Source of the DNA: Gemmatimonadales bacterium
GTDB taxonomy: Bacteria; Gemmatimonadota; Gemmatimonadetes; Gemmatimonadales; GWC2-71-9
Direction of reading: 5' to 3'
Length of the DNA stretch: 64,000 nt
NCBI GenBank assembly: GCA_036398175.1
Contig: DASWHL010000050.1
Location: forward strand, 29,571-93,570
Part shown: positions 1 to 64,000 of the stretch, in pieces
Position numbering within the stretch: position 1 is the first letter of the stretch
Layout of the letters: each line of letters begins with the position of its first letter
Notes under the pieces: generated by a model
The model's input: only the letters and a program-made list of their open reading frames with translations
Database searches by the model: none
Told to the model about the DNA's origin: nothing
Program-made: the position numbers and the translations under genes

Positions 1-724
1 TGCCCCGCAGCCCGTACAGCACCGCCATGACGGCCAGGAGGTTCATGGCCAGCGGCCGCGCCTGGCCCAGGCCGGGGACGATCAGCAGCACGATCGCGCC
101 GGCGAGCAGCCAGCCCAGATGCTCGGAGAACCGGAACTCCGCGAAGGGCCCGAACGGGCGCCCGATCCGGATCCGGCCGAGCCGCGTCCCCGCCACCGCC
201 GCGAGCGCCAGGCACACCATCAGTTGCAGCGCCAGGGCCGCCGGGAACAGGTCCGCGCTGGTCTTCACCAGGTCGTTCAGCACCTGATCGAAGTCCGGCC
301 GGTGCAGCCCCACGGCGCCCGGCTCCGAGGCCACCCGGGCCGCCGACAGGACGAGCCGCAGCGCCGCCCCGGTCCGGAACCCCACCCACCAGTGCAGCCG
401 CTGCCACGACCAGCCGAACAGCAGGAACGCCGCCGTGATGCCCAGCGCGGCCACCGCGACCGCGAGCAGCGCCCGGTGCGTGAACGAGAGATCCGACCGG
501 CGGGACGCGATCGCGAACGCGGCCGACGTGAACACCAGGGCGGCCCGCATCACCTGGTCCGGGAGGTCGCCCGTCTGGAGCAGCCACCACAGCGCCAGGG
601 CACCGGCCGGCACGCCCAGCAGGACGGTGCGCCGGGACCGGATGCCGGCCGCCGCGAGCAACGCCGCCACCGGCAGCGCCACGAGCGCGACCGGGGTCGC
701 GAGCGTCTGCGCGAGTGGGCCCAC
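1..724 (-). CDS. integral membrane protein, 3' end outside window (possibly DUF2232/YybS-like)
   Basis: Absent from the ORF track because its stop lies left of position 1. The minus frame is open from 745 to 1: every TCA on the + strand is out of frame, and there is no in-frame TTA or CTA. GTG at 724 gives VGPLAQTLATPVALVALPVAALLAAAGIRSRRTVLLGVPAGALALWWLL... and the window edge reads ...LGWLLAGAIVLLIVPGLGQARPLAMNLLAVMAVLYGLRG. The protein is hydrophobic and multi-TM. The family guess is positional only (directly downstream of rpsR, as yybS is in Firmicutes). Confidence 0.55.
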   Translation of the reverse strand, partial: MGPLAQTLATPVALVALPVAALLAAAGIRSRRTVLLGVPAGALALWWLLQTGDLPDQVMRAALVFTSAAFAIASRRSDLSFTHRALLAVAVAALGITAAFLLFGWSWQRLHWWVGFRTGAALRLVLSAARVASEPGAVGLHRPDFDQVLNDLVKTSADLFPAALALQLMVCLALAAVAGTRLGRIRIGRPFGPFAEFRFSEHLGWLLAGAIVLLIVPGLGQARPLAMNLLAVMAVLYGLRG

Positions 725-745
725 GCACCGGGCGGGACGGCCGGG

Positions 746-967
746 CTAGCGCCCGGCGCCCCGCACGTAGGGCATCAGCGCGAGATAGCGCGCCCGCTTG
801 ATGGCGGTCGCGAGCTGCCGCTGATGGCGCGCGCACATGCCGGACAGCCGGGCGGGCAGGATCTTCCCCCGCTCGGTCGTGAACCGGCTGAGCGCCCGCT
901 CGTCCTTGAAGTCGAGCACGCGGACGCCGGACTCGCAGACGGGACAAGTCTTCGCACGGCGTCGCAT
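746..967 (-). CDS. rpsR: 30S ribosomal protein bS18
   Basis: 73 aa; [47 protein letters not shown]. The start overlaps the rpsF stop by 1 nt. Confidence 0.95.
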
Positions 968-1335
968 CAGTCGCTCTCCTCAGGCTCGGGGCCGCCGCCG
1001 TCGTCGTCATCGTCGCGCGACCGTGGAGGCCGCGGCGCCTCGCCCTCGTTGAGCACCAGGAGGTGGCGCAGCACGCCGTCGTCGAGCTTGATGGCCCGCT
1101 CGTATTCGGGCAGCTGGACGGCCGGCGCCTCGAACTGGGTGACCACGTAGTAGCCGATGTCCTTGCCCTGGATGGCATAGGCGAGCTGCCGTTTGCCCCA
1201 GTGGTTCACGGATTGAATCGGCGTCGGCGCGTCGGGGGTCGTCAGCAGCGCATGGAACCGCTCCAGGCGTTCGTTCACCTGGGCTTCCTCCAGCGCGCTG
1301 TCAAAGATGTAGACCGTCTCGTAATGACGAGTCAT
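967..1335 (-). CDS. rpsF: 30S ribosomal protein bS6
   Basis: 122 aa; [11 protein letters not shown]...[11 protein letters not shown], with an acidic D/E tail. RBS AGAGGAAGG lies 3 nt upstream of the ATG. Confidence 0.95.
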
Positions 1336-1446
1336 GGCACCTTCCTCTGGACGTGAGGCCCCAGCCGGTGCGGGTGGGGCAGGATCTGGTTTTCGGGAGG
1401 CGAAAGGTAGTGGGGCTACGGGGTTAGGAGCAAGGGCAGGCGGCGA

Positions 1447-1543
1447 GACGGCGAGACGGCCAGCGGTGGGGAGGTTCGAGGGGACTGTGATATCACTTTC
1501 GCCTCAGACTGCGGACGGCATGCCGTCTGGCCGTCTCGCCGTC
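1447..1543. repeat. palindromic intergenic element, subfamily 1b (GACGGCGAGACGGCCAG arms)
   Basis: Perfect 17-bp inverted repeat: 1447-1463 GACGGCGAGACGGCCAG and 1527-1543 CTGGCCGTCTCGCCGTC. The left arm is itself a tandem GGCGAGAC x2. The 10-bp palindrome GTGATATCAC (1487-1496) sits near the centre. Confidence 0.8.
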
Positions 1544-1667
1544 TGACCTCCACGCTGCATCCCGTCTCCCGATGCCTATTCCAGCGCGAAGACGGCGGTG
1601 GCGCCGATCTCCCAAGATCCTTGCCCTTTGACTATCTCTTACGCATCCGCGTTCACCAGGAGCCAGG

Positions 1668-3647
1668 ATGTCCCTTCGACGGTTCGTTGCCTTCCTGACG
1701 GTCACCACGTCCCTCGTTTCCGCCGCCGGTCACGCGCAGTTGCCTGAGCGCGCCGTCCGGCGCGACCTCCCCCTCACCAACATGATTCGCCGTGCGTTCG
1801 CGGCGGGCACGCGCGATTCCACCGGCCGGCCCGGACCGAGCTACTGGCAGCTCTGGACCGACTACACCATCACGGCCCGGCTCGATCCCACGGCGTCCAC
1901 GGTGACGGGCCACGAGACGGTCGTCGTTTATAACACGAGTCCGGACGACCTCACCAGCATTCACCTCAGGCTGTACCAGAACGTCTACGCCCCGCACGCG
2001 CTGCGGTCACGGCCCGTGCCCGAGGTGACGGGCGGCATGCCGGTCACCCGCATCACGGTGAACGGGGCGCGGGTGGACCTGAACCCGCCGCCCCGGTTCC
2101 GGGGCCGGGGCCAGGTGCCGGCCCCGGTGCGCCTTGCGGCCTACGGGATGGACCAGACCACGGCCGAGATCACGCTGCCCGTTCCGGTGTCCAGGGGGGG
2201 ACGGGCCACGCTCGAGGTGGATTGGAGCTTCAGCGTGCCCTGGGCGGACGGGTCACGCGGCCTCCGCATGGGTCGCTGGGCTGACAGCCTGTATCAGATC
2301 GCGCAATGGTATCCCCAGGTCGCCGTCTACGACGACCTGCGCGGCTGGGACACGGATCCGCACTTGGGGGGGTCGGAGTTTTACAACAACTTCGGCCGGT
2401 TCGACGTGACGCTCGATGTCCCCACCGGCTGGCTCGTGGGCGCCACCGGCGTGCTCCAGAATCCCGAGGCGGTGCTGACCGGGACGGAACGCGAGCGGCT
2501 CTCTCGCGTTCTGGCGTCGGACTCCCTGCGCACGATCCACGGCCCCGGTGAGCAGCGGACGGGCCTGGCCGGCGACCGCGCGCGCTGGCGCTTCGTCGCA
2601 GATACGGTCCACGACTTCGCGTGGGCCACGTCGGATCGGTTCGTGTGGGAGGCCACCCGGGCCACGATCCCTGAAAAAGGCCCCATCCCCCTCTACATCC
2701 TCTATCTCCCCGGCAGCGCCGAGCAGTACCGGGACGTCGGTCCCACCGTGCGGCACGCCCTGGCGTTCTACTCCGACCTCTGGATGCCTTACGCGTATCC
2801 GCAGCTCACGACCGTGGACGGCCCCGACCGCGGCATGGAGTACCCCATGTTCATCATGTCCGCCCTCGGCGCCGCCGACCACGAGGCGGGCCACGAGTGG
2901 TGGCCGATGATGGTGAGCAACAACGAGACGTGGTACGGGTTCATGGACGAGGGCTTCAACGTGTACATGAACCGCCTGTCCCGCGCGCACCGGCAGGGCG
3001 TGGCCCCCGACCTGGATGGCCTGGGGCAGGCGTACGGCCGGATCAGCGGCGACGAGCGGGAGGCGCCGCTCATGTGGAATGCCAACTACGGCGGTCCCAT
3101 GTATCGGTTCCAGGCGTACGACAAGGCGCCGCTCATGCTCTCGATGTTGGGGGGGGTGGTCGGCGATACCGCCGTCTGGAAAGCCCAGAGCGACTTCGCC
3201 AAGGCGTGGCGCTTCAAGCATCCGTCGCCCTGGGACTACGCGTTCTTCCTGAGCAACGCGCTCGGCCGCGACCTGGGGTGGTTCTGGTACTCCTGGCTGT
3301 TCACCACCGACGCGGTGGACGGCTCGATCGCGGACGTGACGACCACTGGCTCCCGCACCACGGTGGTCGTGCGGCAGGACGGCCAGATGCCGTCGCCGGT
3401 CGTGCTGGCGGTGGAGCTGGCGGCGGACGGGCCACCCATCCGGCCGATGGCGAACAGCGTCATGCAGGGCGACCGCACGGCCATCGTCACGTGGCCGGTG
3501 GACGTGTGGTTCGGCGGCAGCCGAACGTTCACCGCGGTGCTCGACTTCGGCGGTCGACGGATCGAGAAGATCACGCTCGACCCGCGGCGCCGGTTTCCGG
3601 ATCGGGAACCGGCAGACAATGTCTGGCCGCGAGGCGGCAGCAACTAG
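1668..3647 (+). CDS. secreted M1-family zinc metallopeptidase (aminopeptidase N-like)
   Basis: 659 aa; signal peptide MSLRRFVAFLTVTTSLVSAAGHA; gluzincin motif HEAGH-x18-E (HEAGHEWWPMMVSNNETWYGFMDEGFNVY). Confidence 0.85.
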   Translation: MSLRRFVAFLTVTTSLVSAAGHAQLPERAVRRDLPLTNMIRRAFAAGTRDSTGRPGPSYWQLWTDYTITARLDPTASTVTGHETVVVYNTSPDDLTSIHLRLYQNVYAPHALRSRPVPEVTGGMPVTRITVNGARVDLNPPPRFRGRGQVPAPVRLAAYGMDQTTAEITLPVPVSRGGRATLEVDWSFSVPWADGSRGLRMGRWADSLYQIAQWYPQVAVYDDLRGWDTDPHLGGSEFYNNFGRFDVTLDVPTGWLVGATGVLQNPEAVLTGTERERLSRVLASDSLRTIHGPGEQRTGLAGDRARWRFVADTVHDFAWATSDRFVWEATRATIPEKGPIPLYILYLPGSAEQYRDVGPTVRHALAFYSDLWMPYAYPQLTTVDGPDRGMEYPMFIMSALGAADHEAGHEWWPMMVSNNETWYGFMDEGFNVYMNRLSRAHRQGVAPDLDGLGQAYGRISGDEREAPLMWNANYGGPMYRFQAYDKAPLMLSMLGGVVGDTAVWKAQSDFAKAWRFKHPSPWDYAFFLSNALGRDLGWFWYSWLFTTDAVDGSIADVTTTGSRTTVVVRQDGQMPSPVVLAVELAADGPPIRPMANSVMQGDRTAIVTWPVDVWFGGSRTFTAVLDFGGRRIEKITLDPRRRFPDREPADNVWPRGGSN

Positions 3648-3721
3648 GACGCCGGGTCGCGGAGACGCCATGAGGGAGACGCAGTGGCGCCGAGGCGCGC
3701 CGTGGCTCTCGGAGGCGAGTC

Positions 3722-3961
3722 GTGAGCGCTGACGACGAGCTCGATGAGGCATTCCCCCTGGGGGATGGGACGGCCGAGACCGCTGCCGTGGTCGTGTGTC
3801 CGTATTGTGGGGAAGGCGTGGAGATCGAGCTTGATCCCGGCGGTGGCGCGGCGCAGGACTATGTCGAAGACTGCGCGGTTTGCTGTCAGCCGTGGCGGGT
3901 GCGCGTGCGGTACGACGGTGCGGGCCGGGCGGACGTGGGGGTTACGGCGCTCGACGGGTAG
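3722..3961 (+). CDS. CPXCG-motif cysteine-rich small protein
   Basis: 79 aa; VVVCPYCGEGVEIELDP...YVEDCAVCCQPWRV (four-Cys zinc-ribbon-like). GTG start. Its 3' end overlaps the convergent fucosidase gene by 20 nt. Confidence 0.7.
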   Translation: MSADDELDEAFPLGDGTAETAAVVVCPYCGEGVEIELDPGGGAAQDYVEDCAVCCQPWRVRVRYDGAGRADVGVTALDG

Positions 3962-5348
3962 GGCGCGGACGCGTCTCGAGCACCACGACACGATCGGGCT
4001 CGTCCGGCGTGGGCGGCGGCATCGTGAGGGTGAGCCCGGCCTCCGTCTGGCTGACCGGGACGGCGGTTCCGCGAGCGAGCATTCGCGCCCCCCGCACGTG
4101 GACGTCGAGGGGTGGGAGCGCGAGGCTCCGGTCGGGCCAGTCGAGCACGTGCACGAACACCGTGTCGCCCCGCTGGGTCGTGACGCCCCAGCTACGCGGC
4201 GGGATCGGCCCGCCCCGCGTTCCGTAGATCGACCGGCCGTACGTCTCGAGCCAGGTTCCCAGCCCCCGCAACCGCTCCACCGCGTCCGGCTGGATGGTGC
4301 CGTCCGGCCGCGGACCCACGTTGAGCAGCAGGTTGGCGTCGGCACCCGCGGCCCGCACGAGGTAGCCCACCAGCTCGCGCGTGGACTTGAACGCCGTGTC
4401 GGCGATGTTGAAGCCCCAGGAGCCGTTCATCGTGAGCGACGTCTCGAGCGGCAGGACGCCGATCTCCGTGGTGTTGAAGCCCGCCGTGTTGGACCCGGGG
4501 AGATCCTGCTCGAACGTCTGCACGTCCTCGCCGGGCAGCGGTGCCAGATGGTGGTTCGGCACGACGAGCGCCGCGGGCTGGCGCCGGTGGATCAGGTCGT
4601 AGGTGCGCGCGAGCCGCCAGTCGGCGTCGGGCTTGTCCCACATGCCGTCGAACCAGATCCCGCCCAGCGGGCCGTAGCGGGTCAGTAGCTCTTCGAGCTG
4701 GGCGTCCATGAAATCGAGGTAGGCCGTCCAGTCGCCGCGCTCGGGTCGGCCGGTGGCCCGGCCGGTGCGGCCGCGGGGGAAGTAGTCCGGATGGTGCCAG
4801 TCGAGCTGCGAGTAGTAGAAAAAGAGCTTGATGCCGGCGCGACGGCATTCCGCGGCCAGCTCCTGGAGTGGATCCCGGCCGAACGGCGTCCAGTCCACGA
4901 TGTCATAACGCGTGGCATCGCTCGCGAACATCGAGAAGCCGTCGTGATGGCGCGCGGTGATCGTGATGTAGCGGGCGCCCGCCGCCTTCGCGATGGCTAC
5001 CCACGCGCGCGCCTCGAACTGCGCGGGGTTGAACGTGGCGGCCAGCCATTCGTAGGGTCCGACCGGGATGCCGCGGTTCTGCATGACCCACTCGCCCTGG
5101 CCCAGCTGGCTGTAGACACCCCAGTGGATGAACAAGCCGAGCCGGGCCTCGCGGAACCACGCGCGCGCGGCGAGGCGCTCGGCGGGGACCGGATCGGCCG
5201 GGGGGAGCTGCGCCGCCGCGGGGACGGGATAGACGCCGAGACGCAGCGGCCCCAACAAGAACGCCGAGACGCCGAGTCGCCGAGTGACCGCCAGGGCGAG
5301 CCGTGAGGGACTCGCCGAGCGGCTTCGCGACTCGCGACTGAAAGCCAC
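3942..5348 (-). CDS. alpha-L-fucosidase (GH29)
   Basis: ARLGLFIHWGVYSQLGQGEWVM and the overall GH29 pattern. The start is uncertain: the track start at 5456 is TTG and overlaps pth by 50 nt. The in-frame GTG at 5348 gives a long R-rich n-region followed by LGVSAFLLGPLRLGVYPVPAAAQ. The 5' end runs through repeat DNA. Confidence 0.8.
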   Translation of the reverse strand: MAFSRESRSRSASPSRLALAVTRRLGVSAFLLGPLRLGVYPVPAAAQLPPADPVPAERLAARAWFREARLGLFIHWGVYSQLGQGEWVMQNRGIPVGPYEWLAATFNPAQFEARAWVAIAKAAGARYITITARHHDGFSMFASDATRYDIVDWTPFGRDPLQELAAECRRAGIKLFFYYSQLDWHHPDYFPRGRTGRATGRPERGDWTAYLDFMDAQLEELLTRYGPLGGIWFDGMWDKPDADWRLARTYDLIHRRQPAALVVPNHHLAPLPGEDVQTFEQDLPGSNTAGFNTTEIGVLPLETSLTMNGSWGFNIADTAFKSTRELVGYLVRAAGADANLLLNVGPRPDGTIQPDAVERLRGLGTWLETYGRSIYGTRGGPIPPRSWGVTTQRGDTVFVHVLDWPDRSLALPPLDVHVRGARMLARGTAVPVSQTEAGLTLTMPPPTPDEPDRVVVLETRPRPTRRAP

Positions 5349-5395
5349 CGCGCGACTTGGCGTCTCGGCGTCTCGTTCAATGCGTCTCGGCGTCT
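5231..5395. repeat. nested inverted repeats, subfamily 1a (GACGCCGAGACGC)
   Basis: AGACGCCGAGACGC at 5231-5244 and ACGCCGAGACGCCGAG at 5261-5276 face GCGTCTCGGCGTCT at 5360-5373 and 5382-5395. The internal AAAGCCACCGCGCGACTTGGCGTCTCGGCGTC resembles 41133-41165. Confidence 0.75.
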
Positions 5396-5406
5396 GGGCG
5401 CCTAAC

Positions 5407-5973
5407 CTATCCACCGCGGTTCCCCACCGGATTGAATCGCTGCATGGCCTCGTCAATACCTTCGGTGACCCAGCACTCGACGGCGTCCGTCATCACCGGC
5501 CACAGGGGCTCCAGGGCGTCCATCTCGTCGGCCGTGAACGCCGCAAGGACGAAATCCGCCAAATCCTCGATCCCGTCCGGCGGTGGCCCCACGCCCACGC
5601 GGAGCCGCGCGTAGTCGTGGGACCGGAGCGTGTCTTCGACGCTCCGGAGGCCGTTGTGGCCGCCGGCCGACCCGCGGGCCCGCAGGCGGAAGGTGCCGAG
5701 CGGGATGGCGGCGTCGTCCACGAGCACCAGCAGATCGCGGGCCGGATCGAACTCGGGATCCGCGAGCAACGGGCGCAGCGCCGCGCCGCTCAGGTTCATG
5801 TAGGTCTGGGGCTTGACGACGGCGATCGGCGTCCCGGCACCTTCGCCCACCGTGACGCGAGCGGGTCCGCTCCGGCGAAACGCCGGCAGGCGCCAGCGGT
5901 CGGCCACCGCGTCGGCCAGAAGAAACCCGGCGTTGTGACGCGTGGCCGCGTACGCAGCGCCGGGATTCCCCAA
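5407..5973 (-). CDS. pth: peptidyl-tRNA hydrolase
   Basis: (L)GNPGAAYAATRHNAGFLLAD...GGHNGLRS. The track start is TTG. Homology (RAIVGLGNPG) continues upstream to 5991, so the true start may be non-canonical. Confidence 0.9.
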   Translation of the reverse strand: MGNPGAAYAATRHNAGFLLADAVADRWRLPAFRRSGPARVTVGEGAGTPIAVVKPQTYMNLSGAALRPLLADPEFDPARDLLVLVDDAAIPLGTFRLRARGSAGGHNGLRSVEDTLRSHDYARLRVGVGPPPDGIEDLADFVLAAFTADEMDALEPLWPVMTDAVECWVTEGIDEAMQRFNPVGNRGG

Positions 5974-5994
5974 GCCGACGATCGCTCGCAGCGG

Positions 5995-6660
5995 TCAGTC
6001 CTCGCTCTCTTCGCCCTCTTCCTCGTCCTTCGGCTTGCGAATGAGCTCCGGCTCGGCCACCTCGGCCGTCGGCTCCACCACGCCCTCCACCGGCTCGGCC
6101 TCGACCCGCGGCGCCACGACCGAGCAGATCGTCACGGTCGGGTCCGTGAGGATCTCGGCGTTCGGGATCGTCAGATCGCTGACGTGCAGGGACTGCCCCA
6201 GCCTGAGCTCGGTGACATCCACGTCCAGGCGGTCCGGGATGTTCGTGGGGAGCACGCGGATCGTGACGTCGCGGAGGGCGTGATCGAGCACGCCGCCGCC
6301 GTTCCGCACGCCGTCGGGCGAGCCGATCAGGTGGACGGCCAGCTGGAGCGTGATCTTCTCGCCGGCGCGGATCTCGAGAAAGTCCACGTGGAGGATCTTG
6401 GCCCGGAACGGGTGGCGCTGGATTTCCCGCACCAGGGCCTTCACCGGCGATCCCTCGACGTCGAGGTCGAACACGGCGCTGCCCACCTCGAGGCCGGTGA
6501 GGACGCGCTCCAGCTCGGCCTCCCCAAGGGACAGGGACTCGGGGTCACGCCCGTGCCCGTAGATGACGGCGGGAATCCGCCCGCCCATGCGCAACTGGCG
6601 CGCCGCGCCCTTGCCCGCATTCGACCGGCGCTGCGCGCCGAGTGCTACTGTCTGAGCCAT
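5995..6660 (-). CDS. rplY: 50S ribosomal protein bL25 / general stress protein Ctc
   Basis: MAQTVALGAQRRSNAGKGAARQLRMGGRIPAVIYGHG..., with an acidic C-terminal tail. Start moved to ATG 6660 (M16 of the track ORF), which leaves a 41-nt spacer after prs. Confidence 0.9.
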   Translation of the reverse strand: MAQTVALGAQRRSNAGKGAARQLRMGGRIPAVIYGHGRDPESLSLGEAELERVLTGLEVGSAVFDLDVEGSPVKALVREIQRHPFRAKILHVDFLEIRAGEKITLQLAVHLIGSPDGVRNGGGVLDHALRDVTIRVLPTNIPDRLDVDVTELRLGQSLHVSDLTIPNAEILTDPTVTICSVVAPRVEAEPVEGVVEPTAEVAEPELIRKPKDEEEGEESED

Positions 6661-6701
6661 ACCCTGGATCCCCGTGACTGCGTGATGACTGCCATTCCCC
6701 T

Positions 6702-7655
6702 TCAATCGAACAACGAACTCACCGACTGATCCGAGTGCGTATTCCGAATCGCCTTGGCCAGCAGCGGCGCCACCGACAGCACCGTCAGCCGGTCGAAGCG
6801 CTTGTCCTCGGCCAACTGGATCGTGTTCGTCACCGCCACTTCCTTCAGCGGCGTCGCCGACAGCCGGTCCACCGCCGGGCCCGACAGCAGCGCATGGGTG
6901 GCGCAGCAGTAGACGTCCCGCGCCCCCAGCCGCGTCAACGCCAGCACCGCCTCCGCCATCGTGCCCGCCGTGTCTATCATGTCGTCCACGATCAGGCAGT
7001 CCCGCCCCCCCACGTCACCTACCACGTTCACCACCTCGGCGATGTTGGCCGAGGGCCGCCGCTTGTCAATGATGGCCAGCGAGGCGTCCAGCCGCTTGGC
7101 GAAGCTCCGGGCCATCTTGGCGCTCCCCACGTCCGGCGCCACCACCACCACCTCGCGCAGCCCCTTCTGCCGGTAGTGCTGCACGAACACCGGCGAGGCG
7201 TACAGGTGGTCCACCGGCACGTCGAAGAACCCCTGCAACTGATGCTGGTGGAAGTCCATGCCGAGGATGCGGTCGGCCCCGGCGGTCTCGAGCAGATTGG
7301 CGACGAGCTTGGCGCTGATGGCCACCCGCGGCTGGTCCTTGCGGTCCTGCCGCGCGTAGCCGAAGTAGGGTATCACTGCCGTCACCCGCGCGGCACTGGC
7401 CCGTTTGGCCGCGTCAATCAGCAGCAGCAGCTCGAGCAGGTGCTCGGCCGGCGGGTTGGTGGGCTGGATGATGTAGACGTCCCGCCCCCGGGCGTTCTCG
7501 TCGAGCCGTACGAAGATCTCGCCGTCCGCGAACCGGCGAATGGTCACCTCGCACAACGAAAGGCCGAGGAACCGTGCGATCTCCTCGGCCAACGGACGAT
7601 TGCCCGTGCCCGAGAGCACGAGGATTTCGGTGCGGGACAGCGACCACTCGACCAT
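6702..7655 (-). CDS. prs: ribose-phosphate pyrophosphokinase
   Basis: 317 aa; RFADGEIFVRL, YFGYARQDRK, DLHQ-like FHQHQLQGFF, VAPDVGSAKMAR, IVDDMIDTAGT. Confidence 0.95.
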   Translation of the reverse strand: MVEWSLSRTEILVLSGTGNRPLAEEIARFLGLSLCEVTIRRFADGEIFVRLDENARGRDVYIIQPTNPPAEHLLELLLLIDAAKRASAARVTAVIPYFGYARQDRKDQPRVAISAKLVANLLETAGADRILGMDFHQHQLQGFFDVPVDHLYASPVFVQHYRQKGLREVVVVAPDVGSAKMARSFAKRLDASLAIIDKRRPSANIAEVVNVVGDVGGRDCLIVDDMIDTAGTMAEAVLALTRLGARDVYCCATHALLSGPAVDRLSATPLKEVAVTNTIQLAEDKRFDRLTVLSVAPLLAKAIRNTHSDQSVSSLFD

Positions 7656-7764
7656 GAAGGCACCCCAAGTTAGTCGGCGGTGCGCAGGTCGGGTAGGCTC
7701 AACCGCGACGAAAATCTCAAACGGGCGTTCGGGCCCTGCGGCCAGGGTATTCCATTAATAGGGA

Positions 7765-8052
7765 TCAGATGCCGCGGGAGCCCTCGTTCTGCGGCCCGGT
7801 CTGCGTCAGCACCTTCCGCACGAACCAGCACGTGGGGATGACCGTCAGATCCTGCTCGCGTGCCCAGGCGAGCGCGTGATGGGCGAGCCGCGTGGCAATG
7901 CCCCGGCCGCGCAGGGTGTGAGGGGTCCAGGTGCTCGCGTAGTCCACCGTGCGCTCGTCCACGAACCGGTAGGCGAGATAGGCGACCTCGCCGTTCAGCT
8001 CGAGCCAGAAGCGGCGGCCGGGGTCATGCCGGATTGGCGGCACGGGAGACAT
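7765..8052 (-). CDS. small GNAT-family N-acetyltransferase (YjdJ-like)
   Basis: Only the last 95 aa of the 230-aa track ORF look real: RRFWLELNGEVAYLAYRF...HTLRGRGIATRLAHHALAWAREQDLTVIPTCWFV. ATG at 8052. Confidence 0.7.
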   Translation of the reverse strand: MSPVPPIRHDPGRRFWLELNGEVAYLAYRFVDERTVDYASTWTPHTLRGRGIATRLAHHALAWAREQDLTVIPTCWFVRKVLTQTGPQNEGSRGI

Positions 8053-8327
8053 GCGCTGAACGTGGATGACCCGGGGTGGCGCGCGCAAGCGCGGTTGGCT
8101 CACCTGGCGCGGATCTCCGACCGCTTCAGGGTCCCGTCGGTCATGCCGCTTGCGGCGGCGCGGAACCGGGTGCAAGGTTAGCCGCGACCCGACGCACGGC
8201 GGCGGTTGCTCCGAGCTACTGCCGAGACCCCCGACGATGTGACCGCCAGGAGCCTCCCCGCCGCTCCAGTGACAGCATCGGACCGCCGCTGGATTCCGAG
8301 TCCCGAGCACGGGAGAGAGGAGTGGCC

Positions 8328-8648
8328 ATGTTCTGGCGCGAACGTCCCCGAGTTGGTCCCCTGATTGGTCTGGCGGCGATGCTGGCCGGGCTGGCGGCCT
8401 GCACCCGACTTCCCCAGCCGATGAATCTGGAACAGGGCGGAATTGAAGTCGATTCACAAACGCTTCTGAGAATGCCCGGCTCCATCCCGTTGGCCTGGGG
8501 GAACCTGGTGTCCGTCACCCTCGACCCGATCAACCGCAACGACTTCCGACTGTGGTTCCAGGATGACGCTGGGGAGATTCGCGTGCTGGGCATAAAGTCC
8601 CGCACCCACGAGCTCTGGACGGCCGCGCTGGTGATCCACCGCGACTGA
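8328..8648 (+). CDS. lipoprotein, unknown function
   Basis: ATG 8328 is preceded by GGAGAGAGGAG. Lipobox LAGLAAC. 106 aa. Confidence 0.65.
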   Translation: MFWRERPRVGPLIGLAAMLAGLAACTRLPQPMNLEQGGIEVDSQTLLRMPGSIPLAWGNLVSVTLDPINRNDFRLWFQDDAGEIRVLGIKSRTHELWTAALVIHRD

Positions 8649-8660
8649 GGAGGCAGGACC

Positions 8661-8897
8661 ATGGAACGACTACCCAGCCTCGTGCTTCGAGGGCTGTTTC
8701 TCGTGGCCCTCGTGCTCGGCGGCCTCGCCCTGTGGGAGAAGGCCGCGAACATCCTGGGCTTCACCTTGACGTTCGTCTTCGGGCTCGATCCGTCCCGGCT
8801 GCTGGAGTGGGCCGCGATCGTCCTGCTGTTCGTCATCGTGCTGCTCTTGCGGGAGATCAAGCATCAGACCGGTGGTGCCCGGCCAGCGGGACCGTAG
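8661..8897 (+). CDS. small membrane protein (2 predicted TM helices)
   Basis: 78 aa; RBS GAGGAGG upstream; LFLVALVLGGLALW and AAIVLLFVIVLLL. Lies 12 nt after the preceding lipoprotein gene. Confidence 0.6.
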   Translation: MERLPSLVLRGLFLVALVLGGLALWEKAANILGFTLTFVFGLDPSRLLEWAAIVLLFVIVLLLREIKHQTGGARPAGP

Positions 8898-9150
8898 GCC
8901 ATCCGCGTCGTTGACGCCGGTTGGCTCCGCAGGCGCACCGAACCCCGCTTGGCCGCGGGGCGCTACACGTCGCCCGGATGGGGGCGACCCGACGGTACCG
9001 CTTACCCGTGTCCGGCCCCCGCGCCGCGACCCGTCGTGAATTGCGGGGCTGCCCGTGGGCTACCCACATGCGTCAACGACGGTTGCCCGGTCCGGCACGA
9101 CCTCGGCACGTACCAACGACGCCCGTACGCAATCGCCAGCGATATCAGAG

Positions 9151-9222
9151 TTGCCCCCCCAGGATTCGAACCTGGATTCCCGGAGCCAAAGTCCGGTGTC
9201 CTAGCCATTGGACGAGAGGGCA
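9151..9222 (-). tRNA. tRNA-Gln (anticodon UUG)
   Basis: Folded by hand. Acceptor UGCCCUC/GGGGGCA (U1-A72, one G-U pair). D stem GUCC/GGAC. Anticodon stem CCGGA/UCCGG with loop CUUUGGC. T arm CCAGG-UUCGAAU-CCUGG. Discriminator A. No encoded CCA. Confidence 0.9.
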
Positions 9223-9261
9223 GGGAGCTTGACGCTTCAATCTAAGGTCGGATGGGGGAAT

Positions 9262-9346
9262 CGTGAAACGTGAAACGTGAAACGTGAAACGTGGCTACCC
9301 CCCGGCACGCGTTTCACGTCTCACGGTTCACGTATCGCGTGTCACG
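9262..9346. repeat. heptamer array CGTGAAA x4 facing inverted degenerate TNTCACG x5
   Basis: CGTGAAA at 9262, 9269, 9276 and 9283. After a 22-nt spacer come TTTCACG, TCTCACG, GTTCACG, TATCGCG and TGTCACG (9312-9346). The right arm overlaps the last codons of ispE. Confidence 0.85.
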
Positions 9347-10272
9347 ACCTCCACTCCCGGCACCGCGCGCGTGGCCGTCCCGATCAGCCGCCAGTCCCGT
9401 TCCCCCAGCTCCGCCGCCGCGCCGTCGCGGTCGGCCGCGTTGCGGTAGATGGCGATCAGGGCCGAGCCGGATCCCGACAGGCGTGCGAGCAGCGGGCGGG
9501 TCAGGCACAGCCGCTCGAAGAGGTCGCGCAAGGCCGGTTCCTTGCCGAACACGGGCATCTCGAAGTCGTTGCCGCCGAGCCGCGCGATCCCGCCCCACGT
9601 GGTGAGCGCGTCGTGCTCGAGCACCACCGCGCCCCGGCCCTGTGACCAGTCGCGCCCCTGGCTCAGCAGCTCGTAGGCCTTGCCCGTGTTGATCCCGAAG
9701 GACGGCACGACCAGCAGAACAGGCGCGGACGGCGGCGGCGGGAGGCGGAACATCCGTTCGCCATGCCCCCACGCGAGCGCAAAGGGCGCTCCCGACGCGA
9801 GAAACGGCACGTCGCTGCCGAGCCGCGCCGCCATCTGGAGGATCTCGTGCCGCGGGACCGCGTTCCCGGCGAGCGCGTTCACCGCGTGCAGCGCCGCGGC
9901 CCCGTCCGCCGAGCCGCCGCCCAGCCCCGCGCCCACCGGGATGTGCTTGACGAGGTGCAACCGCACCCCGAATCGCCGGTTGGTGGCGTCGAGCACCATG
10001 GCTGCGGCCCGGTAGGCCAGATTGGATTCGACCGCGCCCGTGTCCGAGCCCTCGACCGCCAGCGCGATCCCGCGCTCGACGCGGTCCACCGTGAGGTCGT
10101 CCGCCAGCTCGAGCAGCGTGAACAGCGTTTCCAGCGCGTGATACCCGGTGGACTCCCGCGCCAGGATGCGGAGCAGGAGGTTGGCCTTGGCCCGCGCCCG
10201 AGCGACGACACGATCGGGGGAAGGAGGGCCAGAGGAATCCCGGGATTGCCCAAGCGGATCGCTGGCGCTCAC
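9328..10272 (-). CDS. ispE: 4-diphosphocytidyl-2-C-methyl-D-erythritol kinase
   Basis: RARAKANLLLRIL, HLVKHIPVGAGLGGGSADGAAAL (GHMP kinase motif). GTG start at 10272, inside the 8-mer array. Confidence 0.9.
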   Translation of the reverse strand: MSASDPLGQSRDSSGPPSPDRVVARARAKANLLLRILARESTGYHALETLFTLLELADDLTVDRVERGIALAVEGSDTGAVESNLAYRAAAMVLDATNRRFGVRLHLVKHIPVGAGLGGGSADGAAALHAVNALAGNAVPRHEILQMAARLGSDVPFLASGAPFALAWGHGERMFRLPPPPSAPVLLVVPSFGINTGKAYELLSQGRDWSQGRGAVVLEHDALTTWGGIARLGGNDFEMPVFGKEPALRDLFERLCLTRPLLARLSGSGSALIAIYRNAADRDGAAAELGERDWRLIGTATRAVPGVEVVTRDT

Positions 10273-10353
10273 GCCTTCACGTCCTCACGTCCTCACGTCC
10301 TCACGTCCTCCCGTCGCTCCCGTCGCTCCCGTCGCTCCCGTCGTTCCCGCCGC
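10269..10353. repeat. adjacent tandem arrays: TCACGTCC x5 (8-mer) then TCCCGTCGC x5 (9-mer)
   Basis: 8-mers at 10269 (degenerate), 10277, 10285, 10293 and 10301. 9-mers at 10309, 10318, 10327, 10336 and 10345 (the last two degenerate). Confidence 0.9.
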
Positions 10354-11370
10354 GCCCCTCAGATCCCGCATATGCAGATTCGCCCGCCACAGGGACCACA
10401 ACCCCAGCAGCGTGATCGGCAGAAACCCGGTGATGTGATACCCGATGGCGAGGGACACCGCGGAGGACGCCGCGACGCCGTACAACGCCAGCGACGCGCG
10501 CGTGACGCCCTCGAACACGCCGAAGAAGCCGGGCGTGGACGGCACCGCCACGCCGAATGCCAGGAGCCCCTGGAGCACGAGCGCCGTCCCCCAGGGCAGC
10601 GACAGGCCGAACGCGACGAACGCGAGCGCGAACGACGCCGCGTTGGTGAGCCACAGGATCAGCGACCAGAACAGCACGGCGCCCAGTCGGCCGGGGGCCC
10701 GCAGCGCGGAGAGGCCATCGAGGATGCCGTCCACCATGCCGAGCATCCGGTCCGCCCATCGCGCGGGCAGCAGACGCTGGAGCGCGGCGTGCGCGAGTCG
10801 CCGCGTGAGCGCGGGTTGCCAGACCACGGCGACCGCGACGACGAACACCGAGCCGAACAGCACGGCGCCGCCCAGCGCGATGCGGCTCAAGGGCATGCCC
10901 TGGACGGTGGCGGCCGTGGTGAATCCGCCCGCCAAGAAGCCCACCACGAGAAGGCCCACGAGGAAGAGCCCGTCGAATACCCGCTCGACGGCCACCGACG
11001 CCAGGGCGGTGGTGAACCGTACGCCCGTCAGGGACCGCGCCGCGTAGGCCCGCGCCACCTCACCCGCCCGCGCGGGCAGGAGGTTGTTGGCCATGAACCC
11101 GATGGCGGTGGCGTGCCACAGGGGTCCAACGGGCAGCACGGCTCCCTGGTCCCGCAGCAGATAGCGCCAGCGGATGGTGCGGAGCGGGAACGTGAGCGTG
11201 GCGCCCGCCGCGGCGGCCATCAGCCAGCCGAGCCGCGCGCTCCGGATCTCGTGCCAGACCTCGCGGAGCGACACGTCGTGCAGCGCCCACCAGAGCAGCA
11301 GGATCGAGATGACGAGCCCGACCGCGGCCGGGAGATGTGAGCGGCGACTACGCGGCGTCGGCGGCGCCAA
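10285..11370 (-). CDS. UPF0104 / lysylphosphatidylglycerol-synthase-TM-region-like membrane protein
   Basis: 361 aa, polytopic; LLLWWALHDVSLREVWHEIRSARLGWL..., typical of flippase-like UPF0104 proteins. The C-terminal tail GATGATGATG is encoded by the 9-mer array. TTG start overlaps the upstream gene by 23 nt. Confidence 0.75.
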   Translation of the reverse strand: MAPPTPRSRRSHLPAAVGLVISILLLWWALHDVSLREVWHEIRSARLGWLMAAAAGATLTFPLRTIRWRYLLRDQGAVLPVGPLWHATAIGFMANNLLPARAGEVARAYAARSLTGVRFTTALASVAVERVFDGLFLVGLLVVGFLAGGFTTAATVQGMPLSRIALGGAVLFGSVFVVAVAVVWQPALTRRLAHAALQRLLPARWADRMLGMVDGILDGLSALRAPGRLGAVLFWSLILWLTNAASFALAFVAFGLSLPWGTALVLQGLLAFGVAVPSTPGFFGVFEGVTRASLALYGVAASSAVSLAIGYHITGFLPITLLGLWSLWRANLHMRDLRGAAGTTGATGATGATGGREDVRT

Positions 11371-12997
11371 GGCGGACGAGATCGAAAACCTCCTCGAGGA
11401 TCTCCTGGACGTCGCCGGCCGGGGCGCCGGCTGCGACGAGTTGCGTGACCTGCTCCCGCAGGCTCAGAACCCGGTCGAGCGCGCGCTTCCCGGAGTAGCA
11501 GAGGGTCGTGATGGAGACGGGGTCCGCCGCGGCGGGCGCGACGGGCGCGACGGGCGCGACAGCACGCGTTTCCGGCGGTCCGGCCACCAGCTCGTCGAGC
11601 GACGGGGAGCCCAGACCCACCGTGTCGAGCAGCCGGTGGTACCGCACCAGGCTGCCCACGAGATCCGGGGTTTCGTCGCCGGGCTCGGCGGCCACCGCGG
11701 CGGGCCGCGCGGCGGCGGGCGGGGCGGGCGTGGGACGGGGCGCCACGGGGGCCGGCGCCGGCCGAGGGGGCTCCGCCGGACCGACCGCGGCCGCCCCACC
11801 CGACAGCCGCGCGAGCTGCGCGGTGATCCGGTCGAGCGACTCGGGCCGTCCCGCCGCCACCGTCACACCGGCTTCCTGGATGGCGTGGCCGAGCGGCTCC
11901 CAGCTCCGGGTCACGACGTCGCCGGCAATGGCGTCCCGGCACGTCCGGGCAAAGGCGTGGACCTGCTGCTGGAGGTAGTCCGCGACGCCGTCCTCCAGCG
12001 CGCGGAGCGGCTCGACCAGGGCGAGGATACGGAGCTCGCGTTGCGCCGCGGTTGCGGCGCTCGCGATGCCGATGCCGACCTGTTTCAGGTGCTCGCCGAG
12101 GGCCGTCAGCTCCACCTCTCCGAGCCGCGGTCCGTGCGGGCCCGTCCGGGACTCGACGATCGGGGCCCCCCCGTCCGCATAGAGCTGTTCGATTGGTACG
12201 TCCGGACGCGCGAATCCGAGTGCCGCGCGGAGTGCCGCCGCGAACCGCCGGACCTCGTCGGCGTCCGGGTCCGCCTTGCCGCGGGTGGTGATGTCGCGCG
12301 TGGCGTTCGTGAGCGCCTTGGCGGCACTCCCCAGCAGCGCCCCGGGAGCCTCCAACGTCCCCGCGGAGCGCGCCACCAGCGCCGCCGCGCGTTCGATGCC
12401 GTCGAGCAGGTCGGGGAGCGGTGGGTACTCCGTGAGCGTGGCCAGGCCGCGGAGGGGCTGCATCTGGCGCAGCAACCCCTGGACGGGCTCCGTCAGGACC
12501 GGATTGTGGCCGATGGACTCCGCGACCCGGGCCAGGCTGCTCGCGAGCGCCGCGCCTTCCCGCGCCACGAACGCGCGCGTGCCCGCGTCGGGGGAAACCG
12601 CGCCCGAGACCCGGGGGGGCGTGACCGCGCGGCCGCCCGCCCGCTCGAGCGTTGCCGCCAGCTCCCGGGCCCGGGCGGTATCCGCGTCGGACCACTCCCG
12701 CGCGTGCCGGACAAACACCTTGAGGTCGTCCACGGTGCGGATGGCGAGCTGCCGGGTGCCCTCGTCCCACGCGTGCCGGCCCTCGCGGACCGCGCGCGCC
12801 AGGTGCTCGAACGAGCCGGCCGCGGCGGCGATGGGCTGCTGATTGGCCATGAGCGCGGCTCCGCGCAGGGCCCGGGTCAGGCGCTGGAGGTCCTCGCCGT
12901 TCGGCGGCCCGACCGCGGACACGAGGGCGTCGAGGCGTTCGAGATACTCGCCCGCCTCCATCGCGAAGAAGTCGGCCATGCCGTACTGTCGGTCCAT
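11348..12997 (-). CDS. hypothetical protein with HPt-like four-helix repeats lacking the phosphoacceptor His
   Basis: FFAMEAGEYLERLDALV...LTRALRGAALMANQQPIAAAAGSFEHLARAV resembles CheA-P1/HPt but has R where His is expected. Start set to ATG 12997 (RBS GAGGGG). The track start at 13012 is TTG. Confidence 0.6.
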   Translation of the reverse strand: MDRQYGMADFFAMEAGEYLERLDALVSAVGPPNGEDLQRLTRALRGAALMANQQPIAAAAGSFEHLARAVREGRHAWDEGTRQLAIRTVDDLKVFVRHAREWSDADTARARELAATLERAGGRAVTPPRVSGAVSPDAGTRAFVAREGAALASSLARVAESIGHNPVLTEPVQGLLRQMQPLRGLATLTEYPPLPDLLDGIERAAALVARSAGTLEAPGALLGSAAKALTNATRDITTRGKADPDADEVRRFAAALRAALGFARPDVPIEQLYADGGAPIVESRTGPHGPRLGEVELTALGEHLKQVGIGIASAATAAQRELRILALVEPLRALEDGVADYLQQQVHAFARTCRDAIAGDVVTRSWEPLGHAIQEAGVTVAAGRPESLDRITAQLARLSGGAAAVGPAEPPRPAPAPVAPRPTPAPPAAARPAAVAAEPGDETPDLVGSLVRYHRLLDTVGLGSPSLDELVAGPPETRAVAPVAPVAPAAADPVSITTLCYSGKRALDRVLSLREQVTQLVAAGAPAGDVQEILEEVFDLVRLGAADAA

Positions 12998-13024
12998 GCG
13001 CCCCTCGGCCAAACCCGAGCTAAG

Positions 13025-13771
13025 CTACGGTTCCGCCGAAGGTTGGTCAACGCGGGCGGCGTCCACGACCGCCCGCATTTCCGCCACGGCGCGTTCCATT
13101 CCCACGAAGATCGCCCGGCTCACGATGCTGTGACCGATGTTCAGCTCTTCGACCTCGGGCAGCCGGGTCACGGCGGCGACGTTCACGTAGTTGAGCCCGT
13201 GGCCGGCGTGCACCGCGAGGCCGGCGGCGCGCGCGTGCCGCGCCGCGTCGGCCAGCCGCTCGAGTTCACGGTCCGCGTTTGGAAACGCATGGCAATACCG
13301 GCCGGTGTGCAGCTCCACCGCGTGCGCCCCCAGCGCGGCGCTCCGGTCCACCACCGCGCGGTCGGGATCCACGAACAGGCTCACCCGGATGCCGGCGTGG
13401 GCCAGGCGCCGGACCGCGGCCCCGAGACGGCGGTCGGCGGCGGCGTCCTCCCCGAGCGGGAGCCCGCCCTCGGTGGTGATCTCGGCGCGCCGCTCGGGGA
13501 CGAGCGTGGCCTGGTGCGGCCGCAGCGCCACCGCGATGTCCAGGATGTCGTCGGCCGTGGCCAGCTCCAGGTTGAGCACGGTCCGGACGGCCGCCGCCAG
13601 GCGCTGCACGTCGTCGTCGTGGATATGACGCCGATCCTCGCGCAGGTGAACGGTGATCCCGTCCGCGCCCGCCCGCTCGCAGAGGGCCGCGGCCTCGACC
13701 GGATCGGGTTCGACCGTGCGGCGGGCCTGCCGCACGGTCGCCACGTGGTCAACATTGATGTACAGCCGCAT
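13025..13771 (-). CDS. pdxJ: pyridoxine 5'-phosphate synthase
   Basis: [17 protein letters not shown]...[14 protein letters not shown]...LNLE. Start moved to ATG 13771. Confidence 0.93.
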
Positions 13772-13826
13772 TTCGTGCTTGCCTCGCGTCGTGGAAGTTC
13801 TTACGTTGCGGCAACTCACCACCGGC

Positions 13827-14279
13827 GTGCGCCCTCACGTGACTATCACGCGCTCCGTTTTCCTGATCTCCATCCTCGCCAGCGCGGCCTGCGCGGGCAA
13901 GCGGACCGACCCGGCGCACCTGCCGTCGGAGCCGACGGCCGCCGTGCGCGAGTTCCTGGACGCGGTCAAGGCCAACGACCTCAAACGCATGGGGACCCTC
14001 TGGGGATCGAACCGGGGTCCCGCCAGCACCTGGATGAAAGGCGACGAACTCCAGAAGCGGTTGACGGTCATGCGGTCGGTGCTCGTCCACGACAGCGTCG
14101 CCATCGAGACCGGCTCCGCTCCCGGCGGCGCCCCGGAGGAGCGGGTGGTTCGGGTTCGACTGACGCGCAAGGGCTGCACGCCGGTGGTGCCGTTCACCGC
14201 GCGGCAGTATCGGGGCCGGTGGCTCGTGTCGTCCATTGATCTCCAGGCCGCGGGCAACCCGGCCAGGTCGTGCCCGTAG
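13827..14279 (+). CDS. lipoprotein, unknown function
   Basis: GTG 13827 (or 13839); signal and lipobox [15 protein letters not shown]. The remainder is soluble ([22 protein letters not shown]...). Confidence 0.6.
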
Positions 14280-14283
14280 GCGC

Positions 14284-14682
14284 CTACTCGGTCAGCTCGA
14301 GCAGAATGCCGGCCGTGGAAGTGGGGTGCAGAAACGCGATACGGCGCCCGCCGTGGCCGGTGCGTGGCCGCTCGTCCACGAGCCGGTAGCCCAGGGCGCG
14401 GCTGCGCGCGAGCGCCGCGTCGAGGTCGGGTACGCGCAGGCAGAGGTGGTGGATGCCGGGGCCGCGGCGGTCGAGGAACTTCGCGATGGGGCCGTCCGTT
14501 GTGACGGGAGCGAGCAGCTCCACCCGGGTCTCGCCAAAGGACAGCGCCACGATGGTCGCGCCGTCCACCACTTCCGGAGCGCTGGGGGTGAGGCCGAGCA
14601 CGTCCCGGTAGAAGGCGAGCGCGGCGTCGAGGTCGGGGACGGCGACGCCGATGTGGGCAATGGTGGAGCGGGGGAGGGACAT
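14284..14682 (-). CDS. mce: methylmalonyl-CoA epimerase (VOC superfamily)
   Basis: 132 aa; IAHIGVAVPDLDAALAFY...VELLAP...GPIAKFLDRRGPGIHHLCLRV...RIAFLHPTSTAGILLELTE. Confidence 0.85.
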   Translation of the reverse strand: MSLPRSTIAHIGVAVPDLDAALAFYRDVLGLTPSAPEVVDGATIVALSFGETRVELLAPVTTDGPIAKFLDRRGPGIHHLCLRVPDLDAALARSRALGYRLVDERPRTGHGGRRIAFLHPTSTAGILLELTE

Positions 14683-14759
14683 CGGCCTTCCTCATTGACA
14701 GGACAACGTTCCGTCGCGCACACGGTCGCGATGCGGAACTTAACGGGGAGAGGGCAGGC

Positions 14760-15086
14760 ATGGCAGGCACGACGCCGGTAACGGATGCGACGTTTGCGGA
14801 GGAGATCGAGGGACACAACGGACTGGCGATGGTGGACTTCTGGGCAACCTGGTGCGGGCCCTGTCAGATCATCGCCCCCCATGTCGAGGCCCTCGCGACC
14901 GAGTATGCCAACAAGGTGAAGGTCGCGAAACTCGACGTGGACCAGAGCCCGCAGACGCCGGTCCGGTTCGGCGTGCGCTCGATTCCGTCCGTGCTGTTCT
15001 TCAAGGGAGGGCGGCTCGTGGACACGGTCGTGGGCGCGGTCCCGAAGTCGCAGCTCGTGGATCGGATCGAGAAGCACCTGGGATGA
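14760..15086 (+). CDS. trxA: thioredoxin
   Basis: 108 aa; VDFWATWCGPCQIIAP...RSIPSVLFFKGG. Confidence 0.95.
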   Translation: MAGTTPVTDATFAEEIEGHNGLAMVDFWATWCGPCQIIAPHVEALATEYANKVKVAKLDVDQSPQTPVRFGVRSIPSVLFFKGGRLVDTVVGAVPKSQLVDRIEKHLG

Positions 15087-15119
15087 CGGAACGATGACGG
15101 CAGACCGGCGGACGCCCGC

Positions 15120-16136
15120 GTGCGACCCAGCTCGGCGATCCTGAGCGGCACGCCGGTCCGTCTCACGGACCTGCGGTTTCCCGCCGGCCGGGTCCTGATC
15201 CATCGGACCCGGCTCGCGTACGTCCACCTCGACAACCTCCTCAATTTCGCCAAGTTCGACCGCGACGGGCGGGTGGACGCCTATCTGGCGGCGTACCTGC
15301 CGGACGAGGTCGCCGTCGTTTTCTTCCGGAACGGTCAGGTGGTGACCGCCGTGGCCTTGAGTCACCGGGAACGCGCCGCCGTGCCTATCGCCACCGCCGT
15401 ACGGGAGATGCGAACGGAGTTCGAGCGCGGCGAAGTGGTCTTTGCCGAAGCGCCGGCCGAGCTGCTCACGTGGATGTACTGGGCGGGTGTGGCGCCGGTG
15501 CAGGCGCTCCCGGTGGACCGGCGCGAGCCCGCCAAGATCTTCACGCGGCTCCAGCGGGATCAATTCAGCGGGATCGTGGAGCTGATCGTGGACGGGCGCG
15601 TGAGCTACATCCGGCTCGAGGCGGGCCGGTTCACGACGGGCTACTTCGCCGAGAAGCCGGACGACGTGGCCGTGCCCGTGTGGATCGAACGGTTGCTGGC
15701 GCCCCACGCGGACGGGGCGTTGCCGTCGGTGGTGGTCGGGACGTTCCAGGCGGGCGCCGCGATCCCGGAGCAGGCGAGCCTGCCGCTGCTGGAGGCGGCG
15801 CGGGAGGTGTTCTGGCGGCTCGCGGAGCACGCCGAGCGCGAGGCGCCGCAGGCGGGCCTGAAGCGCGCCCTCAAGCTGCGGGACGCGGTGGCCGCGTCCC
15901 ATCCGCCGCTCGCGGCCGTGAGCGTGCCGCGTGACCAGCCGTTGACCGGCGACGTCATGACGCCGGAAGACGTCACGACGGGGCTCGCGCACTGGACGCG
16001 ACAACTGCTCGAGCAGCTGGAGGTCGTGGCCCCCGGGGCCGCGCCGGACGTGCTCCAGGCGGCCACCAAGGACCATCGGTTCCTGCTGCAGCGAGCCGGG
16101 TTCTACGGTCAGCTCCCCTGGACCGTGACCTGGTGA
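15120..16136 (+). CDS. hypothetical protein (possible PATAN/DUF4388-like modules)
   Basis: 338 aa; GTG start; FSGIVELIVDGRVSYIRLEAGRF pattern. No catalytic motif recognised. Its stop overlaps the rsmI start (GTGA). Confidence 0.55.
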   Translation: MRPSSAILSGTPVRLTDLRFPAGRVLIHRTRLAYVHLDNLLNFAKFDRDGRVDAYLAAYLPDEVAVVFFRNGQVVTAVALSHRERAAVPIATAVREMRTEFERGEVVFAEAPAELLTWMYWAGVAPVQALPVDRREPAKIFTRLQRDQFSGIVELIVDGRVSYIRLEAGRFTTGYFAEKPDDVAVPVWIERLLAPHADGALPSVVVGTFQAGAAIPEQASLPLLEAAREVFWRLAEHAEREAPQAGLKRALKLRDAVAASHPPLAAVSVPRDQPLTGDVMTPEDVTTGLAHWTRQLLEQLEVVAPGAAPDVLQAATKDHRFLLQRAGFYGQLPWTVTW

Positions 16137-16963
16137 GCGGCACCCTCTACGTCGTCGCCACCCCTCTCGGCAATCTCGGAGACCTCTCGCCGCGCGCCGC
16201 GGAAACGCTGCGGGCGGTGGCCCTCGTGGCGGCCGAGGACACGCGCCGGACGCGGCCCCTCCTCACGCACATCGGCGCCCGCGCCCGGCTGCGGAGCTAC
16301 CACGCGCATTCGGAGCCGGGACGGCGGGACGCGCTGCTGGCCGCCCTCGCGGACGGCCACGACGTGGCGCTCGTCACGGATGCCGGGACGCCCACCATCA
16401 GCGATCCGGGCGCCGACCTCGTGGCCGCCGCGCGCGCGGCCGGCGTTCCCGTCGTGGTCATCCCGGGGCCGTCCGCGGTCACGGCGGCCCTGAGCGGCGC
16501 CGGACTCCCGGCCGACCGCTACACGTTCCTGGGCTTCCTGCCACGCAAGGGGCCGGACCGCGCGGAGCGGCTGGCCGAGATCGCGACGAGTCGCGTGACC
16601 GTCGTGGTGTTCGAGGCGGCCAACCGGCTCGCGGATCTCCTGGCCGACCTCGCGGCCGCGGCGGGCGGCGCGCGCGAGGCCACCGTGGCGCGCGAGCTGA
16701 CCAAGCGCCACGAGGAGTTGCGCGCCGGAACCCTGCACGACCTCGCGGGTTACTACGCAGCACACGAGCCCCGCGGCGAGGTGACCGTCGTGGTCGCTGG
16801 TGCGCCGGCCCCGGTTTCTCAGCCCGCCAACGACGCCGCGCTCCTGGCCGAAGCCCGCCGCCTGCTCGCCCAGGGCATGACCCGTCGGGACGTGGCGCGC
16901 CGTCTCGCCGACGCCTTCGGGGTGTCCCGCAACGCCGCGTACGCGCTGGTGGCCTCCCTATGA
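16133..16963 (+). CDS. rsmI: 16S rRNA (cytidine1402-2'-O)-methyltransferase
   Basis: GTLYVVATPLGNLGDLSPRAAETLRAVALVAAEDTRRT...DAGTPTISDPG. Confidence 0.92.
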   Translation: MSGTLYVVATPLGNLGDLSPRAAETLRAVALVAAEDTRRTRPLLTHIGARARLRSYHAHSEPGRRDALLAALADGHDVALVTDAGTPTISDPGADLVAAARAAGVPVVVIPGPSAVTAALSGAGLPADRYTFLGFLPRKGPDRAERLAEIATSRVTVVVFEAANRLADLLADLAAAAGGAREATVARELTKRHEELRAGTLHDLAGYYAAHEPRGEVTVVVAGAPAPVSQPANDAALLAEARRLLAQGMTRRDVARRLADAFGVSRNAAYALVASL

Positions 16964-17652
16964 TGCGCACGCTTCGAGCTGCTCTCCTGCTGGCGGTCAC
17001 GGTGCCGATGGCGCCGCAGGGCCATGCCACGAGGGATCGTGGCGCCGCCGCGGACGCGCTCACCATTGGCCGGCTGCAATACGACGGCGGGGGCGACTGG
17101 TACGCGAATCCCTCCAGCCTCCCCAACCTGCTCGCCGCGATCCGCGCGGCCACGGCACTGCCCGTGGCGGAGCGCGAAGTGACCGTGACGCTCGACAGCC
17201 CCGCCCTCTGGGACGTGCCCTACCTCTACATGACGGGCCACGGCAACGTGCGGTTCACCGAGCGGGAGGTGCAGCTGCTGCGGCGGTACCTCGAGTCCGG
17301 CGGATTCCTGCACGCCGACGATAACTACGGCATGGACGAGTCGTTCCGCCGGGAGCTGGCGCGCGTGTTTCCGGATCGCCCGCTGGTGGACGTCCCGCTG
17401 GACCATCCCGTGTACCATCTCGTGCACGGATTCCCCGAGGGCCTGCCCAAGGTGCACGAGCACGACGGCGAGCCCGCGCAAGGCCTCGGCCTGTTCCTCG
17501 GGGATCGCCTGGCCGTGTTCTACTCCTACCAGTCCGACCTGGGCGACGGATGGGAGGACCCCGAGGTGCACGGGGATCCGCCGGCCGTGCGCGAGGCCGC
17601 GCTCGGGATGGGGGTGAACCTGTTCGCCTACGCCGTGGCCGCGGGACGATGA
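16960..17652 (+). CDS. DUF4159-like exported protein
   Basis: 230 aa; signal peptide; LQYDGGGDWYANPSSLPNL...PYLYMTGHGNVRFTEREVQLLRRYLESGGFLHADD. ATGA overlaps on both sides. Confidence 0.7.
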   Translation: MMRTLRAALLLAVTVPMAPQGHATRDRGAAADALTIGRLQYDGGGDWYANPSSLPNLLAAIRAATALPVAEREVTVTLDSPALWDVPYLYMTGHGNVRFTEREVQLLRRYLESGGFLHADDNYGMDESFRRELARVFPDRPLVDVPLDHPVYHLVHGFPEGLPKVHEHDGEPAQGLGLFLGDRLAVFYSYQSDLGDGWEDPEVHGDPPAVREAALGMGVNLFAYAVAAGR

Positions 17653-20600
17653 CCGCGCGCGATTGGCTCGTGACGCAGGGTCGCCGCGCGCGGCGGATGG
17701 CGCTGGTGTCCACGGGGCTCGCCGCGACCGGCGCCGGCGCCGCGGTTCTCGCGGGCGGGCTGGTGCTCGAGCGCGTGGGAGTGGGCGCGAGCTTCCCGGA
17801 GCTGGCGCTCCTGCCCTGGCTAGGCGCGCTCGCCGCCGGGGCCATCGTCGTCCGGCGGTTGCTGCCGGCCGTGCGGGCCGCGTCGCCGGGACGGATCGGA
17901 CATCAGGTCGAACGCCTTGGCGCGCTGCGCGCGGGAGCGCTCGCGGGCCTCGTGGGTGACGCGCATGGCAGTCCCGCCCTGGCCCGGCTCGCGGACCGCC
18001 GCATGGCCGGCTGGCTCGAGGTCCACGGCACCGACGCCGGTCGGATGTTGGGACGGGCGCACACCCGTTCCCTCGCCGTGCACGCCTCGGCGGGATTCGC
18101 GGGGCTGGTCGTGCTCGCGGCCGCCGGCGTCGGGCACGGCCAGGCTTCGCTGTGGCGCCCCCTCGCCGCCATCCGGGAAGCGCGGGCGCCGGTGGTGCTC
18201 ACCGTAGACCGGACGCGCGTTGCTCGCGGCGACTCGGTCGTCGTGCGGGTGGACGCCGCCGGTCGGAGTGCCGCCCTGCTGCACCACCGGCGCGCCGGCC
18301 AGGCCTGGACCGGGACGAGCCTCTCCTTGCGCGAGGGGAAGGCGAGCGTCGCGATCGGCCCGCTCGACGCGGATCTCGACCTGGTCGCGGAGAGCGGGCG
18401 GCGGCGGTCGGACACGGTGCACGTGACCCTACAGCCGAGCCTGTTTCTGGCCGAGCTGGCGGTGACCGCGCGGTACCCGCGGTACCTGGAGCGACCCGAC
18501 GAGCCGCTCACCGCCCAGGGTGACACCGTGACACTGCCGGTCGGCACGGTGGTGGCGGTGCGGGGGCGCGCAACGCTGCCGCTCACCCGCGCCGCCTGGA
18601 ACGACGGCACGCGCGCGGTCCCGCTCGAGGTGGCCGGCAAGGAACTGCACGGCGGATTCAGGGTGACTCGGTCGGCCACATGGACCCTCGTGCCGACGTC
18701 GGCCGACGCCGTGCCCCTCGACGGACCGTCTCCGTCCCTCACCGTGCTGGCCATCCCGGACGCGGCGCCGCACGTGGCCTTGGTGGTCCCGAGCGCGGAC
18801 ACGGTCATGCCGACGACGCTCGTCCAGGCGCTCGTGATCGAGGCGGGCGACGACCATCGCGTCGCGCGGCTCGAGGTCGTGAGCCGGCGGGTGAGCCGCC
18901 TCGGCACGGCGGGCCCGGCGACGTCCGAGCCGGTGCCGCTCCCGGCCAACGGCCTCGAGCGCGGCGTGCTGATGGCGCAGCTCGACCTGAACCGGCGCGG
19001 GTTTCTCCCGGGCGACACGGCGTACGTCCGGGTGCGGGCCACCGACAACGCGCCGCGCCCGCAGTCCGTGGAAACCGCGGAAACCCGCCTCCGGCTCCCG
19101 TCGCTGGCGGAGCTGCGCGAGAGCGTCCGCGGCGGGGCGCGCGCCCTTGCCACCGCCGCCGATTCCCTCGCGGCGGCGCAGCGCGCGGTCGAACGGGCGG
19201 TCCAGGATCTGGCGCAGGGGCGGGTGCGCGACCCGGCGGACCGCGCGGCCGCGCAGGGGCGGTCGGGCATGGAGTTCGAGCAGGCCGAGCGCGCCGGCAC
19301 GCTCGGCCGGGAACAGCGCGAGGTCCTGGAGCGCGCGGCGGAGTTGCGCGAGCGGCTCGCCGACCTCGATCGGACGGCCTGGGAGGCGGGGCTCACCGAT
19401 CCGGCGCTGCACGCGCAGCTCGAAGAACTGCGCCGGCTCCTCGAGCGGGCGCTGACCCCGGAGCTGGAGGCCGCGCTGCGGGAGCTGGAGACGGCGCTCG
19501 AGCGCCTGGACGCCGACGCGATGCGCATGGCCCTCGAGCGCCTGGCCCAGGCGCAGGAGGCGCTGCGGCGGGAGCTGGACCGCAGCCGTTCTCTGTTCGA
19601 GCGGGCGGCGCTCGAAGGCGACCTGACGACGCTCGCCGCCGACGCGGCCGAGCTGGCGGATCGCCAGCAGGGGTGGAACGAGACCGCCGCGGGCGGCGTG
19701 GATAGCGCGGCGGCGGCGGACGAGGCGCGGCTCGCGGCGCGGGCCGACTCGCTTGCCGCCCGGTTGGCGGAGGCGCAGCGGGCGGCGGCGGAGGCCGGGG
19801 CGGAACCGCCGGCGTCGGCGGCCGACCAGGCCCGCCAGGCCGCGCGGGACATGGAGCAGGCATCCGCGGCGGCGGGACAGCGTCGGCAGCAGGCGGCGGT
19901 CGAGGCCGGGCGGCGCGCCTCCGAACGGCTGGACCCGCTGTCCGCACAGCTCACGGAGCAGCGGGACGCGCTGCGTGACGCGTGGCGTCAGGAGGTGGCG
20001 GCGGAGCTGGACGCGGCGCTGGTGGAGACCGCGCGGCTCGCGCGCACGCAGGAAGGCATCTTGAACCGCCTGAACCGCGGCGAGTCGGGCGCGGACGTGC
20101 GCGCCTCCCAGGGTGCCACGCGCGACGGCCTCGATCGCGTGATGGCGCGGGTCCAGGACGCGGCCGGCAAGAACGCCCTGGTGCCGCCGACGCTGGGAAT
20201 GGCGCTGGGCTACGCGCGGAACCGCATGGGCGCGTCGCTGGAGCAGCTCCAGCAGGGCGTGCCCAACGTTCGCGGTGCCGCCGAAGCGGCGGCCGAAGCG
20301 CTCGACGGGCTGAACCTGCTCGCCATCCAACTGCTGCGCAGCAGCGGCGACGTGTCCGGCGCGGGCTCGGGCTCGGGGCTCGCGGAGGCCGTGGAGCGCA
20401 TGGCGCAGCTGGCCGATCAGCAGGGGGAGATGGCCGGGCAGTCGGGCGGGATGCTGCCGCTCATGCAGTCCGCCGGCCAGGCGCTGATGCTGCAGCTGCG
20501 CGACCTCGCGCGCCAGCAGCGCGCGCTGGCGGCGGAGCTGGAGCGATTGCGGGGCCAGGGCGACCAGCCCGGCGCCGGGGAACTGGCCCAGGAAGCCGAA

Positions 20601-20906
20601 GCCATCGCGCGCGCGCTCGAGCGTGGGGCGCTGACGCGCGAGACCGTCGAGCGCCAGGAACAGCTCTACCGGCGGCTGCTCGATGCCGGACGCCTGCTCC
20701 GGGGTCCCGAAGCGGACGACGAGCAGGAGCGTCAGGCGACCACCGCGCAGCCGGGCAACGTGCGGCTGCCGGCGGGCCAGCGTCCGCCCGAGGCGGGCCC
20801 GCGGTACCGGTATCCCACGTGGCAGGAGCTTCAGGGCCTGTCGCCGGCGGACCGGCGCGCCGTGCTCGAGTACTTCCGGAGGCTGAACGATGCGCGGCGT
20901 CCGTAG
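17649..20906 (+). CDS. large membrane-anchored protein, DUF4175-like, with a roughly 500-aa Ala/Glu/Arg/Leu coiled-coil C-terminal half
   Basis: Start moved to ATG 17649 (ATGA overlap with the previous stop). N-terminal TM helices (LVSTGLAATGAGAAVLAGGLVL, LLPWLGALAAGAIVV). The family call is tentative. Confidence 0.65.
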   Translation: MTARDWLVTQGRRARRMALVSTGLAATGAGAAVLAGGLVLERVGVGASFPELALLPWLGALAAGAIVVRRLLPAVRAASPGRIGHQVERLGALRAGALAGLVGDAHGSPALARLADRRMAGWLEVHGTDAGRMLGRAHTRSLAVHASAGFAGLVVLAAAGVGHGQASLWRPLAAIREARAPVVLTVDRTRVARGDSVVVRVDAAGRSAALLHHRRAGQAWTGTSLSLREGKASVAIGPLDADLDLVAESGRRRSDTVHVTLQPSLFLAELAVTARYPRYLERPDEPLTAQGDTVTLPVGTVVAVRGRATLPLTRAAWNDGTRAVPLEVAGKELHGGFRVTRSATWTLVPTSADAVPLDGPSPSLTVLAIPDAAPHVALVVPSADTVMPTTLVQALVIEAGDDHRVARLEVVSRRVSRLGTAGPATSEPVPLPANGLERGVLMAQLDLNRRGFLPGDTAYVRVRATDNAPRPQSVETAETRLRLPSLAELRESVRGGARALATAADSLAAAQRAVERAVQDLAQGRVRDPADRAAAQGRSGMEFEQAERAGTLGREQREVLERAAELRERLADLDRTAWEAGLTDPALHAQLEELRRLLERALTPELEAALRELETALERLDADAMRMALERLAQAQEALRRELDRSRSLFERAALEGDLTTLAADAAELADRQQGWNETAAGGVDSAAAADEARLAARADSLAARLAEAQRAAAEAGAEPPASAADQARQAARDMEQASAAAGQRRQQAAVEAGRRASERLDPLSAQLTEQRDALRDAWRQEVAAELDAALVETARLARTQEGILNRLNRGESGADVRASQGATRDGLDRVMARVQDAAGKNALVPPTLGMALGYARNRMGASLEQLQQGVPNVRGAAEAAAEALDGLNLLAIQLLRSSGDVSGAGSGSGLAEAVERMAQLADQQGEMAGQSGGMLPLMQSAGQALMLQLRDLARQQRALAAELERLRGQGDQPGAGELAQEAEAIARALERGALTRETVERQEQLYRRLLDAGRLLRGPEADDEQERQATTAQPGNVRLPAGQRPPEAGPRYRYPTWQELQGLSPADRRAVLEYFRRLNDARRP

Positions 20907-22626
20907 CGCGCTACTCGCGGCCCTGCTCGCGGCCGGCGTCCCCGCGGCGCTGGTCTCGCAGACCGCGGACGTCGCGGCCGCGCTCGAGCTGGAGCGCCAG
21001 AGCCGGCCGCTCGACGCGGCGGACCGGTTCATGGCGGTGCTGCAACGCGACCCCGCGCACGCCGTGGCCCTGGTGGGACTCGAGCGCACGCTCCAGGCGG
21101 GCGGCGCCGTCGAGCGGATCTTCCCGTATCTCGAGCGCGCCGTGGCAGCGGCGCCGAACGAACCCCTGGCGCGCGAGATCGAGTTGCGCGTGCTGGCCAA
21201 TCTCGGTCGGGACGGCGACCTCACGGCGGCGGCCGAGCGGTGGATCGCGGTCCGGCCCGCGGCGCCCGAGCCGTATCGCGAGTGGTCCTTCCTCGTGGCG
21301 CAGCGCGGCGACCTGGTGCGGGCGCGCCAGATCCTCGAGCGCGGCCACGCGCGGGTGGGTGGCTGGGCCCTGGCCCCCGAGCTGGCACAACTCGCGGTGG
21401 CCTCCGGTCAGTGGGTGGAGGCCGCGCGGTCGTGGTACGCGGCGGCCGCGGGAAGCGGGTCGTACGCCAACGCGGCCGGGCTCAGCCTGGGACAGGTGCG
21501 GCCGGACCAGCGCGCGGCGGTGCTTCAGCTGCTGTTCGGAGAGCTGGGCGATCCGCTGGCCCGCCGCATCGCGGCGGACGCCCTGCTGGCGTGGGGCCGC
21601 GCCGGCGAGGCGTGGTCGCTGCTGGACGCAAACCTCCCGCCCGCGCCCATCGAAGCGGCCGCCGCGCTGCGGCGCTTCGCGGATCGCGCGCGGCTCGTTC
21701 CGGGCGTGGAAGGCGCCCGCGTTCGCGGCCACGCCTACCAACGGCTGGCGGGCTTCGTCTCGGGGCCCGCGGTCCAGCGCGCGCGAATTGACGCGGCGCG
21801 CGCCTTTGCCGAGGCGGGCGACCGAGCGGCGGCTGAGCGCGTGCTGGGTGACATCGCCCGCGATCCGTCCACGGCGCCCCCCGGCACGGCCGACGCCATG
21901 AGCGCCCTGATCGGCCTGCTCGCCGACGCGGGCCGGCCGGCGGACGCGGAGCGCCGCCTGGCCGACTGGGGCCAGGCCATCCCGGAGAGCGACCGCGAGG
22001 ATCTGCGCCGCCGCATCGCCTGGGCGTGGGCCCGGGCGGGGGCGCTCGGGCGGGCGGACTCCGCCCTCGGTACCGACTCGACCGTGGGGGCCGTCGCGCT
22101 GCGCGGCTGGGTCGCGCTCTTCCGCGGCGACCTGGGCCTGGCGGTGGACCGGTTCCGCGACGCGGGCCCGTTTGCGGGGTCGCGCGAGGAAGCCACCCGG
22201 CGCACCGCGGCGGCGGCACTCGCGCAGCGGCTGGGGCGCGCGCAGGCGCCCGATGTTGGGGGCGCGCTGCTGCTCGCGGTGCAGGGAGACACGGTCCGGG
22301 CCATCGCCCAGCTGGAGCGGGCGGCGGGGGGCTTCGCGCCCGCCGGGGGACGCGCCGACCTGCTGGCCTGGGCCGGTCAGCTGGCCCTCGAGAGCGCGGA
22401 CCCGCGCGCGGCACCCCTGCTGCACGCGGCCCTGGCGGCCGACTCCGTCGGCCCCACGGCTCCGGCGGCCGAGTTGGGACTGGCCGAGCTGGCGTGGCGC
22501 GGCGGGCGTCCCGACGAGGCGCGCCGCCGCCTGGAGCGCGTCATCCTCGACTATCCCGCGAGCGCGGTCGTTCCCCAGGCGCGCCGCCTGCTCGACCGCG
22601 TGCGCGGCGCGGTGCCCAACTCGTGA
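20890..22626 (+). CDS. TPR-like repeat protein with signal peptide
   Basis: 578 aa; MRGVRSALLAALLAAGVPAALVSQ, followed by Ala/Leu-rich helical repeats. Confidence 0.65.
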   Translation: MRGVRSALLAALLAAGVPAALVSQTADVAAALELERQSRPLDAADRFMAVLQRDPAHAVALVGLERTLQAGGAVERIFPYLERAVAAAPNEPLAREIELRVLANLGRDGDLTAAAERWIAVRPAAPEPYREWSFLVAQRGDLVRARQILERGHARVGGWALAPELAQLAVASGQWVEAARSWYAAAAGSGSYANAAGLSLGQVRPDQRAAVLQLLFGELGDPLARRIAADALLAWGRAGEAWSLLDANLPPAPIEAAAALRRFADRARLVPGVEGARVRGHAYQRLAGFVSGPAVQRARIDAARAFAEAGDRAAAERVLGDIARDPSTAPPGTADAMSALIGLLADAGRPADAERRLADWGQAIPESDREDLRRRIAWAWARAGALGRADSALGTDSTVGAVALRGWVALFRGDLGLAVDRFRDAGPFAGSREEATRRTAAAALAQRLGRAQAPDVGGALLLAVQGDTVRAIAQLERAAGGFAPAGGRADLLAWAGQLALESADPRAAPLLHAALAADSVGPTAPAAELGLAELAWRGGRPDEARRRLERVILDYPASAVVPQARRLLDRVRGAVPNS

Positions 22627-23927
22627 GGCGGCGCGACTTCCTCGGCGCCGTGGGGGCCGCCGTGATCGGCGGAACGCTGGATGCATCCGGTCATCCGGTC
22701 ATCCCGTCATCCCGTCCATCCTCCGCGGGATCGCTCCTCCTCCCCATGGACGACGCCCAGAGCGACCACCTCAAGGCCTACGGCCTGGTCTATCGGGCCC
22801 TGCAACGCGGCGGCACGGGGGAATGGCTGCTCAACTTCCGCGGCGGGAGCTTCCTGCTGCCGGCGGACGGGGCAACGCAGCGCGACGCGGCGCTCGCCGG
22901 CGTGCGGGCCCAGGCCGTCGGCGATGGGGACGTGACGGAGATGCGCGGCCAGATTGCCGCTTCCAACATGGACGTGATCCCGCTCGAGAAGGCGCCGCTC
23001 GTGGCGGTCTACGCGCCGCCGAACGCGGCCCCGTGGGACGATGCCGTGACGATGGCGCTGCAATACGCCGGCATCGAGTTCGCGCGCGTCTGGGATGGCG
23101 ACGTGATGCGCGGCGGCCTCCAGCGCTACGACTGGCTGCACCTGCACCACGAGGACTTTACCGGCCAGTACTCCAAGTTCTTCCTGACCTACAGCGGGAC
23201 CACGTGGCTTGGCGACATGGTGCGCCGCAATCAGGAGATGGCGCGCGGACTCGGGCTCGCGGACGTTCCCGCCCTGAAAAAGGCCGTGGCGCGCCGGATC
23301 CGGGACTACGTGGACGGCGGCGGCTTCCTGTTCGCCATGTGCGCGGCCACCGAGACGCTGGAGCTGGCGCTCGCGGCGGACGCGGTGGATATCGCGGCAC
23401 CGTTCGCGGACGGCACCCCGGTGGACCCGCAGGCCAGCGCCAAGCTCCACTGGGACCGGACGCTCGCGTTCCAGGGGGCCGAGCTGGAGCTGTCGCCCGC
23501 CATCGCGACGTTCTCGGACATTGACGGCCATCAGGTGAATCACCCGGGCCGGCGGCAGCCGCTGGGGGCGTACCGGCTGTTCGCCTTCTCGGCCAAGATT
23601 GATCCGGTGCCCACGATGCTCGTGCAGTCCCATCGCGATATCCTCCCCGACTTCTACGGGCTCACGACCTCGTTCCGGCGGGACCGGCTGAAGCCGGGGG
23701 TCACGGTACTGGCGGACGAGCAGGGCGCGCCGTGGGTGAAGTACATCCGCGGGGATTTCGGCAAGGGCACGTGGACGTTCTTCGGCGGACACGACCCCGA
23801 GGACCCGCAGCATCAGATCGGTGATCCGCCCACGGACCTGTCGCTCCACCCGCATTCGCCGGGCTACCGGCTTATCCTCAACAACGTCCTGTTCCCGGCG
23901 GCCAAGAAGCGCGAGTTGAAGACATGA
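22623..23927 (+). CDS. Tat-signal exported protein, unknown function (possible DJ-1/GATase1-like core)
   Basis: GTG 22623 (GTGA overlap); twin-arginine signal RRRDFLGAVGAAVIGG. Mature part: LLLPMDDAQSDHLKAYGLVYRAL...GGGFLFAMCAATETL. The 633-aa track ORF is an upstream over-extension. Confidence 0.7.
   Translation: MRRRDFLGAVGAAVIGGTLDASGHPVIPSSRPSSAGSLLLPMDDAQSDHLKAYGLVYRALQRGGTGEWLLNFRGGSFLLPADGATQRDAALAGVRAQAVGDGDVTEMRGQIAASNMDVIPLEKAPLVAVYAPPNAAPWDDAVTMALQYAGIEFARVWDGDVMRGGLQRYDWLHLHHEDFTGQYSKFFLTYSGTTWLGDMVRRNQEMARGLGLADVPALKKAVARRIRDYVDGGGFLFAMCAATETLELALAADAVDIAAPFADGTPVDPQASAKLHWDRTLAFQGAELELSPAIATFSDIDGHQVNHPGRRQPLGAYRLFAFSAKIDPVPTMLVQSHRDILPDFYGLTTSFRRDRLKPGVTVLADEQGAPWVKYIRGDFGKGTWTFFGGHDPEDPQHQIGDPPTDLSLHPHSPGYRLILNNVLFPAAKKRELKT
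22684..22715. repeat. 8-mer tandem array CATCCGGT x2 + CATCCCGT x2 inside CDS
   Basis: Units at 22684, 22692, 22700 and 22708. They encode the linker GHPVIPSSRPS just after the Tat signal. Confidence 0.85.
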
Positions 23928-26437
23928 GCCGCCTCCTGCCCGCGGTGCGGGACCGGATCGCGGCAGAGATCGCCGCGGCCGGCGGGCGCGAGGTGTCGTT
24001 CGCGGGCGACCTCGACGCCGAGGGCCGCGTCGTCGCCGTGCAGGTGGTGGCGCGCGGCACCATTGACGCGGTGCTCGCGCTGCCCGGGGCCGCCGAGCGC
24101 GGCCAGATGCTGCTGCACAACCACCCGAGCGGCGTGCTCGAGCCCTCGCAGGCCGACCTGTCGGTGGCCGCGCGGCTGCACGATGCCGGCGTGGGATTCG
24201 GCATCGTGTCGAACGACGCGTCCGATCTCTATGTCGTGGTGGAAATCCCGCGCCCGCGCTCCCGCGTGAGCCTCGATGCCGTCGAGGTGGCCGCGCTCCT
24301 GGGCCGGGATGGTCCGGTGGCGACGATCCTGGGCCAGTACGAGGACCGGCCCAGCCAGCGGGACATGGCCGCATTCGTGACCGATCTCTACAACGAAGGT
24401 GGCATCGCGCTCCTGGAGGCGGGGACGGGGGTGGGGAAGTCGTTCGCGTACCTCGTTCCCGCCATCCGCTGGGCCCTGGAAAACGGGGAGCGGACCGTCG
24501 TCTCGACCAACACCATCAACCTCCAGGAGCAGCTTGCGGGCAAGGACATGCCCATGCTCGCGCGCGCGTTCGCGAGTCTGGGAGCGACCCCGACGTTCGC
24601 GCTCCTCAAGGGCTGGCGGAACTACCTCTGTCTGGCGCGTCTCGACCTGGCCATGGGCGGGCAGATCTCGCTCGTCGAGGACTCGCTGGCCGGGGAGCTG
24701 GACCGGATCGGCGCCTGGGCGCGGAAGACCGCCGACGGGTCGCTCGCGGACCTCGCGGATCCGCCGCCGCCCGAGGTGTGGGACGAGGTGAGCGCGGAGC
24801 CGGATCTGTGCCCGCGCCTCAAGTGCCCGCACTTCGAGCGGTGCTTCCTGTTCGAGGCGCGCCGGCGCGCGGCCGACGCCGACGTGGTGATCGTGAACCA
24901 CCACCTGCTGGCGTCCGACCTGGCCGTGCGGCGGGCGCAGGAAAACTGGCAGGACGCCGCCGTGCTGCCGCCGTATCGCCGGCTGATCCTCGACGAGGGC
25001 CACCACCTCGAGGACACCGCGGCCCAGCACCTCGGCGCGCAGGTCACCTCGTGGGGCGTGGTCCGGCTGCTGGGGCGGCTGGAGCGGAACGGCAAGGGGC
25101 TCTTGCCCACGCTTCTCGCGGACCTGACGTCCCTCGACGACCTGATGAGCGACGCCTCGGTGACGCTGATCCGGGAGGAGCTGCTCCCCGACGTGGGCGA
25201 GGCCCGCCAGCGGGCCACGGCGGTGTTCCGGCTGCTCGCGGATCATCTCACGCAGCAGACCGCGGCCGAGCTGCGCCTCACGGACGTGTTCGCCGACGAT
25301 CCCATCTGGACGGCGGGCCTCGACCCGGCGCTGGACGGGTTGCTGCGCATCTTCGCCCGGCTCCGGGACGGGGTCGAGCTGGTGGCCGATCGGCTGGAGA
25401 TCGGCGAGGAGCCGGACCGCCGCTCGCAGCTCGTGTTGGAGCTGCGCGCCGTGGTCCGCCGGCTCCAGACCGCGAGCGACGCGCTGCTCCTGGCCCTGCG
25501 TCCCCAGGCGGGCACGCCCATCGTGCGCTGGATCGAACGGCGCGGCTCCAAGCCGCAGGGCGAGCTGCCCTTTCCCGTGGCGCTCGCGGCGGTCCCGCTC
25601 GATCTCGCGCCGCTGCTCAAGGAGTCGCTGTTCGACCGCATCGAGACCATCGTCGTCACGAGCGCGACGCTGGCGACCGGCGGGGACTTCGAATTCTACC
25701 GGGGGCGCGTGGGCCTTTCCCTTCCACCCACCAGGATCCGATACGAGGAGGTGCTGCCGTCGCCGTTCGACTTCGGCGCGCAGTGCCTGTTCGGGGTGCC
25801 CACCGACCTCGCCGACCCCCGGGGCGATCAGGTGGCTCACGATCGGGCCCTGGCGACTGTCATCATGGAGCTGGCGCACGCCTCCGACGGTGGCATGTTC
25901 GTCCTGTTCACGAGTCACGCGGCCCTGCGACGCGTGGCGGGCGCCGTCCGGGTGGGCACGGCGGGACGCTGGCCGCTCCTGGTCCAGGGGGAGGCGCCCC
26001 GGGACCTCCTGCTGCGCCGGTTCCGGGAGGCGGGCTCGGCGATCCTGTTCGGGACTGATAGCTTCTGGGAGGGGGTGGATGTCCCGGGCCGGTCCCTGCG
26101 GGCGCTGGTGCTGGCCAAGCTCCCGTTCAAGGTCCCCACGGAGCCCCTCACCGCCGCGCGCCTCGAACGGCTGGAAGCGGAAGGACTGGACGGCTTCATG
26201 CACTACCTCGTGCCGCACGCGGCGCTCAAGCTGAAGCAGGGGTTTGGCCGGCTGATCCGGACCACGACCGATCTGGGCGTGGTGGTGCTCATGGACTCGC
26301 GCGTGGTGACCAGGCGGTACGGCGGCCTGCTGCTGGCCTCGCTCCCGCCCGCGGAGCGGGTGGTCGGGCCGTGGCCCACGGTGCGCGCCGCAGCCGAAGA
26401 GTTCTTTGCCCGGCACGGGATCGGCGCGCCCGCATGA
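23924..26437 (+). CDS. dinG: JAB/RadC-like metalloprotease domain fused to a DinG/XPD-family Fe-S DNA helicase
   Basis: N-terminal 110 aa carry HNHPSGVLEPSQAD (JAMM H-x-H-x7-S-x2-D). Helicase part: AGTGVGKSF (Walker A), DEGHHLED (DEAH-type), four Cys (NYLCLARL, CPRLKCPHFERC), and C-terminal motifs SATL, GVDVPG and QGFGRLIR. Confidence 0.85.
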   Translation: MSRLLPAVRDRIAAEIAAAGGREVSFAGDLDAEGRVVAVQVVARGTIDAVLALPGAAERGQMLLHNHPSGVLEPSQADLSVAARLHDAGVGFGIVSNDASDLYVVVEIPRPRSRVSLDAVEVAALLGRDGPVATILGQYEDRPSQRDMAAFVTDLYNEGGIALLEAGTGVGKSFAYLVPAIRWALENGERTVVSTNTINLQEQLAGKDMPMLARAFASLGATPTFALLKGWRNYLCLARLDLAMGGQISLVEDSLAGELDRIGAWARKTADGSLADLADPPPPEVWDEVSAEPDLCPRLKCPHFERCFLFEARRRAADADVVIVNHHLLASDLAVRRAQENWQDAAVLPPYRRLILDEGHHLEDTAAQHLGAQVTSWGVVRLLGRLERNGKGLLPTLLADLTSLDDLMSDASVTLIREELLPDVGEARQRATAVFRLLADHLTQQTAAELRLTDVFADDPIWTAGLDPALDGLLRIFARLRDGVELVADRLEIGEEPDRRSQLVLELRAVVRRLQTASDALLLALRPQAGTPIVRWIERRGSKPQGELPFPVALAAVPLDLAPLLKESLFDRIETIVVTSATLATGGDFEFYRGRVGLSLPPTRIRYEEVLPSPFDFGAQCLFGVPTDLADPRGDQVAHDRALATVIMELAHASDGGMFVLFTSHAALRRVAGAVRVGTAGRWPLLVQGEAPRDLLLRRFREAGSAILFGTDSFWEGVDVPGRSLRALVLAKLPFKVPTEPLTAARLERLEAEGLDGFMHYLVPHAALKLKQGFGRLIRTTTDLGVVVLMDSRVVTRRYGGLLLASLPPAERVVGPWPTVRAAAEEFFARHGIGAPA

Positions 26438-27615
26438 GGTTCTCGAGCGCCCGGGCGGATCAGCTTCCCGCGTACGCCGTGCAGCGCATCGCCACGGCCA
26501 AGCGGCGTCTCCTCGGCGAAGGTCGCGACGTGATTGATCTGGGCGCGGGGGACGCCGACCTGCCGCCGCCCCCCGTGGCGGTGAGCAGCCTCGCCACCGC
26601 CGCGCGCGACCCCCGGAACAGCCGGTACGCGTTCCAGACGGGCCTCCTGGCGTTCCGCGAGTCCATCGCGGCGTACATGCAGCGGCGGTTCGCGATCGCC
26701 GTGGATCCGGTGACCGAGGTACTGCCGCTCATCGGGTCCAAGGACGGGCTCGCGCACCTGCCGCTCGCGCTGCTCGATCCCGGGGATCTCTGCATCATCC
26801 CCGAGCCCGGGTACACCCCGTACCTCGGCGGGACGATTCTCGCGGGCGCCGAGCCGCTGGTGTGCCCGTTGCGCGCCCAGAATGACTTCCTGCTGGATCT
26901 CGAGGGAATCCCCGACGGGCAGCTCAAGCGCGCCCGGCTCGTCATCCTCAATTACCCGAACAACCCGACGGCGGCCATCGCGCCGTGGGAGTACCTGGTC
27001 AAGGTCGTCGAGATCTGCCGCCGGCACGAGATCGTGCTCGCGTACGACAACCCCTACTGCGAGATCACGTTCGACGGGTATCGCGCTCCCTCCATCCTCG
27101 AGATTCCCGGCGCGCGGGACGTGGCCATCGAGTTCCACTCGCTGTCGAAGTCGTTCGGCATGACGGGCTGGCGGGTGGGATGGGCGGCCGGGCGTTCCGA
27201 GCTGATCGGCTCGCTCCTCAAGGTCAAGCAGTACGTGGATACCGGCCCGTTCCTCGCTATCCAGCACGCCGCCGCGGCCACGCTGGACGCGGCCGAGACG
27301 CTGTTGCCGCACATCCGGGACACGTTCCGGGAACGGCGCGACGCGGGGGTCGCCGCCCTCGCGCGCATCGGCATTACCGTGGAGCCTCCCAAGGCCACGA
27401 TGTACCTCTGGGTGCCGCTCACCAACGGCATGCCGTCGTGGACGTTTGCCGAGCGGCTCCTCGAGGAGGAGTACGTCGCGGTCCTGCCGGGCGCGTCGCT
27501 CGGGGCCGGAGGCGAGGGGTACATCCGGATCGCGCTGACCGTGAACGGCGCCCGGCTCGATGAGGCGGCCACCCGCATCGGCCGCTTCCTCCAGCGGCGA
27601 CAGGGCGGTTCGTGA
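26434..27615 (+). CDS. class I/II PLP-dependent aminotransferase (DapL/AspC-like)
   Basis: Start moved to ATG 26434 (ATGA overlap); NYPNNPT, SLSKSFGMTGWRVGW (PLP lysine). Confidence 0.85.
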   Translation: MRFSSARADQLPAYAVQRIATAKRRLLGEGRDVIDLGAGDADLPPPPVAVSSLATAARDPRNSRYAFQTGLLAFRESIAAYMQRRFAIAVDPVTEVLPLIGSKDGLAHLPLALLDPGDLCIIPEPGYTPYLGGTILAGAEPLVCPLRAQNDFLLDLEGIPDGQLKRARLVILNYPNNPTAAIAPWEYLVKVVEICRRHEIVLAYDNPYCEITFDGYRAPSILEIPGARDVAIEFHSLSKSFGMTGWRVGWAAGRSELIGSLLKVKQYVDTGPFLAIQHAAAATLDAAETLLPHIRDTFRERRDAGVAALARIGITVEPPKATMYLWVPLTNGMPSWTFAERLLEEEYVAVLPGASLGAGGEGYIRIALTVNGARLDEAATRIGRFLQRRQGGS

Positions 27616-28487
27616 TGCGCGACTGGCTGCCGCCCGAGCCGCCCCGCGCGCACCCCGGATGGGCGCTCGCGAGCGTGCTCGTGCACGTCGCCGTCGTTGC
27701 GGTCCTGGTGGTCCTCTCGGGCCGGGGCACCCGCGACACGGGCGTGTCCTGGATCGTGCTCGAGCCGGCGCCGGCGGGGCCCGTCGTGTCCTACGACATG
27801 GCGTACGTCGCGGGTGCGGGCGGCGGCGACGGAGCAACCGTCGGGACCGGGACCGGCCGGCCCCCCGCGCCCGCGCCGCCGCCCGGAACGGAGACTACGG
27901 GCCAGGGGCCGGGACTCGTGATCGTTGCCGACTCCACGGGGCCTCCCGTCCTTCCCGGTGCGGGCGCTCCAACCGGCGAGGGCCGCCGCCGGCTCGGAGC
28001 GGCGCTGGGTGACGGACGCGTCTGGGTCCGCCCGTGGGATGCCATCGCCGCCGCCATTGCCGGGATGGGGGACGACTCGGCCGATGCCGGAACGCATGTC
28101 GCCAGGATTGACAGCGCCATCACCGCGCGCATCATGGCGTTCCTCGACACGCTCCCGCCGGACTCGATGGCGATCGCGGTGCCGCAGCCGTGGGTGACGG
28201 AGATCGGCGGCCAGAAGTGGGGCATTGACGAGGGCTGGATCTACCTCGGCAACCTCAAGCTGCCGAGCGCCATCCTCGCGCTGCTCCCGCTGCCCCAGGG
28301 CAACTACGAGCAGGCGCAGAAGGCCGCGGCAATGCAGCGCATCCGGTTGGACATCCTCCAGGCCGCCCGCCGCGCCGAGAGCGCGGCGCAGTTCCGCAAG
28401 TACGTGGAGGAGACGCGCCAGCGACGAGACGCCGAGCGCGAGGCCCGCCGGAACCAGCGCATCAAACCGGATTCCATCAAAACGTAG
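27612..28487 (+). CDS. membrane-anchored hypothetical protein
   Basis: 291 aa; one TM (WALASVLVHVAVVAVLVVL), a Pro/Gly-rich linker and a basic helical tail. GTGA overlap with the previous gene. Confidence 0.55.
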   Translation: MMRDWLPPEPPRAHPGWALASVLVHVAVVAVLVVLSGRGTRDTGVSWIVLEPAPAGPVVSYDMAYVAGAGGGDGATVGTGTGRPPAPAPPPGTETTGQGPGLVIVADSTGPPVLPGAGAPTGEGRRRLGAALGDGRVWVRPWDAIAAAIAGMGDDSADAGTHVARIDSAITARIMAFLDTLPPDSMAIAVPQPWVTEIGGQKWGIDEGWIYLGNLKLPSAILALLPLPQGNYEQAQKAAAMQRIRLDILQAARRAESAAQFRKYVEETRQRRDAEREARRNQRIKPDSIKT

Positions 28488-28509
28488 GGGCGACCCGCCG
28501 GGTCGCCCC
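28487..28509. terminator. GC-rich hairpin between convergent genes
   Basis: GGGGCGACCC-GCC-GGGTCGCCCC, a 10-bp perfect stem. It starts in the stop codon of the upstream gene and ends 2 nt before the POT stop. Confidence 0.55.
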
Positions 28510-28511
28510 CG

Positions 28512-29978
28512 TTACCGCACCCCGCCCATCTGATTCCGGATGGGCTTGTAGAACACCACGAAGAACAACCCCGCGATGATCACGACCAACGCCACGCGCA
28601 TGAACAGGGTGGGCAGCGGCAGCGTTTCGAAGAACCCGGCCACGAGCCCGGCCACCAGGTTGCCCAGGGCCGCGCCCATGAACCACGTGCCCATCATCTG
28701 GCCCACGTAGCGCTGCGGCGAGAGCTTGGTGATGCTCGAGAGGCCCACCGGGCTCAGGGCCAGCTCGCCGCACGTGTGCAGGAAATAGGTCGAGATGAGC
28801 CAGGCCGGGCTCACCAGCTGTCCTTCGACCGTGTACGTCGCTCCCCACGCGATCACCAGGAAGCCCAGGCCAAGCAGGACGAGACCCATGCCGAACTTGA
28901 CCGGCAGGGGCGGCTCGAGCTGGCGGCTGTTCAGGAACACCCAGAGCCAGCCCGCCACCGGCGCGAGCGCGATGATGAAGAGCGGGTTGATGGACTGGAG
29001 CCAGCTTGCCGGCACTTCCCAGCCGACGACGTTGCGGTTGGTCAGGCGGTCGGCGAACAGGTTCATGGACGATCCCGCCTGCTCGAAACCGGCCCAGAAG
29101 AGTGCCGCCCCGATGAACAGCAGGAAGATCACGACCACGCGCTTCTTCTCGGCGACGTCGAGTCCGCCAAAGGCGAGCGTCGAGCCGAAGAAGATGATGG
29201 CGACTGCGAAGATGAGGACGCCCGTGGCCTGGGCCGCCTGTTCCAGCGTGAGGCCGATCATCCCGGCGCGGGTGGCGAACGCCAGAGCCGCGGCAATCGC
29301 GATCACGATGCCGACGCCCAGGAGGCCCTTGCGGACCGCCTCACTGCGCCGGGCGCGCGCTTCGTCGCGGTAGAGGCCGGCCTGTTGCAGGTGGCCGTAG
29401 CCCAGGCGGTACTGGATGAGTCCGAGCACCATCCCGATCCCGGCGGCCGCGAACCCGAAGTGCCAGTTGATGGTCTCGCCCAGGTACCCGCAGACGAGCG
29501 GAGCGACGAACGCGCCGACGTTGATCCCCATGTAGAAGATGGAGAACCCGGCATCACGCCGCGCGCCGCCTTCGGGATACAGCTCGCCGACGATCGCGCT
29601 CACGTTGGGCTTGAGCAGGCCGGTACCGAGCACGACGAGCACCAGGCCCAGGTAGAAGGTGACCAGCCCCGGCGTCGCCAGGCTGAAGTTGCCCGCGGCA
29701 ATGAGAATGCCGCCCAGGAACACCGCGTTACGTTGGCCGACCAGGCGGTCCGCCACCCAGCCGCCCGGGAGCCCCAGGAAATAGACGCCCGCCGTGTAAA
29801 GCCCGTAGATCGAGGCCGCGGTGGCTGCGGTCATGCCGAGGCCGCCCTCGGCGACCGCGGCCGTCATGAACAGAATCAGGAGGGCCCGACCGCCGTAATA
29901 GCTGAACCGCTCCCACATCTCCGTGAAGAAGAGGGTCGCGAGGCCGCGCGGATGGCCGAAGAACTGTTTCTCGCTCAT
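28512..29978 (-). CDS. proton-dependent oligopeptide transporter (POT/PTR2, DtpT-like)
   Basis: Start moved to ATG 29978; FFGHPRGLATLFFTEMWERFSYYGGRALLILFM (ExxERFxYYG). Confidence 0.9.
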   Translation of the reverse strand: MSEKQFFGHPRGLATLFFTEMWERFSYYGGRALLILFMTAAVAEGGLGMTAATAASIYGLYTAGVYFLGLPGGWVADRLVGQRNAVFLGGILIAAGNFSLATPGLVTFYLGLVLVVLGTGLLKPNVSAIVGELYPEGGARRDAGFSIFYMGINVGAFVAPLVCGYLGETINWHFGFAAAGIGMVLGLIQYRLGYGHLQQAGLYRDEARARRSEAVRKGLLGVGIVIAIAAALAFATRAGMIGLTLEQAAQATGVLIFAVAIIFFGSTLAFGGLDVAEKKRVVVIFLLFIGAALFWAGFEQAGSSMNLFADRLTNRNVVGWEVPASWLQSINPLFIIALAPVAGWLWVFLNSRQLEPPLPVKFGMGLVLLGLGFLVIAWGATYTVEGQLVSPAWLISTYFLHTCGELALSPVGLSSITKLSPQRYVGQMMGTWFMGAALGNLVAGLVAGFFETLPLPTLFMRVALVVIIAGLFFVVFYKPIRNQMGGVR

Positions 29979-30024
29979 CGGTGTCCTTTCATCGGACGAT
30001 CGGGGAAAGCGACGGCCCGGAATA

Positions 30025-31341
30025 TCATGGCTGGGGATGAGGAGCGGCAAGCCGGACCAGGCTCTCCTCGCGGCCCACGGCCCAGAGCAGCACGTTCACC
30101 GGCTCGGAGACCGTCTGGCCGGTGAGCGCGATGCGCACGGGTTGCATCACCTTGCCGGCGCCTACCCCGAGCGCCGCGGCGAGGTCCCGCAGCTCCGCCT
30201 CGAGACGGTCGGGCTCCCAGGCATCTGCGGCGATCGCGGCCAGGCGGTCGCGCACGGCGGTGAGCGCGACGCGGTATCCCTCCGGGTCCTTCGCTACGGC
30301 GGCCCGGGCCTTCTCGTCGTCGGTGGGCACCTGCCGGCGGTCCACCCGGACGCCCACCCGTTCCGCCAGCTCGAGCGTCGTGCGGCACCGGCCGCGGATG
30401 GCCTCCATGCTCCGGACCAGCCGTTCCTCCGCCACCGCGTCCGGGTCCACGCCCCGTGCCCGCAGCAGCGGCGCGATCAGCGTGCCCAGCTCGGGGAGCG
30501 GCATGTGACTCAGGTACTGGCCGTTCATCCACTCCAGCTTGGTCATGTCGAAGACGGCGCTCGTCTTCTGGACGCGCTCGATCGCGAACGCGGCCACCAG
30601 CTCGTCCATCGCGAAGAACAGCTCGCGATCGTCGCCCGGATTCCAGCCGAGCAGCGCCAGGAAGTTGCGCATGGCGGCGGGGAGGATGCCCATGGCCTCG
30701 TAGTCGCCGACCGCGGTGGCGCCGTGCCGCTTGGAGAGTTTCTTCCCGTCCTGCCCGTGCAGCATGGGCAGATGGGCGAACACGGGCGCCGGCACGCCGA
30801 ACGCGCGGTAGACCGCGATCTGTTTGGGCGTGTTGGAGACGTGGTCCTCGCCCCGCATGACGTGAGTGATGCGCATGTCAATGTCGTCGCACACCACGCT
30901 GAAGTTGTAGGTGGGCGTGCGGTCCGAGCGCAGGATCACCCAGTCCTGGATGTCGCGTCCCTGAAAGCGGATGCGCTCGTAGACGGCGTCGTCCCAGGCG
31001 ATCTCCGCGTCCGGCATCCGGAACCGCACGGCGCCATCGTCGAGGTAGGCCGTGCCGTCCGCCACCAGGCGATCGGCCAGCTCCCGGTGCCGGGCCAGGC
31101 GCGCGCCCTGGAACACGACCTCCTCATCCCAGTCGAGTCCGAGCCAGGTGAGCCCATCGAGGATCACCTGGGTGTGGGTCTCGGACGAGCGCTCGCGGTC
31201 GGTGTCCTCGATCCGCAGCAGGACGGTGCCGCCGAGCTTTCGGGCAAACAGCCAGTTGAACAGGGCTGTGCGGGCCCCGCCCACGTGCAGGTATCCGGTG
31301 GGTGAGGGCGCAAAGCGGACGCGGGGAGGCGAGGTGGTCAT
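30025..31341 (-). CDS. gltX: glutamate--tRNA ligase
   Basis: Start moved to ATG 31341; RVRFAPSPTGYLHVGGARTALFNWLFARK (HIGH-type), KLSKRHG (KMSKS). Confidence 0.93.
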   Translation of the reverse strand: MTTSPPRVRFAPSPTGYLHVGGARTALFNWLFARKLGGTVLLRIEDTDRERSSETHTQVILDGLTWLGLDWDEEVVFQGARLARHRELADRLVADGTAYLDDGAVRFRMPDAEIAWDDAVYERIRFQGRDIQDWVILRSDRTPTYNFSVVCDDIDMRITHVMRGEDHVSNTPKQIAVYRAFGVPAPVFAHLPMLHGQDGKKLSKRHGATAVGDYEAMGILPAAMRNFLALLGWNPGDDRELFFAMDELVAAFAIERVQKTSAVFDMTKLEWMNGQYLSHMPLPELGTLIAPLLRARGVDPDAVAEERLVRSMEAIRGRCRTTLELAERVGVRVDRRQVPTDDEKARAAVAKDPEGYRVALTAVRDRLAAIAADAWEPDRLEAELRDLAAALGVGAGKVMQPVRIALTGQTVSEPVNVLLWAVGREESLVRLAAPHPQP

Positions 31342-31385
31342 GGCGCCGTAACGGTCGCCGCCGGCCCGGACCGGGTCAACCCCGC

Positions 31386-31601
31386 TCATCGGAGCCGCAG
31401 GTCGGCGAGGAGCGGCGCGTGACCGGACCCGAGGTTCGGGCCGAACCGGGAGCGCACCTCGATCCAGACGTCGTCGGCCCAGAAACGCCCGCGGGCCAGG
31501 CGCACGCGATACGCGCGCCGGGCGCACCGCACGACGAGGTCGGTGGGGCGGGGTGCGCTCCAGAAGTGGGAGAACGACGCGACAAGACGGGGGGAGAACA
31601 C
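31386..31601 (-). pseudogene. possible C-terminal remnant of an endonuclease/exonuclease/phosphatase (EEP) family gene
   Basis: 71-aa ORF with strongly GC-rich third codon positions. It ends ...GSGHAPLLADLRLR, resembling the EEP terminal SDHxPxxxxL motif. Its 5' end abuts or overlaps the tRNA-Ser 3' end, so no room remains for the N-terminal roughly 180 aa. Confidence 0.35.
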
Positions 31602-31691
31602 GGAGAGGGGGGGATTCGAACCCCCGATAGAGTTTTTAGACCCTATAACGGTTTAGCAAACCGCCGCCTTCAGCCACTCGGCCACCTCTCC
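31601..31691 (-). tRNA. tRNA-Ser (anticodon GCU)
   Basis: GGAGAGGUGGCCGAGUGGCUGAAGGC..., anticodon loop UUGCUAA, long variable arm, T arm GGGGG-UUCGAAU-CCCCC, acceptor GGAGAGG/CCUCUCC, discriminator G. Confidence 0.9.
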
Positions 31692-31700
31692 ATACAGACA

Positions 31701-31732
31701 GACGGCGAGACGGCCAGACGGCGAGACGGCCA
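31701..31732. repeat. 16-mer tandem GACGGCGAGACGGCCA x2 (subfamily 1b)
   Basis: Exact copies at 31701-31716 and 31717-31732, 9 nt upstream of the tRNA-Ser 5' end. Same word as the arms at 1447/1527. Confidence 0.9.
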
Positions 31733-31812
31733 GAATCCACGGTCTGCTGCGGGCCGTAATGTCACCCCTCCCGGGGGATAAGACAACCCGGGAGGGGAAG
31801 GGTGAGGGATGG

Positions 31813-32505
31813 TTACGGCGATGTGCTCAGCAGCTCCGGGAACCGCGCCGCCACGCCCTTCTTGCCGTCGCCGGAGATGGGCTTCTCGCCGAGGTAGACG
31901 TCGAACAGCGCCCAGCAGAGCGCGGGCGACGCGAGCGCGGCGTTGGGTGTCCCCTTCACCGACGAGGACAGCGTGCCGTCCGGCGTGCACGTGAACAGCA
32001 GCTCCGAGTCCTTGGTCATCTCGCCGACGCTGAAGAAGCCGCGGAAGGTCTCCAGGGCCTCCTCCCCACCCGGCATGTTCTTTTCGGCCGCGGCCTGGAT
32101 CACCCGCGGGCGCAGCGCGCCGTCGAACGCCTCGGCCATGTCGTCGCCGCCCACGTCGCGGGTCATCACCAGCCGCAGCGTCATCGGGAACTGCATCTGG
32201 AGCAGTGCCTGGTAGAACGTCTTGTCCTTCTCCAGGGTCTTGGCGTCCTTGCCGGCAAAGCTCGCGAGCGCCGCGGCGGCGCCCGCCCCGTCCACGTACA
32301 GGCCGAAGGCGTACACCTTCACTTTGAGAAACGTCTTGGTGCGGATGCCGGTCCCGGTGAGCGCGTGCTCGTCGCCGGACGGCGCGGTGAGTTTGACCGG
32401 AAATGCCACGCCACTGTTGGGCTCGGTGACGGTCTGCGCGGCGAGGGGAAGGGCATAGGCGAGAGCGGTGAGGGTCAGCACGAATGGAAACGGGCGTCGG
32501 GTCAT
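31813..32505 (-). CDS. chalcone isomerase-like family protein, secreted
   Basis: 230 aa; signal peptide; GIRTKTFLKVKVYAFGLYVD...ALLQMQFPMTLRLVMTRDV, typical of the CHI-like / fatty-acid-binding fold. Confidence 0.65.
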   Translation of the reverse strand: MTRRPFPFVLTLTALAYALPLAAQTVTEPNSGVAFPVKLTAPSGDEHALTGTGIRTKTFLKVKVYAFGLYVDGAGAAAALASFAGKDAKTLEKDKTFYQALLQMQFPMTLRLVMTRDVGGDDMAEAFDGALRPRVIQAAAEKNMPGGEEALETFRGFFSVGEMTKDSELLFTCTPDGTLSSSVKGTPNAALASPALCWALFDVYLGEKPISGDGKKGVAARFPELLSTSP

Positions 32506-32559
32506 CGGGTTCCTCCCCCGACAGGGTAGTGACGCGGTACGGCGGTCAGGCAGGAGAAG

Positions 32560-33285
32560 CTAACGGCCGTCCCCGGCGCGTCCAGAGCGGTCGGTGCCTG
32601 CCGACCCGCGCGCGGCGGCCGGCGCGCGCTTGCCCCGGAGCAGGAGGCCGCCCGCGCCGGTGTGCTCCCGCACGTGGGCCACCACGTCCAGCCCGATCTT
32701 CAGCACCACGAGCAGCGCAAGCGGGGCCGCGGGCGCGCCCATGGACGCGATCGCGAAGCCGCCGAAGATGATGACCACGTGCAGGACCACCACGCGGCCG
32801 TACGGCTGCGCCATGAGATCGTCGAGGGTCGCCGATCGGAACTCGCCGGCGCCGAGGTAGTTGACCGCGAACGACACGCCATGACTCGCGGCCAGCGCGA
32901 GCGCGGCCGCCCCGACGTGGCTCTGTCGGAGCCCCTCCGCGATCGAGCCCACCGACCCCCCGCCGAACAGTGCGAACACGAAGATGCCGTGCACCAGGGT
33001 GAACATGCCGTAGTGCGCGGCAAAGAACGGCATGATGGCGAGCTTGCCCCCCTGGGACGATCCCCCCTGCGCCATCCACATCCGGGCCAGATTGAACACC
33101 CCGACGATGACGTTCTCGAGCCAGAAGAGCAGCACCACCGAGAAGACGGTCCACCGGAAGAAGGCCACGCCCAGCAGCGGCCAGAGGTTGGCCAGGGTCA
33201 GGGCCAGGAGCGACGGCCAGAGGTCCCTGGCCGCGCGCCGCGGTGTCACCCCGGCGGGCGCGACTGGGAGGGGCGGGGAGGCCAT
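32560..33285 (-). CDS. polytopic membrane protein (DUF6498-like, tentative)
   Basis: Start moved to ATG 33285; LLFWLENVIVGVFNLARM, PFFAAHYGMFTLVHGIFVF. The upstream part of the 371-aa track ORF is R/P-rich noise. Confidence 0.6.
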   Translation of the reverse strand: MASPPLPVAPAGVTPRRAARDLWPSLLALTLANLWPLLGVAFFRWTVFSVVLLFWLENVIVGVFNLARMWMAQGGSSQGGKLAIMPFFAAHYGMFTLVHGIFVFALFGGGSVGSIAEGLRQSHVGAAALALAASHGVSFAVNYLGAGEFRSATLDDLMAQPYGRVVVLHVVIIFGGFAIASMGAPAAPLALLVVLKIGLDVVAHVREHTGAGGLLLRGKRAPAAARGSAGTDRSGRAGDGR

Positions 33286-33439
33286 GGGGGAAGGATGAGG
33301 CGCTCCGGCGAGGCGCGCCAGCCCGGCCCGCGCGGCCCCACCCGCAACGTTTCGGGGCGCCAAACTGTAGTAGGTAGCGTACCCGAGCCGCGTGTCGCGG
33401 CGTACACGGTCGGACCACCAACCCCGAGGGCTCATCCCC

Positions 33440-33925
33440 ATGCGACGGATCCCGCTGTTCCTTGCCCTTGCCGCCATCGTCCCGGCGGCGGGCGTCACGG
33501 CCCAGGACCACCCGGATTTCTCCGGCACCTGGAAGATCAACCTGATCAAGAGTGACGCGCCTCCGGGTCGCGGCGGCCAGCAGATGGACATGAGCCGGCT
33601 CACGCTGACGATCACGCAGACGGCGGAGGCGCTGACCATCGTACAGACGGGCATGGGACCGGAGCGGAGCCTCACCTACTATCTCGATGGGCGGGAGAGC
33701 ACCAACACCGCCCAACGTGGCGAGATGAAATCCACGTCGCGGTGGGACGGTGACAAGCTCGTCACCGACGGGTCGGCGACGATGGAGACGCCCAACGGTC
33801 CCCGGACGATCACGACCTCGGAAGTGCGGTCGCTGAGCAAGGACGGCAAGACCATGACCGTGAGCACGACCACCGAGTCGCCCATGGGCACGCGGACCCG
33901 GAAGACGGTGTTCGAGCGGCAGTAG
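33440..33925 (+). CDS. secreted hypothetical protein
   Basis: ATG 33440; signal MRRIPLFLALAAIVPAAGVTAQ; beta-rich, small (161 aa). Confidence 0.6.
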   Translation: MRRIPLFLALAAIVPAAGVTAQDHPDFSGTWKINLIKSDAPPGRGGQQMDMSRLTLTITQTAEALTIVQTGMGPERSLTYYLDGRESTNTAQRGEMKSTSRWDGDKLVTDGSATMETPNGPRTITTSEVRSLSKDGKTMTVSTTTESPMGTRTRKTVFERQ

Positions 33926-33982
33926 GGCGGCGCGTTCGGAGGGCGATGGCGGGGTGGTCCGGTGGGCCGCCCCGCTTGTTGC

Positions 33983-34010
33983 GTGCAGGGTGCAGCGTGC
34001 AGGGTGCAGC
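33983..34010. repeat. heptamer array GTGCAG(G/C) x4
   Basis: GTGCAGG GTGCAGC GTGCAGG GTGCAGC, 58 nt upstream of the gatE ATG. Confidence 0.9.
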
Positions 34011-34068
34011 GAGCCTCGGCGTCGCCAAATGCCAAAACCCCAGGCCCGTCACTACATTTCCCACCGCC

Positions 34069-36138
34069 ATGACCCCTGCCGCCGCGGCCTTCCCGGGCAT
34101 TCGCCCCCCGTCCGACGTCAACCCGCGGACCGAGCCCGTTCTGGACTTCCCGGACCGGGAGTATGGGTCCCTGGCACCGGCGGACTACGAGGCGCTGGGC
34201 TTTCTGGGCGGCCTCGAAGTGCACCAGCAGCTGCTCACGCGGCGAAAGCTGTTCTGCCGCTGTCCCGCGGGGCGCTACGTAGACCGCGCCGACGGCGAGG
34301 TGCTCCGCCACATGCGGCCCACGCTGAGCGAGCTGGGCGAGTACGACGGGACCGCGTTGATGGAGTTCAAGACGCGCAAGGAGATCGTCTATCTCCTCGA
34401 CCGCGGCTCGGTGTGCACGTACGAGCTGGACGACACGCCGCCGTTCCCCATGGACGACGAGGCCATTGACATCGCGATTGGCGTCGCCCAACTGCTCAAC
34501 CTGAATCTCGTGGCCGAGCTGCACGTGATGCGGAAGCAGTACCTCGACGGCTCCATCCCCACGGGGTTCCAGCGCACCGCCATGGTGGGCCTGACGGGCC
34601 AGATCCCGTTCCGCGTGCCCGAGCTTGGTGTGGACCGCGCGCTGTCCATCCGCCAGCTGTCGCTGGAAGAGGACTCCTGCCGCGAGGTGAGCGATGTGGG
34701 GCACCGGGTCACGTTCCGCACGGACCGGCTGGGCATGCCGCTCACCGAGGTCGTGACCGAGCCCGAGTTCCTCACCCCGGAAGAGATGCAGGCGGGCGGC
34801 CGATTGCTGGCGCAGGTGGTACGGGCCACCGGCCGCGTGCGCCGCGGGCCGGGTGCCGCCCGGCAGGACGTGAACGTCTCTGTCGCGGGCGGCCGCCGCG
34901 TCGAGATCAAGGGGGTGGACAACCATCGGTTCCTGCCGCGGCTCGTCCACAACGAGGGGTACCGCCAGCTCAACCTTCTGCGCGTGCGGGCCGAGCTGCG
35001 GCGCCGTGGCGTGACCGGCACGTCCATGGCGCTCCCCGCCAAGGGGCTGCCGTGGGAGTGCTCCGCGCTCGTCGCCGACGTGAGCCGCCTGTTCGACCGG
35101 TCGCGGCACTCGGCGCTCCGCGCGGCGCGCGAGGTGGGGATGACCGTGTGCGCCGTCCGCCTGCCGGGCTTTGCCGGCCTGCTCGCGCACCGCACGCAGC
35201 CCGGGCTCACGTTCGCGCACGAGATCGCGGAGCGGATCCGCGTCATTGCGTGCCCGGCGCATCACCGGTTTCTCGCGCATTCGGATGCGGCCGACGACAC
35301 GGCCATCGCCGCGCGGCGCTGGCGGGACGTCCGCGCCGCCGTCGGCGCAGGCGCGGACGACGCGGTCGTCGTCGTGTGGGCGGACGCTCCGGACGCCGCA
35401 ACCGCCGCGCGCGAGGTCCTGATCCGCGCGCAGGACGCCCTGGCGGGCGTGCCGGCCGAGACGCGCCAGGCCAATCACGATGGCACGACCGGCTTCGAGC
35501 GCATCCTGCCCGGGGCCGACCGCATGTACCCGGACACCGACACGCCGCCCATCCCGATCCCCGACGCGACGATCGAGCGCATCCGGGTGTCCCTGCCCGA
35601 AACCCCGTGGGCGCGCGCGGAGCGCTATTGCGGGCTGGGCCTGGCCCCGGCGCGGGCCCAGCGGCTGGCCGCGGCGCCCTGGGCCGACGTGTTCGACGGC
35701 GCCGCGCCGCCGGCGGGCAATCTGGCCCGCCGCCTGGCCGCGAGCCTTGCCAAGCGGCTGCCGTACCACGTGCGGGCAGGCCGCCGGGTTCCGGACGCCG
35801 CCGGCGCGGTATTGCGGGAGGCACTCGCCCGCATCGCGGCGGGAGAGAGTCGCGCCGAGGCGCTCGACCGCATCGTGGACGCCGCGGTCATGAGGCCCGG
35901 CGCGCCGCCCGCGGAGGTGCTGGCGCCGTTCGCGCCGCCCCCGCCCGCGGACGCCAACCAGCTGGTGGAGCGCGCGGGGGACGCCGCCCGACGGATGACG
36001 GGCCGGGGGCCCGACACGCTGCTGCGGTGGGCGATGGGCGAGGTGATGCCGCGGCTGCTGGGGCGGGCCGATCCGCGCGACGTGCGGCGCCGGCTCGAGG
36101 AGCGCCTCCTCGGCGTCGGCGCGGGGGCCGGCCAGTGA
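34069..36138 (+). CDS. gatE: Glu-tRNA(Gln) amidotransferase subunit E, archaeal type
   Basis: Start moved to ATG 34069; GLEVHQQL..KLFCRC, RHMRPTLSELGEYDGTALMEFK (GatE-specific insertion), MRKQYLDGSIPTGFQRT, LSLEEDSCRE, RTDRLGMPLTEVVTEPE, ARQDVNVSVAGGRRVEIKGV. Confidence 0.8.
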   Translation: MTPAAAAFPGIRPPSDVNPRTEPVLDFPDREYGSLAPADYEALGFLGGLEVHQQLLTRRKLFCRCPAGRYVDRADGEVLRHMRPTLSELGEYDGTALMEFKTRKEIVYLLDRGSVCTYELDDTPPFPMDDEAIDIAIGVAQLLNLNLVAELHVMRKQYLDGSIPTGFQRTAMVGLTGQIPFRVPELGVDRALSIRQLSLEEDSCREVSDVGHRVTFRTDRLGMPLTEVVTEPEFLTPEEMQAGGRLLAQVVRATGRVRRGPGAARQDVNVSVAGGRRVEIKGVDNHRFLPRLVHNEGYRQLNLLRVRAELRRRGVTGTSMALPAKGLPWECSALVADVSRLFDRSRHSALRAAREVGMTVCAVRLPGFAGLLAHRTQPGLTFAHEIAERIRVIACPAHHRFLAHSDAADDTAIAARRWRDVRAAVGAGADDAVVVVWADAPDAATAAREVLIRAQDALAGVPAETRQANHDGTTGFERILPGADRMYPDTDTPPIPIPDATIERIRVSLPETPWARAERYCGLGLAPARAQRLAAAPWADVFDGAAPPAGNLARRLAASLAKRLPYHVRAGRRVPDAAGAVLREALARIAAGESRAEALDRIVDAAVMRPGAPPAEVLAPFAPPPPADANQLVERAGDAARRMTGRGPDTLLRWAMGEVMPRLLGRADPRDVRRRLEERLLGVGAGAGQ

Positions 36139-37526
36139 GCGCCGCCGACGTGTACCGCGGCTATCGCGATCCCTGCCGCGCCGTCATGCAGCGCCTGGGG
36201 TTCCGTGTCTGGAGCGAAGTGCGCATACACACGACGCGCGGGACGTTCGAGGGCCTGGTCCTGCCGCGCTCCGAAACCAGCGACGAGCTGCACTTCGTCC
36301 TCAAGCTCGGCACCGGCTACAACATCGGCATCCGGCACGACACGGTGCACGGCGTGGAGGAGCTGGGATTCCGCGAGGCGGTGTACAAGATCCCGGAGCA
36401 GGAGTTCCCGCACGATCCGGCGCACCCGCGCGTGAAGCTCTACGGGACCGGCGGCACGATCGCGTCGCGGCTCGACTACCGCACCGGCGCCGTGATTCCC
36501 GCGTTCACGCCCGGTGAGCTGTACGGCTCGGTGCCCGAGCTGGCCGATATCTGCAATCTCGAGACGGAAAAGCTGTTCGGCGTGTTCTCGGAAAACATGG
36601 GCCCCGAGCAGTACCTCGTGCTCGCCGAGAAGGTGGGCGAGGCCATCCGCGAGGGATACGCCGGCGTGGTCATCGGGCACGGCACGGACACGATGCACCA
36701 CACCGCGGCGGTGCTGAGCTTCATGGTGCAGAGCCCGCCGGTCCCGGTGGTGATGGTGGGAAGCCAGCGGTCGTCGGACCGGCCGTCGTCGGACGCGGCC
36801 CGGAACCTCATTGCCGCCACGTGGACCGCGGCGCACGGCCCCATTGCCGAGGTGATGGTGTGCATGTTCGGGCCCACGTCCGACCGGTACAACCTGCTGC
36901 ACCGCGGCACGCGCGTCCGGAAGATGCACAGCTCCACCCGGAGCACGTTCCGGACGATCGGGGACATTCCGCTCGCCCTGGTGCAGGACGGCACGCTCAC
37001 ACCGCTCCAGGACGACTGGCGGCCGCGGCGCGCGGACCGGGACGTCACGGTGCGGGCGCGGTACGACGAACGGGCGACACTGCTCTACTATTACCCCGGC
37101 ATGTGCCCCGACGTGCTCGACGCCATGGTCGAGAAGGGCTATCGGGGGATCGTGATCGCGGGCACGGGCCTGGGCCACGTGAACCGCAAGATCTACCCGG
37201 CGCTCGAGCGGGCGCGCGACGCGGGCGTGCAGATGTACATGACGCTCCAGACCCTGTGGAGCTTCGTGCAGATGCAGGTGTACGAAACGGGGCGGGAGAT
37301 CCTCCAGCTCGGCGTCATGCCGCTCGCGAACATGATGCCCGAGGTCGCCTTCATCAAGCTTGGCTGGGCGCTGGGCGTGCATCCGGACGACCCGGACGCC
37401 GTGCGGACCCTCATGACCACCCCCCTCGCGGGCGACATGACGGAGCGGGAACCGCATGACGGGTATCTCATCTTCCAGGGTGGGGTGCCGGAGATCAAAG
37501 AGTTCCTTGGGAGTGTGTGGAGATGA
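36135..37526 (+). CDS. gatD: Glu-tRNA(Gln) amidotransferase subunit D, archaeal type (asparaginase-like)
   Basis: GTG 36135 (GTGA overlap with the gatE stop). N-domain VRIHTTRGTFEGLVLP, then LYGTGGTIASRLDYRTGA, VIGHGTDTMHHTAAVLSF, VVMVGSQRSSDRPSSDA. The 824-aa track ORF is an over-extension. Confidence 0.8.
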   Translation: MSAADVYRGYRDPCRAVMQRLGFRVWSEVRIHTTRGTFEGLVLPRSETSDELHFVLKLGTGYNIGIRHDTVHGVEELGFREAVYKIPEQEFPHDPAHPRVKLYGTGGTIASRLDYRTGAVIPAFTPGELYGSVPELADICNLETEKLFGVFSENMGPEQYLVLAEKVGEAIREGYAGVVIGHGTDTMHHTAAVLSFMVQSPPVPVVMVGSQRSSDRPSSDAARNLIAATWTAAHGPIAEVMVCMFGPTSDRYNLLHRGTRVRKMHSSTRSTFRTIGDIPLALVQDGTLTPLQDDWRPRRADRDVTVRARYDERATLLYYYPGMCPDVLDAMVEKGYRGIVIAGTGLGHVNRKIYPALERARDAGVQMYMTLQTLWSFVQMQVYETGREILQLGVMPLANMMPEVAFIKLGWALGVHPDDPDAVRTLMTTPLAGDMTEREPHDGYLIFQGGVPEIKEFLGSVWR

Positions 37527-37530
37527 GAAT

Positions 37531-37605
37531 CGTGCAGCGTGCAGCGTGTAGCGTGCAGCGGGGTGAGGTGTCCCGCTCATCCCGCTATGCCGCGCATCCC
37601 GCTCA
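37531..37605. repeat. heptamer array CGTGCAG x4 followed by TCCCGCTCA-type 9-mers
   Basis: CGTGCAG at 37531, 37538, 37545 (CGTGTAG) and 37552. TCCCGCTCA at 37571, TCCCGCTAT at 37580, TCCCGCTCA at 37597. The array fills the gatD-glnS spacer. Confidence 0.9.
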
Positions 37606-37626
37606 TCCGGTGGTCGAGGAGTCGCG

Positions 37627-39321
37627 ATGACCGACGGCGCTCCCGAACGGGGGCTCGACTTCATCCGCGCCATGGTCGGCCGCGACGTCGCCGCCGGGAA
37701 GTGGGGGGGGCGGGTGGCGACGCGGTTTCCGCCGGAGCCCAACGGCTACCTGCACATCGGGCACGCCAAGTCCATCTGCCTGAATTTCGGGCTGGCGGCG
37801 GAATACGGGGGGACGTGCAACGTCCGGTTCGACGACACCAACCCGCTCACCGAGGATCAGCAGTACGTGGACGCCATCAAGGACGACGTCCGCTGGCTCG
37901 GCTTCGATTGGGCGGATCGCGAATACTACGCCTCGGACTACTTCGAACAGCTCTACGACTTCGCGGTCATCCTGATCCGGAAGGGCGGGGCGTACGTGGA
38001 CTCGCAGAACGAGGAGCAGATCCGCACGTCACGGGGCACGATCCGGCGGGCGGGCACGGAGAGCCCGCATCGGACTCGCTCGGTGGACGAGAACCTCGAC
38101 CTGTTCCGCCGGATGCGGGAAGGGGAGTTCCCCGACGGCGCGCACGTGCTGCGCGCGAAGATTGACATGGCGCATCCCAACTTCCTGATGCGGGACCCGC
38201 TGCTCTTCCGGATCCGCCACGCGGCCCATTACCGTCGCGGGGATGCGTGGTGCATCTACCCGCTGTACGACTTCACGCACTGCCTTTCGGACAGCATCGA
38301 GCGGATCACGCATTCGCTCTGCACGCTGGAGTTCAAGGACAACCGCGATCTGTACGACTGGATCGTGCGGGAAGTGGGGATCGAGCAGCCGCCGGAGCAG
38401 ACCGAGTTCGCGCGGCTGAACCTCGACTACACGGTCCTCTCCAAGCGGAAGCTCGTCCGGCTGGTGCGCGAGGGACACGTGGCGGGCTGGGACGATCCGC
38501 GGATGCCCACGATCGCGGGGCTGCGGCGGCGCGGGGTCACGCCCGAGGCCATCCGCGCCTTCGCGGACGGCGTGGGCGTGGCGCGCGTGGACAGCCGCGT
38601 GGAGTTGGGCAAGCTCGAGCACGCCATCCGGGACGAGCTCAACATGCGCGTCCCGCGCGTGCTCTGCGTGCTGCGGCCGCTCAAGGTGGTCGTCACGAAC
38701 TATCCCGAGGGGCAGGTCGAGGAGCTGGATGCGCCGTCCTACCCGCACGACGTGCCGAAGGAAGGCTCCCGCAGGCTGCCCTTCACCCGGGAGCTGTACA
38801 TCGAGCGGGACGACTTCCTGGAGGACCCGCCGAAGAAGTTCTTCCGGCTGGCGCCGGGACGCGAGGTGCGGCTCCGCTACGCGTACTTCGTCACGTGCAC
38901 CGACGTCGTGAAGGACGCGGCGGGGACCGTCGTCGAGCTGCGCTGTACGTACGATCCGGCCACCCGGGGCGGCGACGCGCCGGACGGACGCAAGGTGAAG
39001 GGCACGATCCACTGGGTGTCGGCCACGGAATCACTGTCCTGTGACGTGCGGCTGTACGACCGGCTGTTCACGCAACCGGATCCGGACGACGTGCCGGACG
39101 ACCGGGAATTCACCGCGACGCTCAATCCGGAGTCGCTGGTGGTGCTCCGCGAGGCGCGGGTCGAGCCGAGCGTGGGGCAGGACCCGCCGGGCACGCGGTA
39201 CCAGTTCGAGCGCCAGGGCTACTTCGTGAGCGATACCGTGGACTCGAAGCCGGATAGCTTGGTGTTCAATCGGACCGTCCAGTTGCGCGACACCTGGGCG
39301 AAAGTGCAGGCGAAGGGGTAG
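37627..39321 (+). CDS. glnS: glutamine--tRNA ligase
   Basis: 564 aa; RFPPEPNGYLHIGHAKSICLNFG, NVRFDDTNP, TVLSKRKL (KMSKS-like), C-terminal beta-barrel anticodon-binding region. Confidence 0.93.
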   Translation: MTDGAPERGLDFIRAMVGRDVAAGKWGGRVATRFPPEPNGYLHIGHAKSICLNFGLAAEYGGTCNVRFDDTNPLTEDQQYVDAIKDDVRWLGFDWADREYYASDYFEQLYDFAVILIRKGGAYVDSQNEEQIRTSRGTIRRAGTESPHRTRSVDENLDLFRRMREGEFPDGAHVLRAKIDMAHPNFLMRDPLLFRIRHAAHYRRGDAWCIYPLYDFTHCLSDSIERITHSLCTLEFKDNRDLYDWIVREVGIEQPPEQTEFARLNLDYTVLSKRKLVRLVREGHVAGWDDPRMPTIAGLRRRGVTPEAIRAFADGVGVARVDSRVELGKLEHAIRDELNMRVPRVLCVLRPLKVVVTNYPEGQVEELDAPSYPHDVPKEGSRRLPFTRELYIERDDFLEDPPKKFFRLAPGREVRLRYAYFVTCTDVVKDAAGTVVELRCTYDPATRGGDAPDGRKVKGTIHWVSATESLSCDVRLYDRLFTQPDPDDVPDDREFTATLNPESLVVLREARVEPSVGQDPPGTRYQFERQGYFVSDTVDSKPDSLVFNRTVQLRDTWAKVQAKG

Positions 39322-39328
39322 GCAGGCC

Positions 39329-41035
39329 TTGACCGATCGTCGCACCTTCGTTGGCACTACCGCAGGCCTGCTCGCAGGGGTTTCCGGCATCCTCCCATCC
39401 GTGCGCATCCTCGTGCGGCCCGGTCGTCGTCGCGTGACGGCGGACGTGCTGGTGCGCGGCGCGCTGGTCTACGACGGCAGCGGCGCGCCACCGGTCCAGG
39501 CGGACGTGGCGGTCGCGGGCGATCGGATCGAGGCGGTCGGTCGCGTGCTGGAAGCGCCGGGCGCACAAGTCATGGACCTCACAGGCCTGGCACTTGCCCC
39601 GGGCTTCGTTGATATCCACTCCCACACCGATCTCGTGCTGGCCGTGGACCCCGGCGCCCCCAGCAAGATCCGGCAGGGGGTGACCACCGAGGTGACGGGG
39701 CAGGACGGCGACTCGATCGGGCCGTGGCGTGAGGACGAGGCGCGCGAAACGCGTGAGCGCTACGCGTCACGGTACGGTGTGGAATTCGATTTCGACGACC
39801 TGGGCGGGTTCTTCCGCTGGCTCGAGCGCAACGCTCCCGGCATCAACCTGGCGAGCATGGTGGGCGCCGGCACGGTGCGGGCCTACGTCATCGGGAACGA
39901 CGACCGGCCCGCCACGACGGACGAACTGGAACGCATGGCCGCCCTGGTGGCGGACGCCATCCACGACGGCGCGTGCGGGCTCTCCACCGGCCTCGAGTAC
40001 GTGCCGGGCGCCTTTGCCGACCTGGGCGAGCTGCTGGCGCTGGCCCGCCCGCTCCGGGGCACCGGCCTCCCGTACGCGAGCCACATGCGCAACGAGGACG
40101 ACCACCTGATGGGCGCCATCGAGGAGGCGCTGAACGTGGGCCGCGGGGCCGGCGTCCCGGTGCAGATCTCCCATCTCAAGGCCCAGGGACAGCGCAACTG
40201 GTGGAAGGCCGAGTCGGTGCTGCGCCTGCTGGAAGCCGCGCGCGCGGACGGCCTGGACGTCATGTACGACCGCTACCCGTACGTGGCGTACAGCACGGGC
40301 CTTTCATCCATGTTCCCGGTCTGGGCGCGCGACGGCGGCACGGACCGCTTCCTCCAGCGGCTCGACGATCCGGCCGTCGCACCCCGCATCGAGGAGGCCG
40401 TGCGCGCCAAGGTCGCCCAGCTCGGCAGCTGGGACGCCGTGCAGGTCAGCTCGACCAGCGCACCCGCGCTGTCGTGGGCGGAAGGGCAGCGGTTGGGGGC
40501 GCTCGCGCAGGCGCGTGGGGCCGAGCCGTATGCGCTGCTGCTCCACCTCGCGCGGGAAGACCGGGGCCGGTCCGGCATGGTGGGCTTCGGGATGAGCGAG
40601 GAGAACACCACCCGATTCCTCGCGCACCCGCTCGGCATGGTCTGCTCCGACGGGTCGGCCCTGGCGGTGGACGGACCGCTGTCCGAGGGCACGCCCCACC
40701 CGCGGAACTTCGGCACCTTCCCCCGCGTCCTCGGCCACTACTGTCGTGAGCAGCGCGCCATGCCGCTGGCGACCGCGATCCACAAGATGACGGCGCAGCC
40801 GGCCCGCCGGCTCCGGTTGCAAGGCCGCGGGACCATCGCTCCGGGGGCGTTTGCGGACCTGGTGGCGTTCGATCCCGACACCGTGGCCGACCGCGCGACC
40901 TTTGCCCAGCCGCACCAGTATCCGGTGGGGATCCCGCACGTGATGGTGAATGGGCGGTTCGTGCTGCGCGACGGCGAGGCCACGGGGGTCAGATCCGGGA
41001 GGGTGATCCGTCCCGTGTTGAGGGGGGACGGGTAG
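39329..41035 (+). CDS. N-acyl-D-amino-acid deacylase (D-aminoacylase) family amidohydrolase, Tat signal
   Basis: TTG start; DRRTFVGTTAGLLAG; VLVRGALVYDGSG...DVAVAGDRIEAVG...APGFVDIHSHTD. Confidence 0.8.
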   Translation: MTDRRTFVGTTAGLLAGVSGILPSVRILVRPGRRRVTADVLVRGALVYDGSGAPPVQADVAVAGDRIEAVGRVLEAPGAQVMDLTGLALAPGFVDIHSHTDLVLAVDPGAPSKIRQGVTTEVTGQDGDSIGPWREDEARETRERYASRYGVEFDFDDLGGFFRWLERNAPGINLASMVGAGTVRAYVIGNDDRPATTDELERMAALVADAIHDGACGLSTGLEYVPGAFADLGELLALARPLRGTGLPYASHMRNEDDHLMGAIEEALNVGRGAGVPVQISHLKAQGQRNWWKAESVLRLLEAARADGLDVMYDRYPYVAYSTGLSSMFPVWARDGGTDRFLQRLDDPAVAPRIEEAVRAKVAQLGSWDAVQVSSTSAPALSWAEGQRLGALAQARGAEPYALLLHLAREDRGRSGMVGFGMSEENTTRFLAHPLGMVCSDGSALAVDGPLSEGTPHPRNFGTFPRVLGHYCREQRAMPLATAIHKMTAQPARRLRLQGRGTIAPGAFADLVAFDPDTVADRATFAQPHQYPVGIPHVMVNGRFVLRDGEATGVRSGRVIRPVLRGDG

Positions 41036-41052
41036 ACGCATAGTTGGGTGGG

Positions 41053-41167
41053 CTGGACGCCGAGACGCACAGTGGCTCTGAGTCACCAGCTGCGAGTTCG
41101 ATCGAGCAGGAACATCTCACAGCTCGGAACGCAAAGCCACTACGCGACTCGGCGTCTCGGCGTCCAG
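41053..41167. repeat. palindromic intergenic element, subfamily 1a
   Basis: Perfect 16-bp terminal inverted repeat: CTGGACGCCGAGACGC (41053-41068) and GCGTCTCGGCGTCCAG (41152-41167). Inner pairings GTGGCT/AGCCAC and TCGATCGA. Lies between convergent genes. Confidence 0.85.
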
Positions 41168-41185
41168 CTCGCACCGTCTTCCCGT

Positions 41186-42493
41186 CTACCGCGTCCCTCC
41201 CTGCACCCGCCTCGCTGCCTCCTGCACCTCATCCATCACGCGCAGCAGATTCCCGCTCCACAGCTTCCCGATCTGCTCTTCCGTGTACCCCCGCCGCACC
41301 AGCTCCAGCGTCACATTGAACGTTTCGCTGGCGTCGCTCCAGCCGTCTACCCCGCCGCCGCCGTCGAAGTCCGAGCTGATCCCCACATGCTCGATGCCGA
41401 TCAGCCGGACCGCGTAGTCAATGTGATCCACGAAGTCCGCCACCGTGGCCCGGGGCGGAGGCGGGAACCGCCGGTCGAGCGCGGCCATGCGCTCACGGTA
41501 GGCGGTCCGCTGCTCAGGCGTGAGGGCGCCGCCGAACCCGCCGCGCCCGCCGCCCTGTGCGGGCAATCCGAACTCCCGCCGCAGCGCCGCGACGGCCGCC
41601 GCGCGCTCGGGCGACGGCGGGGGCGGCGTCTTCACGTAGGAGTTGAAGGCCACGATCTGGACCACGCCGCCGTTCTCCTTGAGGGCCAGCAATTGCTCGT
41701 CATCCAGGTTCCGGCTGTGGTCACAGAGGGCCCGCACGGCGGAGTGCGAGGCGATGATCGGCGCCTGGGACAGCGCGAGCGTCTGCATCATGGACGCCTT
41801 CGACGGGTGCGACACGTCAATCATGATGCCCACGCGGTTCAGCTCGGCCACGACCTCCCGGCCCAGGGGCGACAGGCCGTTCCACTTCCAGACCTCATCC
41901 CGCTCGCCCGTGTTGGAGTCCGACAGCTGGCTATGCCCGTTGTGCGACAGCGAGAGGTAGCGTGCGCCCAAGTCGTGGAACTCCCGCACGCGGCCGATGT
42001 CATCGCCCAGCGGATAGCCGTTCTCGACGCCGATGAGGGCGACCTTGCGGCCGGACGCGGCGATCCGCCGCACGTCCGCCGCGCTGGTGGCCAGGCCGAT
42101 GCGGTCCGGGGCGATGGAGTCCGTGAGCCGGCGGATGGCCTGGAACTTGGCGATCGCCTCGTGGTACGCGCGCCGGTAGGCCGCGGGCGTGAAGTCGTCG
42201 TCCTGCCCCACGTACGCGATGAAGAACGCGGCGTCCAGCCCGCCCTCTTCCATCTTGGGCAGGTTGACCTGCGTGGCGAGCCGCTGGGTGTAATTCTGCC
42301 GGGCCGTGAAGTTGGCGACGTTGATGTCCGCGTGCGTGTCCAGCGTGATCACCCGCTCGTGGATGGCACGGGCGCGGGCCACGAGGATGGCGTCAGGCGC
42401 GCCGGCGGTGCGACCCTGGGCCACGAGCGGGGTACCAAGGACGAGCAGGGCGGCCGGAACCAGGCAGGTCCGCGTCCGTCGGAAGGGCGTCAT
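41186..42493 (-). CDS. membrane dipeptidase (peptidase M19)
   Basis: Start moved to ATG 42493 with signal peptide; ITLDTHADI, LSHNGHSQLSDS, IDVSHPS, ASHSAVRALCDHSRNLDDEQL, ISSDFDGGGG. Confidence 0.88.
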   Translation of the reverse strand: MTPFRRTRTCLVPAALLVLGTPLVAQGRTAGAPDAILVARARAIHERVITLDTHADINVANFTARQNYTQRLATQVNLPKMEEGGLDAAFFIAYVGQDDDFTPAAYRRAYHEAIAKFQAIRRLTDSIAPDRIGLATSAADVRRIAASGRKVALIGVENGYPLGDDIGRVREFHDLGARYLSLSHNGHSQLSDSNTGERDEVWKWNGLSPLGREVVAELNRVGIMIDVSHPSKASMMQTLALSQAPIIASHSAVRALCDHSRNLDDEQLLALKENGGVVQIVAFNSYVKTPPPPSPERAAAVAALRREFGLPAQGGGRGGFGGALTPEQRTAYRERMAALDRRFPPPPRATVADFVDHIDYAVRLIGIEHVGISSDFDGGGGVDGWSDASETFNVTLELVRRGYTEEQIGKLWSGNLLRVMDEVQEAARRVQGGTR

Positions 42494-42597
42494 GCGGGTC
42501 GCTCCGTGAGGGGAATCGGCTACTGGAAGATGGGGTGGGGGTTGCCGGAGTGGTAGACGGCGGCGCGGCACGATGCGGCACGATGCGGCTCGGTGGT

Positions 42598-42695
42598 GAA
42601 TCCCGCTGAAGCGGGTCCTCGGCCACTACCTGCCCGCGAAGCGGGCCGTCGCCTTGGCGACAGATAGCGGCCGAGGGCCTGCTTCAGCAGGATCC
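42598..42695. repeat. REP/MITE-like palindromic element, family 2, full copy A
   Basis: Arms GAATCCCGCTGAAGCGGGTCCTCGGCCAC and GCGGCCGAGGGCCTGCTTCAGCAGGATCC. Internal hairpins CCCGC-GAA-GCGGG and GTCGCC-TT-GGCGAC. Preceded by GCGGCACGAT x2 (42565-42584). Confidence 0.85.
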
Positions 42696-42775
42696 ATGCA
42701 ACGTCGGCTGGGGTTGTATCTTTAAAATCTGGCCCGCGACCACCCCACGGGGCGGTCGCCCCCAGCGTACCTGTC

Positions 42776-43810
42776 GTGAGGGATGCACTGATGGACGGGC
42801 GTTTTCCAGTGGCAGCTCGTGGGGCCGGTCGGCCGGCGGGACCGGGCGACGCGGCCCTGATAGACGAGATCCAGCGGCTCAAGGCCGAGCGCGGCGCCGC
42901 CATCCTGGCGCACAACTACCAGATCCCGGCCATTCAGGATCTGGCGGACATTGTCGCCGACTCGCTCAAGCTGGCGCGGTCGGCCGTCGAGATCGCGGCG
43001 GACACGATCGTGCTGTGCGGCGTGCATTTCATGGCGGAGACGGCGGCCATCGCGAACCCCGGGAAGCGGGTGCTGATCCCGGAGCCCAAAGCCGGCTGCT
43101 CGCTCGCCGACACGATCCAGGCGCGGGACGTCCGCGCGTGGAAGGCCGAGCACCCGGACGGCCTAGTCGTGGCCTACGTGAACACGAGTGCCGAGGTGAA
43201 AGCCCAGGCCGACTACTGCTGTACGTCGGGGAACGCGGTGGCCGTGGTCCGCGCGCTCCCGCCCGACGTCCCGGTGCTGTTCCTTCCCGATTTCTTCCTG
43301 GGCAACTACGTGCGGGAGGTGACCGGCCGGAAGCTCGACGTGTGGCTAGGCGAGTGCCATGTGCACGCCGGTCTCCGGCCCTCCGTGCTCGATGAACGGA
43401 GGAAGGAGCTGCCCGACGCCGAGTTTCTCGTGCACCCCGAATGCGGCTGCACGACCAGCATGGTGTACTACCTGAACCAGGGCGGGAACGGCAACGGAAA
43501 CGGCAACGGGCACGACGAGGGCTCGATCAAGATCGTGTCCACGGAGCAGATGATGCAGGAAGCGCGGCGCTCCACCGCGCGCCGCTTCGTGGTAGCGACC
43601 GAGACCGGCGTGCTGCATCGCATGCGGAAGGAAAACCCGGGGAAGGAGTTCATCCCGGCCTCCGAAGATGCCGAGTGCCGCTACATGAAGATGATCACGC
43701 TCGAGAATCTGCGGGACTCGCTGCGGGACCTCAAGTACGAGGTGACCGTGCCCGAGGCCACCGCGGGCCGCGCGCGGCGCGCCATCGAGCGCATGCTCGC
43801 CATTGGTTGA
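42776..43810 (+). CDS. nadA: quinolinate synthase
   Basis: ILAHNYQIPAIQDLAD, VHFMAETA, YVNTSAEVKA, VHPECGC. The start is either GTG 42776 or ATG 42791. Contains a GGNGNGNGNGH insertion. Confidence 0.92.
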   Translation: MRDALMDGRFPVAARGAGRPAGPGDAALIDEIQRLKAERGAAILAHNYQIPAIQDLADIVADSLKLARSAVEIAADTIVLCGVHFMAETAAIANPGKRVLIPEPKAGCSLADTIQARDVRAWKAEHPDGLVVAYVNTSAEVKAQADYCCTSGNAVAVVRALPPDVPVLFLPDFFLGNYVREVTGRKLDVWLGECHVHAGLRPSVLDERRKELPDAEFLVHPECGCTTSMVYYLNQGGNGNGNGNGHDEGSIKIVSTEQMMQEARRSTARRFVVATETGVLHRMRKENPGKEFIPASEDAECRYMKMITLENLRDSLRDLKYEVTVPEATAGRARRAIERMLAIG

Positions 43811-44636
43811 GCCGCTGGGCTTCGAGGCGGTCCGGGCGGCGTTGGCCGAGGATCGCGTCCGCGACGACGTGACCACGGCCCTCATCGGCGCCGGCGCGGA
43901 TCGGTCGGCGGTCGGCACCTTCATTGCGGAAGAACCATGTGTGGTGGCCGGACTCCCGGTGGCGGCGGAGGTCTTCCGGCAGCTGGGCGTCCGCGATGCG
44001 CTGGTGCCGCTCGTCGAGGAGGGCGCCGGCGCCGGGCCCGGGCAGCCCATTGCCGAGGTGCGCGGCCCCGCCCGGCAGCTCCTGGCCGGCGAACGCACGG
44101 CCCTCAACTTCCTCCAGCGCCTGAGCGGCATCGCCACCGCCACCCGGGCCGTCGTGGACGCGGTTGCCGGAACCGGGGCTGTGGTCACGGACACCCGGAA
44201 AACCACGCCCGGCCTGCGCGAGCTGGAGAAATACGCGGTCCGCATGGGCGGCGGCACCAACCACCGGGCGCACCTCGCCGACGCGGTGCTCTGGAAGGAC
44301 AACCACTGGGCCCTGCTCGGCGGCGCCGACCTCGCGGACACGCTCACCCGCGCGCCCGCGGGCATCCCCGTCGTGGTCGAAGCCGAAACCCAGGAACAGT
44401 TTCAGGCGGCGCTCGACGCCGGGGTCACCCGGATCCTGGTGGACAACCGGACGCCCGCGCAGGTGAAGGCCTGGGTCCGTAAGGCAGGGAAGGGCGTCGC
44501 CATCGAGGCCTCGGGCGGGATCGGCCCGGACACGGCGCGGGCGTATGCCGAGGCCGGGGCGCGCTATCTCTCCATCGGCGCGCTCACGCACTCGGCGCGG
44601 GCGGTCGGGATCCGGCTGGACCTGGCCCTGGAGTAG
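43803..44636 (+). CDS. nadC: nicotinate-nucleotide diphosphorylase (carboxylating)
   Basis: TDTRKTTPGLRELEKYAVRMGGGTNHR, VVVEAET, IEASGGI. TTG start overlaps the nadA stop. Confidence 0.92.
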   Translation: MVEPLGFEAVRAALAEDRVRDDVTTALIGAGADRSAVGTFIAEEPCVVAGLPVAAEVFRQLGVRDALVPLVEEGAGAGPGQPIAEVRGPARQLLAGERTALNFLQRLSGIATATRAVVDAVAGTGAVVTDTRKTTPGLRELEKYAVRMGGGTNHRAHLADAVLWKDNHWALLGGADLADTLTRAPAGIPVVVEAETQEQFQAALDAGVTRILVDNRTPAQVKAWVRKAGKGVAIEASGGIGPDTARAYAEAGARYLSIGALTHSARAVGIRLDLALE

Positions 44637-44643
44637 TCGCGAT

Positions 44644-44669
44644 CAGTCCCGGGCTTCAGCCCGGGACTG
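44644..44669. terminator. bidirectional GC hairpin
   Basis: CAGTCCCGGGC-TTCA-GCCCGGGACTG, an 11-bp perfect stem, between convergent nadC and the cytochrome gene. Confidence 0.6.
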
Positions 44670-44692
44670 TCACCCCCCCCGCTCGCGGCGCC

Positions 44693-46369
44693 TTATGCCC
44701 GGCCCATGCTCCGCCGCACCCCCCATACCGCGCCAAGCACCGCCAGCACCATCAGCGGCCCCGTGACGAGCATGAACAGCGTCCGCGTCCGCGTCGCATC
44801 GGCGCTGCGGATGGTCGCCGCCTCGTCCCGGATGCCGGCGAGGTGGCCGAGTACATCCGCGTAGCCGTACCACCAGGCGTAGTCCGGACTCATGTGGAAC
44901 GCGCCCTTGTAGCTCTTGAGCGCGGAGAAGAAGAACATGTCGAAGTAGTCGCGCTCGATGGGCGTGACGTCGTAGTAGAGGCTCGCCGGCGAATGCTGCG
45001 CCGTGATCTGGTCCAGCTCGATGGCCGTGAACCGCGGGCCCGGGAGCAGCCCCGCCGACCGGGTGGCATGGCTGGGTCGGATCAGGCCGTCGTCGTAGAG
45101 CCCCTTCAGAATGTCCCGCGCCTCGATCACGAGCGCGTCGCCCGCCAGTTTGTGCGCGTCGGCCGACGCGAGGTAGCCGCGTGCCTTGTCCTCCGCGTGG
45201 CACACCAGGCAGACCTTGATCATCTCGTCCCGCTTGGTCTGGTTTTCGGGCGTCTGCGTGATGTCCGTAAGTTGCCCCAGCGCCGGCTGGACGCCCATGC
45301 CCCAGATGATCTTCCGGGTCATGTTGTGCGACACCGACCGCCGGTCGTTCCCGTCCACGTACACCATGTGACAGTACGCGCACGTGGGGGTCTCGTAGCG
45401 CGCGTCGGCCATGGGCGTGTTCCAGTCCCATGCGGCTCCGCGGGCCGTGTAGATGGAGCCGTGCTTGGACGACATGTACGCCTCGTAATTCGGGTGGTCC
45501 GGACCCATGTGGCAGGTGTAGCACGCCTCGGGCTTTTTGGCCTCCTCCAGACTGAAGGCGTGTCGCGTGTGGCAGGCGATGCAGCCGTTCCGGTACGTGA
45601 GCGAACTGCCGTCCACGTACTGCTGGAGGGAATCGCTCCAGTACTGATCGTCCGTCGCGCCCGCCTGCGCGTGGCACGGATCGCAACCCATCTCCATCAC
45701 TTTCCGCGGCATGTCCTTGTAGTGCGGCACGCTGATGTTCCGCTCCCAGTTTGCCCCCAGGCCGCCGGGGTCGGGCCCGTACGAGTGACCCGCGTCGAGC
45801 ACGTGCTCCTTGTAGATCTCGGCATGACACGAGGCACACACGGTCTCGGCCACCCGGCCCTTCGACGCCATGATGCGGTCGTGGTCGTTGCCGTGGCAGT
45901 CCGCACAGGTCATCGAGCGCTGGGCGTGCACGACCCGCGGGTTCTGCGTCCCGGCGCGGCCCATGGCGCTTCGCTCGTACTGCCAGACGATCGTGGGGTT
46001 GAGCCGGCGGTGGCAGTCGGCGCAGCCGGCGGGGCTCAGCTCCCCGCTCGGCAGGTCGGTGCGCAGGCGCGGCTGGGTCGTGGGGAGGCCCCGCAGGTAT
46101 CCGAGCATGCGCCCCGCCTCGGCGTCGCTCACGGCCTCCGCGGGGAACGCCGGCATGATGCCCCGCGGTGTGCGCATCTGCGCCAGGAACGCGGGGAGCG
46201 GCAGGGAAGTCCCGGCGAGCGAAGGGCCTACGCCGCCACGGGCGCTGGCGCCGTGACACCCGAGGCATCCCTTCTGGATGTACAGCGCCTCGGCGGAGGG
46301 CTGTTCCTGGCTCAGGGCCGCTCCCGGGAACACCGTAAGAACGACGAGGCAGAGGCGGACGATCATCAT
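44693..46369 (-). CDS. nine-heme c-type cytochrome: N-terminal monoheme domain + HAO-like octaheme module + C-terminal TM anchor
   Basis: Start moved to ATG 46369 (RBS GGAG, signal MMIVRLCLVVLTVFPGAALS). CXXCH x9: CLGCH, CADCH, CADCH, CASCH, CDPCH, CIACH, CYTCH, CAYCH, CLVCH. CYTCHMGPDHPNYEAYMSSKHG resembles the hydroxylamine oxidoreductase family. Tail LFMLVTGPLMVLAVLGAVWGV. Confidence 0.8.
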   Translation of the reverse strand: MMIVRLCLVVLTVFPGAALSQEQPSAEALYIQKGCLGCHGASARGGVGPSLAGTSLPLPAFLAQMRTPRGIMPAFPAEAVSDAEAGRMLGYLRGLPTTQPRLRTDLPSGELSPAGCADCHRRLNPTIVWQYERSAMGRAGTQNPRVVHAQRSMTCADCHGNDHDRIMASKGRVAETVCASCHAEIYKEHVLDAGHSYGPDPGGLGANWERNISVPHYKDMPRKVMEMGCDPCHAQAGATDDQYWSDSLQQYVDGSSLTYRNGCIACHTRHAFSLEEAKKPEACYTCHMGPDHPNYEAYMSSKHGSIYTARGAAWDWNTPMADARYETPTCAYCHMVYVDGNDRRSVSHNMTRKIIWGMGVQPALGQLTDITQTPENQTKRDEMIKVCLVCHAEDKARGYLASADAHKLAGDALVIEARDILKGLYDDGLIRPSHATRSAGLLPGPRFTAIELDQITAQHSPASLYYDVTPIERDYFDMFFFSALKSYKGAFHMSPDYAWWYGYADVLGHLAGIRDEAATIRSADATRTRTLFMLVTGPLMVLAVLGAVWGVRRSMGRA

Positions 46370-46576
46370 CGCGAGCTCCAACCGGGGGATAGCGCCCAAG
46401 CTACGGGTTCTCGAACGATCGGCAAATCGGCCGGCCGTGAATGCCGACTGTCGCGGTCGGCAATCATTCAGCGCGACTGTCGGATTGGGCCTGCGGCCCC
46501 CCCGCCCGTGACCCGCGTTTGCCCCATTGGGGATCGCGGCGTAGCCTACGATGAACCGACTGACCGGAGCGGACGC

Positions 46577-47785
46577 GTGCTCGACCACGAACGGATCTCC
46601 GCCAAACTGGGCAAGTTCCGCCCGTCCCTGACCCTTGCGCTCAAGCATCTCGTGGCCGCGCGCGTCGCGGCCGGGCTGCCTGTGCACGACTTCGGGTTGG
46701 GCGAAACGAAGGGCGACCTGGCGCCCCACGTGCGCGAAGCGGGTGAGCACGCGTTTCGGGCGGGAAAGACCATGTACGGCGATCCCGGCGGGCTGCCGGA
46801 GGTGCGCCAGGCCGTGCTCGAGTGGCTTGGGCTCCAGGCGGAGTACGGCGTGGACAACGTGGTGGTCACCGCCGGCGCCAAGCAGAGCCTGTTCAACACG
46901 TTTCTAGCCATCTGCAACCCCGCGGACGTGGTCCTGTTCGACGCGGCACCATGGGTGAGCTACCAGCCCCTGGCGGTAGCGGCGTACGCGACTCCCATCA
47001 TGGTGCTCCCCACGGCCGGGTTGGCCAACCACCTCAAGGTGACGCCCGACGACCTGCTCCGGAATCTCCGGATGCGGCCGCACGCCAAGCTCTTCCTGCT
47101 CAACAACCCGGTGAACCCCACCGCGCAGCTCTACACGGCGGACGAGGTGAACGCCCTGCTGGACGTGTGTGTCGAGCACCGGGTGTACTTCCTGCTCGAC
47201 CGCCTCTACTGGCGCATCGTGTTCGACGGCGTGCCGTTTCCGGAACCCCGCCTGGACGAGCGAACCAGGCCGTGGCTCATCCAGGTGGACGGCCTCTCCA
47301 AGAACTTCCGGCGGACGGGGGGGCTGCGCGTGGGCTGGTCCATCGGTCCCACGGACGTCACGGCGGCCATGGTGAACCTCCAGAGTCATTACACGGCGGG
47401 CCCGGCGGTGCCCACGCAGCTCGCCGCCGCCGCGGCCATTGGCGCCGAGTACGACCCCGAACTGGTCCGGGATCTCCAGGCCAAGCGGGATCTGTTGCAC
47501 CGCGAGGCGGCCGGGATGCCGCACGTGACCATCTGGCCCACGCCCGCCAGCTTCTACTCGTTCTGGGACGTGCGGCAGGCCTTCGGCCGGACGACCCCGG
47601 CGAGTGAGGTCCTCCGTACGTCGGACGACGTGGCCACCTATCTGATTCGAGAGGGCGGGGTCGTGACGGCGTCGGGTTCCGGGTTCATGCAGGATGGATA
47701 CCTGCGCCTGTCGTTCGCCACGCCGGACGAGACTATCCGCGGGGGGATGCGGGCTGCGCGGGAGGCGATGGCACGCCTGACGTAG
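46577..47785 (+). CDS. class I/II PLP-dependent aminotransferase
   Basis: GTG 46577 is in frame with the 980-aa track ORF, whose first 578 aa are antisense to the cytochrome gene. LNNPVNPT, GLSKNFRRTGGLRVGW. Confidence 0.8.
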   Translation: MLDHERISAKLGKFRPSLTLALKHLVAARVAAGLPVHDFGLGETKGDLAPHVREAGEHAFRAGKTMYGDPGGLPEVRQAVLEWLGLQAEYGVDNVVVTAGAKQSLFNTFLAICNPADVVLFDAAPWVSYQPLAVAAYATPIMVLPTAGLANHLKVTPDDLLRNLRMRPHAKLFLLNNPVNPTAQLYTADEVNALLDVCVEHRVYFLLDRLYWRIVFDGVPFPEPRLDERTRPWLIQVDGLSKNFRRTGGLRVGWSIGPTDVTAAMVNLQSHYTAGPAVPTQLAAAAAIGAEYDPELVRDLQAKRDLLHREAAGMPHVTIWPTPASFYSFWDVRQAFGRTTPASEVLRTSDDVATYLIREGGVVTASGSGFMQDGYLRLSFATPDETIRGGMRAAREAMARLT

Positions 47786-47873
47786 ACGCTCTCGGGTCCT
47801 GTGCCGATGGGCTGGTTGGGCCATGCGTTCCACTGGTTATGCGGCCTTGCCGCGCGAGCCTATGGTGTGGGGT

Positions 47874-47979
47874 GAATCCCGCTGAAGCGGGTCCTCGGCC
47901 ACGATCTGCCCGGGAAACGGGCGTGGGTTCCGTCGCCTTGGCGACAGATGGTGGCCGAGGGCCTGCTTCAGCGGGATCC
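47874..47979. repeat. REP/MITE-like palindromic element, family 2, full copy B
   Basis: GAATCCCGCTGAAGCGGGTCCTCGGCCAC ... GTCGCCTTGGCGAC ... GTGGCCGAGGGCCTGCTTCAGCGGGATCC. The arms are 25/27 complementary. Lies 30 nt upstream of the recQ ATG. Confidence 0.88.
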
Positions 47980-48009
47980 ACCACCCAACCGTGCCAACCG
48001 GATTGACAC

Positions 48010-49587
48010 ATGGCCCAACCCACACCCACCGCGGACTCGGTCCTCAAGGACGTCTTCGGCTACGAGACGTTCCGGCCGGGCCAGCGCGAGGTGATCGAGG
48101 CCGTTCTCGCGGGCCGGGACTGCATTGCCGTGATGCCCACCGGGGCGGGCAAGTCGCTCACGTTCCAGGTGCCGGCCCGGCTGCTCCCCGGAACCGTCCT
48201 CGTTCTGTCGCCCCTCATCAGCCTCATGAAAGACCAGGTGGATGCGCTGAACGCGCTGGGGTTCCGGGCCACCGCCATCAACTCGTCACTCGACCTGGAC
48301 GAGTGGCGACTGCGCGTGCGCGGGCTCGAGCGCGGGGCGTACGAGCTGGCGTACATCGCGCCGGAAGCGCTGGACGGGCGGCTGCGCGAGCGCCTGCGCG
48401 CGTGCTCCGTGTCGCTGGTCGTGGTGGACGAGGCGCACTGCATTTCCCAGTGGGGTCACGACTTCCGGCCCGCCTACCGCCGGCTCCTGGGACTGCGGGA
48501 ATCCCTGGGCAACGTGCCGGTGCTCGCGCTCACCGCCACCGCCACGCGCCGCGTGGCCCGCGACATCATCCGCCAGCTGGGCATGCGGAAACCGGCCGGG
48601 TACAAGGGATCGTTCTTCCGGCCCAACCTGCGCATTCTCTGTCGCAAGAAGGGCGAGGGCGACACGCGGCGCGAGCTGCTGGCCCTGATCCGGCGGCATG
48701 CGGGGGAGAGCGGCATCGTGTACTGCCTGGCGCGGCGCACCGTCGAGCAGACGGTGGCGTTCCTGCGACGGTCGGGGATTCGCGCGGCGCCCTATCATGC
48801 CGGCATGGAGGCCGCGGACCGCATCGCGCATCAAGAGGCGTTCGCGCGCGACGAAGTGGACGTGATCGTGGCCACGATCGCGTTCGGGATGGGGATTGAC
48901 AAGTCCAACGTGCGGTTCGTGATCCACCGCGACCTCCCCGGCGACATCGAAGCGTGGTATCAGGAAATCGGACGGGCTGGCCGCGACGGCCTGCCGAGTG
49001 AGTGCGTGCTGTTCTACTCGTGGGCGGACGTGAAGCTGCGGGAGCGGTTTCTGGACGAGATCGAGGACGCCGACCTGCGGCGGGAAAAGTGGCGGGCGTC
49101 AACGGGGCTCTACCGCCTCGTCGAGTCCGATCAATGCCGTCACCGCGCCATCCTGGCCCACTTCGACGAGCGGATCGCGCCCTGCGGGACTGCGTGCGAC
49201 CGGTGCAACGGCGTCACGGTCCGCGATCTCATTGGCGGAGTTCGCGGCGGGGCTCCGCGCGCGTCGGCGGCGAGGGAGCCGGTTCGCGCCACGCGCCAGC
49301 CCGGTTTCCGGGGGAGGGAACCCGCCGGGATGGGCGTGGCGCCGACGGATCGGTCGCCGTCCGATCCGCTGTTCCAGCGGCTGCGCGCGCTTCGGAAGCG
49401 GCTGGCGGACGCGCAGGGGGTCCCGGCGTATGTCGTGTTCGGGGATCAGGTGCTGTGGGACATGATCGAGCGGCGCCCGACGACGCGGGCCGAGTTGCTG
49501 GGCGTATCGGGCGTGGGTCCGGTGAAGGCCGAGCGGTACGGGGAGGCGTTTCTGGGCGCGTTGCGCGAGGGGGACGGGCCGGGGTGA
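48010..49587 (+). CDS. recQ: ATP-dependent DNA helicase RecQ
   Basis: [59 protein letters not shown], Zn-binding CRH..C..CDRC, HRDC-like tail. Confidence 0.93.
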
Positions 49588-49605
49588 GCCAGGGCGGGGT
49601 TCGGA

Positions 49606-49653
49606 GGATCCCGCTGAAGCGGGCCCTCGGCCGCCGTCTGTCGCCAAGGCGAC
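49606..49653. repeat. family 2 half-element (copy C, inverted orientation)
   Basis: GGATCCCGCTGAAGCGGGCCCTCGGCCGCCGTCTGTCGCCAAGGCGAC matches the reverse complement of the right half of copy B (47929-47979). Confidence 0.8.
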
Positions 49654-49663
49654 CGCCCGTCAC

Positions 49664-49700
49664 TCCCGTCGTTCCCGTCGCTCCCGTCGCTTCCCGTCGT
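49664..49700. repeat. 9-mer array TCCCGTCG(T/C) x4
   Basis: Units at 49664, 49673, 49682 and 49692. Same word as 10309-10353. Ends at the stop codon of the acyl-CoA synthetase gene. Confidence 0.85.
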
Positions 49701-51634
49701 CAGGTAGCCCGCCGGATCGCCTCCAACGCCTCGGGATTCTGCAGGGACGTGAGGTCGCCGAGGTCGGTCTCGCGCAGGTGAACCGCCCGGACCAGCCGCC
49801 GCACGATCTTGGCGCTCCGCGTTTTCGGCAGATCGGTCACGAAGTGCACGGCCTCGGGGCGGTCAATCTTCCCCAGGCGGTCCACCACCGCCTCACGCAG
49901 CGTGTCGCGTAAGGCCTCGGTGGGCGGCACGCCCGGCTTCAACACGGCGAAGCACACGATCGTCTCGCCCTTGATCTCGTGCGGCACGCCGATGGCCGCG
50001 GCTTCGCTCACCGTTCCCGTCGCGATGAGGGCGCCCTCGACCTCGGCGGGGCCGATCCGCCGGCCCGCCACCTTGAGCGTGTCGTCCGCGCGCCCCTGGA
50101 GAAACCAGAACCCGTCGTCGTCCACGAGCGCCCAGTCCCCGTGGTTCCACACGTCGGGCCAGGCGGACCAGTAGCTCTCCAGGTAGCGCTCGGGATCGTT
50201 CCAGAGACCCCGCGTCATTGACGGCACGGGCTGCGTGCAGACGAGGTAGCCGACCTCGCCGCGCACGGGTTGGCCACCCTGATTCCACACGTCCACCGCC
50301 ATCCCCAGCCCGGGTCCGCCGAGCGTGGTGGGCTTGAGGGGCTGCACGGGCAGGGGGCTCAGGAACCCGCCGATGAGGTCGGTCCCGCCCGAGATGTTGA
50401 TGATCGGACAGCGGCGGCCGCCCACCCGCTCGAAGTACCAGGTCCATGACGTTTCGTCCCATGGCTCGCCGGTGGAACCCAGGATGCGGAGCGCGGACAG
50501 ATCGCAGGCCGCGGCGGGATCCACGCCCGCGCGGATGGCCATGCGGACCGCGGTGGGGGAGACGCCGAATACCGAGACGCGGTGCCGCGCGAGCAGGGAC
50601 CAGAGCCGCGTGGGGTCCGGCCAGTCGAACGCACCGTCGTAGAGCACCACCGTGGCCCCGTGGAACAGCCCGCCGATCAGCGCCCACGGACCCATCATCC
50701 ACCCGATGTCGGTGAGCCAGAAGAAGCTGTCGTCGGGCTTCAGGTCGAACTGGTATCCGACCTCCTTGGCGATCTGGACCAGCGAGCCGGCGTGGCTGTG
50801 CACCGTCCCCTTGGGGCGACCGGTGGTGCCGGAGGTGTACAGGATCAGGGCCGGCGCCATGGAGGGCAGGGAAGTGGTGGTCGAGTCGTCCCCGGCTGCC
50901 AGAAACGTCTCCCACTCGATGTCCCGGGCGTCGTCCCACGGAAGATCCCGGGCGCCGTCCGTCACCACGACCACGCGCTCGACGCCGGGCACCGCGGCCA
51001 CCGCGGCGTCGGTGTTGCGCTTGATGGCGACGGGCTCGCCCCGTCGCCGGCCGCGCCCGGCCGTGAACACCACGCGCACGCCGGCGTGGCGGAACCGCTC
51101 GGCGATGGCGGCCGGGGCGTACCCGGAGAAGATGGGGACGAACACCGCGCCCACCTGGAACGCCGCGAACATTTGCACGACGACGTCCACCGTCATGGGC
51201 ATGCAGGCGCCCACGCGGTCGCCGGGCCGGATGCCGAGCGCCCGGAGACCGGCCGCGCAGCGATCCACGGCGAGCGTGAGCTGGGCGTACGTGAGCGTCC
51301 GGATCCGGCCGTTCTCGGTCTCGCCCACGAGGGCCGGCTGCCGCTCGCGCTCGGTGCCCAGGTGCCGGTGCAGGCAGTTGGCAGTGAGGTTGAGCGTGCC
51401 GCCCACGTACCAGTCGGTCCACGGGATCCCGCGCGACGTGTCGCGCACCGTGTGGTACGGCTCCGTGAACGCGATGCCGAGGTCGCGCACGACCGCGTCC
51501 CAGAACCACGCGGGTTCCTCCACGGAGCGTCGGTGCAGGGCCTCGACCGACGGGAGTCCGTGGGCGCGCATCAGGCGCGTGACGTTGGCGTGCTCCACGA
51601 GCCCGGCTGGGGGACGCCAGACGATGCCGGCCAT
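49700..51634 (-). CDS. AMP-forming acyl-CoA synthetase, acetyl-CoA synthetase-like
   Basis: 644 aa; EEPAWFWD..., YTSGTTGRPKG, GDWALVDDDGFWFLQGRADDTLKVAGRRIGPAEVE, PKTRSAKIVRR. Confidence 0.85.
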   Translation of the reverse strand: MAGIVWRPPAGLVEHANVTRLMRAHGLPSVEALHRRSVEEPAWFWDAVVRDLGIAFTEPYHTVRDTSRGIPWTDWYVGGTLNLTANCLHRHLGTERERQPALVGETENGRIRTLTYAQLTLAVDRCAAGLRALGIRPGDRVGACMPMTVDVVVQMFAAFQVGAVFVPIFSGYAPAAIAERFRHAGVRVVFTAGRGRRRGEPVAIKRNTDAAVAAVPGVERVVVVTDGARDLPWDDARDIEWETFLAAGDDSTTTSLPSMAPALILYTSGTTGRPKGTVHSHAGSLVQIAKEVGYQFDLKPDDSFFWLTDIGWMMGPWALIGGLFHGATVVLYDGAFDWPDPTRLWSLLARHRVSVFGVSPTAVRMAIRAGVDPAAACDLSALRILGSTGEPWDETSWTWYFERVGGRRCPIINISGGTDLIGGFLSPLPVQPLKPTTLGGPGLGMAVDVWNQGGQPVRGEVGYLVCTQPVPSMTRGLWNDPERYLESYWSAWPDVWNHGDWALVDDDGFWFLQGRADDTLKVAGRRIGPAEVEGALIATGTVSEAAAIGVPHEIKGETIVCFAVLKPGVPPTEALRDTLREAVVDRLGKIDRPEAVHFVTDLPKTRSAKIVRRLVRAVHLRETDLGDLTSLQNPEALEAIRRAT

Positions 51635-51802
51635 GCGTCCAAGGTTCTCCCGGGGAGCCCGGCTGGCAAGCCCGACCTTGTCGCCTCCGCCCCGGTCCAG
51701 GATTCAGACGGCGATTCTGAACTTCGGTCGGGTTCGTCCCTGGCGCTTCGGTCTCCGCCACCACGTAAGTCGTTGTAGTCCAGTCTCATACCGAACTTCC
51801 GG

Positions 51803-52183
51803 ATGATTCTCGAATGCCGGCCCGACTACTTCAAGATTGACGCGTTTCTGGTGGCGGGTGCGCACGGCGACTACTATCGGCGCGCGGTGCTCCGCTCCAT
51901 TGTCGAGCTGGCCGCGAGCTTCGGCGGCACCGCCATCGCCGAGGGCGTCGAGAGCGCGGCGGACCTGCGCACGGTGCTGAGCGAGGGCGTGCGCACGGTC
52001 CAGGGGTACCTGCTGGCCCGTCCGGCGGCCGCGCACATGCTGGGCGGCGGTGAGCTGCTCGCCCGGGCCGCCAGCCGATTGCCCATGGCTCTGGACGGCG
52101 AGCCGTGGACGCCGAACGGGGACTGGCTGCGGCTGGCCACGCAGAGCATGCTGCACGTCACGCCCCTGGCCGCCGCGGGCTGA
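51803..52183 (+). pseudogene. orphan C-terminal fragment of an EAL (c-di-GMP phosphodiesterase) domain
   Basis: DYFKIDAFLV...TAIAEGVESAADLRTVLSEGVRTVQGYLLARP covers only the last roughly 85 aa of an EAL domain. An in-frame stop at 51776-51778 and the neighbouring gene end (51634) leave no room for the N-terminal catalytic half. Confidence 0.55.
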
Positions 52184-52253
52184 TCGGCCCACCGATACCC
52201 TGCGGCCACGCGGCCGGGGACCCGGGCCGCCGCGCCCTCAGGCACGGCCCCGA

Positions 52254-54494
52254 CTACGGGATGACCACGCCGAATCCTAGCGCCCCCCCCGTCTCATGGA
52301 TCATGCGGTCGAACCAGTACCGGTACCGCGCCTCGAGTCGCACCGCGAGGAAGGTCAGCGGCAGCCACCGGTATCCGAAGGCCAATCCCAGGGCCGCATC
52401 GTTCGTCGCGGGCAGCGTTCCCGTTGCCAGGTATTGAAACGCCACGTTCGGGCCGACGAACAGCGTGGCGTCGCCGAAGCCGCCGAAACCGTACGCGGTT
52501 TGGAGGGCCACAACCAGGTTGGTCCGGTTCGGGCCGACCGCTTGCGTGAGGAACGAGATGCCCACCTGTGCTTCCATCATCCAACTCGGTGTCGGAAACC
52601 AGGCCACGTGCACCACGGGCTCCGCCATGGGGCCGCCGCCGGGGCCGTTCGCGATTGCCTGATCGTTGGCGTTCAGGAGTCCGGTGATCCCCGCGCGCGT
52701 GCCGAACTCGACCGCCGGCGCCTGGGACGTCGGCGGCGTGACGGCGACGGTCGGGCAGGAAGCGCCCGATGCGGTCTGGAGAGCGGCCGCGGCGTTCACC
52801 CGGCCATAGCCATACGACGGGCTGTGCCCCGTGACGGGATCGTACGTCCCTGGTGGGCCGATCTTGTCCGCGGTCGAGCGCAGAATCTCCTGCACCTGCA
52901 CGCGCGTGAGACACGGTTTCAGGGAACGCAGGAGCCCCGCGACACCCGACACGATCGGCGCGGACGCCGACCCACCGGAAAAGCACCGGGTGTAGGCCAG
53001 CCCGTTGGTCGCCGAGGCGGCCGTGGGTTCCGCGAGGGCGCAGGTGATCGGCTGGATCGGCTCGCTCGTATTGTAGCCGGCCGATCCGGTCCGGTCGGTC
53101 GTCACGATGCCGGACTGCTCGAGCGTATCGCCCGCGGCGACGACCGTGGCATAGTACCCCGGTGCCAGCAGCTCGACGCACGACCCGATGGTGGACGCGT
53201 CGGCCCGCCGATCGAGGTTGTTCGAGGCCGATACCGCAATCAGGTCGGGGTGCGCGTAGAGCTGCCCGAGCCCGCCGCCTTCCGTGCAGTGGTCGTCGCG
53301 ATCGTCCTCCGTCGAGAACACGACGACGATGCCCTGCTGACTCGGCGTCACCTCTGCCGCCTCCACGAACGCGGCCAGCGTATAGTCGTTGCTGTACGCC
53401 CAAGTCCAGCTGTTGTTGATCACGTCCACTCCGCGTGCCGCGACGTGATCAATGGCGAGGCCCGTCGCCGCGTCGGAAATGGGCAGCTCGATCACCATCA
53501 GGCGGCATTCGAGACAAACGCCGGCTATTCCCTCGCCATTGTCCCCTTCGGCCGCCGCCAGTCCGGCCACCGCCGTGCCGTGGTTCTGTTTCGGCCCGAA
53601 GGTCGCTGCCCCACAGGGCGTGGTCTGGCCGAAGTCGGCCGTGCTGCCGCACCCGTCGAAGCTCCAGGCGTGGTCAATCTTGGTCGCCAGATCGGCGTGC
53701 GTCTTGTCGAATCCGAACGGTTCCAGAATGGCGATCACGACGTCGGCCGAGCCCCGGGTGATGCTCCACGCCTCGGGGGCGTCAATGTCGGCGTCGTTGG
53801 CGTTGTGCAGGTGCCACTGGTCGGGGAACAGCTGATCGCCGGGCGTGAAGGCCCGTTCGCGCTTGAGCCCGAAGAAGTCGGGACTCGCGAAGACCACGGC
53901 CGGACTCTGGTGGTACAGGTTTGCGAGATCGAGCGCGTCCTGACGGCTTTGGGGCGTGGCCGCCAGGAGATAGTCGTTCCGGAGCACGCCGAGCCTGCGC
54001 ACGACGTGCACGCCGTGCACCGCGCTGAGAGAGTCAATCTGGGCCGGCGTCACCCAGAGCTGGAATTCGGCGATGAACTGATCCGTGACGAAGGCCGGGT
54101 CCGGCGCTCCGGCCCGGCGCACGACCAGGCCGGCCGCCTGGATCGCGCCGCCGCCGAGCTCGACGGCCAGGCGGGCCCGGGCCACGAGCGCGGATCGCTC
54201 CGTCGGCGCGCCGAACCCGATGACGAACAAGCCCTTGCCCATGGCCCGGACGCCACCTCCGTCCAGGCCGGCCGCGAGGGAGCCGACCGTGCTGTCGTCC
54301 ACGCCGGGTGCGTACAGACCCAGCGAATCCAGATGGACCGTGAGCGGGACAGAGCGCCCCGCGAAGAAGTACGACGCCGTGTCCACTGCCTGAGCGGCAA
54401 GCGGGGGCGCCGTGGCGGTCACCAACCAGAGCGCGACCAATTGCCCGGATACCGTCACCGCTCCCCGTCGTCCGTGAAGGCGTGTCGAGGCCAT
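52254..54494 (-). CDS. subtilisin-like (S8) serine peptidase with a C-terminal beta-barrel-like anchor
   Basis: Start moved to ATG 54494 with signal peptide; NHGTAVAGLAAA (His), GGSASAPIVSGVAGLL (Ser). The last roughly 150 aa alternate hydrophobic/polar residues with Gly/aromatics (YGFGGFGDATLFVGPNVAFQY...RLEARYRYWF). Confidence 0.8.
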   Translation of the reverse strand: MASTRLHGRRGAVTVSGQLVALWLVTATAPPLAAQAVDTASYFFAGRSVPLTVHLDSLGLYAPGVDDSTVGSLAAGLDGGGVRAMGKGLFVIGFGAPTERSALVARARLAVELGGGAIQAAGLVVRRAGAPDPAFVTDQFIAEFQLWVTPAQIDSLSAVHGVHVVRRLGVLRNDYLLAATPQSRQDALDLANLYHQSPAVVFASPDFFGLKRERAFTPGDQLFPDQWHLHNANDADIDAPEAWSITRGSADVVIAILEPFGFDKTHADLATKIDHAWSFDGCGSTADFGQTTPCGAATFGPKQNHGTAVAGLAAAEGDNGEGIAGVCLECRLMVIELPISDAATGLAIDHVAARGVDVINNSWTWAYSNDYTLAAFVEAAEVTPSQQGIVVVFSTEDDRDDHCTEGGGLGQLYAHPDLIAVSASNNLDRRADASTIGSCVELLAPGYYATVVAAGDTLEQSGIVTTDRTGSAGYNTSEPIQPITCALAEPTAASATNGLAYTRCFSGGSASAPIVSGVAGLLRSLKPCLTRVQVQEILRSTADKIGPPGTYDPVTGHSPSYGYGRVNAAAALQTASGASCPTVAVTPPTSQAPAVEFGTRAGITGLLNANDQAIANGPGGGPMAEPVVHVAWFPTPSWMMEAQVGISFLTQAVGPNRTNLVVALQTAYGFGGFGDATLFVGPNVAFQYLATGTLPATNDAALGLAFGYRWLPLTFLAVRLEARYRYWFDRMIHETGGALGFGVVIP

Positions 54495-54571
54495 GCGTCC
54501 CCCTCTCACTGGCTGGCCAACCCGGCGCCGCCGCCCGTCGGCGACGGCACCGGGGTTGTGCGCGGCCGTGT

Positions 54572-54754
54572 CTACGGCCAGGTCGGTTCGACGGGCTTGG
54601 TGCCGCCCGGTGTCTCGCACTTGCAGTACTGGTTGACCCACTCCTTGTACAGCCTCGCCCAGTTCTTCCACGCGAGAAGCTGCAGCCAGAACTGGATCAG
54701 GAGGAACACCAGCACGACGGTGATGAGCGGGCACCACGATTGCAGGAAGCGCAT
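54572..54754 (-). CDS. small Trp-rich single-pass membrane protein
   Basis: 60 aa; strong RBS AAGGAGGGTGAC-ATG; ITVVLVFLLIQFWLQLL followed by KNWARLYKEWVNQYCKCETPGG. GC-rich third positions. Confidence 0.6.
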   Translation of the reverse strand: MRFLQSWCPLITVVLVFLLIQFWLQLLAWKNWARLYKEWVNQYCKCETPGGTKPVEPTWP

Positions 54755-54811
54755 GTCACCCTCCTTTGTGCGGGGGTACTTGGGCGCGGTGGCGCGCCAC
54801 GTATTCCGGCA

Positions 54812-54831
54812 CGGGCATCGCGTGATGCCCG
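54812..54831. terminator. hairpin downstream of the kinase gene
   Basis: CGGGCATC-GCGT-GATGCCCG, 14 nt after the kinase stop codon. Confidence 0.4.
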
Positions 54832-54844
54832 GGAAGTCGGGGTC

Positions 54845-57739
54845 CTACAGCTCGAGTGCGGCGGCTGCGCTGTCCGTCCATCCCAACTGCCGAAGGCGCT
54901 CGAGGTAAGCACGCGCCGCCGCCGCGCGGCCCAGCGCCGTGGCGGCGCGCCATCGGACCCTCAGACTCCGGGGCAGGTAGGGCCAGAACGCCACCGGCTC
55001 TTGATGGTCGAACACGGCCGCCATGCGCTCGGCACCCTCGTAGTCGCGGTTGGCCAGCAGCAGCTCGGCGAGCAGGGCACGCTCCGCGGCGTGCGCGCCC
55101 GTCACGCTCCACATGAGGTCGCCGGGGGGCGTGTTGGGCAGCAGCAGCTCCAGGCGGATTCGCGCGGACGCGGAGTCGCCCAGGCGCGCCGAGAGATGCG
55201 CCTCGAGGAGATTCGCGATCTGGCGGGGGACCGGGTCACCGCTGCCGTCCGCCGCTTGGCGGAGTCCGGCCACGATGCCCCGTACTCGCGCGGAGTCGCC
55301 CTGACGTGCGCGCCAGACGCCCAATAGCCAGCGGGTGGTCGGTTGCGCCGCCTCATAGTGCTCGCCGGTGGCGCGCCGCGCGATTCCTTCCGCCTCGGCG
55401 GCCCGTGCCTCGAACGGCGCGCCGGTGATGGCGTCGAACACGTACAGGGAGTACGCCCCCCGGTGTCCGGCGTCGCGCGCCAGGTCGAGGTGCGCCAGTG
55501 CCTCCTGATGCCTGCCCTCCGCCAGCAGCAGGCTCTGCAGGGCCATGACGGCCCCCCATCGCGTGTCGCGGTCGGCGTCCGGGGACTGGAGCACCTCCTC
55601 GAAGCCCCGCCGCGCGCACGAGGGATGCCGGCCTCCCACCGCGAGCGCCCGCGCCGCCAGCAAGGCCGCGAGCGGGTCCGCGTGCACGGCGTCCCGCCAG
55701 TCGTAGGCCCCGCCGACGCTCCAGACGCAATCGCGCATCGTGGCGAGGTGGCGGAGCCAGGTGCTGTCGGCCCCGGCCGCCGCGATGCCGCGAATCATGC
55801 GCTCGGCCGCGGCCCGGTCGCCGTTCCGCGTGGCGATCTCTCCCAGGTGAAACAGGGGGGGCACGAACAGTGAGTCGAGGTCGAGGACCTGCCGAAAGGT
55901 CCGCTCCGCGAGCGCGCCCGCGAGCCCGTGGCCGGGAAAGAGGTGGTAATAGACCTCGCCCAACGCCATTGCCGCCTCACTCCACTCGGGATCGAGCGCC
56001 AGCGCCGCCTGGAGGGCGGTAACGGCGGAGTCCGCGTTCCCCGCCAGGTAGGAGCGCCAGCCGTCGAGGAACAGCCGGTACTTGGGGGGCAGCAGCGTGG
56101 CGTGGGCCGCCGCCACACGGATCAGCACTTCCGCCTCCCCGTACCGGTTCTCCCAACTGGCCGCCTGCGCCCCCTTGACCGCCGCGACCGCGAGCAGCGA
56201 GTCCTCGGCAACCGCCCGGCGGTAGAAGTCGAGCGCGGCTGCGAACCGGGAATGCCGGTATTGGCGGTCCCCCTGTATGGAGAGCACGACCGCACCAGGG
56301 TCCCGCTCCAGGTAGGGATCCAGGTCGACGCGCCGATCCGGCTCGGCGATCCGCGGGACCAGCCTGGAAATGGCCCGGATGCCGAGGGTCTGCGCGGTGA
56401 TCGGGGGGGCCCCGGCCGCCGTTTCCTGGGCGACCAGCGAGTCGCCGGCCACGTCCAGGAGCCGGACGACCACCGCGAGGCCCGCGGTGTCGCGGCGGAT
56501 GGCGCCGGAGACGTAATACCTCGCGCCCCGCGCGCGCGCGATGCGGGCTTCGAGGGCCGGCGTGAGCAACCGGGGGTTGGATCGCGTGGAGTCGGGAAGC
56601 CACGTCCAGCCATCGAGAAACTTGAGCGGATGGGCATGCTCCAGCGCGCCGCCGATTGCCAAAGCTACGTCCCAGCCCACTCCCGCCCGATTGGCCTCGT
56701 CGTCGGTCGCGGGCAGAGGGAACACCACGACCTTGCGCGGATCCAGTGGGGACCGGGCCGCATTGGCGAGGATGGCGCGGGCGGCGGCCCAGACGCCCAG
56801 CACCGCCAGGACTACGACGCCGCTCACCAGCACGACCGATCGCTGCGGCCGCTGCCGCTCGGACCGCTCGGGCGCGGCCGCCGCGGCGGACAGGGCCCGG
56901 GCAAAATCCGATGCGCTGACAAAACGGTCGGCGGGTACCTTCGCGAGCGCCCGTTCCACCGCGCGCCGGAGGGGTTGGGACAGGCCGGGGCGCACGATGG
57001 TCAGGGACGGGACCCGCTCCAGCACGTGCTGGGCAATCACCGATTGCGCCACCGGCCCCGAGAAGGGCGGCTCCCCGGCCAGCAGCTCGTACACCACGCA
57101 GCCGAGCGAGTAGATGTCGGTCCGCTTGTCGATGGACGCCGAGCCGCCCCCCTGCTCGGGGCTCATGTACGCGGGCGTCCCCACCGCGATGCCCGTGGCG
57201 GTCAGGGTCTCCCCTCCGGCCACGTCCACGGCCCGCGCGATTCCGAAGTCGGCCACGACGGCCCGGTTTCCCGCGAGGAGGATGTTCTCGGGTTTGACAT
57301 CACGATGCACGATGCCGAGGGCGTGCGCGGCATCGAGCGCGTCCGCGACGTCGTGCGCGATCGCGACGACATCCGGAATGGAGAGCTGGACCTCGCGACC
57401 CAGTCGATCGCGCAGCGACTCGCCCTCCACGAACGGCATCACGTAGAACGGCAGCCCGTCCACCTCACCCGAATCGAGCAGGGGAAGGATGTTCGGGTGG
57501 TTGAGGCGGGCGGTGATCCGGATTTCCCGCAGGAACCGCTCGATCCCGACGGCGGCGGACAGCTCCGGCCGGAGCACCTTGACGGCCACCTGGCGACCGT
57601 GTTTCAGGTCGTCCGCGAGGTAGACGGTCGCCATCCCGCCCGTCCCGATGGCCCGTTGGATCCGGTACTGACCGGCCAGCGCCACTTGCAGGCGTTCGAT
57701 CTGCGTGCCCACGAGGCTCCCGGCAACGTCCGGCGCCAA
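54845..57739 (-). CDS. Ser/Thr protein kinase with TM segment and large TPR-like C-terminal domain
   Basis: GTGGMATVYLA, VAVKVL, HRDVKPENILL, DFGIA, GTPAYMSPEQ; TM VVLVSGVVVLAVLGVWAA; roughly 620-aa helical-repeat C-terminus. TTG start. Confidence 0.9.
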   Translation of the reverse strand: MAPDVAGSLVGTQIERLQVALAGQYRIQRAIGTGGMATVYLADDLKHGRQVAVKVLRPELSAAVGIERFLREIRITARLNHPNILPLLDSGEVDGLPFYVMPFVEGESLRDRLGREVQLSIPDVVAIAHDVADALDAAHALGIVHRDVKPENILLAGNRAVVADFGIARAVDVAGGETLTATGIAVGTPAYMSPEQGGGSASIDKRTDIYSLGCVVYELLAGEPPFSGPVAQSVIAQHVLERVPSLTIVRPGLSQPLRRAVERALAKVPADRFVSASDFARALSAAAAAPERSERQRPQRSVVLVSGVVVLAVLGVWAAARAILANAARSPLDPRKVVVFPLPATDDEANRAGVGWDVALAIGGALEHAHPLKFLDGWTWLPDSTRSNPRLLTPALEARIARARGARYYVSGAIRRDTAGLAVVVRLLDVAGDSLVAQETAAGAPPITAQTLGIRAISRLVPRIAEPDRRVDLDPYLERDPGAVVLSIQGDRQYRHSRFAAALDFYRRAVAEDSLLAVAAVKGAQAASWENRYGEAEVLIRVAAAHATLLPPKYRLFLDGWRSYLAGNADSAVTALQAALALDPEWSEAAMALGEVYYHLFPGHGLAGALAERTFRQVLDLDSLFVPPLFHLGEIATRNGDRAAAERMIRGIAAAGADSTWLRHLATMRDCVWSVGGAYDWRDAVHADPLAALLAARALAVGGRHPSCARRGFEEVLQSPDADRDTRWGAVMALQSLLLAEGRHQEALAHLDLARDAGHRGAYSLYVFDAITGAPFEARAAEAEGIARRATGEHYEAAQPTTRWLLGVWRARQGDSARVRGIVAGLRQAADGSGDPVPRQIANLLEAHLSARLGDSASARIRLELLLPNTPPGDLMWSVTGAHAAERALLAELLLANRDYEGAERMAAVFDHQEPVAFWPYLPRSLRVRWRAATALGRAAAARAYLERLRQLGWTDSAAAALEL

Positions 57740-57816
57740 TATGCAGGTGGTTTGATCCGTGGACTAGGTGCGATGCCCCTCGAGACGGGCTGGCGCGCGC
57801 CGCCGGCGTGTGCGGG

Positions 57817-57864
57817 TTGACACCCGAGGACCGTTTCACTACTATGTATTACAAAGCTAATAGT
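57817..57864 (+). promoter_or_regulatory. sigma70-like promoter with overlapping BlaI-type operator
   Basis: TTGACA (57817-57822), a 17-nt spacer, then TACTAT (57840-57845). The AT-rich dyad ACTATGTATTACAAAGCTAATAGT (57841-57864) contains TGTA-T-TACA. It lies 10 nt upstream of the blaI-like ATG. Confidence 0.55.
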
Positions 57865-57873
57865 TGAGGCTCC

Positions 57874-58248
57874 ATGTCGGCCGCACTCACGCGCCGCGAG
57901 CTGGACGTCATGGCCGTCGTCTGGGAGCTGGGATCCGCCACCGTCAGCGACGTGGTGGACCGCCTCCCCGACGATCTCCACTACTCCACGGTGCTCACCG
58001 TTTTCCGCACGCTGGAGGCCAAGGGGCACGTCCGTCACGTGCGGGATGGCAAGGCCTTCCGGTACCACCCCGTCACGCGGCCCGAAGACGCGGGCGACCG
58101 CGCCCTGCGGCGTCTCGTGGACACGGTGTTCCGGGGATCGCGCGAAATGCTGGTGGCGCGGCTCGTGTCCGACGAGGGCATTGCCCCGGAGGAGTTGCGG
58201 CGGATCCGCCGGCGGCTCACCGCGCGGCTCAAGGAGCTCGGGCGGTGA
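57874..58248 (+). CDS. BlaI/MecI/CopY-family transcriptional repressor
   Basis: 124 aa; LTRRELDVMAVVWELGSATVSDV...YSTVLTVFRTLEAKGHV. Confidence 0.88.
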   Translation: MSAALTRRELDVMAVVWELGSATVSDVVDRLPDDLHYSTVLTVFRTLEAKGHVRHVRDGKAFRYHPVTRPEDAGDRALRRLVDTVFRGSREMLVARLVSDEGIAPEELRRIRRRLTARLKELGR

Positions 58249-59462
58249 TGGCCGCGTGGATGATCTACGCGACCGTGGTCGCCGCGTTCCTCGCCGGGGC
58301 GGCGCTCGCAGCCGACCGGGCGTTGCGCTTGGTGGGGCGGGAGGGGCGGTGGGTGTGGGCCGCGACGCTCGCCTCCTCGCTGGCGCTCCCACTGTTTGCC
58401 ACGCGGACGGAGCCCGGCTCGGCGACCCTCGACCTCGGGGTGGTGCCCGTGGTGGTGCGCGTCGCCACCGCGGCCGTGCCGGATCCGTCGCCCACGCTCG
58501 CCATACTCGACACGCCGCTCCGAGTGGGTTGGGCCGCGGCGTCCGGCTTGGTGCTCCTGCTCCTCGTGGCATCGCAACGCGCGCTCCGCCGCGAAGCCGC
58601 GCGTGGGGTGGAGCGGGATCTCGATGGCCAGCGCGTCTGCGTGACGACGGGGGCGGGGCCCGCGGTCGTAGGCGGGCTCCGGCGCGCCACGATCGTGCTC
58701 CCCGCGTGGATCACCGACCTCGATCCGGCAGACCGTCGCCTGGCGGTGCGGCACGAGGCCGAACATCTCCGGACCGGGGACGTCCAGTTGCTGGCCGTGG
58801 CCGCGCTCGCGGCGGTAGCGTGTCCGTGGAACCTGTTCATCTGGTGGCAGGTGCGCCGGCTGCACGACGCGGTGGAGCTCGACTGCGACCACCGGCTCGT
58901 GCGGGCGGGGGTGGACGTCCGCGCCTACGGGACGCTGCTGCTCGAGGTCGCCCACCGCGCGTCGCGGCGCCGCATGGCCGTGGCCCTCGCCGCCCGGCCG
59001 TCCCTCTTGTCACGGAGGATCAATCACATGACGCCCGTACCCTCATCCACGCGCGGGGTCCGCGCGCTGACCGGCGCCGCGCTCGGCGTGCTGCTCGTCG
59101 TGCTCGCGTGCGCGGCGCCGAGCCCGGCGACCGACGTCGCGCCCGCCGTCCCGGGGCCGCCGGTTTCGCTCGAGAATCAGCCGCCCGTCCTCCTGGAGAT
59201 GCCGGAGCCGCGCTATCCCCCGCTGCTGCGGGAGGCCGGCATCGAAGGTGAGGTCGTGCTCGAATTCCTCGTGGATGCGACGGGCCGGGTGGACTCGGCT
59301 TCGGTGATCGTGATCCCCGGCGAGCGCGGGCACAAGGCGCTGGAGCGGCCCGCGGCGGACGCCGTTCGGGGGGCGCGATACCGCCCCGCGGTGATCCACG
59401 GGCAGCCCGCGCCGTTGCGGATTCGGCAGACCGTCACGTTCCGGATTCCGAAACCAGAGTAG
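58248..59462 (+). CDS. BlaR1-like M56 peptidase fused to a TonB C-terminal domain
   Basis: ATG 58248 (ATGA overlap; GTG 58245 also possible); TM helices; HEAEHLRTGD (HEXXH); C-terminal YPPLLREAGIEGEVVLEFLVDATGRV...YRPAVIHGQP. Confidence 0.85.
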   Translation: MAAWMIYATVVAAFLAGAALAADRALRLVGREGRWVWAATLASSLALPLFATRTEPGSATLDLGVVPVVVRVATAAVPDPSPTLAILDTPLRVGWAAASGLVLLLLVASQRALRREAARGVERDLDGQRVCVTTGAGPAVVGGLRRATIVLPAWITDLDPADRRLAVRHEAEHLRTGDVQLLAVAALAAVACPWNLFIWWQVRRLHDAVELDCDHRLVRAGVDVRAYGTLLLEVAHRASRRRMAVALAARPSLLSRRINHMTPVPSSTRGVRALTGAALGVLLVVLACAAPSPATDVAPAVPGPPVSLENQPPVLLEMPEPRYPPLLREAGIEGEVVLEFLVDATGRVDSASVIVIPGERGHKALERPAADAVRGARYRPAVIHGQPAPLRIRQTVTFRIPKPE

Positions 59463-59729
59463 GACGGGGGACACGGTGCCGGGAATCCGGCTGGCGGTCG
59501 GTCCCCAGCACACTCACGGGGCTTGTCGAGGTAGTCTGCACCGCCGCTTACGACCGGTTCCTCGCACCGGATTTGAGCGCGCAGCGTGCCCCTGCCCCAA
59601 AACGGTGCGTAGAGGGCTCGATTCCGAAGCCACCGTGTAATCCGCAACTGCCGACACGGCAAGCGATTATGACACCGTGCACCAAACCGGGCGTTCAGGC
59701 GCGGATGATGCTCAACGCCTCGACGACCT

Positions 59730-60692
59730 ATGACGACTGCCAACGCTGTGCCCCCAATCATCCTCATGGCGATAGGGGAGGCCGGCTCGCTCGCGAGCGC
59801 GTTGAACCGTGAGCAATACACGGTGCTCGAGGCCCAGAGCGGCGCCCTGGCCCTCGAGTGGGCGCGCGACATCATGCCGGACACGATTATCCTCGACGCC
59901 AACCTGCCCGACCTGCCTGCGATCGAGGCGTGCCGGCTCCTGCGGGACGATCTGCGCGTCGGCCACAACGTGCCGGTGCTGATTCTGAGCCCGCAGCCGC
60001 CGACCCCGGAGCAGCGCGTCGCGGCGCTGCGGGCGGGCGCCTGGGACTTCCTGCGCTACCCGAACGGCCCCGACGAGCTGACGCTCAAGCTCCAGACCTA
60101 CGTCCAGGCGAAGCGGAACATTGACATTGCGCTGGCGGACGGCCTGGTGGACCCGGCGACCGGCCTGCACAATCGCCACAGCCTCGCTCGGCGGGCGCGG
60201 GAGCTGGGCGCGCTGATGGCCCGACGGCACGGCGCGCTGGCGTGCGTGGTCTTCGCGCTCGAGACGGATGCCAGGGACTCCCGGCTGGGAGCGGCCCTGA
60301 GCAGGGGCGCCCGCATGTCCGACGTCGTCGGCAGGCTCGGGCCCACCGAGCTCGCGATCCTGGCGCCCGCGACGGCGCACGCCGGTGCCGTGCGACTGGC
60401 GCAGCGGGCCGCCACGCCGTTGCGCGACGTCCTGCGGGCAGCGCAGTCCGCGGGCACCGAGGTCCGGCTCGAGGCCGGCTACGATGCCGTGGCCAACCTC
60501 GGGTACACGCCCATTGATCCCGTGGATCTGCTCGCGCGCGCGGCTCACGCCGTCCGTGCCGGAAAGCCCGAGCCTGACTGTCCCTGGGTGCGGCGCTTCG
60601 AAAACGGATTCCACCAGGCCCCAGTCGAGCCCGTGCGGCCGCGCGTGACACCGCCAGGCATGGTAGCGCCAACAAGGAGGACCAGCGCATGA
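59730..60692 (+). CDS. atypical receiver domain + degenerate GGDEF domain (I-site retained)
   Basis: REC-like: TIILDANLPDLPAIEACRLL, but with IGE in place of the DD pair and RYP in place of K-P. GGDEF-like: DPATGLHNRHSL..., RMSDVVGRLGPTELAIL (RxxD present, GGDEF becomes GPTEL). Confidence 0.8.
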   Translation: MTTANAVPPIILMAIGEAGSLASALNREQYTVLEAQSGALALEWARDIMPDTIILDANLPDLPAIEACRLLRDDLRVGHNVPVLILSPQPPTPEQRVAALRAGAWDFLRYPNGPDELTLKLQTYVQAKRNIDIALADGLVDPATGLHNRHSLARRARELGALMARRHGALACVVFALETDARDSRLGAALSRGARMSDVVGRLGPTELAILAPATAHAGAVRLAQRAATPLRDVLRAAQSAGTEVRLEAGYDAVANLGYTPIDPVDLLARAAHAVRAGKPEPDCPWVRRFENGFHQAPVEPVRPRVTPPGMVAPTRRTSA

Positions 60693-61219
60693 CCACCACC
60701 CGCCTCCTGCGACCGGTGCTGGCTCTCGCGACCTGTCTGCTCGTCGTGACGTGCGCCGACCCCCCGTCCGGTCCGTTGGACGCAGGCCGCGGGGGTCCGA
60801 CGGCCGGGCTCCTCGGCTCCCTCGCCCAGCCGACCGGCCTGCTCCAGTGCTCTCCGCTGCCGTACGATTCGGTGACGCAGGCGATCGGGCCCGAGGGCGG
60901 CGTCGTGCGCGTGGGGCCGCACAAGCTGTCGGTACCGCCCGACGCCCTCGTGGACGTGGTGACCATCACGGCCGTCGCCCCGTCCGAGACCGTGAACCGC
61001 GTCCTGTTTCGACCCGAAGGCCTGGTCTTCGAGCGGCCCGCGCACCTCACGATGAGCTACGCGAACTGCGACCTGCTCGGTGTGCTGCTGCCGAAACAGA
61101 TCGCCTACGTGACGGAGGGGCTCGACATCCTCGAGTACCTGCTCTCGGTGGACCACCCGGCGTCCCGGACGGTCACCGGCCGTCTCGACCATTTTTCCAG
61201 CTATGCCGTCGCGTGGTGA
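60689..61219 (+). CDS. lipoprotein with a ZU5-like beta-sandwich ending in an HFS motif
   Basis: Lipobox LLVVTC; GPEGGVVRVGPHKLSVPPDAL..VTITAV..VLFRPEGLVFERPAHLTMSY...VTGRLDHFSSYAVAW. ATGA overlap with the upstream gene. Confidence 0.65.
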   Translation: MTTTRLLRPVLALATCLLVVTCADPPSGPLDAGRGGPTAGLLGSLAQPTGLLQCSPLPYDSVTQAIGPEGGVVRVGPHKLSVPPDALVDVVTITAVAPSETVNRVLFRPEGLVFERPAHLTMSYANCDLLGVLLPKQIAYVTEGLDILEYLLSVDHPASRTVTGRLDHFSSYAVAW

Positions 61220-62822
61220 GGGTCCCGTGACGTCCTCCGCTCGGCCGGTCCACGAGCCCGGCCTCGACGAATCCCGCGCGGGGGGGGCGTGGCTCGACGA
61301 GGCGCGCGCGCGGGAGCGGACGGGGCGCATCTCCGACGCGATCGCCTGCTACGAGTCGGCCATCGTGGCGGCGGAGCACCGTGGGGAGAATGCCGTGCTG
61401 GCCCAGGCCCTCCGCCGTCTCGGCATCGTGCAGCATCAGCGCGGCGAGTACACCCGGGCGCGCGCCATCTGCCGGCGGAGCTATGACGTGGCCCAGCGCA
61501 TGGGCAACAAGCCGCTCGCGGCCGAGGCGCTGAACACGCTCGGCGCGCTGGATCTCACGACCGGGTCCCTCGAGGCCGCCCGCCGCGCGTTTCTCCAGGC
61601 GCTGGCGCTGGGCGGGTCCAGCCGGGGACTGCGCGCGCGCGTGGAGCAGAATCTGGGGATTCTCGCGAACATCCAGGGCGAGCTGGACGAGGCCCTGGCC
61701 CGATACGAGCGGTCGCTCGACGCGTACCGCGAGGCCGGCGACGAGTTCGGCTGCGCGCTGGCCTATCACAACCTCGGGATGGTGAGCGCGGACCGGGAGC
61801 TGTACGACCAGGCGGAAACCTACTTCCGCGAGAGCCTGGCGATTGCCGCGCGACTCGGGGACGCGCAACTGGAAGGCCTCTGCCTCGTCAACTCCGCCGA
61901 GGTGGACGTGGCCCGCCAGCGCTACGAGAACGCCCTGCAAAACGCCGAGGCCGCGCTGGCCCGCTTCGACCGGCTGGGTGCCCGCGGCCCGAAGGCCGAT
62001 GCGTACCGCGTGATCGGCGTGGTCTATCGCGAGACCGGCCGCCCGGCGCTGGCCGAGGCGCGGCTGCGCTCGGCCATCGAGCAGGCGGTGTCTGCGGGCT
62101 CCGTGCTCGGCGAGGCCGAGGCTGCCCGCGAGCTGGCCTTGCTCTACCAGATGACCGGGCGCAACCCGGAGGCGCTCCGGCAGCTCAACATCGCCTACCG
62201 CTTGTTCCACCGTCTGGACGCCCGCGTGGACCTGGTGGACGTCGGGGGGAAGGTGGCGGAGCTCGAGGGCACCTACCTGGCCGTGGTGCGCGCCTGGGGC
62301 GAATCCATCGAGGCGAGCGACCGGTACACGTTCGGCCACAGTGAGCGGGTGGCGCGCAATGCGGTCGCCATGTCGCGCGTCTTGGGCCTGGACGAGCACG
62401 AGGAGACGACGATCCTGCTCGGGGCGTACCTGCACGACGTGGGCAAGATGCGCGTCCCGCACGAGATTCTCAGCAAGCCGGGGCCATTGACCCCGGAGGA
62501 GCGCGAAGTCGTGCAGATGCACGTCACCTGGGGCGTCGAGCTGCTGGCCGACGTGGACTTCCCCTGGGACATCAAGCCCATCATCCGCTGGCACCACGAG
62601 AAGTACGACGGCAGCGGTTATCCCGACCGCCTCGTCGGCGACGAGATCCCGTTGGGCGCGCAGATCGTCGGGATCCTGGAGGCCTACGACGCGCTGACCA
62701 CCGAGCGCCCGAACCAGCGGGCGCTGCCGCCGGATGAGGCCGTTCGGCGCATCACGGAGTGCCGGGCCTCGTGGTCCGAGCCAGTGTACCAGGCGTTCCT
62801 GAGCGTCGTCACGACCGTCTAG
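61203..62822 (+). CDS. TPR repeat + HD-GYP domain protein (putative c-di-GMP phosphodiesterase)
   Basis: Multiple TPR-like units (ALNTLGALD, AYHNLGMV). HSERVA, YLHDVGKMRVP, RWHHEKYDGSGYPD. Confidence 0.88.
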   Translation: MPSRGEGPVTSSARPVHEPGLDESRAGGAWLDEARARERTGRISDAIACYESAIVAAEHRGENAVLAQALRRLGIVQHQRGEYTRARAICRRSYDVAQRMGNKPLAAEALNTLGALDLTTGSLEAARRAFLQALALGGSSRGLRARVEQNLGILANIQGELDEALARYERSLDAYREAGDEFGCALAYHNLGMVSADRELYDQAETYFRESLAIAARLGDAQLEGLCLVNSAEVDVARQRYENALQNAEAALARFDRLGARGPKADAYRVIGVVYRETGRPALAEARLRSAIEQAVSAGSVLGEAEAARELALLYQMTGRNPEALRQLNIAYRLFHRLDARVDLVDVGGKVAELEGTYLAVVRAWGESIEASDRYTFGHSERVARNAVAMSRVLGLDEHEETTILLGAYLHDVGKMRVPHEILSKPGPLTPEEREVVQMHVTWGVELLADVDFPWDIKPIIRWHHEKYDGSGYPDRLVGDEIPLGAQIVGILEAYDALTTERPNQRALPPDEAVRRITECRASWSEPVYQAFLSVVTTV

Positions 62823-63379
62823 CCTTCGCTCCAGCTCAGCCGGTACCGGCACACCGCCCCACCGCGTGCCCGGCACTCGTCCTCCACCACCGAGACTTTC
62901 TGGCAGCCGCACATCTCGAGCGCCCGGCGGTACCAGCCGATCACCGTGTGACAGTCGGGGGCGCTGAAGGTCTCGGCGTCGTGCGTCGTGAGGATGGCGG
63001 AGGTGTCGCCGGTCTTCTCGTAGACGCGGCGCCCGGTGCGGTAGTACGAGTCGTAGATCTTGGGGGTATAGCCCAGGAAGGCGTGCGGCTTGCCGGGCGT
63101 CAGGTAGGCCTTGTGCGGGCCGGTGAGATTCGTCTCGGCGGACGCTTCGCCGAGTCGCTCGAAGAACTCGAGCCGGCCGCCGCCGAGCACCGTGACGATG
63201 GTGTCGTCGAGGCGCTTGCCGAGGTCGAACGCAAACCAGCCGACGGCCGAGACGGCCCGCAGGGTCTTCTGGTCCTCCTCCGACAGGGCCGCCAGCACCC
63301 GTCGCAGCCCGTCGGCGCCGGCGTGCTGCTCCGCGAACGCGAGCCGCGCCTTCAACACGCTTCCCTTGACTTCCTGCAT
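62819..63379 (-). CDS. DUF2378/TIGR02265-like small protein (V4R-like C-terminus)
   Basis: Start moved to ATG 63379 (RBS GGGAGG); 186 aa; VKGSVLKARLAFAEQHAG..., C-terminal ECRARGGAVCRYRLSW. The family call is tentative. Confidence 0.6.
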   Translation of the reverse strand: MQEVKGSVLKARLAFAEQHAGADGLRRVLAALSEEDQKTLRAVSAVGWFAFDLGKRLDDTIVTVLGGGRLEFFERLGEASAETNLTGPHKAYLTPGKPHAFLGYTPKIYDSYYRTGRRVYEKTGDTSAILTTHDAETFSAPDCHTVIGWYRRALEMCGCQKVSVVEDECRARGGAVCRYRLSWSEG

Positions 63380-63402
63380 CGGGCCTCCCGCGCCGCTGCG
63401 TG

Positions 63403-64000
63403 TCAGGACAGAAGCCGCCGCACCGCAGCGGCCAGCTCCCCCCAGCCAACCCAGGCAAAGAAACCGAGCGTGGCGGCGAGCGCCAGGTTGATGATCCAGC
63501 TGCTCCGGAGATCCGGGCCGATCCAGCCGGTGCGGGTGTTCATCACGAGCAGGGCGACGGCGAGGAGCGGCATGAAGAGCGCGCCGAACACCGCATAGAG
63601 CAACTGGGCGCGCTCGAGCGTGGTCCACAGCACGACCACGGGCACGGTCCCGAGGCACAGCAGGAACGCCCGGTACCACCGGTCCTCCGGTCCGGGCCGC
63701 CGCCGCTGGGTGCCGGCGCGCGCGGTCACGAGGTCGGCGAAGATGTACGGCGCGCTCTGCCAGACGCCCAGCAGGCTCGAGAAGACGGCGGCCCAGAAGC
63801 CCACGAGGAAGATCCACTTCCCGGCCGGCCCCAGCGCCAGCGCCAGCTGGCCCGCCAGCTCGAGGGCGGCGGTGGGTCCCTGCGCGAGCGTCACCCGCGA
63901 TCCGACCACGATCATGGCCAGGCCGAAGACGGCGGTCATGGCGTACCCCGCCGCGAGGTCAATCCGGCTCTCCGCCGCGCCACGCGCGCCGGCCCGGCCG
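63403..64000 (-). CDS. Nramp-family-like metal transporter, C-terminal part (5' end outside window)
   Basis: The frame stays open to the window edge (..RIDLAAGYAMTAVFGLAMIV). WIFLVGFWAAVFSSLLGVWQSAPYIFADL plus further TM helices. The family call is tentative. Confidence 0.5.
   Translation of the reverse strand, partial: GRAGARGAAESRIDLAAGYAMTAVFGLAMIVVGSRVTLAQGPTAALELAGQLALALGPAGKWIFLVGFWAAVFSSLLGVWQSAPYIFADLVTARAGTQRRRPGPEDRWYRAFLLCLGTVPVVVLWTTLERAQLLYAVFGALFMPLLAVALLVMNTRTGWIGPDLRSSWIINLALAATLGFFAWVGWGELAAAVRRLLS

Follow-up and report, generated by a model that had tools for sequence, protein, structure and literature searches.

A gatE-gatD amidotransferase gene pair of archaeal type beside glnS in a Gemmatimonadales genome, with relatives in several bacterial phyla

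Introduction

The amidotransferase (AdT) GatDE has been described as confined to archaea, and as an "archaeal signature protein", in papers from 2008 (PMC2330236), 2009 (PMC2811023) and 2022 (PMC8762117). In the archaeal route there is no GlnRS in the host, which relies on an ND-GluRS together with GatDE, and no archaeal GatDE host has been reported to encode GlnRS (PMC2330236). The identity pair that archaeal GatDE reads on tRNA(Gln) is A1-U72 (PMC2330236). The tail of archaeal GatE carries the motif GxxAxGx where GatB has a Lys-rich one (PMC2811023), and the insertion domain of GatE has been modelled to exclude AspRS while permitting a class I GluRS-type partner (PMC2330236, PMC2943598).

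GatB, of the second amidotransferase type, GatCAB, is a paralogue of GatE, and the two share a cradle fold and a YqeY-like tail. GatCAB differs in that its glutaminase is the amidase-type GatA with GatC rather than the asparaginase-type GatD, in that GatB lacks the insertion domain, and in that the GatB tail motif is the Lys-rich KxGKxK. In Deinococcus radiodurans, Thermus thermophilus and Bdellovibrio bacteriovorus, GatCAB is kept beside the direct synthetase(s), where it is retained for Asn synthesis (PMC4206432). Moreover, the GlnRS of Deinococcus has a YqeY tail that serves, in cis, in tRNA binding (PMC1865053). Our search of the literature found no description of a bacterial GatDE. Here we describe one that is encoded beside GlnRS.

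Results

The window, by which we mean the whole stretch of 64,000 nucleotides that was analysed, comes from a metagenome-assembled genome (MAG) of a member of the Gemmatimonadales, a soil-type bacterium. The coordinates and gene order given by an initial annotation agreed with our check of the open reading frames; the GTGA overlap of the gatE stop and the gatD start is as it had described, and every GatE and GatD motif that it quoted is present in the translations (Table 1). The gatE, gatD and glnS genes lie in tandem, with a spacer of 100 nt between gatD and glnS, and gltX lies 2.5 kb away, divergent from gatE. Throughout the window G+C is even, at about 0.70, the composition of gatE-gatD is native to the host, and the other genes that we checked (pth, prs, ispE, pdxJ, nadA, nadC, recQ and acs) are ordinary housekeeping genes of bacteria. 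The flanking genes encode an amidohydrolase of the Amidohydro_3 family and a Peptidase_M19 protein. The latter scored 330 bits; the amidohydrolase scored 191 bits against NF006560 (NCBIfam; cut-off 340), so that the name D-aminoacylase is a family-level guess.

Table 1. Coordinates of features in the window.
Feature	Position	Strand	Details
tRNA-Gln(UUG), presumed substrate	9150..9222	-	ARAGORN; U1-A72, G2-C71, A73
gltX	30025..31527	-	bacterial-type GluRS; TIGR00464 443 bits (cut-off 290)
tRNA-Ser(GCU)	31600..31692	-	ARAGORN; Rfam tRNA 59.9 bits; between gltX and gatE
Tandem heptamer GTGCAG[G/C] x4	33981..34011	+	TRF; 58-88 nt upstream of gatE start
gatE	34069..36138	+	689 aa from ATG at 34069; NF003107 and TIGR00134 above cut-off
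gatD	36135..37526	+	463 aa; GTG start overlaps gatE TGA (GTGA); TIGR02153, NF003217
Tandem heptamer GTGCAGC x4	37531..37560	+	TRF; gatD-glnS spacer, 67-96 nt upstream of glnS start
TCCCGCTCA x4.3	37571-37608	+	gatD-glnS spacer, after GTGCAGC repeat
glnS	37627..39321	+	GlnRS without YqeY tail; TIGR00440 719.5 bits (cut-off 426)

The heptamer pattern has six overlapping matches in the window against 0.04 expected, all of them upstream of gatE or glnS, and L004, the closest relative, has kept the heptamer in part in its own gatD-glnS spacer.

The gatE product, a 100% match to NCBI protein P0001, scored 470 bits against NF003107 (cut-off 456) and 419.5 bits against TIGR00134 (cut-off 319.6), whereas the GatB models gave 49-128 bits against cut-offs of 315-680 (the best being 128 against 338). 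Pfam detected GatB_N. The domains run in the order cradle, AspRS-like insertion, helical domain and YqeY-like tail, and residues 39-681 align with two archaeal GatE chains, 1zq1_C of P. abyssi (317 bits) and 2d6f_C of M. thermautotrophicus (Mth; 311 bits), whereas GatB chains in the PDB cover only residues 128-310. The insertion domain (residues ~310-460) aligns contiguously with both archaeal chains, and the AF2 model has a pLDDT of 80-95 over it; Pfam GAD (PF02938) was not detected in this GatE itself and gave weak matches in its close homologues. When the model was searched with Foldseek, archaeal GatE ranked best, followed by GatB and then by AspRS and YqeY, with a probability of 0.91 for bacterial AspRS 1eqr_A and with the tail matching YqeY 8xjg. 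The sub-cut-off GatB scores and the presence of the insertion domain led us to reject GatB as the identity of this gene, and the equivalog scores bear out the initial call of GatE.

Residues H52, E200 and E227 of GatE correspond to Mth H15, E157 and E184, the three Mg2+ ligands. Further conserved residues are E201, R265, D267, N269, S271, E279 and K281 (for the roles of active-site residues, see PMC2330236), and the kinase/transamidase motifs R-x-D-x-N-x-S and E-x-K are both intact. In a comparison of 111 bacterial with 80 archaeal-side sequences these positions are essentially invariant, most being identical throughout and the remainder showing a single gap or a single substitution.

GatD scored 478 bits against TIGR02153 (cut-off 324) and 473 bits against NF003217 (cut-off 310), and it aligns over its full length with 1zq1_A (379 bits) and 2d6f_A (370 bits). 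Pfam found GatD_N (PF18195), Asparaginase (PF00710) and Asparaginase_C (PF17763), in keeping with the claim that the protein has an N-domain joined to an asparaginase core and is not an ordinary asparaginase. T105 and T108 (in TGGTIAS), T184-D185 (HGTDTM) and K263 (VRKMH) do not vary among 69 sequences; thus the active sites of both subunits are intact. GatD is 62-86% identical across phyla, a sign of strong purifying selection.

Note that GatD also passes, at 355 bits, the subfamily model for type I asparaginases, that GatE, too, carries the GatB_N domain and that the source is a MAG, all of which would fit an archaeal fragment joined by mis-assembly, or a GatB next to an ordinary type I asparaginase. 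We give this practically no credence: the pair lies within a 64-kb stretch of even G+C that carries bacterial housekeeping genes, the same arrangement occurs on closed bacterial chromosomes, the GatE and GatD equivalogs lie above their cut-offs with GatB far below, and both GatD_N and the insertion domain are present.

The bacterial relatives of this GatDE form one clan (100/100 in neighbour-joining bootstraps) made up purely of bacterial sequences, from Gemmatimonadota, Eisenbacteria, Ignavibacteriota, Bacteroidota, Phycisphaerae, Aminicenantes and others. The two subunits, their domain order, the Mg2+ ligands and the Thr, Thr-Asp and Lys residues of GatD all match archaeal GatDE (2D6F, 1ZQ1), whereas bacterial GatE is only 31-39% identical to the archaeal protein and the clan has GatE signature residues of its own (Q196, C204, E206, T218, V229 and A263-A264). 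The initial annotation was right that the pair is of archaeal type, but the tree sets it in a separate bacterial clan, whose closest archaeal counterparts come from the Asgard group. The suggestion of a horizontally acquired pathway did not hold for a recent or local event, because the composition is native and the bacteria-only clan is large, deeply diverged and spread over many phyla; any archaea-to-bacteria transfer is ancient and founded the bacterial clade. Judged by sequence, GatDE is a conserved two-gene unit, with its catalytic residues intact, that is present in many species of bacteria from several phyla.

In 68 of the 75 loci in which both genes were detected, gatE adjoins gatD, as a rule with an overlap between stop and start codon (eight short loci end before gatD). 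This adjacency and overlap, found in nearly all loci, suggests that the products may form a complex, which in archaeal GatDE is alpha2-beta2. The start of glnS overlaps the stop of gatD in four Gemmatimonadales genomes (L006, L008, L018 and L019), which makes gatE-gatD-glnS a coupled operon there, and a spacer of about 100 nt is found in the window and in L004. In five of these six (the window, L004, L006, L008 and L018) gltX is divergent upstream; it was not detected at the L019 locus. The tRNA-Ser(GCU) gene lies between gltX and gatE in L004, L005, L006 and L018 as well. The linkage to glnS, often as a translationally coupled operon, is specific to a Gemmatimonadales subclade and is not general, gatED not being adjacent to glnS in most bacterial loci. 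In L002 and L020 the gene immediately after gatD is GlnA-like. The conserved linkages of gatED (glnS, gltX and glnA-like) are all related to glutamate or glutamine, and no conserved linkage to aspS was found among the loci examined. GlnRS and GatE are encoded on one contig in at least seven Gemmatimonadota assemblies; AsnRS co-occurs with GatDE in other Gemmatimonadota genomes, and in L002 its gene is 4 kb away from gatE.

As the initial annotation had it, a complete GlnRS gene with HIGH and KMSKS-like (VLSKRK) motifs lies directly downstream of gatED, with gltX nearby. The protein aligns over its full length with P. aeruginosa GlnRS (5bnz) at 731 bits and with E. coli GlnRS at 683 bits, and the pocket residues R30, Y211, C229 and Q255 of the latter are conserved; by these features it is a bona fide glutaminyl-tRNA synthetase. 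Its best-scoring model is NF011291, the Deinococcus-type GlnRS-YqeY fusion (934 bits), but the match covers positions 13-560 of 769 and no YqeY domain was found on the protein; the PGAP name "fusion protein" is therefore a misnomer. The only YqeY-like tail at the locus is that of GatE. A YqeY/GatB-like tail is present on some other Gemmatimonadales GlnRS proteins (P0367, P0388 and P0389).

This arrangement raises the idea that GatDE is a physical partner of GlnRS in a transamidosome-like assembly, the YqeY-like tail of GatE aiding the binding of tRNA(Gln) by GlnRS, or rare Glu-tRNA(Gln) errors of GlnRS being corrected within the complex. GlnRS is a structural homologue of the ND-GluRS that archaeal GatDE binds; the KD of archaeal GatDE for archaeal GluRS is 100 nM (PMC2943598), and the archaeal gltX model gives 332 bits for the window GlnRS. 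Moreover, the overlap of glnS with gatD in four genomes suggests stoichiometric co-expression, and the window GlnRS lacks the tail that P0367, P0388, P0389 and Deinococcus GlnRS possess. Such a partnership nevertheless seems quite unlikely to us, since gatED is away from glnS in most bacterial loci, and a mere tRNA-binding cofactor would not need the catalytic residues that GatD and GatE fully conserve.

Translation of gltX probably starts near 31341, because homology in PDB alignments starts at residue ~61-69. R380 of its product aligns with R350 of E. coli GluRS, and the same Arg is found in L004, L006 and L008; as a marker of a "discriminating" GluRS, however, this Arg is unreliable across phyla (PMC3927822). 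The U1-A72 pair of the window tRNA-Gln is bacterial-type, unlike the archaeal A1-U72. In the tail of GatE, the columns that read G-x-x-A-x-G in archaea read P-D-T-L-L-R in the window and P-[ED]-x-[RK]-x-R in the bacterial consensus. The archaeal motif is thus absent from this GatE and, in the alignment, is not conserved across the bacterial clade, so that tRNA specificity may have changed.

One consequence could be that GatDE was re-tuned to bacterial tRNAs and acts mainly as an Asp-tRNA(Asn) amidotransferase for tRNA-dependent Asn synthesis. The U1-A72 pair seen in the window tRNA-Gln is common to bacterial tRNA(Asn) and tRNA(Gln), where bacterial AdTs read it (PMC2330236); the motif that was replaced by a more basic one has been implicated in rejection of tRNA(Asn) (PMC2811023). 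There is also a precedent for retention of an AdT for Asn synthesis despite the presence of AsnRS and GlnRS (PMC4206432), and a role in making Gln looks dispensable in a cell with GlnRS and possibly a discriminating GluRS. We hold this to be unlikely: the AspRS-like insertion that is retained has been modelled to clash with ND-AspRS (PMC2943598), the linkages point to Gln and Glu, in contrast to the Asn role of GatCAB in the three bacteria named above, with none to aspS, and an AsnRS gene is close to gatE in L002.

Discussion

Since the gene of a genuine GlnRS follows an intact gatED, and gltX was identified nearby, the genes for the direct and indirect routes to Gln-tRNA(Gln) are encoded side by side, as the initial annotation had read the locus. 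We lean, if only slightly beyond an even chance, towards gatE-gatD being the Glu-tRNA(Gln) amidotransferase of this bacterial lineage, working alongside GlnRS. What we infer of its reaction, the origin of its substrate and its physiological role is as follows. GatE and GatD would assemble as a heterotetramer, in which GatE would bind Glu-tRNA(Gln) and phosphorylate its gamma-carboxyl with ATP and Mg2+; ammonia freed by GatD from Gln or Asn would pass through an internal tunnel to GatE, and the activated Glu-tRNA(Gln) would be amidated to Gln-tRNA(Gln). GatDE would be co-expressed with GlnRS in the window genome, and in close relatives from a single translationally coupled gatE-gatD-glnS operon beside the divergent gltX. 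Glu-tRNA(Gln) from GluRS would most likely be converted, or cleaned up, by GatDE, which would thereby provide a second supply of Gln-tRNA(Gln) that is flexible in its amide donor.

The retained insertion domain, the equivalog scores, the alignments, the structure matches, the conserved active sites, the purifying selection, the adjacency of gatE and gatD and the linkage to genes of glutamate and glutamine all speak for this role in making Gln-tRNA(Gln). Against it, a genuine GlnRS makes the indirect route unneeded for Gln-tRNA(Gln), and a GluRS with Arg at the R350 position would make little Glu-tRNA(Gln), if the marker holds here. The U1-A72 pair, unlike the A1-U72 read by archaeal GatDE, and the loss of GxxAxGx in the bacterial clade would likewise count against it.

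It is conceivable, but improbable in our estimation, that the GatDE clan and the GlnRS of bacteria have a common history, in which a gatE-gatD(-glnS) module passed from an Asgard-like or proto-eukaryotic donor to an ancestor of the FCB group, GatDE acting in a transamidosome-like complex with a GlnRS descended from its archaeal-type GluRS partner. If that were true, these genomes would be a living intermediate between indirect and direct synthesis of Gln-tRNA(Gln).

The occurrence of GatDE in bacteria revises the accepted picture of how the two amidotransferase types are distributed and makes GatDE a weaker archaeal marker, both for binning metagenomes and for arguments about evolution. It also raises a problem of specificity, in that a GatE evolved for tRNA(Gln) with A1-U72 faces a bacterial tRNA with U1-A72. 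Bacterial GatDE together with GlnRS offers a natural system in which indirect and direct routes to Gln-tRNA(Gln) coexist, and the transition from the indirect route to GlnRS, as well as the persistence of an AdT beside it, both long-standing questions, may be approachable by experiment in cultured Gemmatimonas, if these carry the genes.

The gatE and gatD genes have the anatomy of an archaeal-type amidotransferase

The open reading frames described in the initial annotation were present exactly where it had placed them. The product of the first, which had been read as GatE rather than as its paralogue GatB of the bacterial amidotransferase GatCAB, scored above the cut-offs of two curated equivalog models for GatE (470 bits, cut-off 456; 419.5 bits, cut-off 319.6), whereas no GatB model gave more than 128 bits, with cut-offs that start at 315. 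Similarly, the architecture proposed for the second was borne out, as its product passed both GatD equivalog cut-offs (TIGR02153, 478 bits against 324; NF003217, 473 bits against 310) and contained GatD_N, Asparaginase and Asparaginase_C domains. Moreover, GatE residues 39-681 align with chains of solved archaeal GatDE (1zq1_C, 317 bits; 2d6f_C, 311 bits), and GatD aligns over its full length with 1zq1_A (379 bits) and 2d6f_A (370 bits); alignment with GatB chains was confined to GatE residues 128-310. An AlphaFold2 model of GatE from a shallow alignment had a mean pLDDT of 68.5, with values above 80 in the insertion, helical and tail domains and a poor cradle domain. The best structural match of this model was archaeal GatE (1zq1_C, E = 2e-24), with GatB next, and then bacterial AspRS (GAD-like insertion) and YqeY.

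In the Methanothermobacter thermautotrophicus enzyme, H15, E157 and E184 of GatE are Mg2+ ligands that are essential by mutagenesis (PMC2330236). Their counterparts in the window protein, H52, E200 and E227, together with R265-x-D267-x-N269-x-S271 and E279-x-K281, are virtually invariant: among 111 bacterial and 80 archaeal-side sequences, no position shows more than one gap or substitution. The Thr nucleophile and the Thr-Asp-Lys residues of GatD (in TGGTIAS, HGTDTM and VRKMH) are invariant in 69 sequences, and thus alignment revealed no loss of catalytic residues in either protein. The anatomy of GatE and GatD indicates that the pair would constitute a functional GatDE; artefact or misannotation was excluded as an explanation of gatE-gatD.

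Features of the window and of two related loci
Feature	Position	Strand	Remarks
gatE	34069-36138	+	689 aa; identical to P0001, an NCBI-annotated GatE from a Gemmatimonadales MAG
gatD	36135-37526	+	GTG start overlaps gatE stop codon (GTGA)
glnS	37627-39321	+	100-nt spacer after gatD; 564-aa product
gltX	30025-31527	-	bacterial-type GluRS; strand opposite to gatE
tRNA-Ser(GCU)	31600-31692
tRNA-Gln(UUG)	9150-9222		within pth - prs - tRNA-Gln(UUG) - ispE cluster, 5407-10272
Heptamer arrays	33981-34011; 37531-37560		58-88 nt upstream of gatE start; 67-96 nt upstream of glnS start
Short tandem arrays	9258-9293; 10268-10357; 22684-22721; 31699-31734; 37571-37608; 49656-49699
Multihaem c-type cytochrome gene	44693-46750	-	Multi-haem_cyto, Cytochrome_CBB3, paired CXXCH domains
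GlnA-like gene, L002	13455-14852		glutamine-synthetase-like; TIGR00653 152 bits, below its cut-off
GlnA-like gene, L020	~13529-14914		as for L002

The G+C content is about 0.70 all through the window, with no shift at the gatE-gatD locus, and the further genes that we checked (pth, prs, ispE, pdxJ, nadA, nadC, recQ and acs) have common bacterial housekeeping roles. (Note that the gltX reading frame as listed carries an Arg/Pro-rich N-terminal extension of about 60 residues without homology; the true start is probably a Met near residue 63, at about position 31341. A large multihaem c-type cytochrome gene, unrelated to the gatDE finding, adjoins nadA-nadC.)

A glnS gene follows gatD in a Gemmatimonadales subclade

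The synthetase encoded downstream of gatD, described initially as a complete GlnRS, has by its sequence features the identity of a genuine GlnRS: it scored 731 bits against Pseudomonas aeruginosa GlnRS and 683 bits against Escherichia coli GlnRS, it contains HIGH and VLSKRK, and it keeps all four residues of the Gln pocket (R30, Y211, C229 and Q255). It scores best on the model of the Deinococcus-type GlnRS-YqeY fusion, yet is without the YqeY tail. (PGAP labels it a 'glutamine--tRNA ligase/YqeY domain fusion protein' even though it has no YqeY domain; a real GatB/YqeY-like tail is found on some other Gemmatimonadales GlnRS of 776-803 aa, namely P0367, P0388 and P0389.) GlnRS is widespread in Gemmatimonadota, and GlnRS and GatE are encoded on a common contig in at least seven assemblies, as judged from equal contig sizes (104251, 1783526, 26968, 110808, 93303, 37515 and 844200).

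Among related loci bearing gatE relatives, glnS follows gatD solely in a Gemmatimonadales subclade comprising the window, L004, L006, L008, L018 and L019; a MAG of Myxococcota (L030) and another of Ignavibacteriae (L052) have glnS near gatE-gatD on the other strand. In L006, L008, L018 and L019 an overlap between the stop codon of gatD and the start of glnS (GTGA or ATGA) makes gatE-gatD-glnS a predicted translationally coupled operon. The gltX and tRNA-Ser genes lie divergently just upstream of this operon in L006, L008 and L018; the same is true of tRNA-Ser in L019, and gltX was not detected in the L019 locus. The window and L004 have a repeat-bearing gatD-glnS spacer of about 100 nt, which is an insertion and the derived state in the window.

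A tandem heptamer, GTGCAG[G/C] in four copies, occurs at just two sites in the 64 kb, upstream of gatE and of glnS (six overlapping matches to the pattern in the window, 0.04 expected), and is partly kept upstream of glnS in L004. Neither array matches an Rfam family or folds unusually, and nothing emerged from promoter and terminator scans, from Rfam searches or when the two leader regions were folded; the arrays may serve gatE and glnS as a common promoter or operator element. (Other short tandem arrays in the window have 7-9-nt units in 4-9 copies, with a unit that differs per array, and several lie beside tRNA genes or in spacers; arrays with still other units are present upstream of gatE in L006 and L019.)

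Bacterial GatE proteins form a single clan

The best 120 database matches to the window GatE were 62-100% identical, and every one with an organism name was from Gemmatimonadota. When one genome from each GTDB species was scanned, GatE relatives were encoded in 576 stretches, the best 80 of which were all bacterial, several on closed chromosomes; these 80 come from Gemmatimonadota, Eisenbacteria, Krumholzibacteriota, KSB1, Ignavibacteriota/Melioribacteraceae, Bacteroidota, Chlorobiota, Cloacimonetes, Aminicenantes, Phycisphaerae and Myxococcota MAGs. Closed chromosomes bearing bacterial gatED include CP070722.1 and CP070823.1 (Gemmatimonadota), OY970178.1 (Eisenbacteria), OY970271.1 (Ignavibacteriales) and CP070718.1 (Phycisphaerales). 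We detected gatD in 75 of 83 loci, the remaining eight being short loci that end before gatD. It directly follows gatE in 68 of the 75, in most cases with its start codon overlapping the gatE stop codon, and lies about 0.6-3.3 kb downstream in the other seven. GatD identity across these bacterial phyla is 62-86%.

In neighbour-joining trees, 113 of 193 GatE sequences formed one clan (bootstrap 100/100) made up of every named bacterial GatE and each unnamed 50%-cluster representative with an identity of at least 43%; those representatives for which a name is available are bacterial (CSSED10-310, Deltaproteobacteria). The archaeal sequences adjoining the clan are from Heimdall-, Thor- and Odinarchaeota. 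Three GatB cradle fragments, taken from PDB alignments, served as an outgroup for rooting. This outgroup attached among archaeal GatE in 188 of 200 replicates and archaeal GatE was monophyletic in only 27 of 200, findings that suggest one ancient transfer from archaea to bacteria. This reading is tentative because it comes from distance-based neighbour joining on 189 columns.

Signature residues of the bacterial clan are Q196, C204, E206, T218, V229 and A263-A264. The last pair, which is T-I in archaeal GatE, adjoins the basic loop reading the first tRNA base pair, and the archaeal tail motif GxxAxGx is lost from the clan, which has P-[ED]-x-[RK]-x-R instead (motif roles, PMC2811023). (A GatB-like tail Pro, 'GRADP', was ruled out as a marker of the bacterial clade, being present in just 29 of 111 sequences.)

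GatDE may supply Gln-tRNA(Gln) in parallel with GlnRS

Flanking-ORF clustering, done with a crude ORF caller that also calls antisense ORFs in high-G+C DNA, found no conserved neighbour beyond glnS, gltX and a glnA-like gene, only lineage-specific ones (PhoH2, SSADH, acyl-CoA dehydrogenase and Tag). The glnA-like gene lies directly 3' of gatD on a closed Gemmatimonadota chromosome (L002), where it overlaps the gatD stop, and on an Eisenbacteria chromosome (L020). All the genes that we found linked to gatED are glutamate- or glutamine-related. The window GatE also keeps the insertion domain peculiar to GatE, which is more compatible with a class I GluRS-type partner than with AspRS (PMC2943598). 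Because of this linkage and the retained domain, we judge the best explanation, with slightly better than even confidence, to be that GatDE acts as a Glu-tRNA(Gln) amidotransferase in parallel with GlnRS. By the known mechanism (PMC2330236), GatE would take up mischarged Glu-tRNA(Gln), activate it by phosphorylation and then carry out the amidation with ammonia that GatD would release from Gln or Asn.

An indirect route to Gln-tRNA(Gln) is formally redundant beside GlnRS. In addition, archaeal GatDE acts on tRNA(Gln) with A1-U72, whereas the window tRNA-Gln(UUG) has U1-A72 (followed by G2-C71 and C3-G70, with discriminator A73), and the linked GluRS has R380, an Arg regarded as a mark of GluRS enzymes that discriminate against tRNA(Gln). 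Together with the changed tail motif, these features keep two rivals alive. GatDE may act on Asp-tRNA(Asn), as GatCAB does in Deinococcus, Thermus and Bdellovibrio (PMC4206432), and the tail motif altered in the bacterial clan is the one implicated in rejecting tRNA(Asn); GatDE may alternatively have a GlnRS-associated, transamidosome-like role. (Note that the GluRS Arg was set aside as a marker of discrimination, being unreliable across phyla (PMC3927822).) Both closed Gemmatimonadota chromosomes bearing gatED encode AsnRS. Neither the window nor 1.23 Mb of related loci contained a second, GatB-like match, although this is too little sequence to conclude that gatCAB is absent from the genome; KEGG tables in the supplements of two Gemmatimonadota genomics papers had none of the relevant KO numbers. 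The tRNA genes in the related loci are for Ser, Val and Pro only, with none for Gln, Asn or Glu.

The GatDE protein family and its chemistry are already known, and NCBI's pipeline annotates the two proteins as GatE and GatD. According to reviews and primary papers, the latest from 2022, GatDE is confined to archaea (PMC2330236, PMC2811023, PMC8762117); we found no mention of bacterial GatDE in the searchable literature, which did not include subscription literature. What is new here is a large clan of bacterial GatDE, the coexistence of this clan with GlnRS and AsnRS, the predicted coupled gatE-gatD-glnS operon, and a presumed substrate tRNA of bacterial type.

Follow-up and report, generated by a model that had tools for sequence, protein, structure and literature searches.

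A nine-haem, membrane-anchored relative of hydroxylamine oxidoreductase with a built-in cytochrome c domain in a Gemmatimonadales bacterium

The window analysed here, a stretch of 64,000 nt, contains at positions 44693..46369 of the minus strand a real gene (558 codons plus stop) whose sequence identifies its product as a nine-haem, membrane-anchored relative of hydroxylamine oxidoreductase (HAO) with a built-in cytochrome c. The protein looks more like the nitrite- or NO-reducing members of the HAO family than like the nitrifier enzyme, and the best explanation of its features is a periplasm-facing, membrane-tethered enzyme of the non-cross-linked, 'reductive' HAO-family type. We think it somewhat more probable than an even bet that it works as a periplasmic nitrite, NO or hydroxylamine reductase fed through the fused cytochrome c; a detoxifying enzyme with its own electron-transfer domain, as first proposed, is plausible.

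Translation of 44693-46369 gives a stop-free ORF of 558 aa on the minus strand (as are all features of the protein below), with matches to Pfam families PF13442 and PF13447 and to PDB sequences. Its start is backed by a GGAG sequence 7 nt 5′ of ATGATG and by homologues (550-570 aa) whose alignment begins at residue 1. A longer reading of 685 aa from position 46750 was discarded, being antisense to the aminotransferase gene and without homologue backing. The gene had been described as standing alone beside nadC and an aminotransferase gene, and this proved accurate: the flanks are housekeeping, one comprising glnS, an amidohydrolase, an M19 dipeptidase, nadA and nadC, the opposite one the aminotransferase gene, recQ and an acs-like gene, and no haoB, c554, NrfH-type or other nitrogen-cycle gene lies within about 7 kb. 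The divergent promoter region holds two exact copies of CGACTGTCG 29 nt apart and an 11-nt inverted repeat (46438..46482), a possible operator whose tie to the nine-haem gene is putative; no sigma-70-like promoter was found in 44550-46650.

The protein is laid out as a signal peptide, a class I cytochrome c domain, an eight-haem HAO-family core with an Asp-His pair and a C-terminal membrane helix. A motif scan of the translation returned the nine CXXCH motifs originally counted, at residues 35, 116, 155, 178, 229, 263, 283, 330 and 387, and no CXXCK in the 558 aa. The predicted Sec signal peptide (residues 1-20; 46310..46369) was read from the sequence by eye and has a hydrophobic core (KD19 2.2 at residue 1) and A-L-S before Gln21. 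The class I domain (residues 26-95; 46085..46294) carries CLGCH at residues 35-39 and a candidate axial Met72. PF13442 matches residues 26-92 (E 1.3e-10; 41.9 bits vs. a cut-off of 27), Foldseek pairs the domain with 1wve_C/1dii_C (TMt 0.78), and C35, C38, H39 and M72 are invariant in the 121 family sequences used to score conservation (121/121), as is the Met72-Pro73 pair. These data bear out the original prediction that CLGCH and a downstream Met mark a class I cytochrome c, with Met72 probably the distal haem ligand. The predicted C-terminal transmembrane helix (about residues 530-550, then a short basic tail; 44720..44782) is also upheld, with KD19 of 2.2 at residues 530-533, a pLDDT above 90 in the AF2 model and a hydrophobic helix in 121/121 family members. 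It should no longer be counted as an extra feature, however, since an alignment from the supplement of PMC8940962 shows a C-terminal hydrophobic stretch and, after it, a basic tail in the N. europaea HAO precursor as well.

The other eight motifs make up the octahaem core (residues 108-525; 44795..46048). PF13447 scores 151.9 bits against a curated cut-off of 21.9 (E 2.6e-44), a family profile searched against the PDB retrieves 6h5l_A (1.3e-65), 4fas_A (6.4e-48), 4n4j_A (9e-47) and 6hif_G (2.5e-37), and the single sequence finds 6h5l_A with an E of 1.6e-41. By contrast, the hydrazine dehydrogenase equivalog NF052343 gives 94.2 bits and does not reach its cut-off of 900. In the profile alignment the eight core motifs pair one-to-one with haems 1-8 of N. 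europaea HAO (NeHAO) and of Kustc0458; their spacings are 39, 23, 51, 34, 20, 47 and 57 residues here vs. 66, 27, 57, 10, 20, 51 and 50 in NeHAO. Foldseek gives 11 hits with E ≤ 0.001, every one an HAO-family chain and the best being 6h5l_A (2.7e-12). The TM-scores of these hits stay near 0.35, a consequence of the poor quality of the haem-free AF2 model (pLDDT 73, and below 50 at residues 266-304 near the active site). Neither an MtrA/OmcA-like origin nor a haem spacing incompatible with HAO is borne out by these comparisons, and thus the HAO assignment made for these motifs stands.

The fourth motif of this core, CDPCH (residues 229-233; 45671..45685), aligns with the fourth CXXCH (C229-H233) of NeHAO and is the candidate catalytic haem site, haem 4 being the catalytic haem of HAO enzymes in excerpts of PMC8042395 and bioRxiv 10.64898/2026.07.28.741245. 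Between motifs 4 and 5 lies a family-specific insertion of about 24 residues (residues 234-262; 45584..45670), seen both in the spacing (34 residues vs. 10 in NeHAO and Kustc0458) and as a gap in the PDB alignment, where no chain found by the profile search aligns to residues 234-262; Y243, W244, Y251, D253, R260 and N261 within it are near-invariant. After motif 6 comes Asp291-His292 (45494..45499) in a GPDHP sequence identical in Kustc0458. This pair aligns with D267-H268 of NeHAO and is invariant in 121/121 sequences, making it the equivalent of HAO's distal Asp-His pair, which we take to be catalytic. The site of NeHAO Tyr334 is filled by W-x-M-G in the alignments, with Gly in place of the Tyr, as in Kustc0458.

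The original prediction could not tell whether the Tyr that forms the cross-link in oxidative HAOs is present. The corresponding loop is His492...Trp499-Trp500-Tyr501-Gly502-Tyr503 (44861..44896), every named residue being invariant in 121/121 sequences, and three sequence-based mappings of the Tyr onto it disagree (W499, W500 and Y501). The cross-link Tyr of NeHAO, KsHOX and HDH is found exactly eight positions past a conserved His (His+8), which is Trp500 here, while the profile alignment drops the KsHOX Tyr on Trp499. Only pairwise phmmer gives a Tyr: it places Tyr501 on NeHAO Tyr467 and pairs Tyr501-Gly502 with the cross-link Tyr-Gly of KsHOX, each time by means of a one-residue gap. A MAFFT alignment of 77 representatives put the NeHAO-like Tyr on W499 or W500 inconsistently and was therefore not used to decide the register. 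The loop aligns without gaps to 6h5l_A, and there is no T-Y dipeptide such as known cross-linked enzymes have.

Published mappings point the same way. In epsilon-Hao, according to an excerpt of PMC8940962 (after Haase), the Tyr-equivalent site is a Trp with a Met eight residues before it, and this Trp falls in the same column as Trp500. An excerpt of bioRxiv 10.64898/2026.07.28.741245 places a Trp of an S-W-W-W-G motif on Tyr467 and the distance from His499 to W782 at 283 residues, a spacing that leads to the first Trp in 20/20 motif-bearing MHAO homologues (22 examined). Among the W-W-x forms of anammox relatives of Kustc0458 and MHAO, the column equivalent to Tyr501 holds W 31, Y 19, L 2 and F 1 times (61 motif-bearing sequences among 67 examined), with one F/Y difference inside a single 90%-identity cluster, and Tyr is also found there in Brocadia orthologues of the non-cross-linked Kustc0458. 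Tyr501 as the cross-link Tyr, suggested by the phmmer alignments, was dropped as the main reading on the strength of the His+8 spacing, the profile alignment and these literature mappings. Most likely, the cross-linking Tyr is absent and a Trp stands in its place (within W499-W500-Y501, as in Kustc0458 and epsilon-Hao), which favours nitrite, NO or NH2OH reduction over hydroxylamine oxidation.

The best match to the nine-haem protein in both sequence and fold (Foldseek rank 1) is the Kustc0458/Kustc0457 complex (HAOr) of Kuenenia stuttgartiensis (PDB 6H5L), of which Kustc0458 reduces nitrite to NO and is unable to oxidise hydroxylamine, according to an excerpt of PMC8042395. Common to the two are the octahaem HAO core, GPDHP, W-x-M-G, a W-W-aromatic-G loop whose Tyr-equivalent residue is Trp, and a haem chain lengthened by a Met-ligated cytochrome c. 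They are, however, only 27% identical over the Foldseek alignment. The cytochrome is a single class I domain fused N-terminally here and a separate dihaem subunit (Kustc0457) there; the membrane anchor and the 24-residue insertion after motif 4 set our protein apart, as do the Tyr at the third loop position (Trp in Kustc0458) and a host that is a non-anammox soil bacterium. NeHAO (PDB 1FGJ, 4FAS) has the eight haem motifs in the same order, the Asp-His pair and the C-terminal hydrophobic helix; here, by comparison, its Tyr467 site is most likely Trp, its Tyr334 is replaced, a cytochrome c domain is added N-terminally, and no amo, haoB, c554 or cM552 gene lies beside the nine-haem gene. The epsilon-Hao of Campylobacterota, as depicted in an excerpt of PMC8940962, also has Trp eight residues after the anchor residue, a P-D-Y-x-x-W-x-G form of the loop and a stand-alone gene in non-nitrifiers, but its anchor residue is Met rather than His, it belongs to a separate clade and it lacks a fused cytochrome c. 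BpMHAO of Brocadia pituitae likewise joins an HAO-like core to an extra redox domain and has Trp for the cross-link Tyr; there the fused module is multicopper-oxidase-like rather than a cytochrome c, and the character of the enzyme is called reductive and its architecture restricted to Planctomycetota in an excerpt of bioRxiv 10.64898/2026.07.28.741245.

We also surveyed the nitrogen and respiratory genes of the source genome, of 50 other genomes that hold the gene and of related loci. Searches run without a positive control found no match to ammonia monooxygenase (AMO) in the source genome (88% complete) or in 50/50 other holder genomes. A NirK-like gene occurs within about 2.5 kb in 7/74 related loci, directly upstream in four of them (L009, L010, L019, L031) and within that distance in three (L028, L029, L008). 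In the source genome a different contig carries this NirK-like type (182 bits), and there is also an nrfHA pair, a NapC/NirT-type gene adjoining nrfA on contig C78. NirK or a NirK-like protein is present in 21/50 holder genomes and NrfA in 10/50, and there is therefore no fixed partner pathway. No universal operon partner was seen among 85 ORFs, a set confined to the immediate neighbours on either side at the first 49 loci: most are unrelated housekeeping or varied redox genes, the sole repeated functional neighbour being the NirK-like gene with a hemerythrin-like gene. None of amoCAB, haoB, c554 or cM552 flanks the nine-haem gene, and PF13435 has a single match in the source genome, at 30 bits, in a 563-aa ORF on another contig. 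Four haem-copper oxidases are encoded in the source genome. Contig C56 encodes a divergent haem-copper oxidase of 756 aa, possibly a quinol NO reductase.

We favour a reductive role because the closest solved relative, 6h5l_A, is a nitrite to NO reductase with which the protein shares two active-site motifs and, most likely, a Trp at the cross-link site, because no AMO match was obtained in the source or holder genomes, and because NirK-like genes lie near some related loci and the source genome has both a NirK-like gene and an nrfHA pair. We propose that the protein would be exported by its signal peptide, loaded with nine c-type haems and held at the inner membrane by its C-terminal helix; by homology to the HAO family, whose homotrimers have a ring of 24 haems, it may form a trimer with 27 haems in all. 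The fused His/Met class I domain, which lies directly before haem 1 and would take the role of Kustc0457, the separate dihaem partner of Kustc0458, would be the entry point for electrons, whose donor is probably the respiratory c-type cytochrome pool. From there the electrons would pass along bis-His haems to haem 4, beside Asp291/His292, where a nitrogen oxide would be reduced, presumably nitrite to NO, or NO or hydroxylamine to ammonium. A similar design is found in NirS (cytochrome cd1), in which an N-terminal class I cytochrome c is fused to a periplasmic N-oxide-reducing domain and fed by the c-type pool; the parallel is one of design only, since the two have unrelated catalytic folds and cofactors. 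One point against the reductive reading is that a His/Met cytochrome c domain of high potential could serve as an electron acceptor no less than as a donor.

The chief alternative, which we regard as unlikely, is an oxidative hydroxylamine (or NO) oxidoreductase in which Tyr501 makes a P460-type cross-link and electrons leave via the cytochrome c to a terminal oxidase, allowing a non-nitrifier to scavenge hydroxylamine leaked by nitrifiers for energy or protection. The phmmer register, the invariance of Tyr501 and the conserved Asp-His pair are consistent with this, the four haem-copper oxidases offer possible electron takers, and family members are labelled "hydroxylamine dehydrogenase" by JGI. 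HAO paired with NirK is typical of nitrifiers, a pairing that the NirK adjacency would also fit. However, the Tyr501 register needs a gap that breaks the His-to-Tyr spacing of eight seen in three cross-linked enzymes, and Trp occupies the site according to the profile alignment, the epsilon-Hao signature and the mapping in the preprint alike. Moreover, the same Tyr exchanges with W, F and L among relatives and is found in Brocadia orthologues of an enzyme without the cross-link, the T-Y dipeptide is lacking, Tyr334 is replaced by Gly in W-x-M-G, and no amo, c554-type or cM552-type partner is nearby. A variant to which we give slightly less credence is that the invariant Tyr501, two positions past the Trp of the preprint, reaches the catalytic haem of the neighbouring subunit and forms a P460-like or new covalent link; the family would then oxidise hydroxylamine or NO and pass the electrons via its own cytochrome c into aerobic respiration.

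It is more doubtful still that the protein has no action on nitrogen compounds, being instead a membrane-tethered multihaem electron-transfer protein or a reductase of sulfite, tetrathionate, metal or peroxide built on the HAO scaffold. The neighbourhoods show no conserved nitrogen-cycle partner (85 ORFs, 49 loci) and NirK(-like) and NrfA are present in a minority of holder genomes, as this would lead one to expect, and the insertion beside the catalytic haem motif is missing from solved HAOs. The octahaem relatives OTR and MccA act on other substrates, according to an excerpt of PMC9250108. Against this, the haem-4 motif and the Asp-His pair align with HAO and do not vary in the family, the only functional neighbour to recur is the NirK-like gene with its hemerythrin-like companion, and the characterised HAO-branch members named in an excerpt of PMC8042395 all act on N-oxides, hydroxylamine or hydrazine.

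The protein is not the singular oddity it was first taken for: besides the NirK-like gene near some related loci, it has at least 120 close homologues of the same architecture (69-88% identity, the best at 82-88%), held by MAGs of Gemmatimonadota, Rokubacteria/Methylomirabilota and other phyla. The intact frame, the identity to the best homologues and 190 near-invariant positions across 121 sequences together indicate purifying selection. The distribution of the family is patchy, the gene being found in 0/150 of the other genomes sampled from the phylum, among them G058 of the same genus, which keeps nadA-nadC (73% nt identity) followed by different genes, with no empty site to compare. A decaying or silent accessory gene, acquired horizontally and with no present role in the host, would fit that absence and the gene's isolation among housekeeping genes but is very improbable, given that the frame is intact, with all nine haem motifs present and both Met ligand and anchor kept, that sequence conservation is high and that the GC content of 0.70 equals that of the flanks. 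In a tree of 74 representatives (a quick search with SH-aLRT support only) the query belongs to a five-member clade with a support of 100, which is sister to, and not inside, a group containing the HAOr/MHAO representatives. Since the sister group holds both oxidative and reductive enzymes, the tree leaves the direction of catalysis unfixed. No description of the nine-haem family was found in the literature searched, which included excerpts of PMC10728637, PMC6784897, PMC12758564, PMC9250108, PMC6064768, PMC10399200, PMC8141241 and PMC8938466.

This is a family present in common soil and groundwater phyla without ammonia monooxygenase and labelled by pipelines as hydroxylamine dehydrogenase. 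If its members are reductases, as we favour, "hao" counts in soil metagenomes overstate nitrification potential, and part of the "hao" signal is nitrite, NO or hydroxylamine reduction. If the Tyr501-linked oxidative reading were true, soil bacteria that do not nitrify (Gemmatimonadota, Rokubacteria and others) would scavenge hydroxylamine on a wide scale, a nitrogen-cycle flux at present uncounted. With carrier domain, catalytic core and membrane tether combined in a self-contained, one-gene module, the protein could help to show whether HAO catalysis takes its direction from the Tyr cross-link alone.

The nine-haem HAO-like gene (44693-46369, minus strand) is an intact reading frame of 558 codons. 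A GGAG lies 7 nt upstream of its start at 46369, which also fits the lengths of homologues (550-570 aa) that align with it from their first residues; a longer reading of 685 aa, which runs antisense into the neighbouring aminotransferase gene, was unsupported and rejected. The protein (hereafter the query) has a signal-like hydrophobic segment at its N-terminus, nine CXXCH motifs (residues 35, 116, 155, 178, 229, 263, 283, 330 and 387), no CXXCK motif in its 558 aa, and a hydrophobic helix (residues ~530-550) with a short basic tail behind it. The first motif falls in a class I cytochrome c domain (residues 26-92; Pfam PF13442, E 1.3e-10) that resembles small class I cytochromes in a Foldseek comparison (1wve_C, TMt 0.78). 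In an alignment of the query with 120 homologues (n=121), nine CXXCH motifs are present in 120 members and the C-terminal helix in all 121, and 190 positions are near-invariant, among them Met72-Pro73 of the cytochrome c domain, D291 and H292. The nine motifs, the class I domain around the first of them and the membrane helix put forward in the original prediction are thus all recovered. The GC content around the gene, 0.70, equals that of its flanks.

The other eight motifs belong to an HAO-type core. The query scores 151.9 bits against the HAO-type multihaem family PF13447 (cut-off 21.9) and stays below threshold for the NCBIfam hydrazine dehydrogenase model (94 bits vs. a cut-off of 900). 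Among PDB sequences it is closest to Kustc0458 of Kuenenia (6h5l_A, E 1.6e-41), followed by N. europaea HAO (NeHAO; 1fgj/4fas, ~1e-33), Kuenenia HOX (KsHOX; 4n4j, 1.8e-30), hydrazine dehydrogenase (HDH; 6hif, 4e-20) and an Ignicoccus octahaem protein (4qo5, 2e-14). With a profile built from 50 members of the family, the order was the same and the values stronger (1.3e-65, 6.4e-48, 9e-47, 2.5e-37 and 7.7e-27, respectively). In the profile alignment the eight core motifs match NeHAO and Kustc0458 haem by haem (haems 1-8). Sequence alignment also pairs the fourth motif, C229-H233, with the catalytic haem of NeHAO, and Asp291-His292 with its D267-H268, within a GPDHP stretch identical in Kustc0458. 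Where NeHAO has Tyr334, a residue with a role in the enzyme, both Kustc0458 and the query have W-x-M-G. An AlphaFold2 model, for which the family alignment served as input, was of moderate quality (pLDDT 73, pTM 0.74) and poor at residues ~266-304; all 11 of its Foldseek hits with E <= 0.001 are HAO-family chains, with 6h5l_A at the top (2.7e-12), at TM-scores of only ~0.35. Domain, alignment and fold results point neither to an MtrA/OmcA-type family nor to a haem spacing that would conflict with HAO, so the query keeps its HAO assignment. It departs from the solved HAOs in the distance between motifs 4 and 5, 34 residues in the query but 10 in NeHAO and Kustc0458; the insertion of ~24 residues aligns to no PDB chain and contains near-invariant residues.

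Of 7999 candidates scored in a word-indexed search, 705 proteins had E <= 0.001. The 120 matches listed of these 705 are all 69-88% identical to the query, 550-613 aa long and contain both PF13442 and PF13447; many bear the JGI name "hydroxylamine dehydrogenase". An exhaustive search of 50%-identity representatives gave 1881 relatives with E <= 0.001, the nine-haem family being a single representative. The nearest other one (P0123, 58% identity) is an octahaem protein that lacks the fusion, carries a signal of the lipoprotein type and has no helix at its C-terminus; the cytochrome c fusion is therefore specific to the nine-haem family. A more distant representative, P0129 (41% identity), has only seven CXXCH motifs, the catalytic haem-4 motif being absent and the Asp-His pair replaced. 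The phylogeny called for by the original prediction was a quick maximum-likelihood tree of 74 representatives (77 passed the filter; P0131, P0163 and P0176 were left out), made by a short search with support by SH-aLRT only. The query formed one clade with P0122, P0123, P0126 and P0129 (support 100), sister (support 96) to a group of NeHAO-like, HDH/HOX-like and Kustc0458/MHAO-like sequences, MHAO being a multidomain HAO-like protein of Brocadia; epsilon-Hao-type sequences formed a clade apart.

A scan of species-representative genomes found 74 loci, 70 of them at 59-82% identity, in MAGs labelled Gemmatimonadota, Rokubacteria/Methylomirabilota, Eisenbacteria, Krumholzibacteriia, Polyangiaceae, Binatia, Thermoanaerobaculaceae, Thermodesulfobacteriota and Nitrospirota. 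A further 150 genomes sampled from the window's phylum yielded no copy of the gene; the one among them that belongs to the same genus retains nadA-nadC, followed by different genes. Its distribution is thus patchy, and it is an accessory gene under strong purifying selection.

The original prediction had left unanswered whether the query has the Tyr that is bound to catalytic haem 4 in oxidative HAOs (Tyr467 in NeHAO). Pairwise phmmer alignment sets Tyr501 against Tyr467 and against the KsHOX cross-link Tyr, in both cases at the cost of a one-residue gap; this first reading was dropped as the main one after five other results. The His-to-Tyr spacing is exactly 8 in all three known cross-linked enzymes (NeHAO, KsHOX and HDH, the last from the supplement alignment of PMC8940962), and His492 + 8 is Trp500 in the query. 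In epsilon-Hao, a passage of PMC8940962 citing Haase et al. describes a Trp at the equivalent of the key Tyr and a conserved Met 8 residues before it, and the supplement alignment places this Trp in the same column, with Met replacing the His. MHAO has Trp782 in place of Tyr467, with His499 ligating haem 4 (bioRxiv 10.64898/2026.07.28.741245). The distance from the haem-4 His to the first Trp of S-W-W-W-G is 283 residues in 20/20 carriers of this motif (22 homologues examined); the query loop aligns to the motif without gaps, giving Trp499, and Trp499 also pairs with the cross-link Tyr of KsHOX in the family-profile alignment. The Tyr501 column varies in anammox relatives of Kustc0458 and MHAO (W-W-x forms: W 31, Y 19, L 2, F 1; 61 sequences with the motif of 67 examined): Tyr stands there in a Kustc0458 orthologue from Brocadia (557 bits to 6h5l_A), and Phe in one sequence of the same 90%-identity cluster.

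By every mapping but the pairwise one, the residue at the cross-link site is predicted to be Trp, and the cross-link Tyr is probably absent from the query. These mappings split over the register of the Trp, W499 or W500, both being sequence-based placements. Given this disagreement and an invariant Tyr501 adjoining the site, within a near-invariant loop (H492, M493, Y497, W499, W500, Y501, G502 and Y503; n=121), Tyr501 may still be the cross-link residue, though this is less likely. An enzyme that scavenges hydroxylamine oxidatively through Tyr501 would account for the invariance of this residue but is at odds with the Trp mappings, and we consider it unlikely.

On one side of the gene lie glnS, an amidohydrolase gene, an M19 dipeptidase gene, and nadA and nadC, convergent with it; on the other a divergent aminotransferase gene, recQ, an acyl/acetyl-CoA synthetase-like gene, an EAL-domain ORF and an S8 peptidase gene, so the immediate neighbours are those first described. 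NadA (42776-43810, plus strand) has a run of Gly-Asn repeats within an otherwise full-length quinolinate synthase, and the EAL ORF (51803-52183, plus strand, 126 aa), which covers only the last third of the domain (positions 165-236 of the 236-position profile), is likely to be a fragment of a gene. The divergent intergenic region towards the aminotransferase gene (46438-46482) contains two exact CGACTGTCG copies lying 29 nt apart as well as an inverted repeat of 11 nt, which may form an operator; no sigma-70-like promoter was found nearby.

The window's genome (3.37 Mb, 88% complete) has no other PF13447 gene; an unrelated 563-aa ORF matches PF13435 at 30 bits. It encodes NrfA (446 bits) with an adjoining NrfH-type gene (41 bits), and a NirK-like protein on the 2.1-kb contig C23 (182 bits, below the equivalog cut-off of 296). 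Of its four haem-copper oxidases, a divergent 756-aa form (contig C56, L081:980-3250, minus strand; CtaD 52 bits, weak; PF00115 208 bits) could be a quinol-type NO reductase. Cytochrome d1, Hcp and NarG were not found in this 88%-complete genome, nor NosZ above cut-off; AMO gave no match, which is weak evidence, as no control genome matched the AMO family either.

In other genomes, the 85 ORFs that flank 49 loci most closely on either side for the most part share no relationship. Only one functional neighbour recurs, a divergent NirK-like gene (186-191 bits in this neighbour comparison, 176-199 bits overall, again below 296), directly upstream in L009, L010, L019 and L031 and within ~2.5 kb in L028, L029 and L008, 7/74 loci in all, often with a hemerythrin-like gene downstream of it. 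The NirK-like protein of the window's genome is of the same type, 67% identical to that of L010. Rokubacterial loci (L048, L049, L051 and L053, with their neighbours L052 and L054) have a small Fe-S assembly gene (PF01883) directly downstream and cytochrome c, COX2-like, EB_dh or large molybdopterin genes upstream. Among 50 holder genomes surveyed, from 50 of the 74 loci, NirK(-like) matches at E <= 1e-30 occur in 21 (8 above cut-off), NrfA in 10, and AMO, searched without a positive control, in none. One nrfA match (genome G200, contig C84:4226-5452) has two in-frame TGA codons.

We favour a reductive role, the whole mechanism being inferred from family resemblance. The enzyme would be an N-oxide reductase of the periplasm, tethered to the membrane and presumably a trimer. 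The pool of c-type cytochromes would supply electrons to the fused cytochrome c domain (His/Met), which directly precedes haem 1 in the sequence, the position at which a separate dihaem protein, Kustc0457, extends the haem chain of Kustc0458 according to passages of PMC8042395. The bis-His haems would then conduct the electrons to haem 4, the proposed site of nitrite, NO or hydroxylamine reduction. The same passages have Kustc0458 converting nitrite to NO and also reducing NO and NH2OH, and epsilon-Hao proteins reducing nitrite and hydroxylamine. The substrate would be among nitrite, NO and NH2OH, which family resemblance does not separate; as NirK and hemerythrin genes lie nearby in a minority of the relatives, we incline to a step that follows nitrite reduction and deals with NO or NH2OH. 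A role outside nitrogen metabolism seems distinctly improbable, and a silent gene scarcely credible.

No description of a nine-haem, anchored family was found in the literature searched. The parts of the protein are all known already, and reports are appearing of HAO-like cores fused to other redox domains (2026 preprint, bioRxiv 10.64898/2026.07.28.741245). The main practical weight of the family is that it is widely annotated as a nitrification gene, in hosts showing no ammonia monooxygenase.
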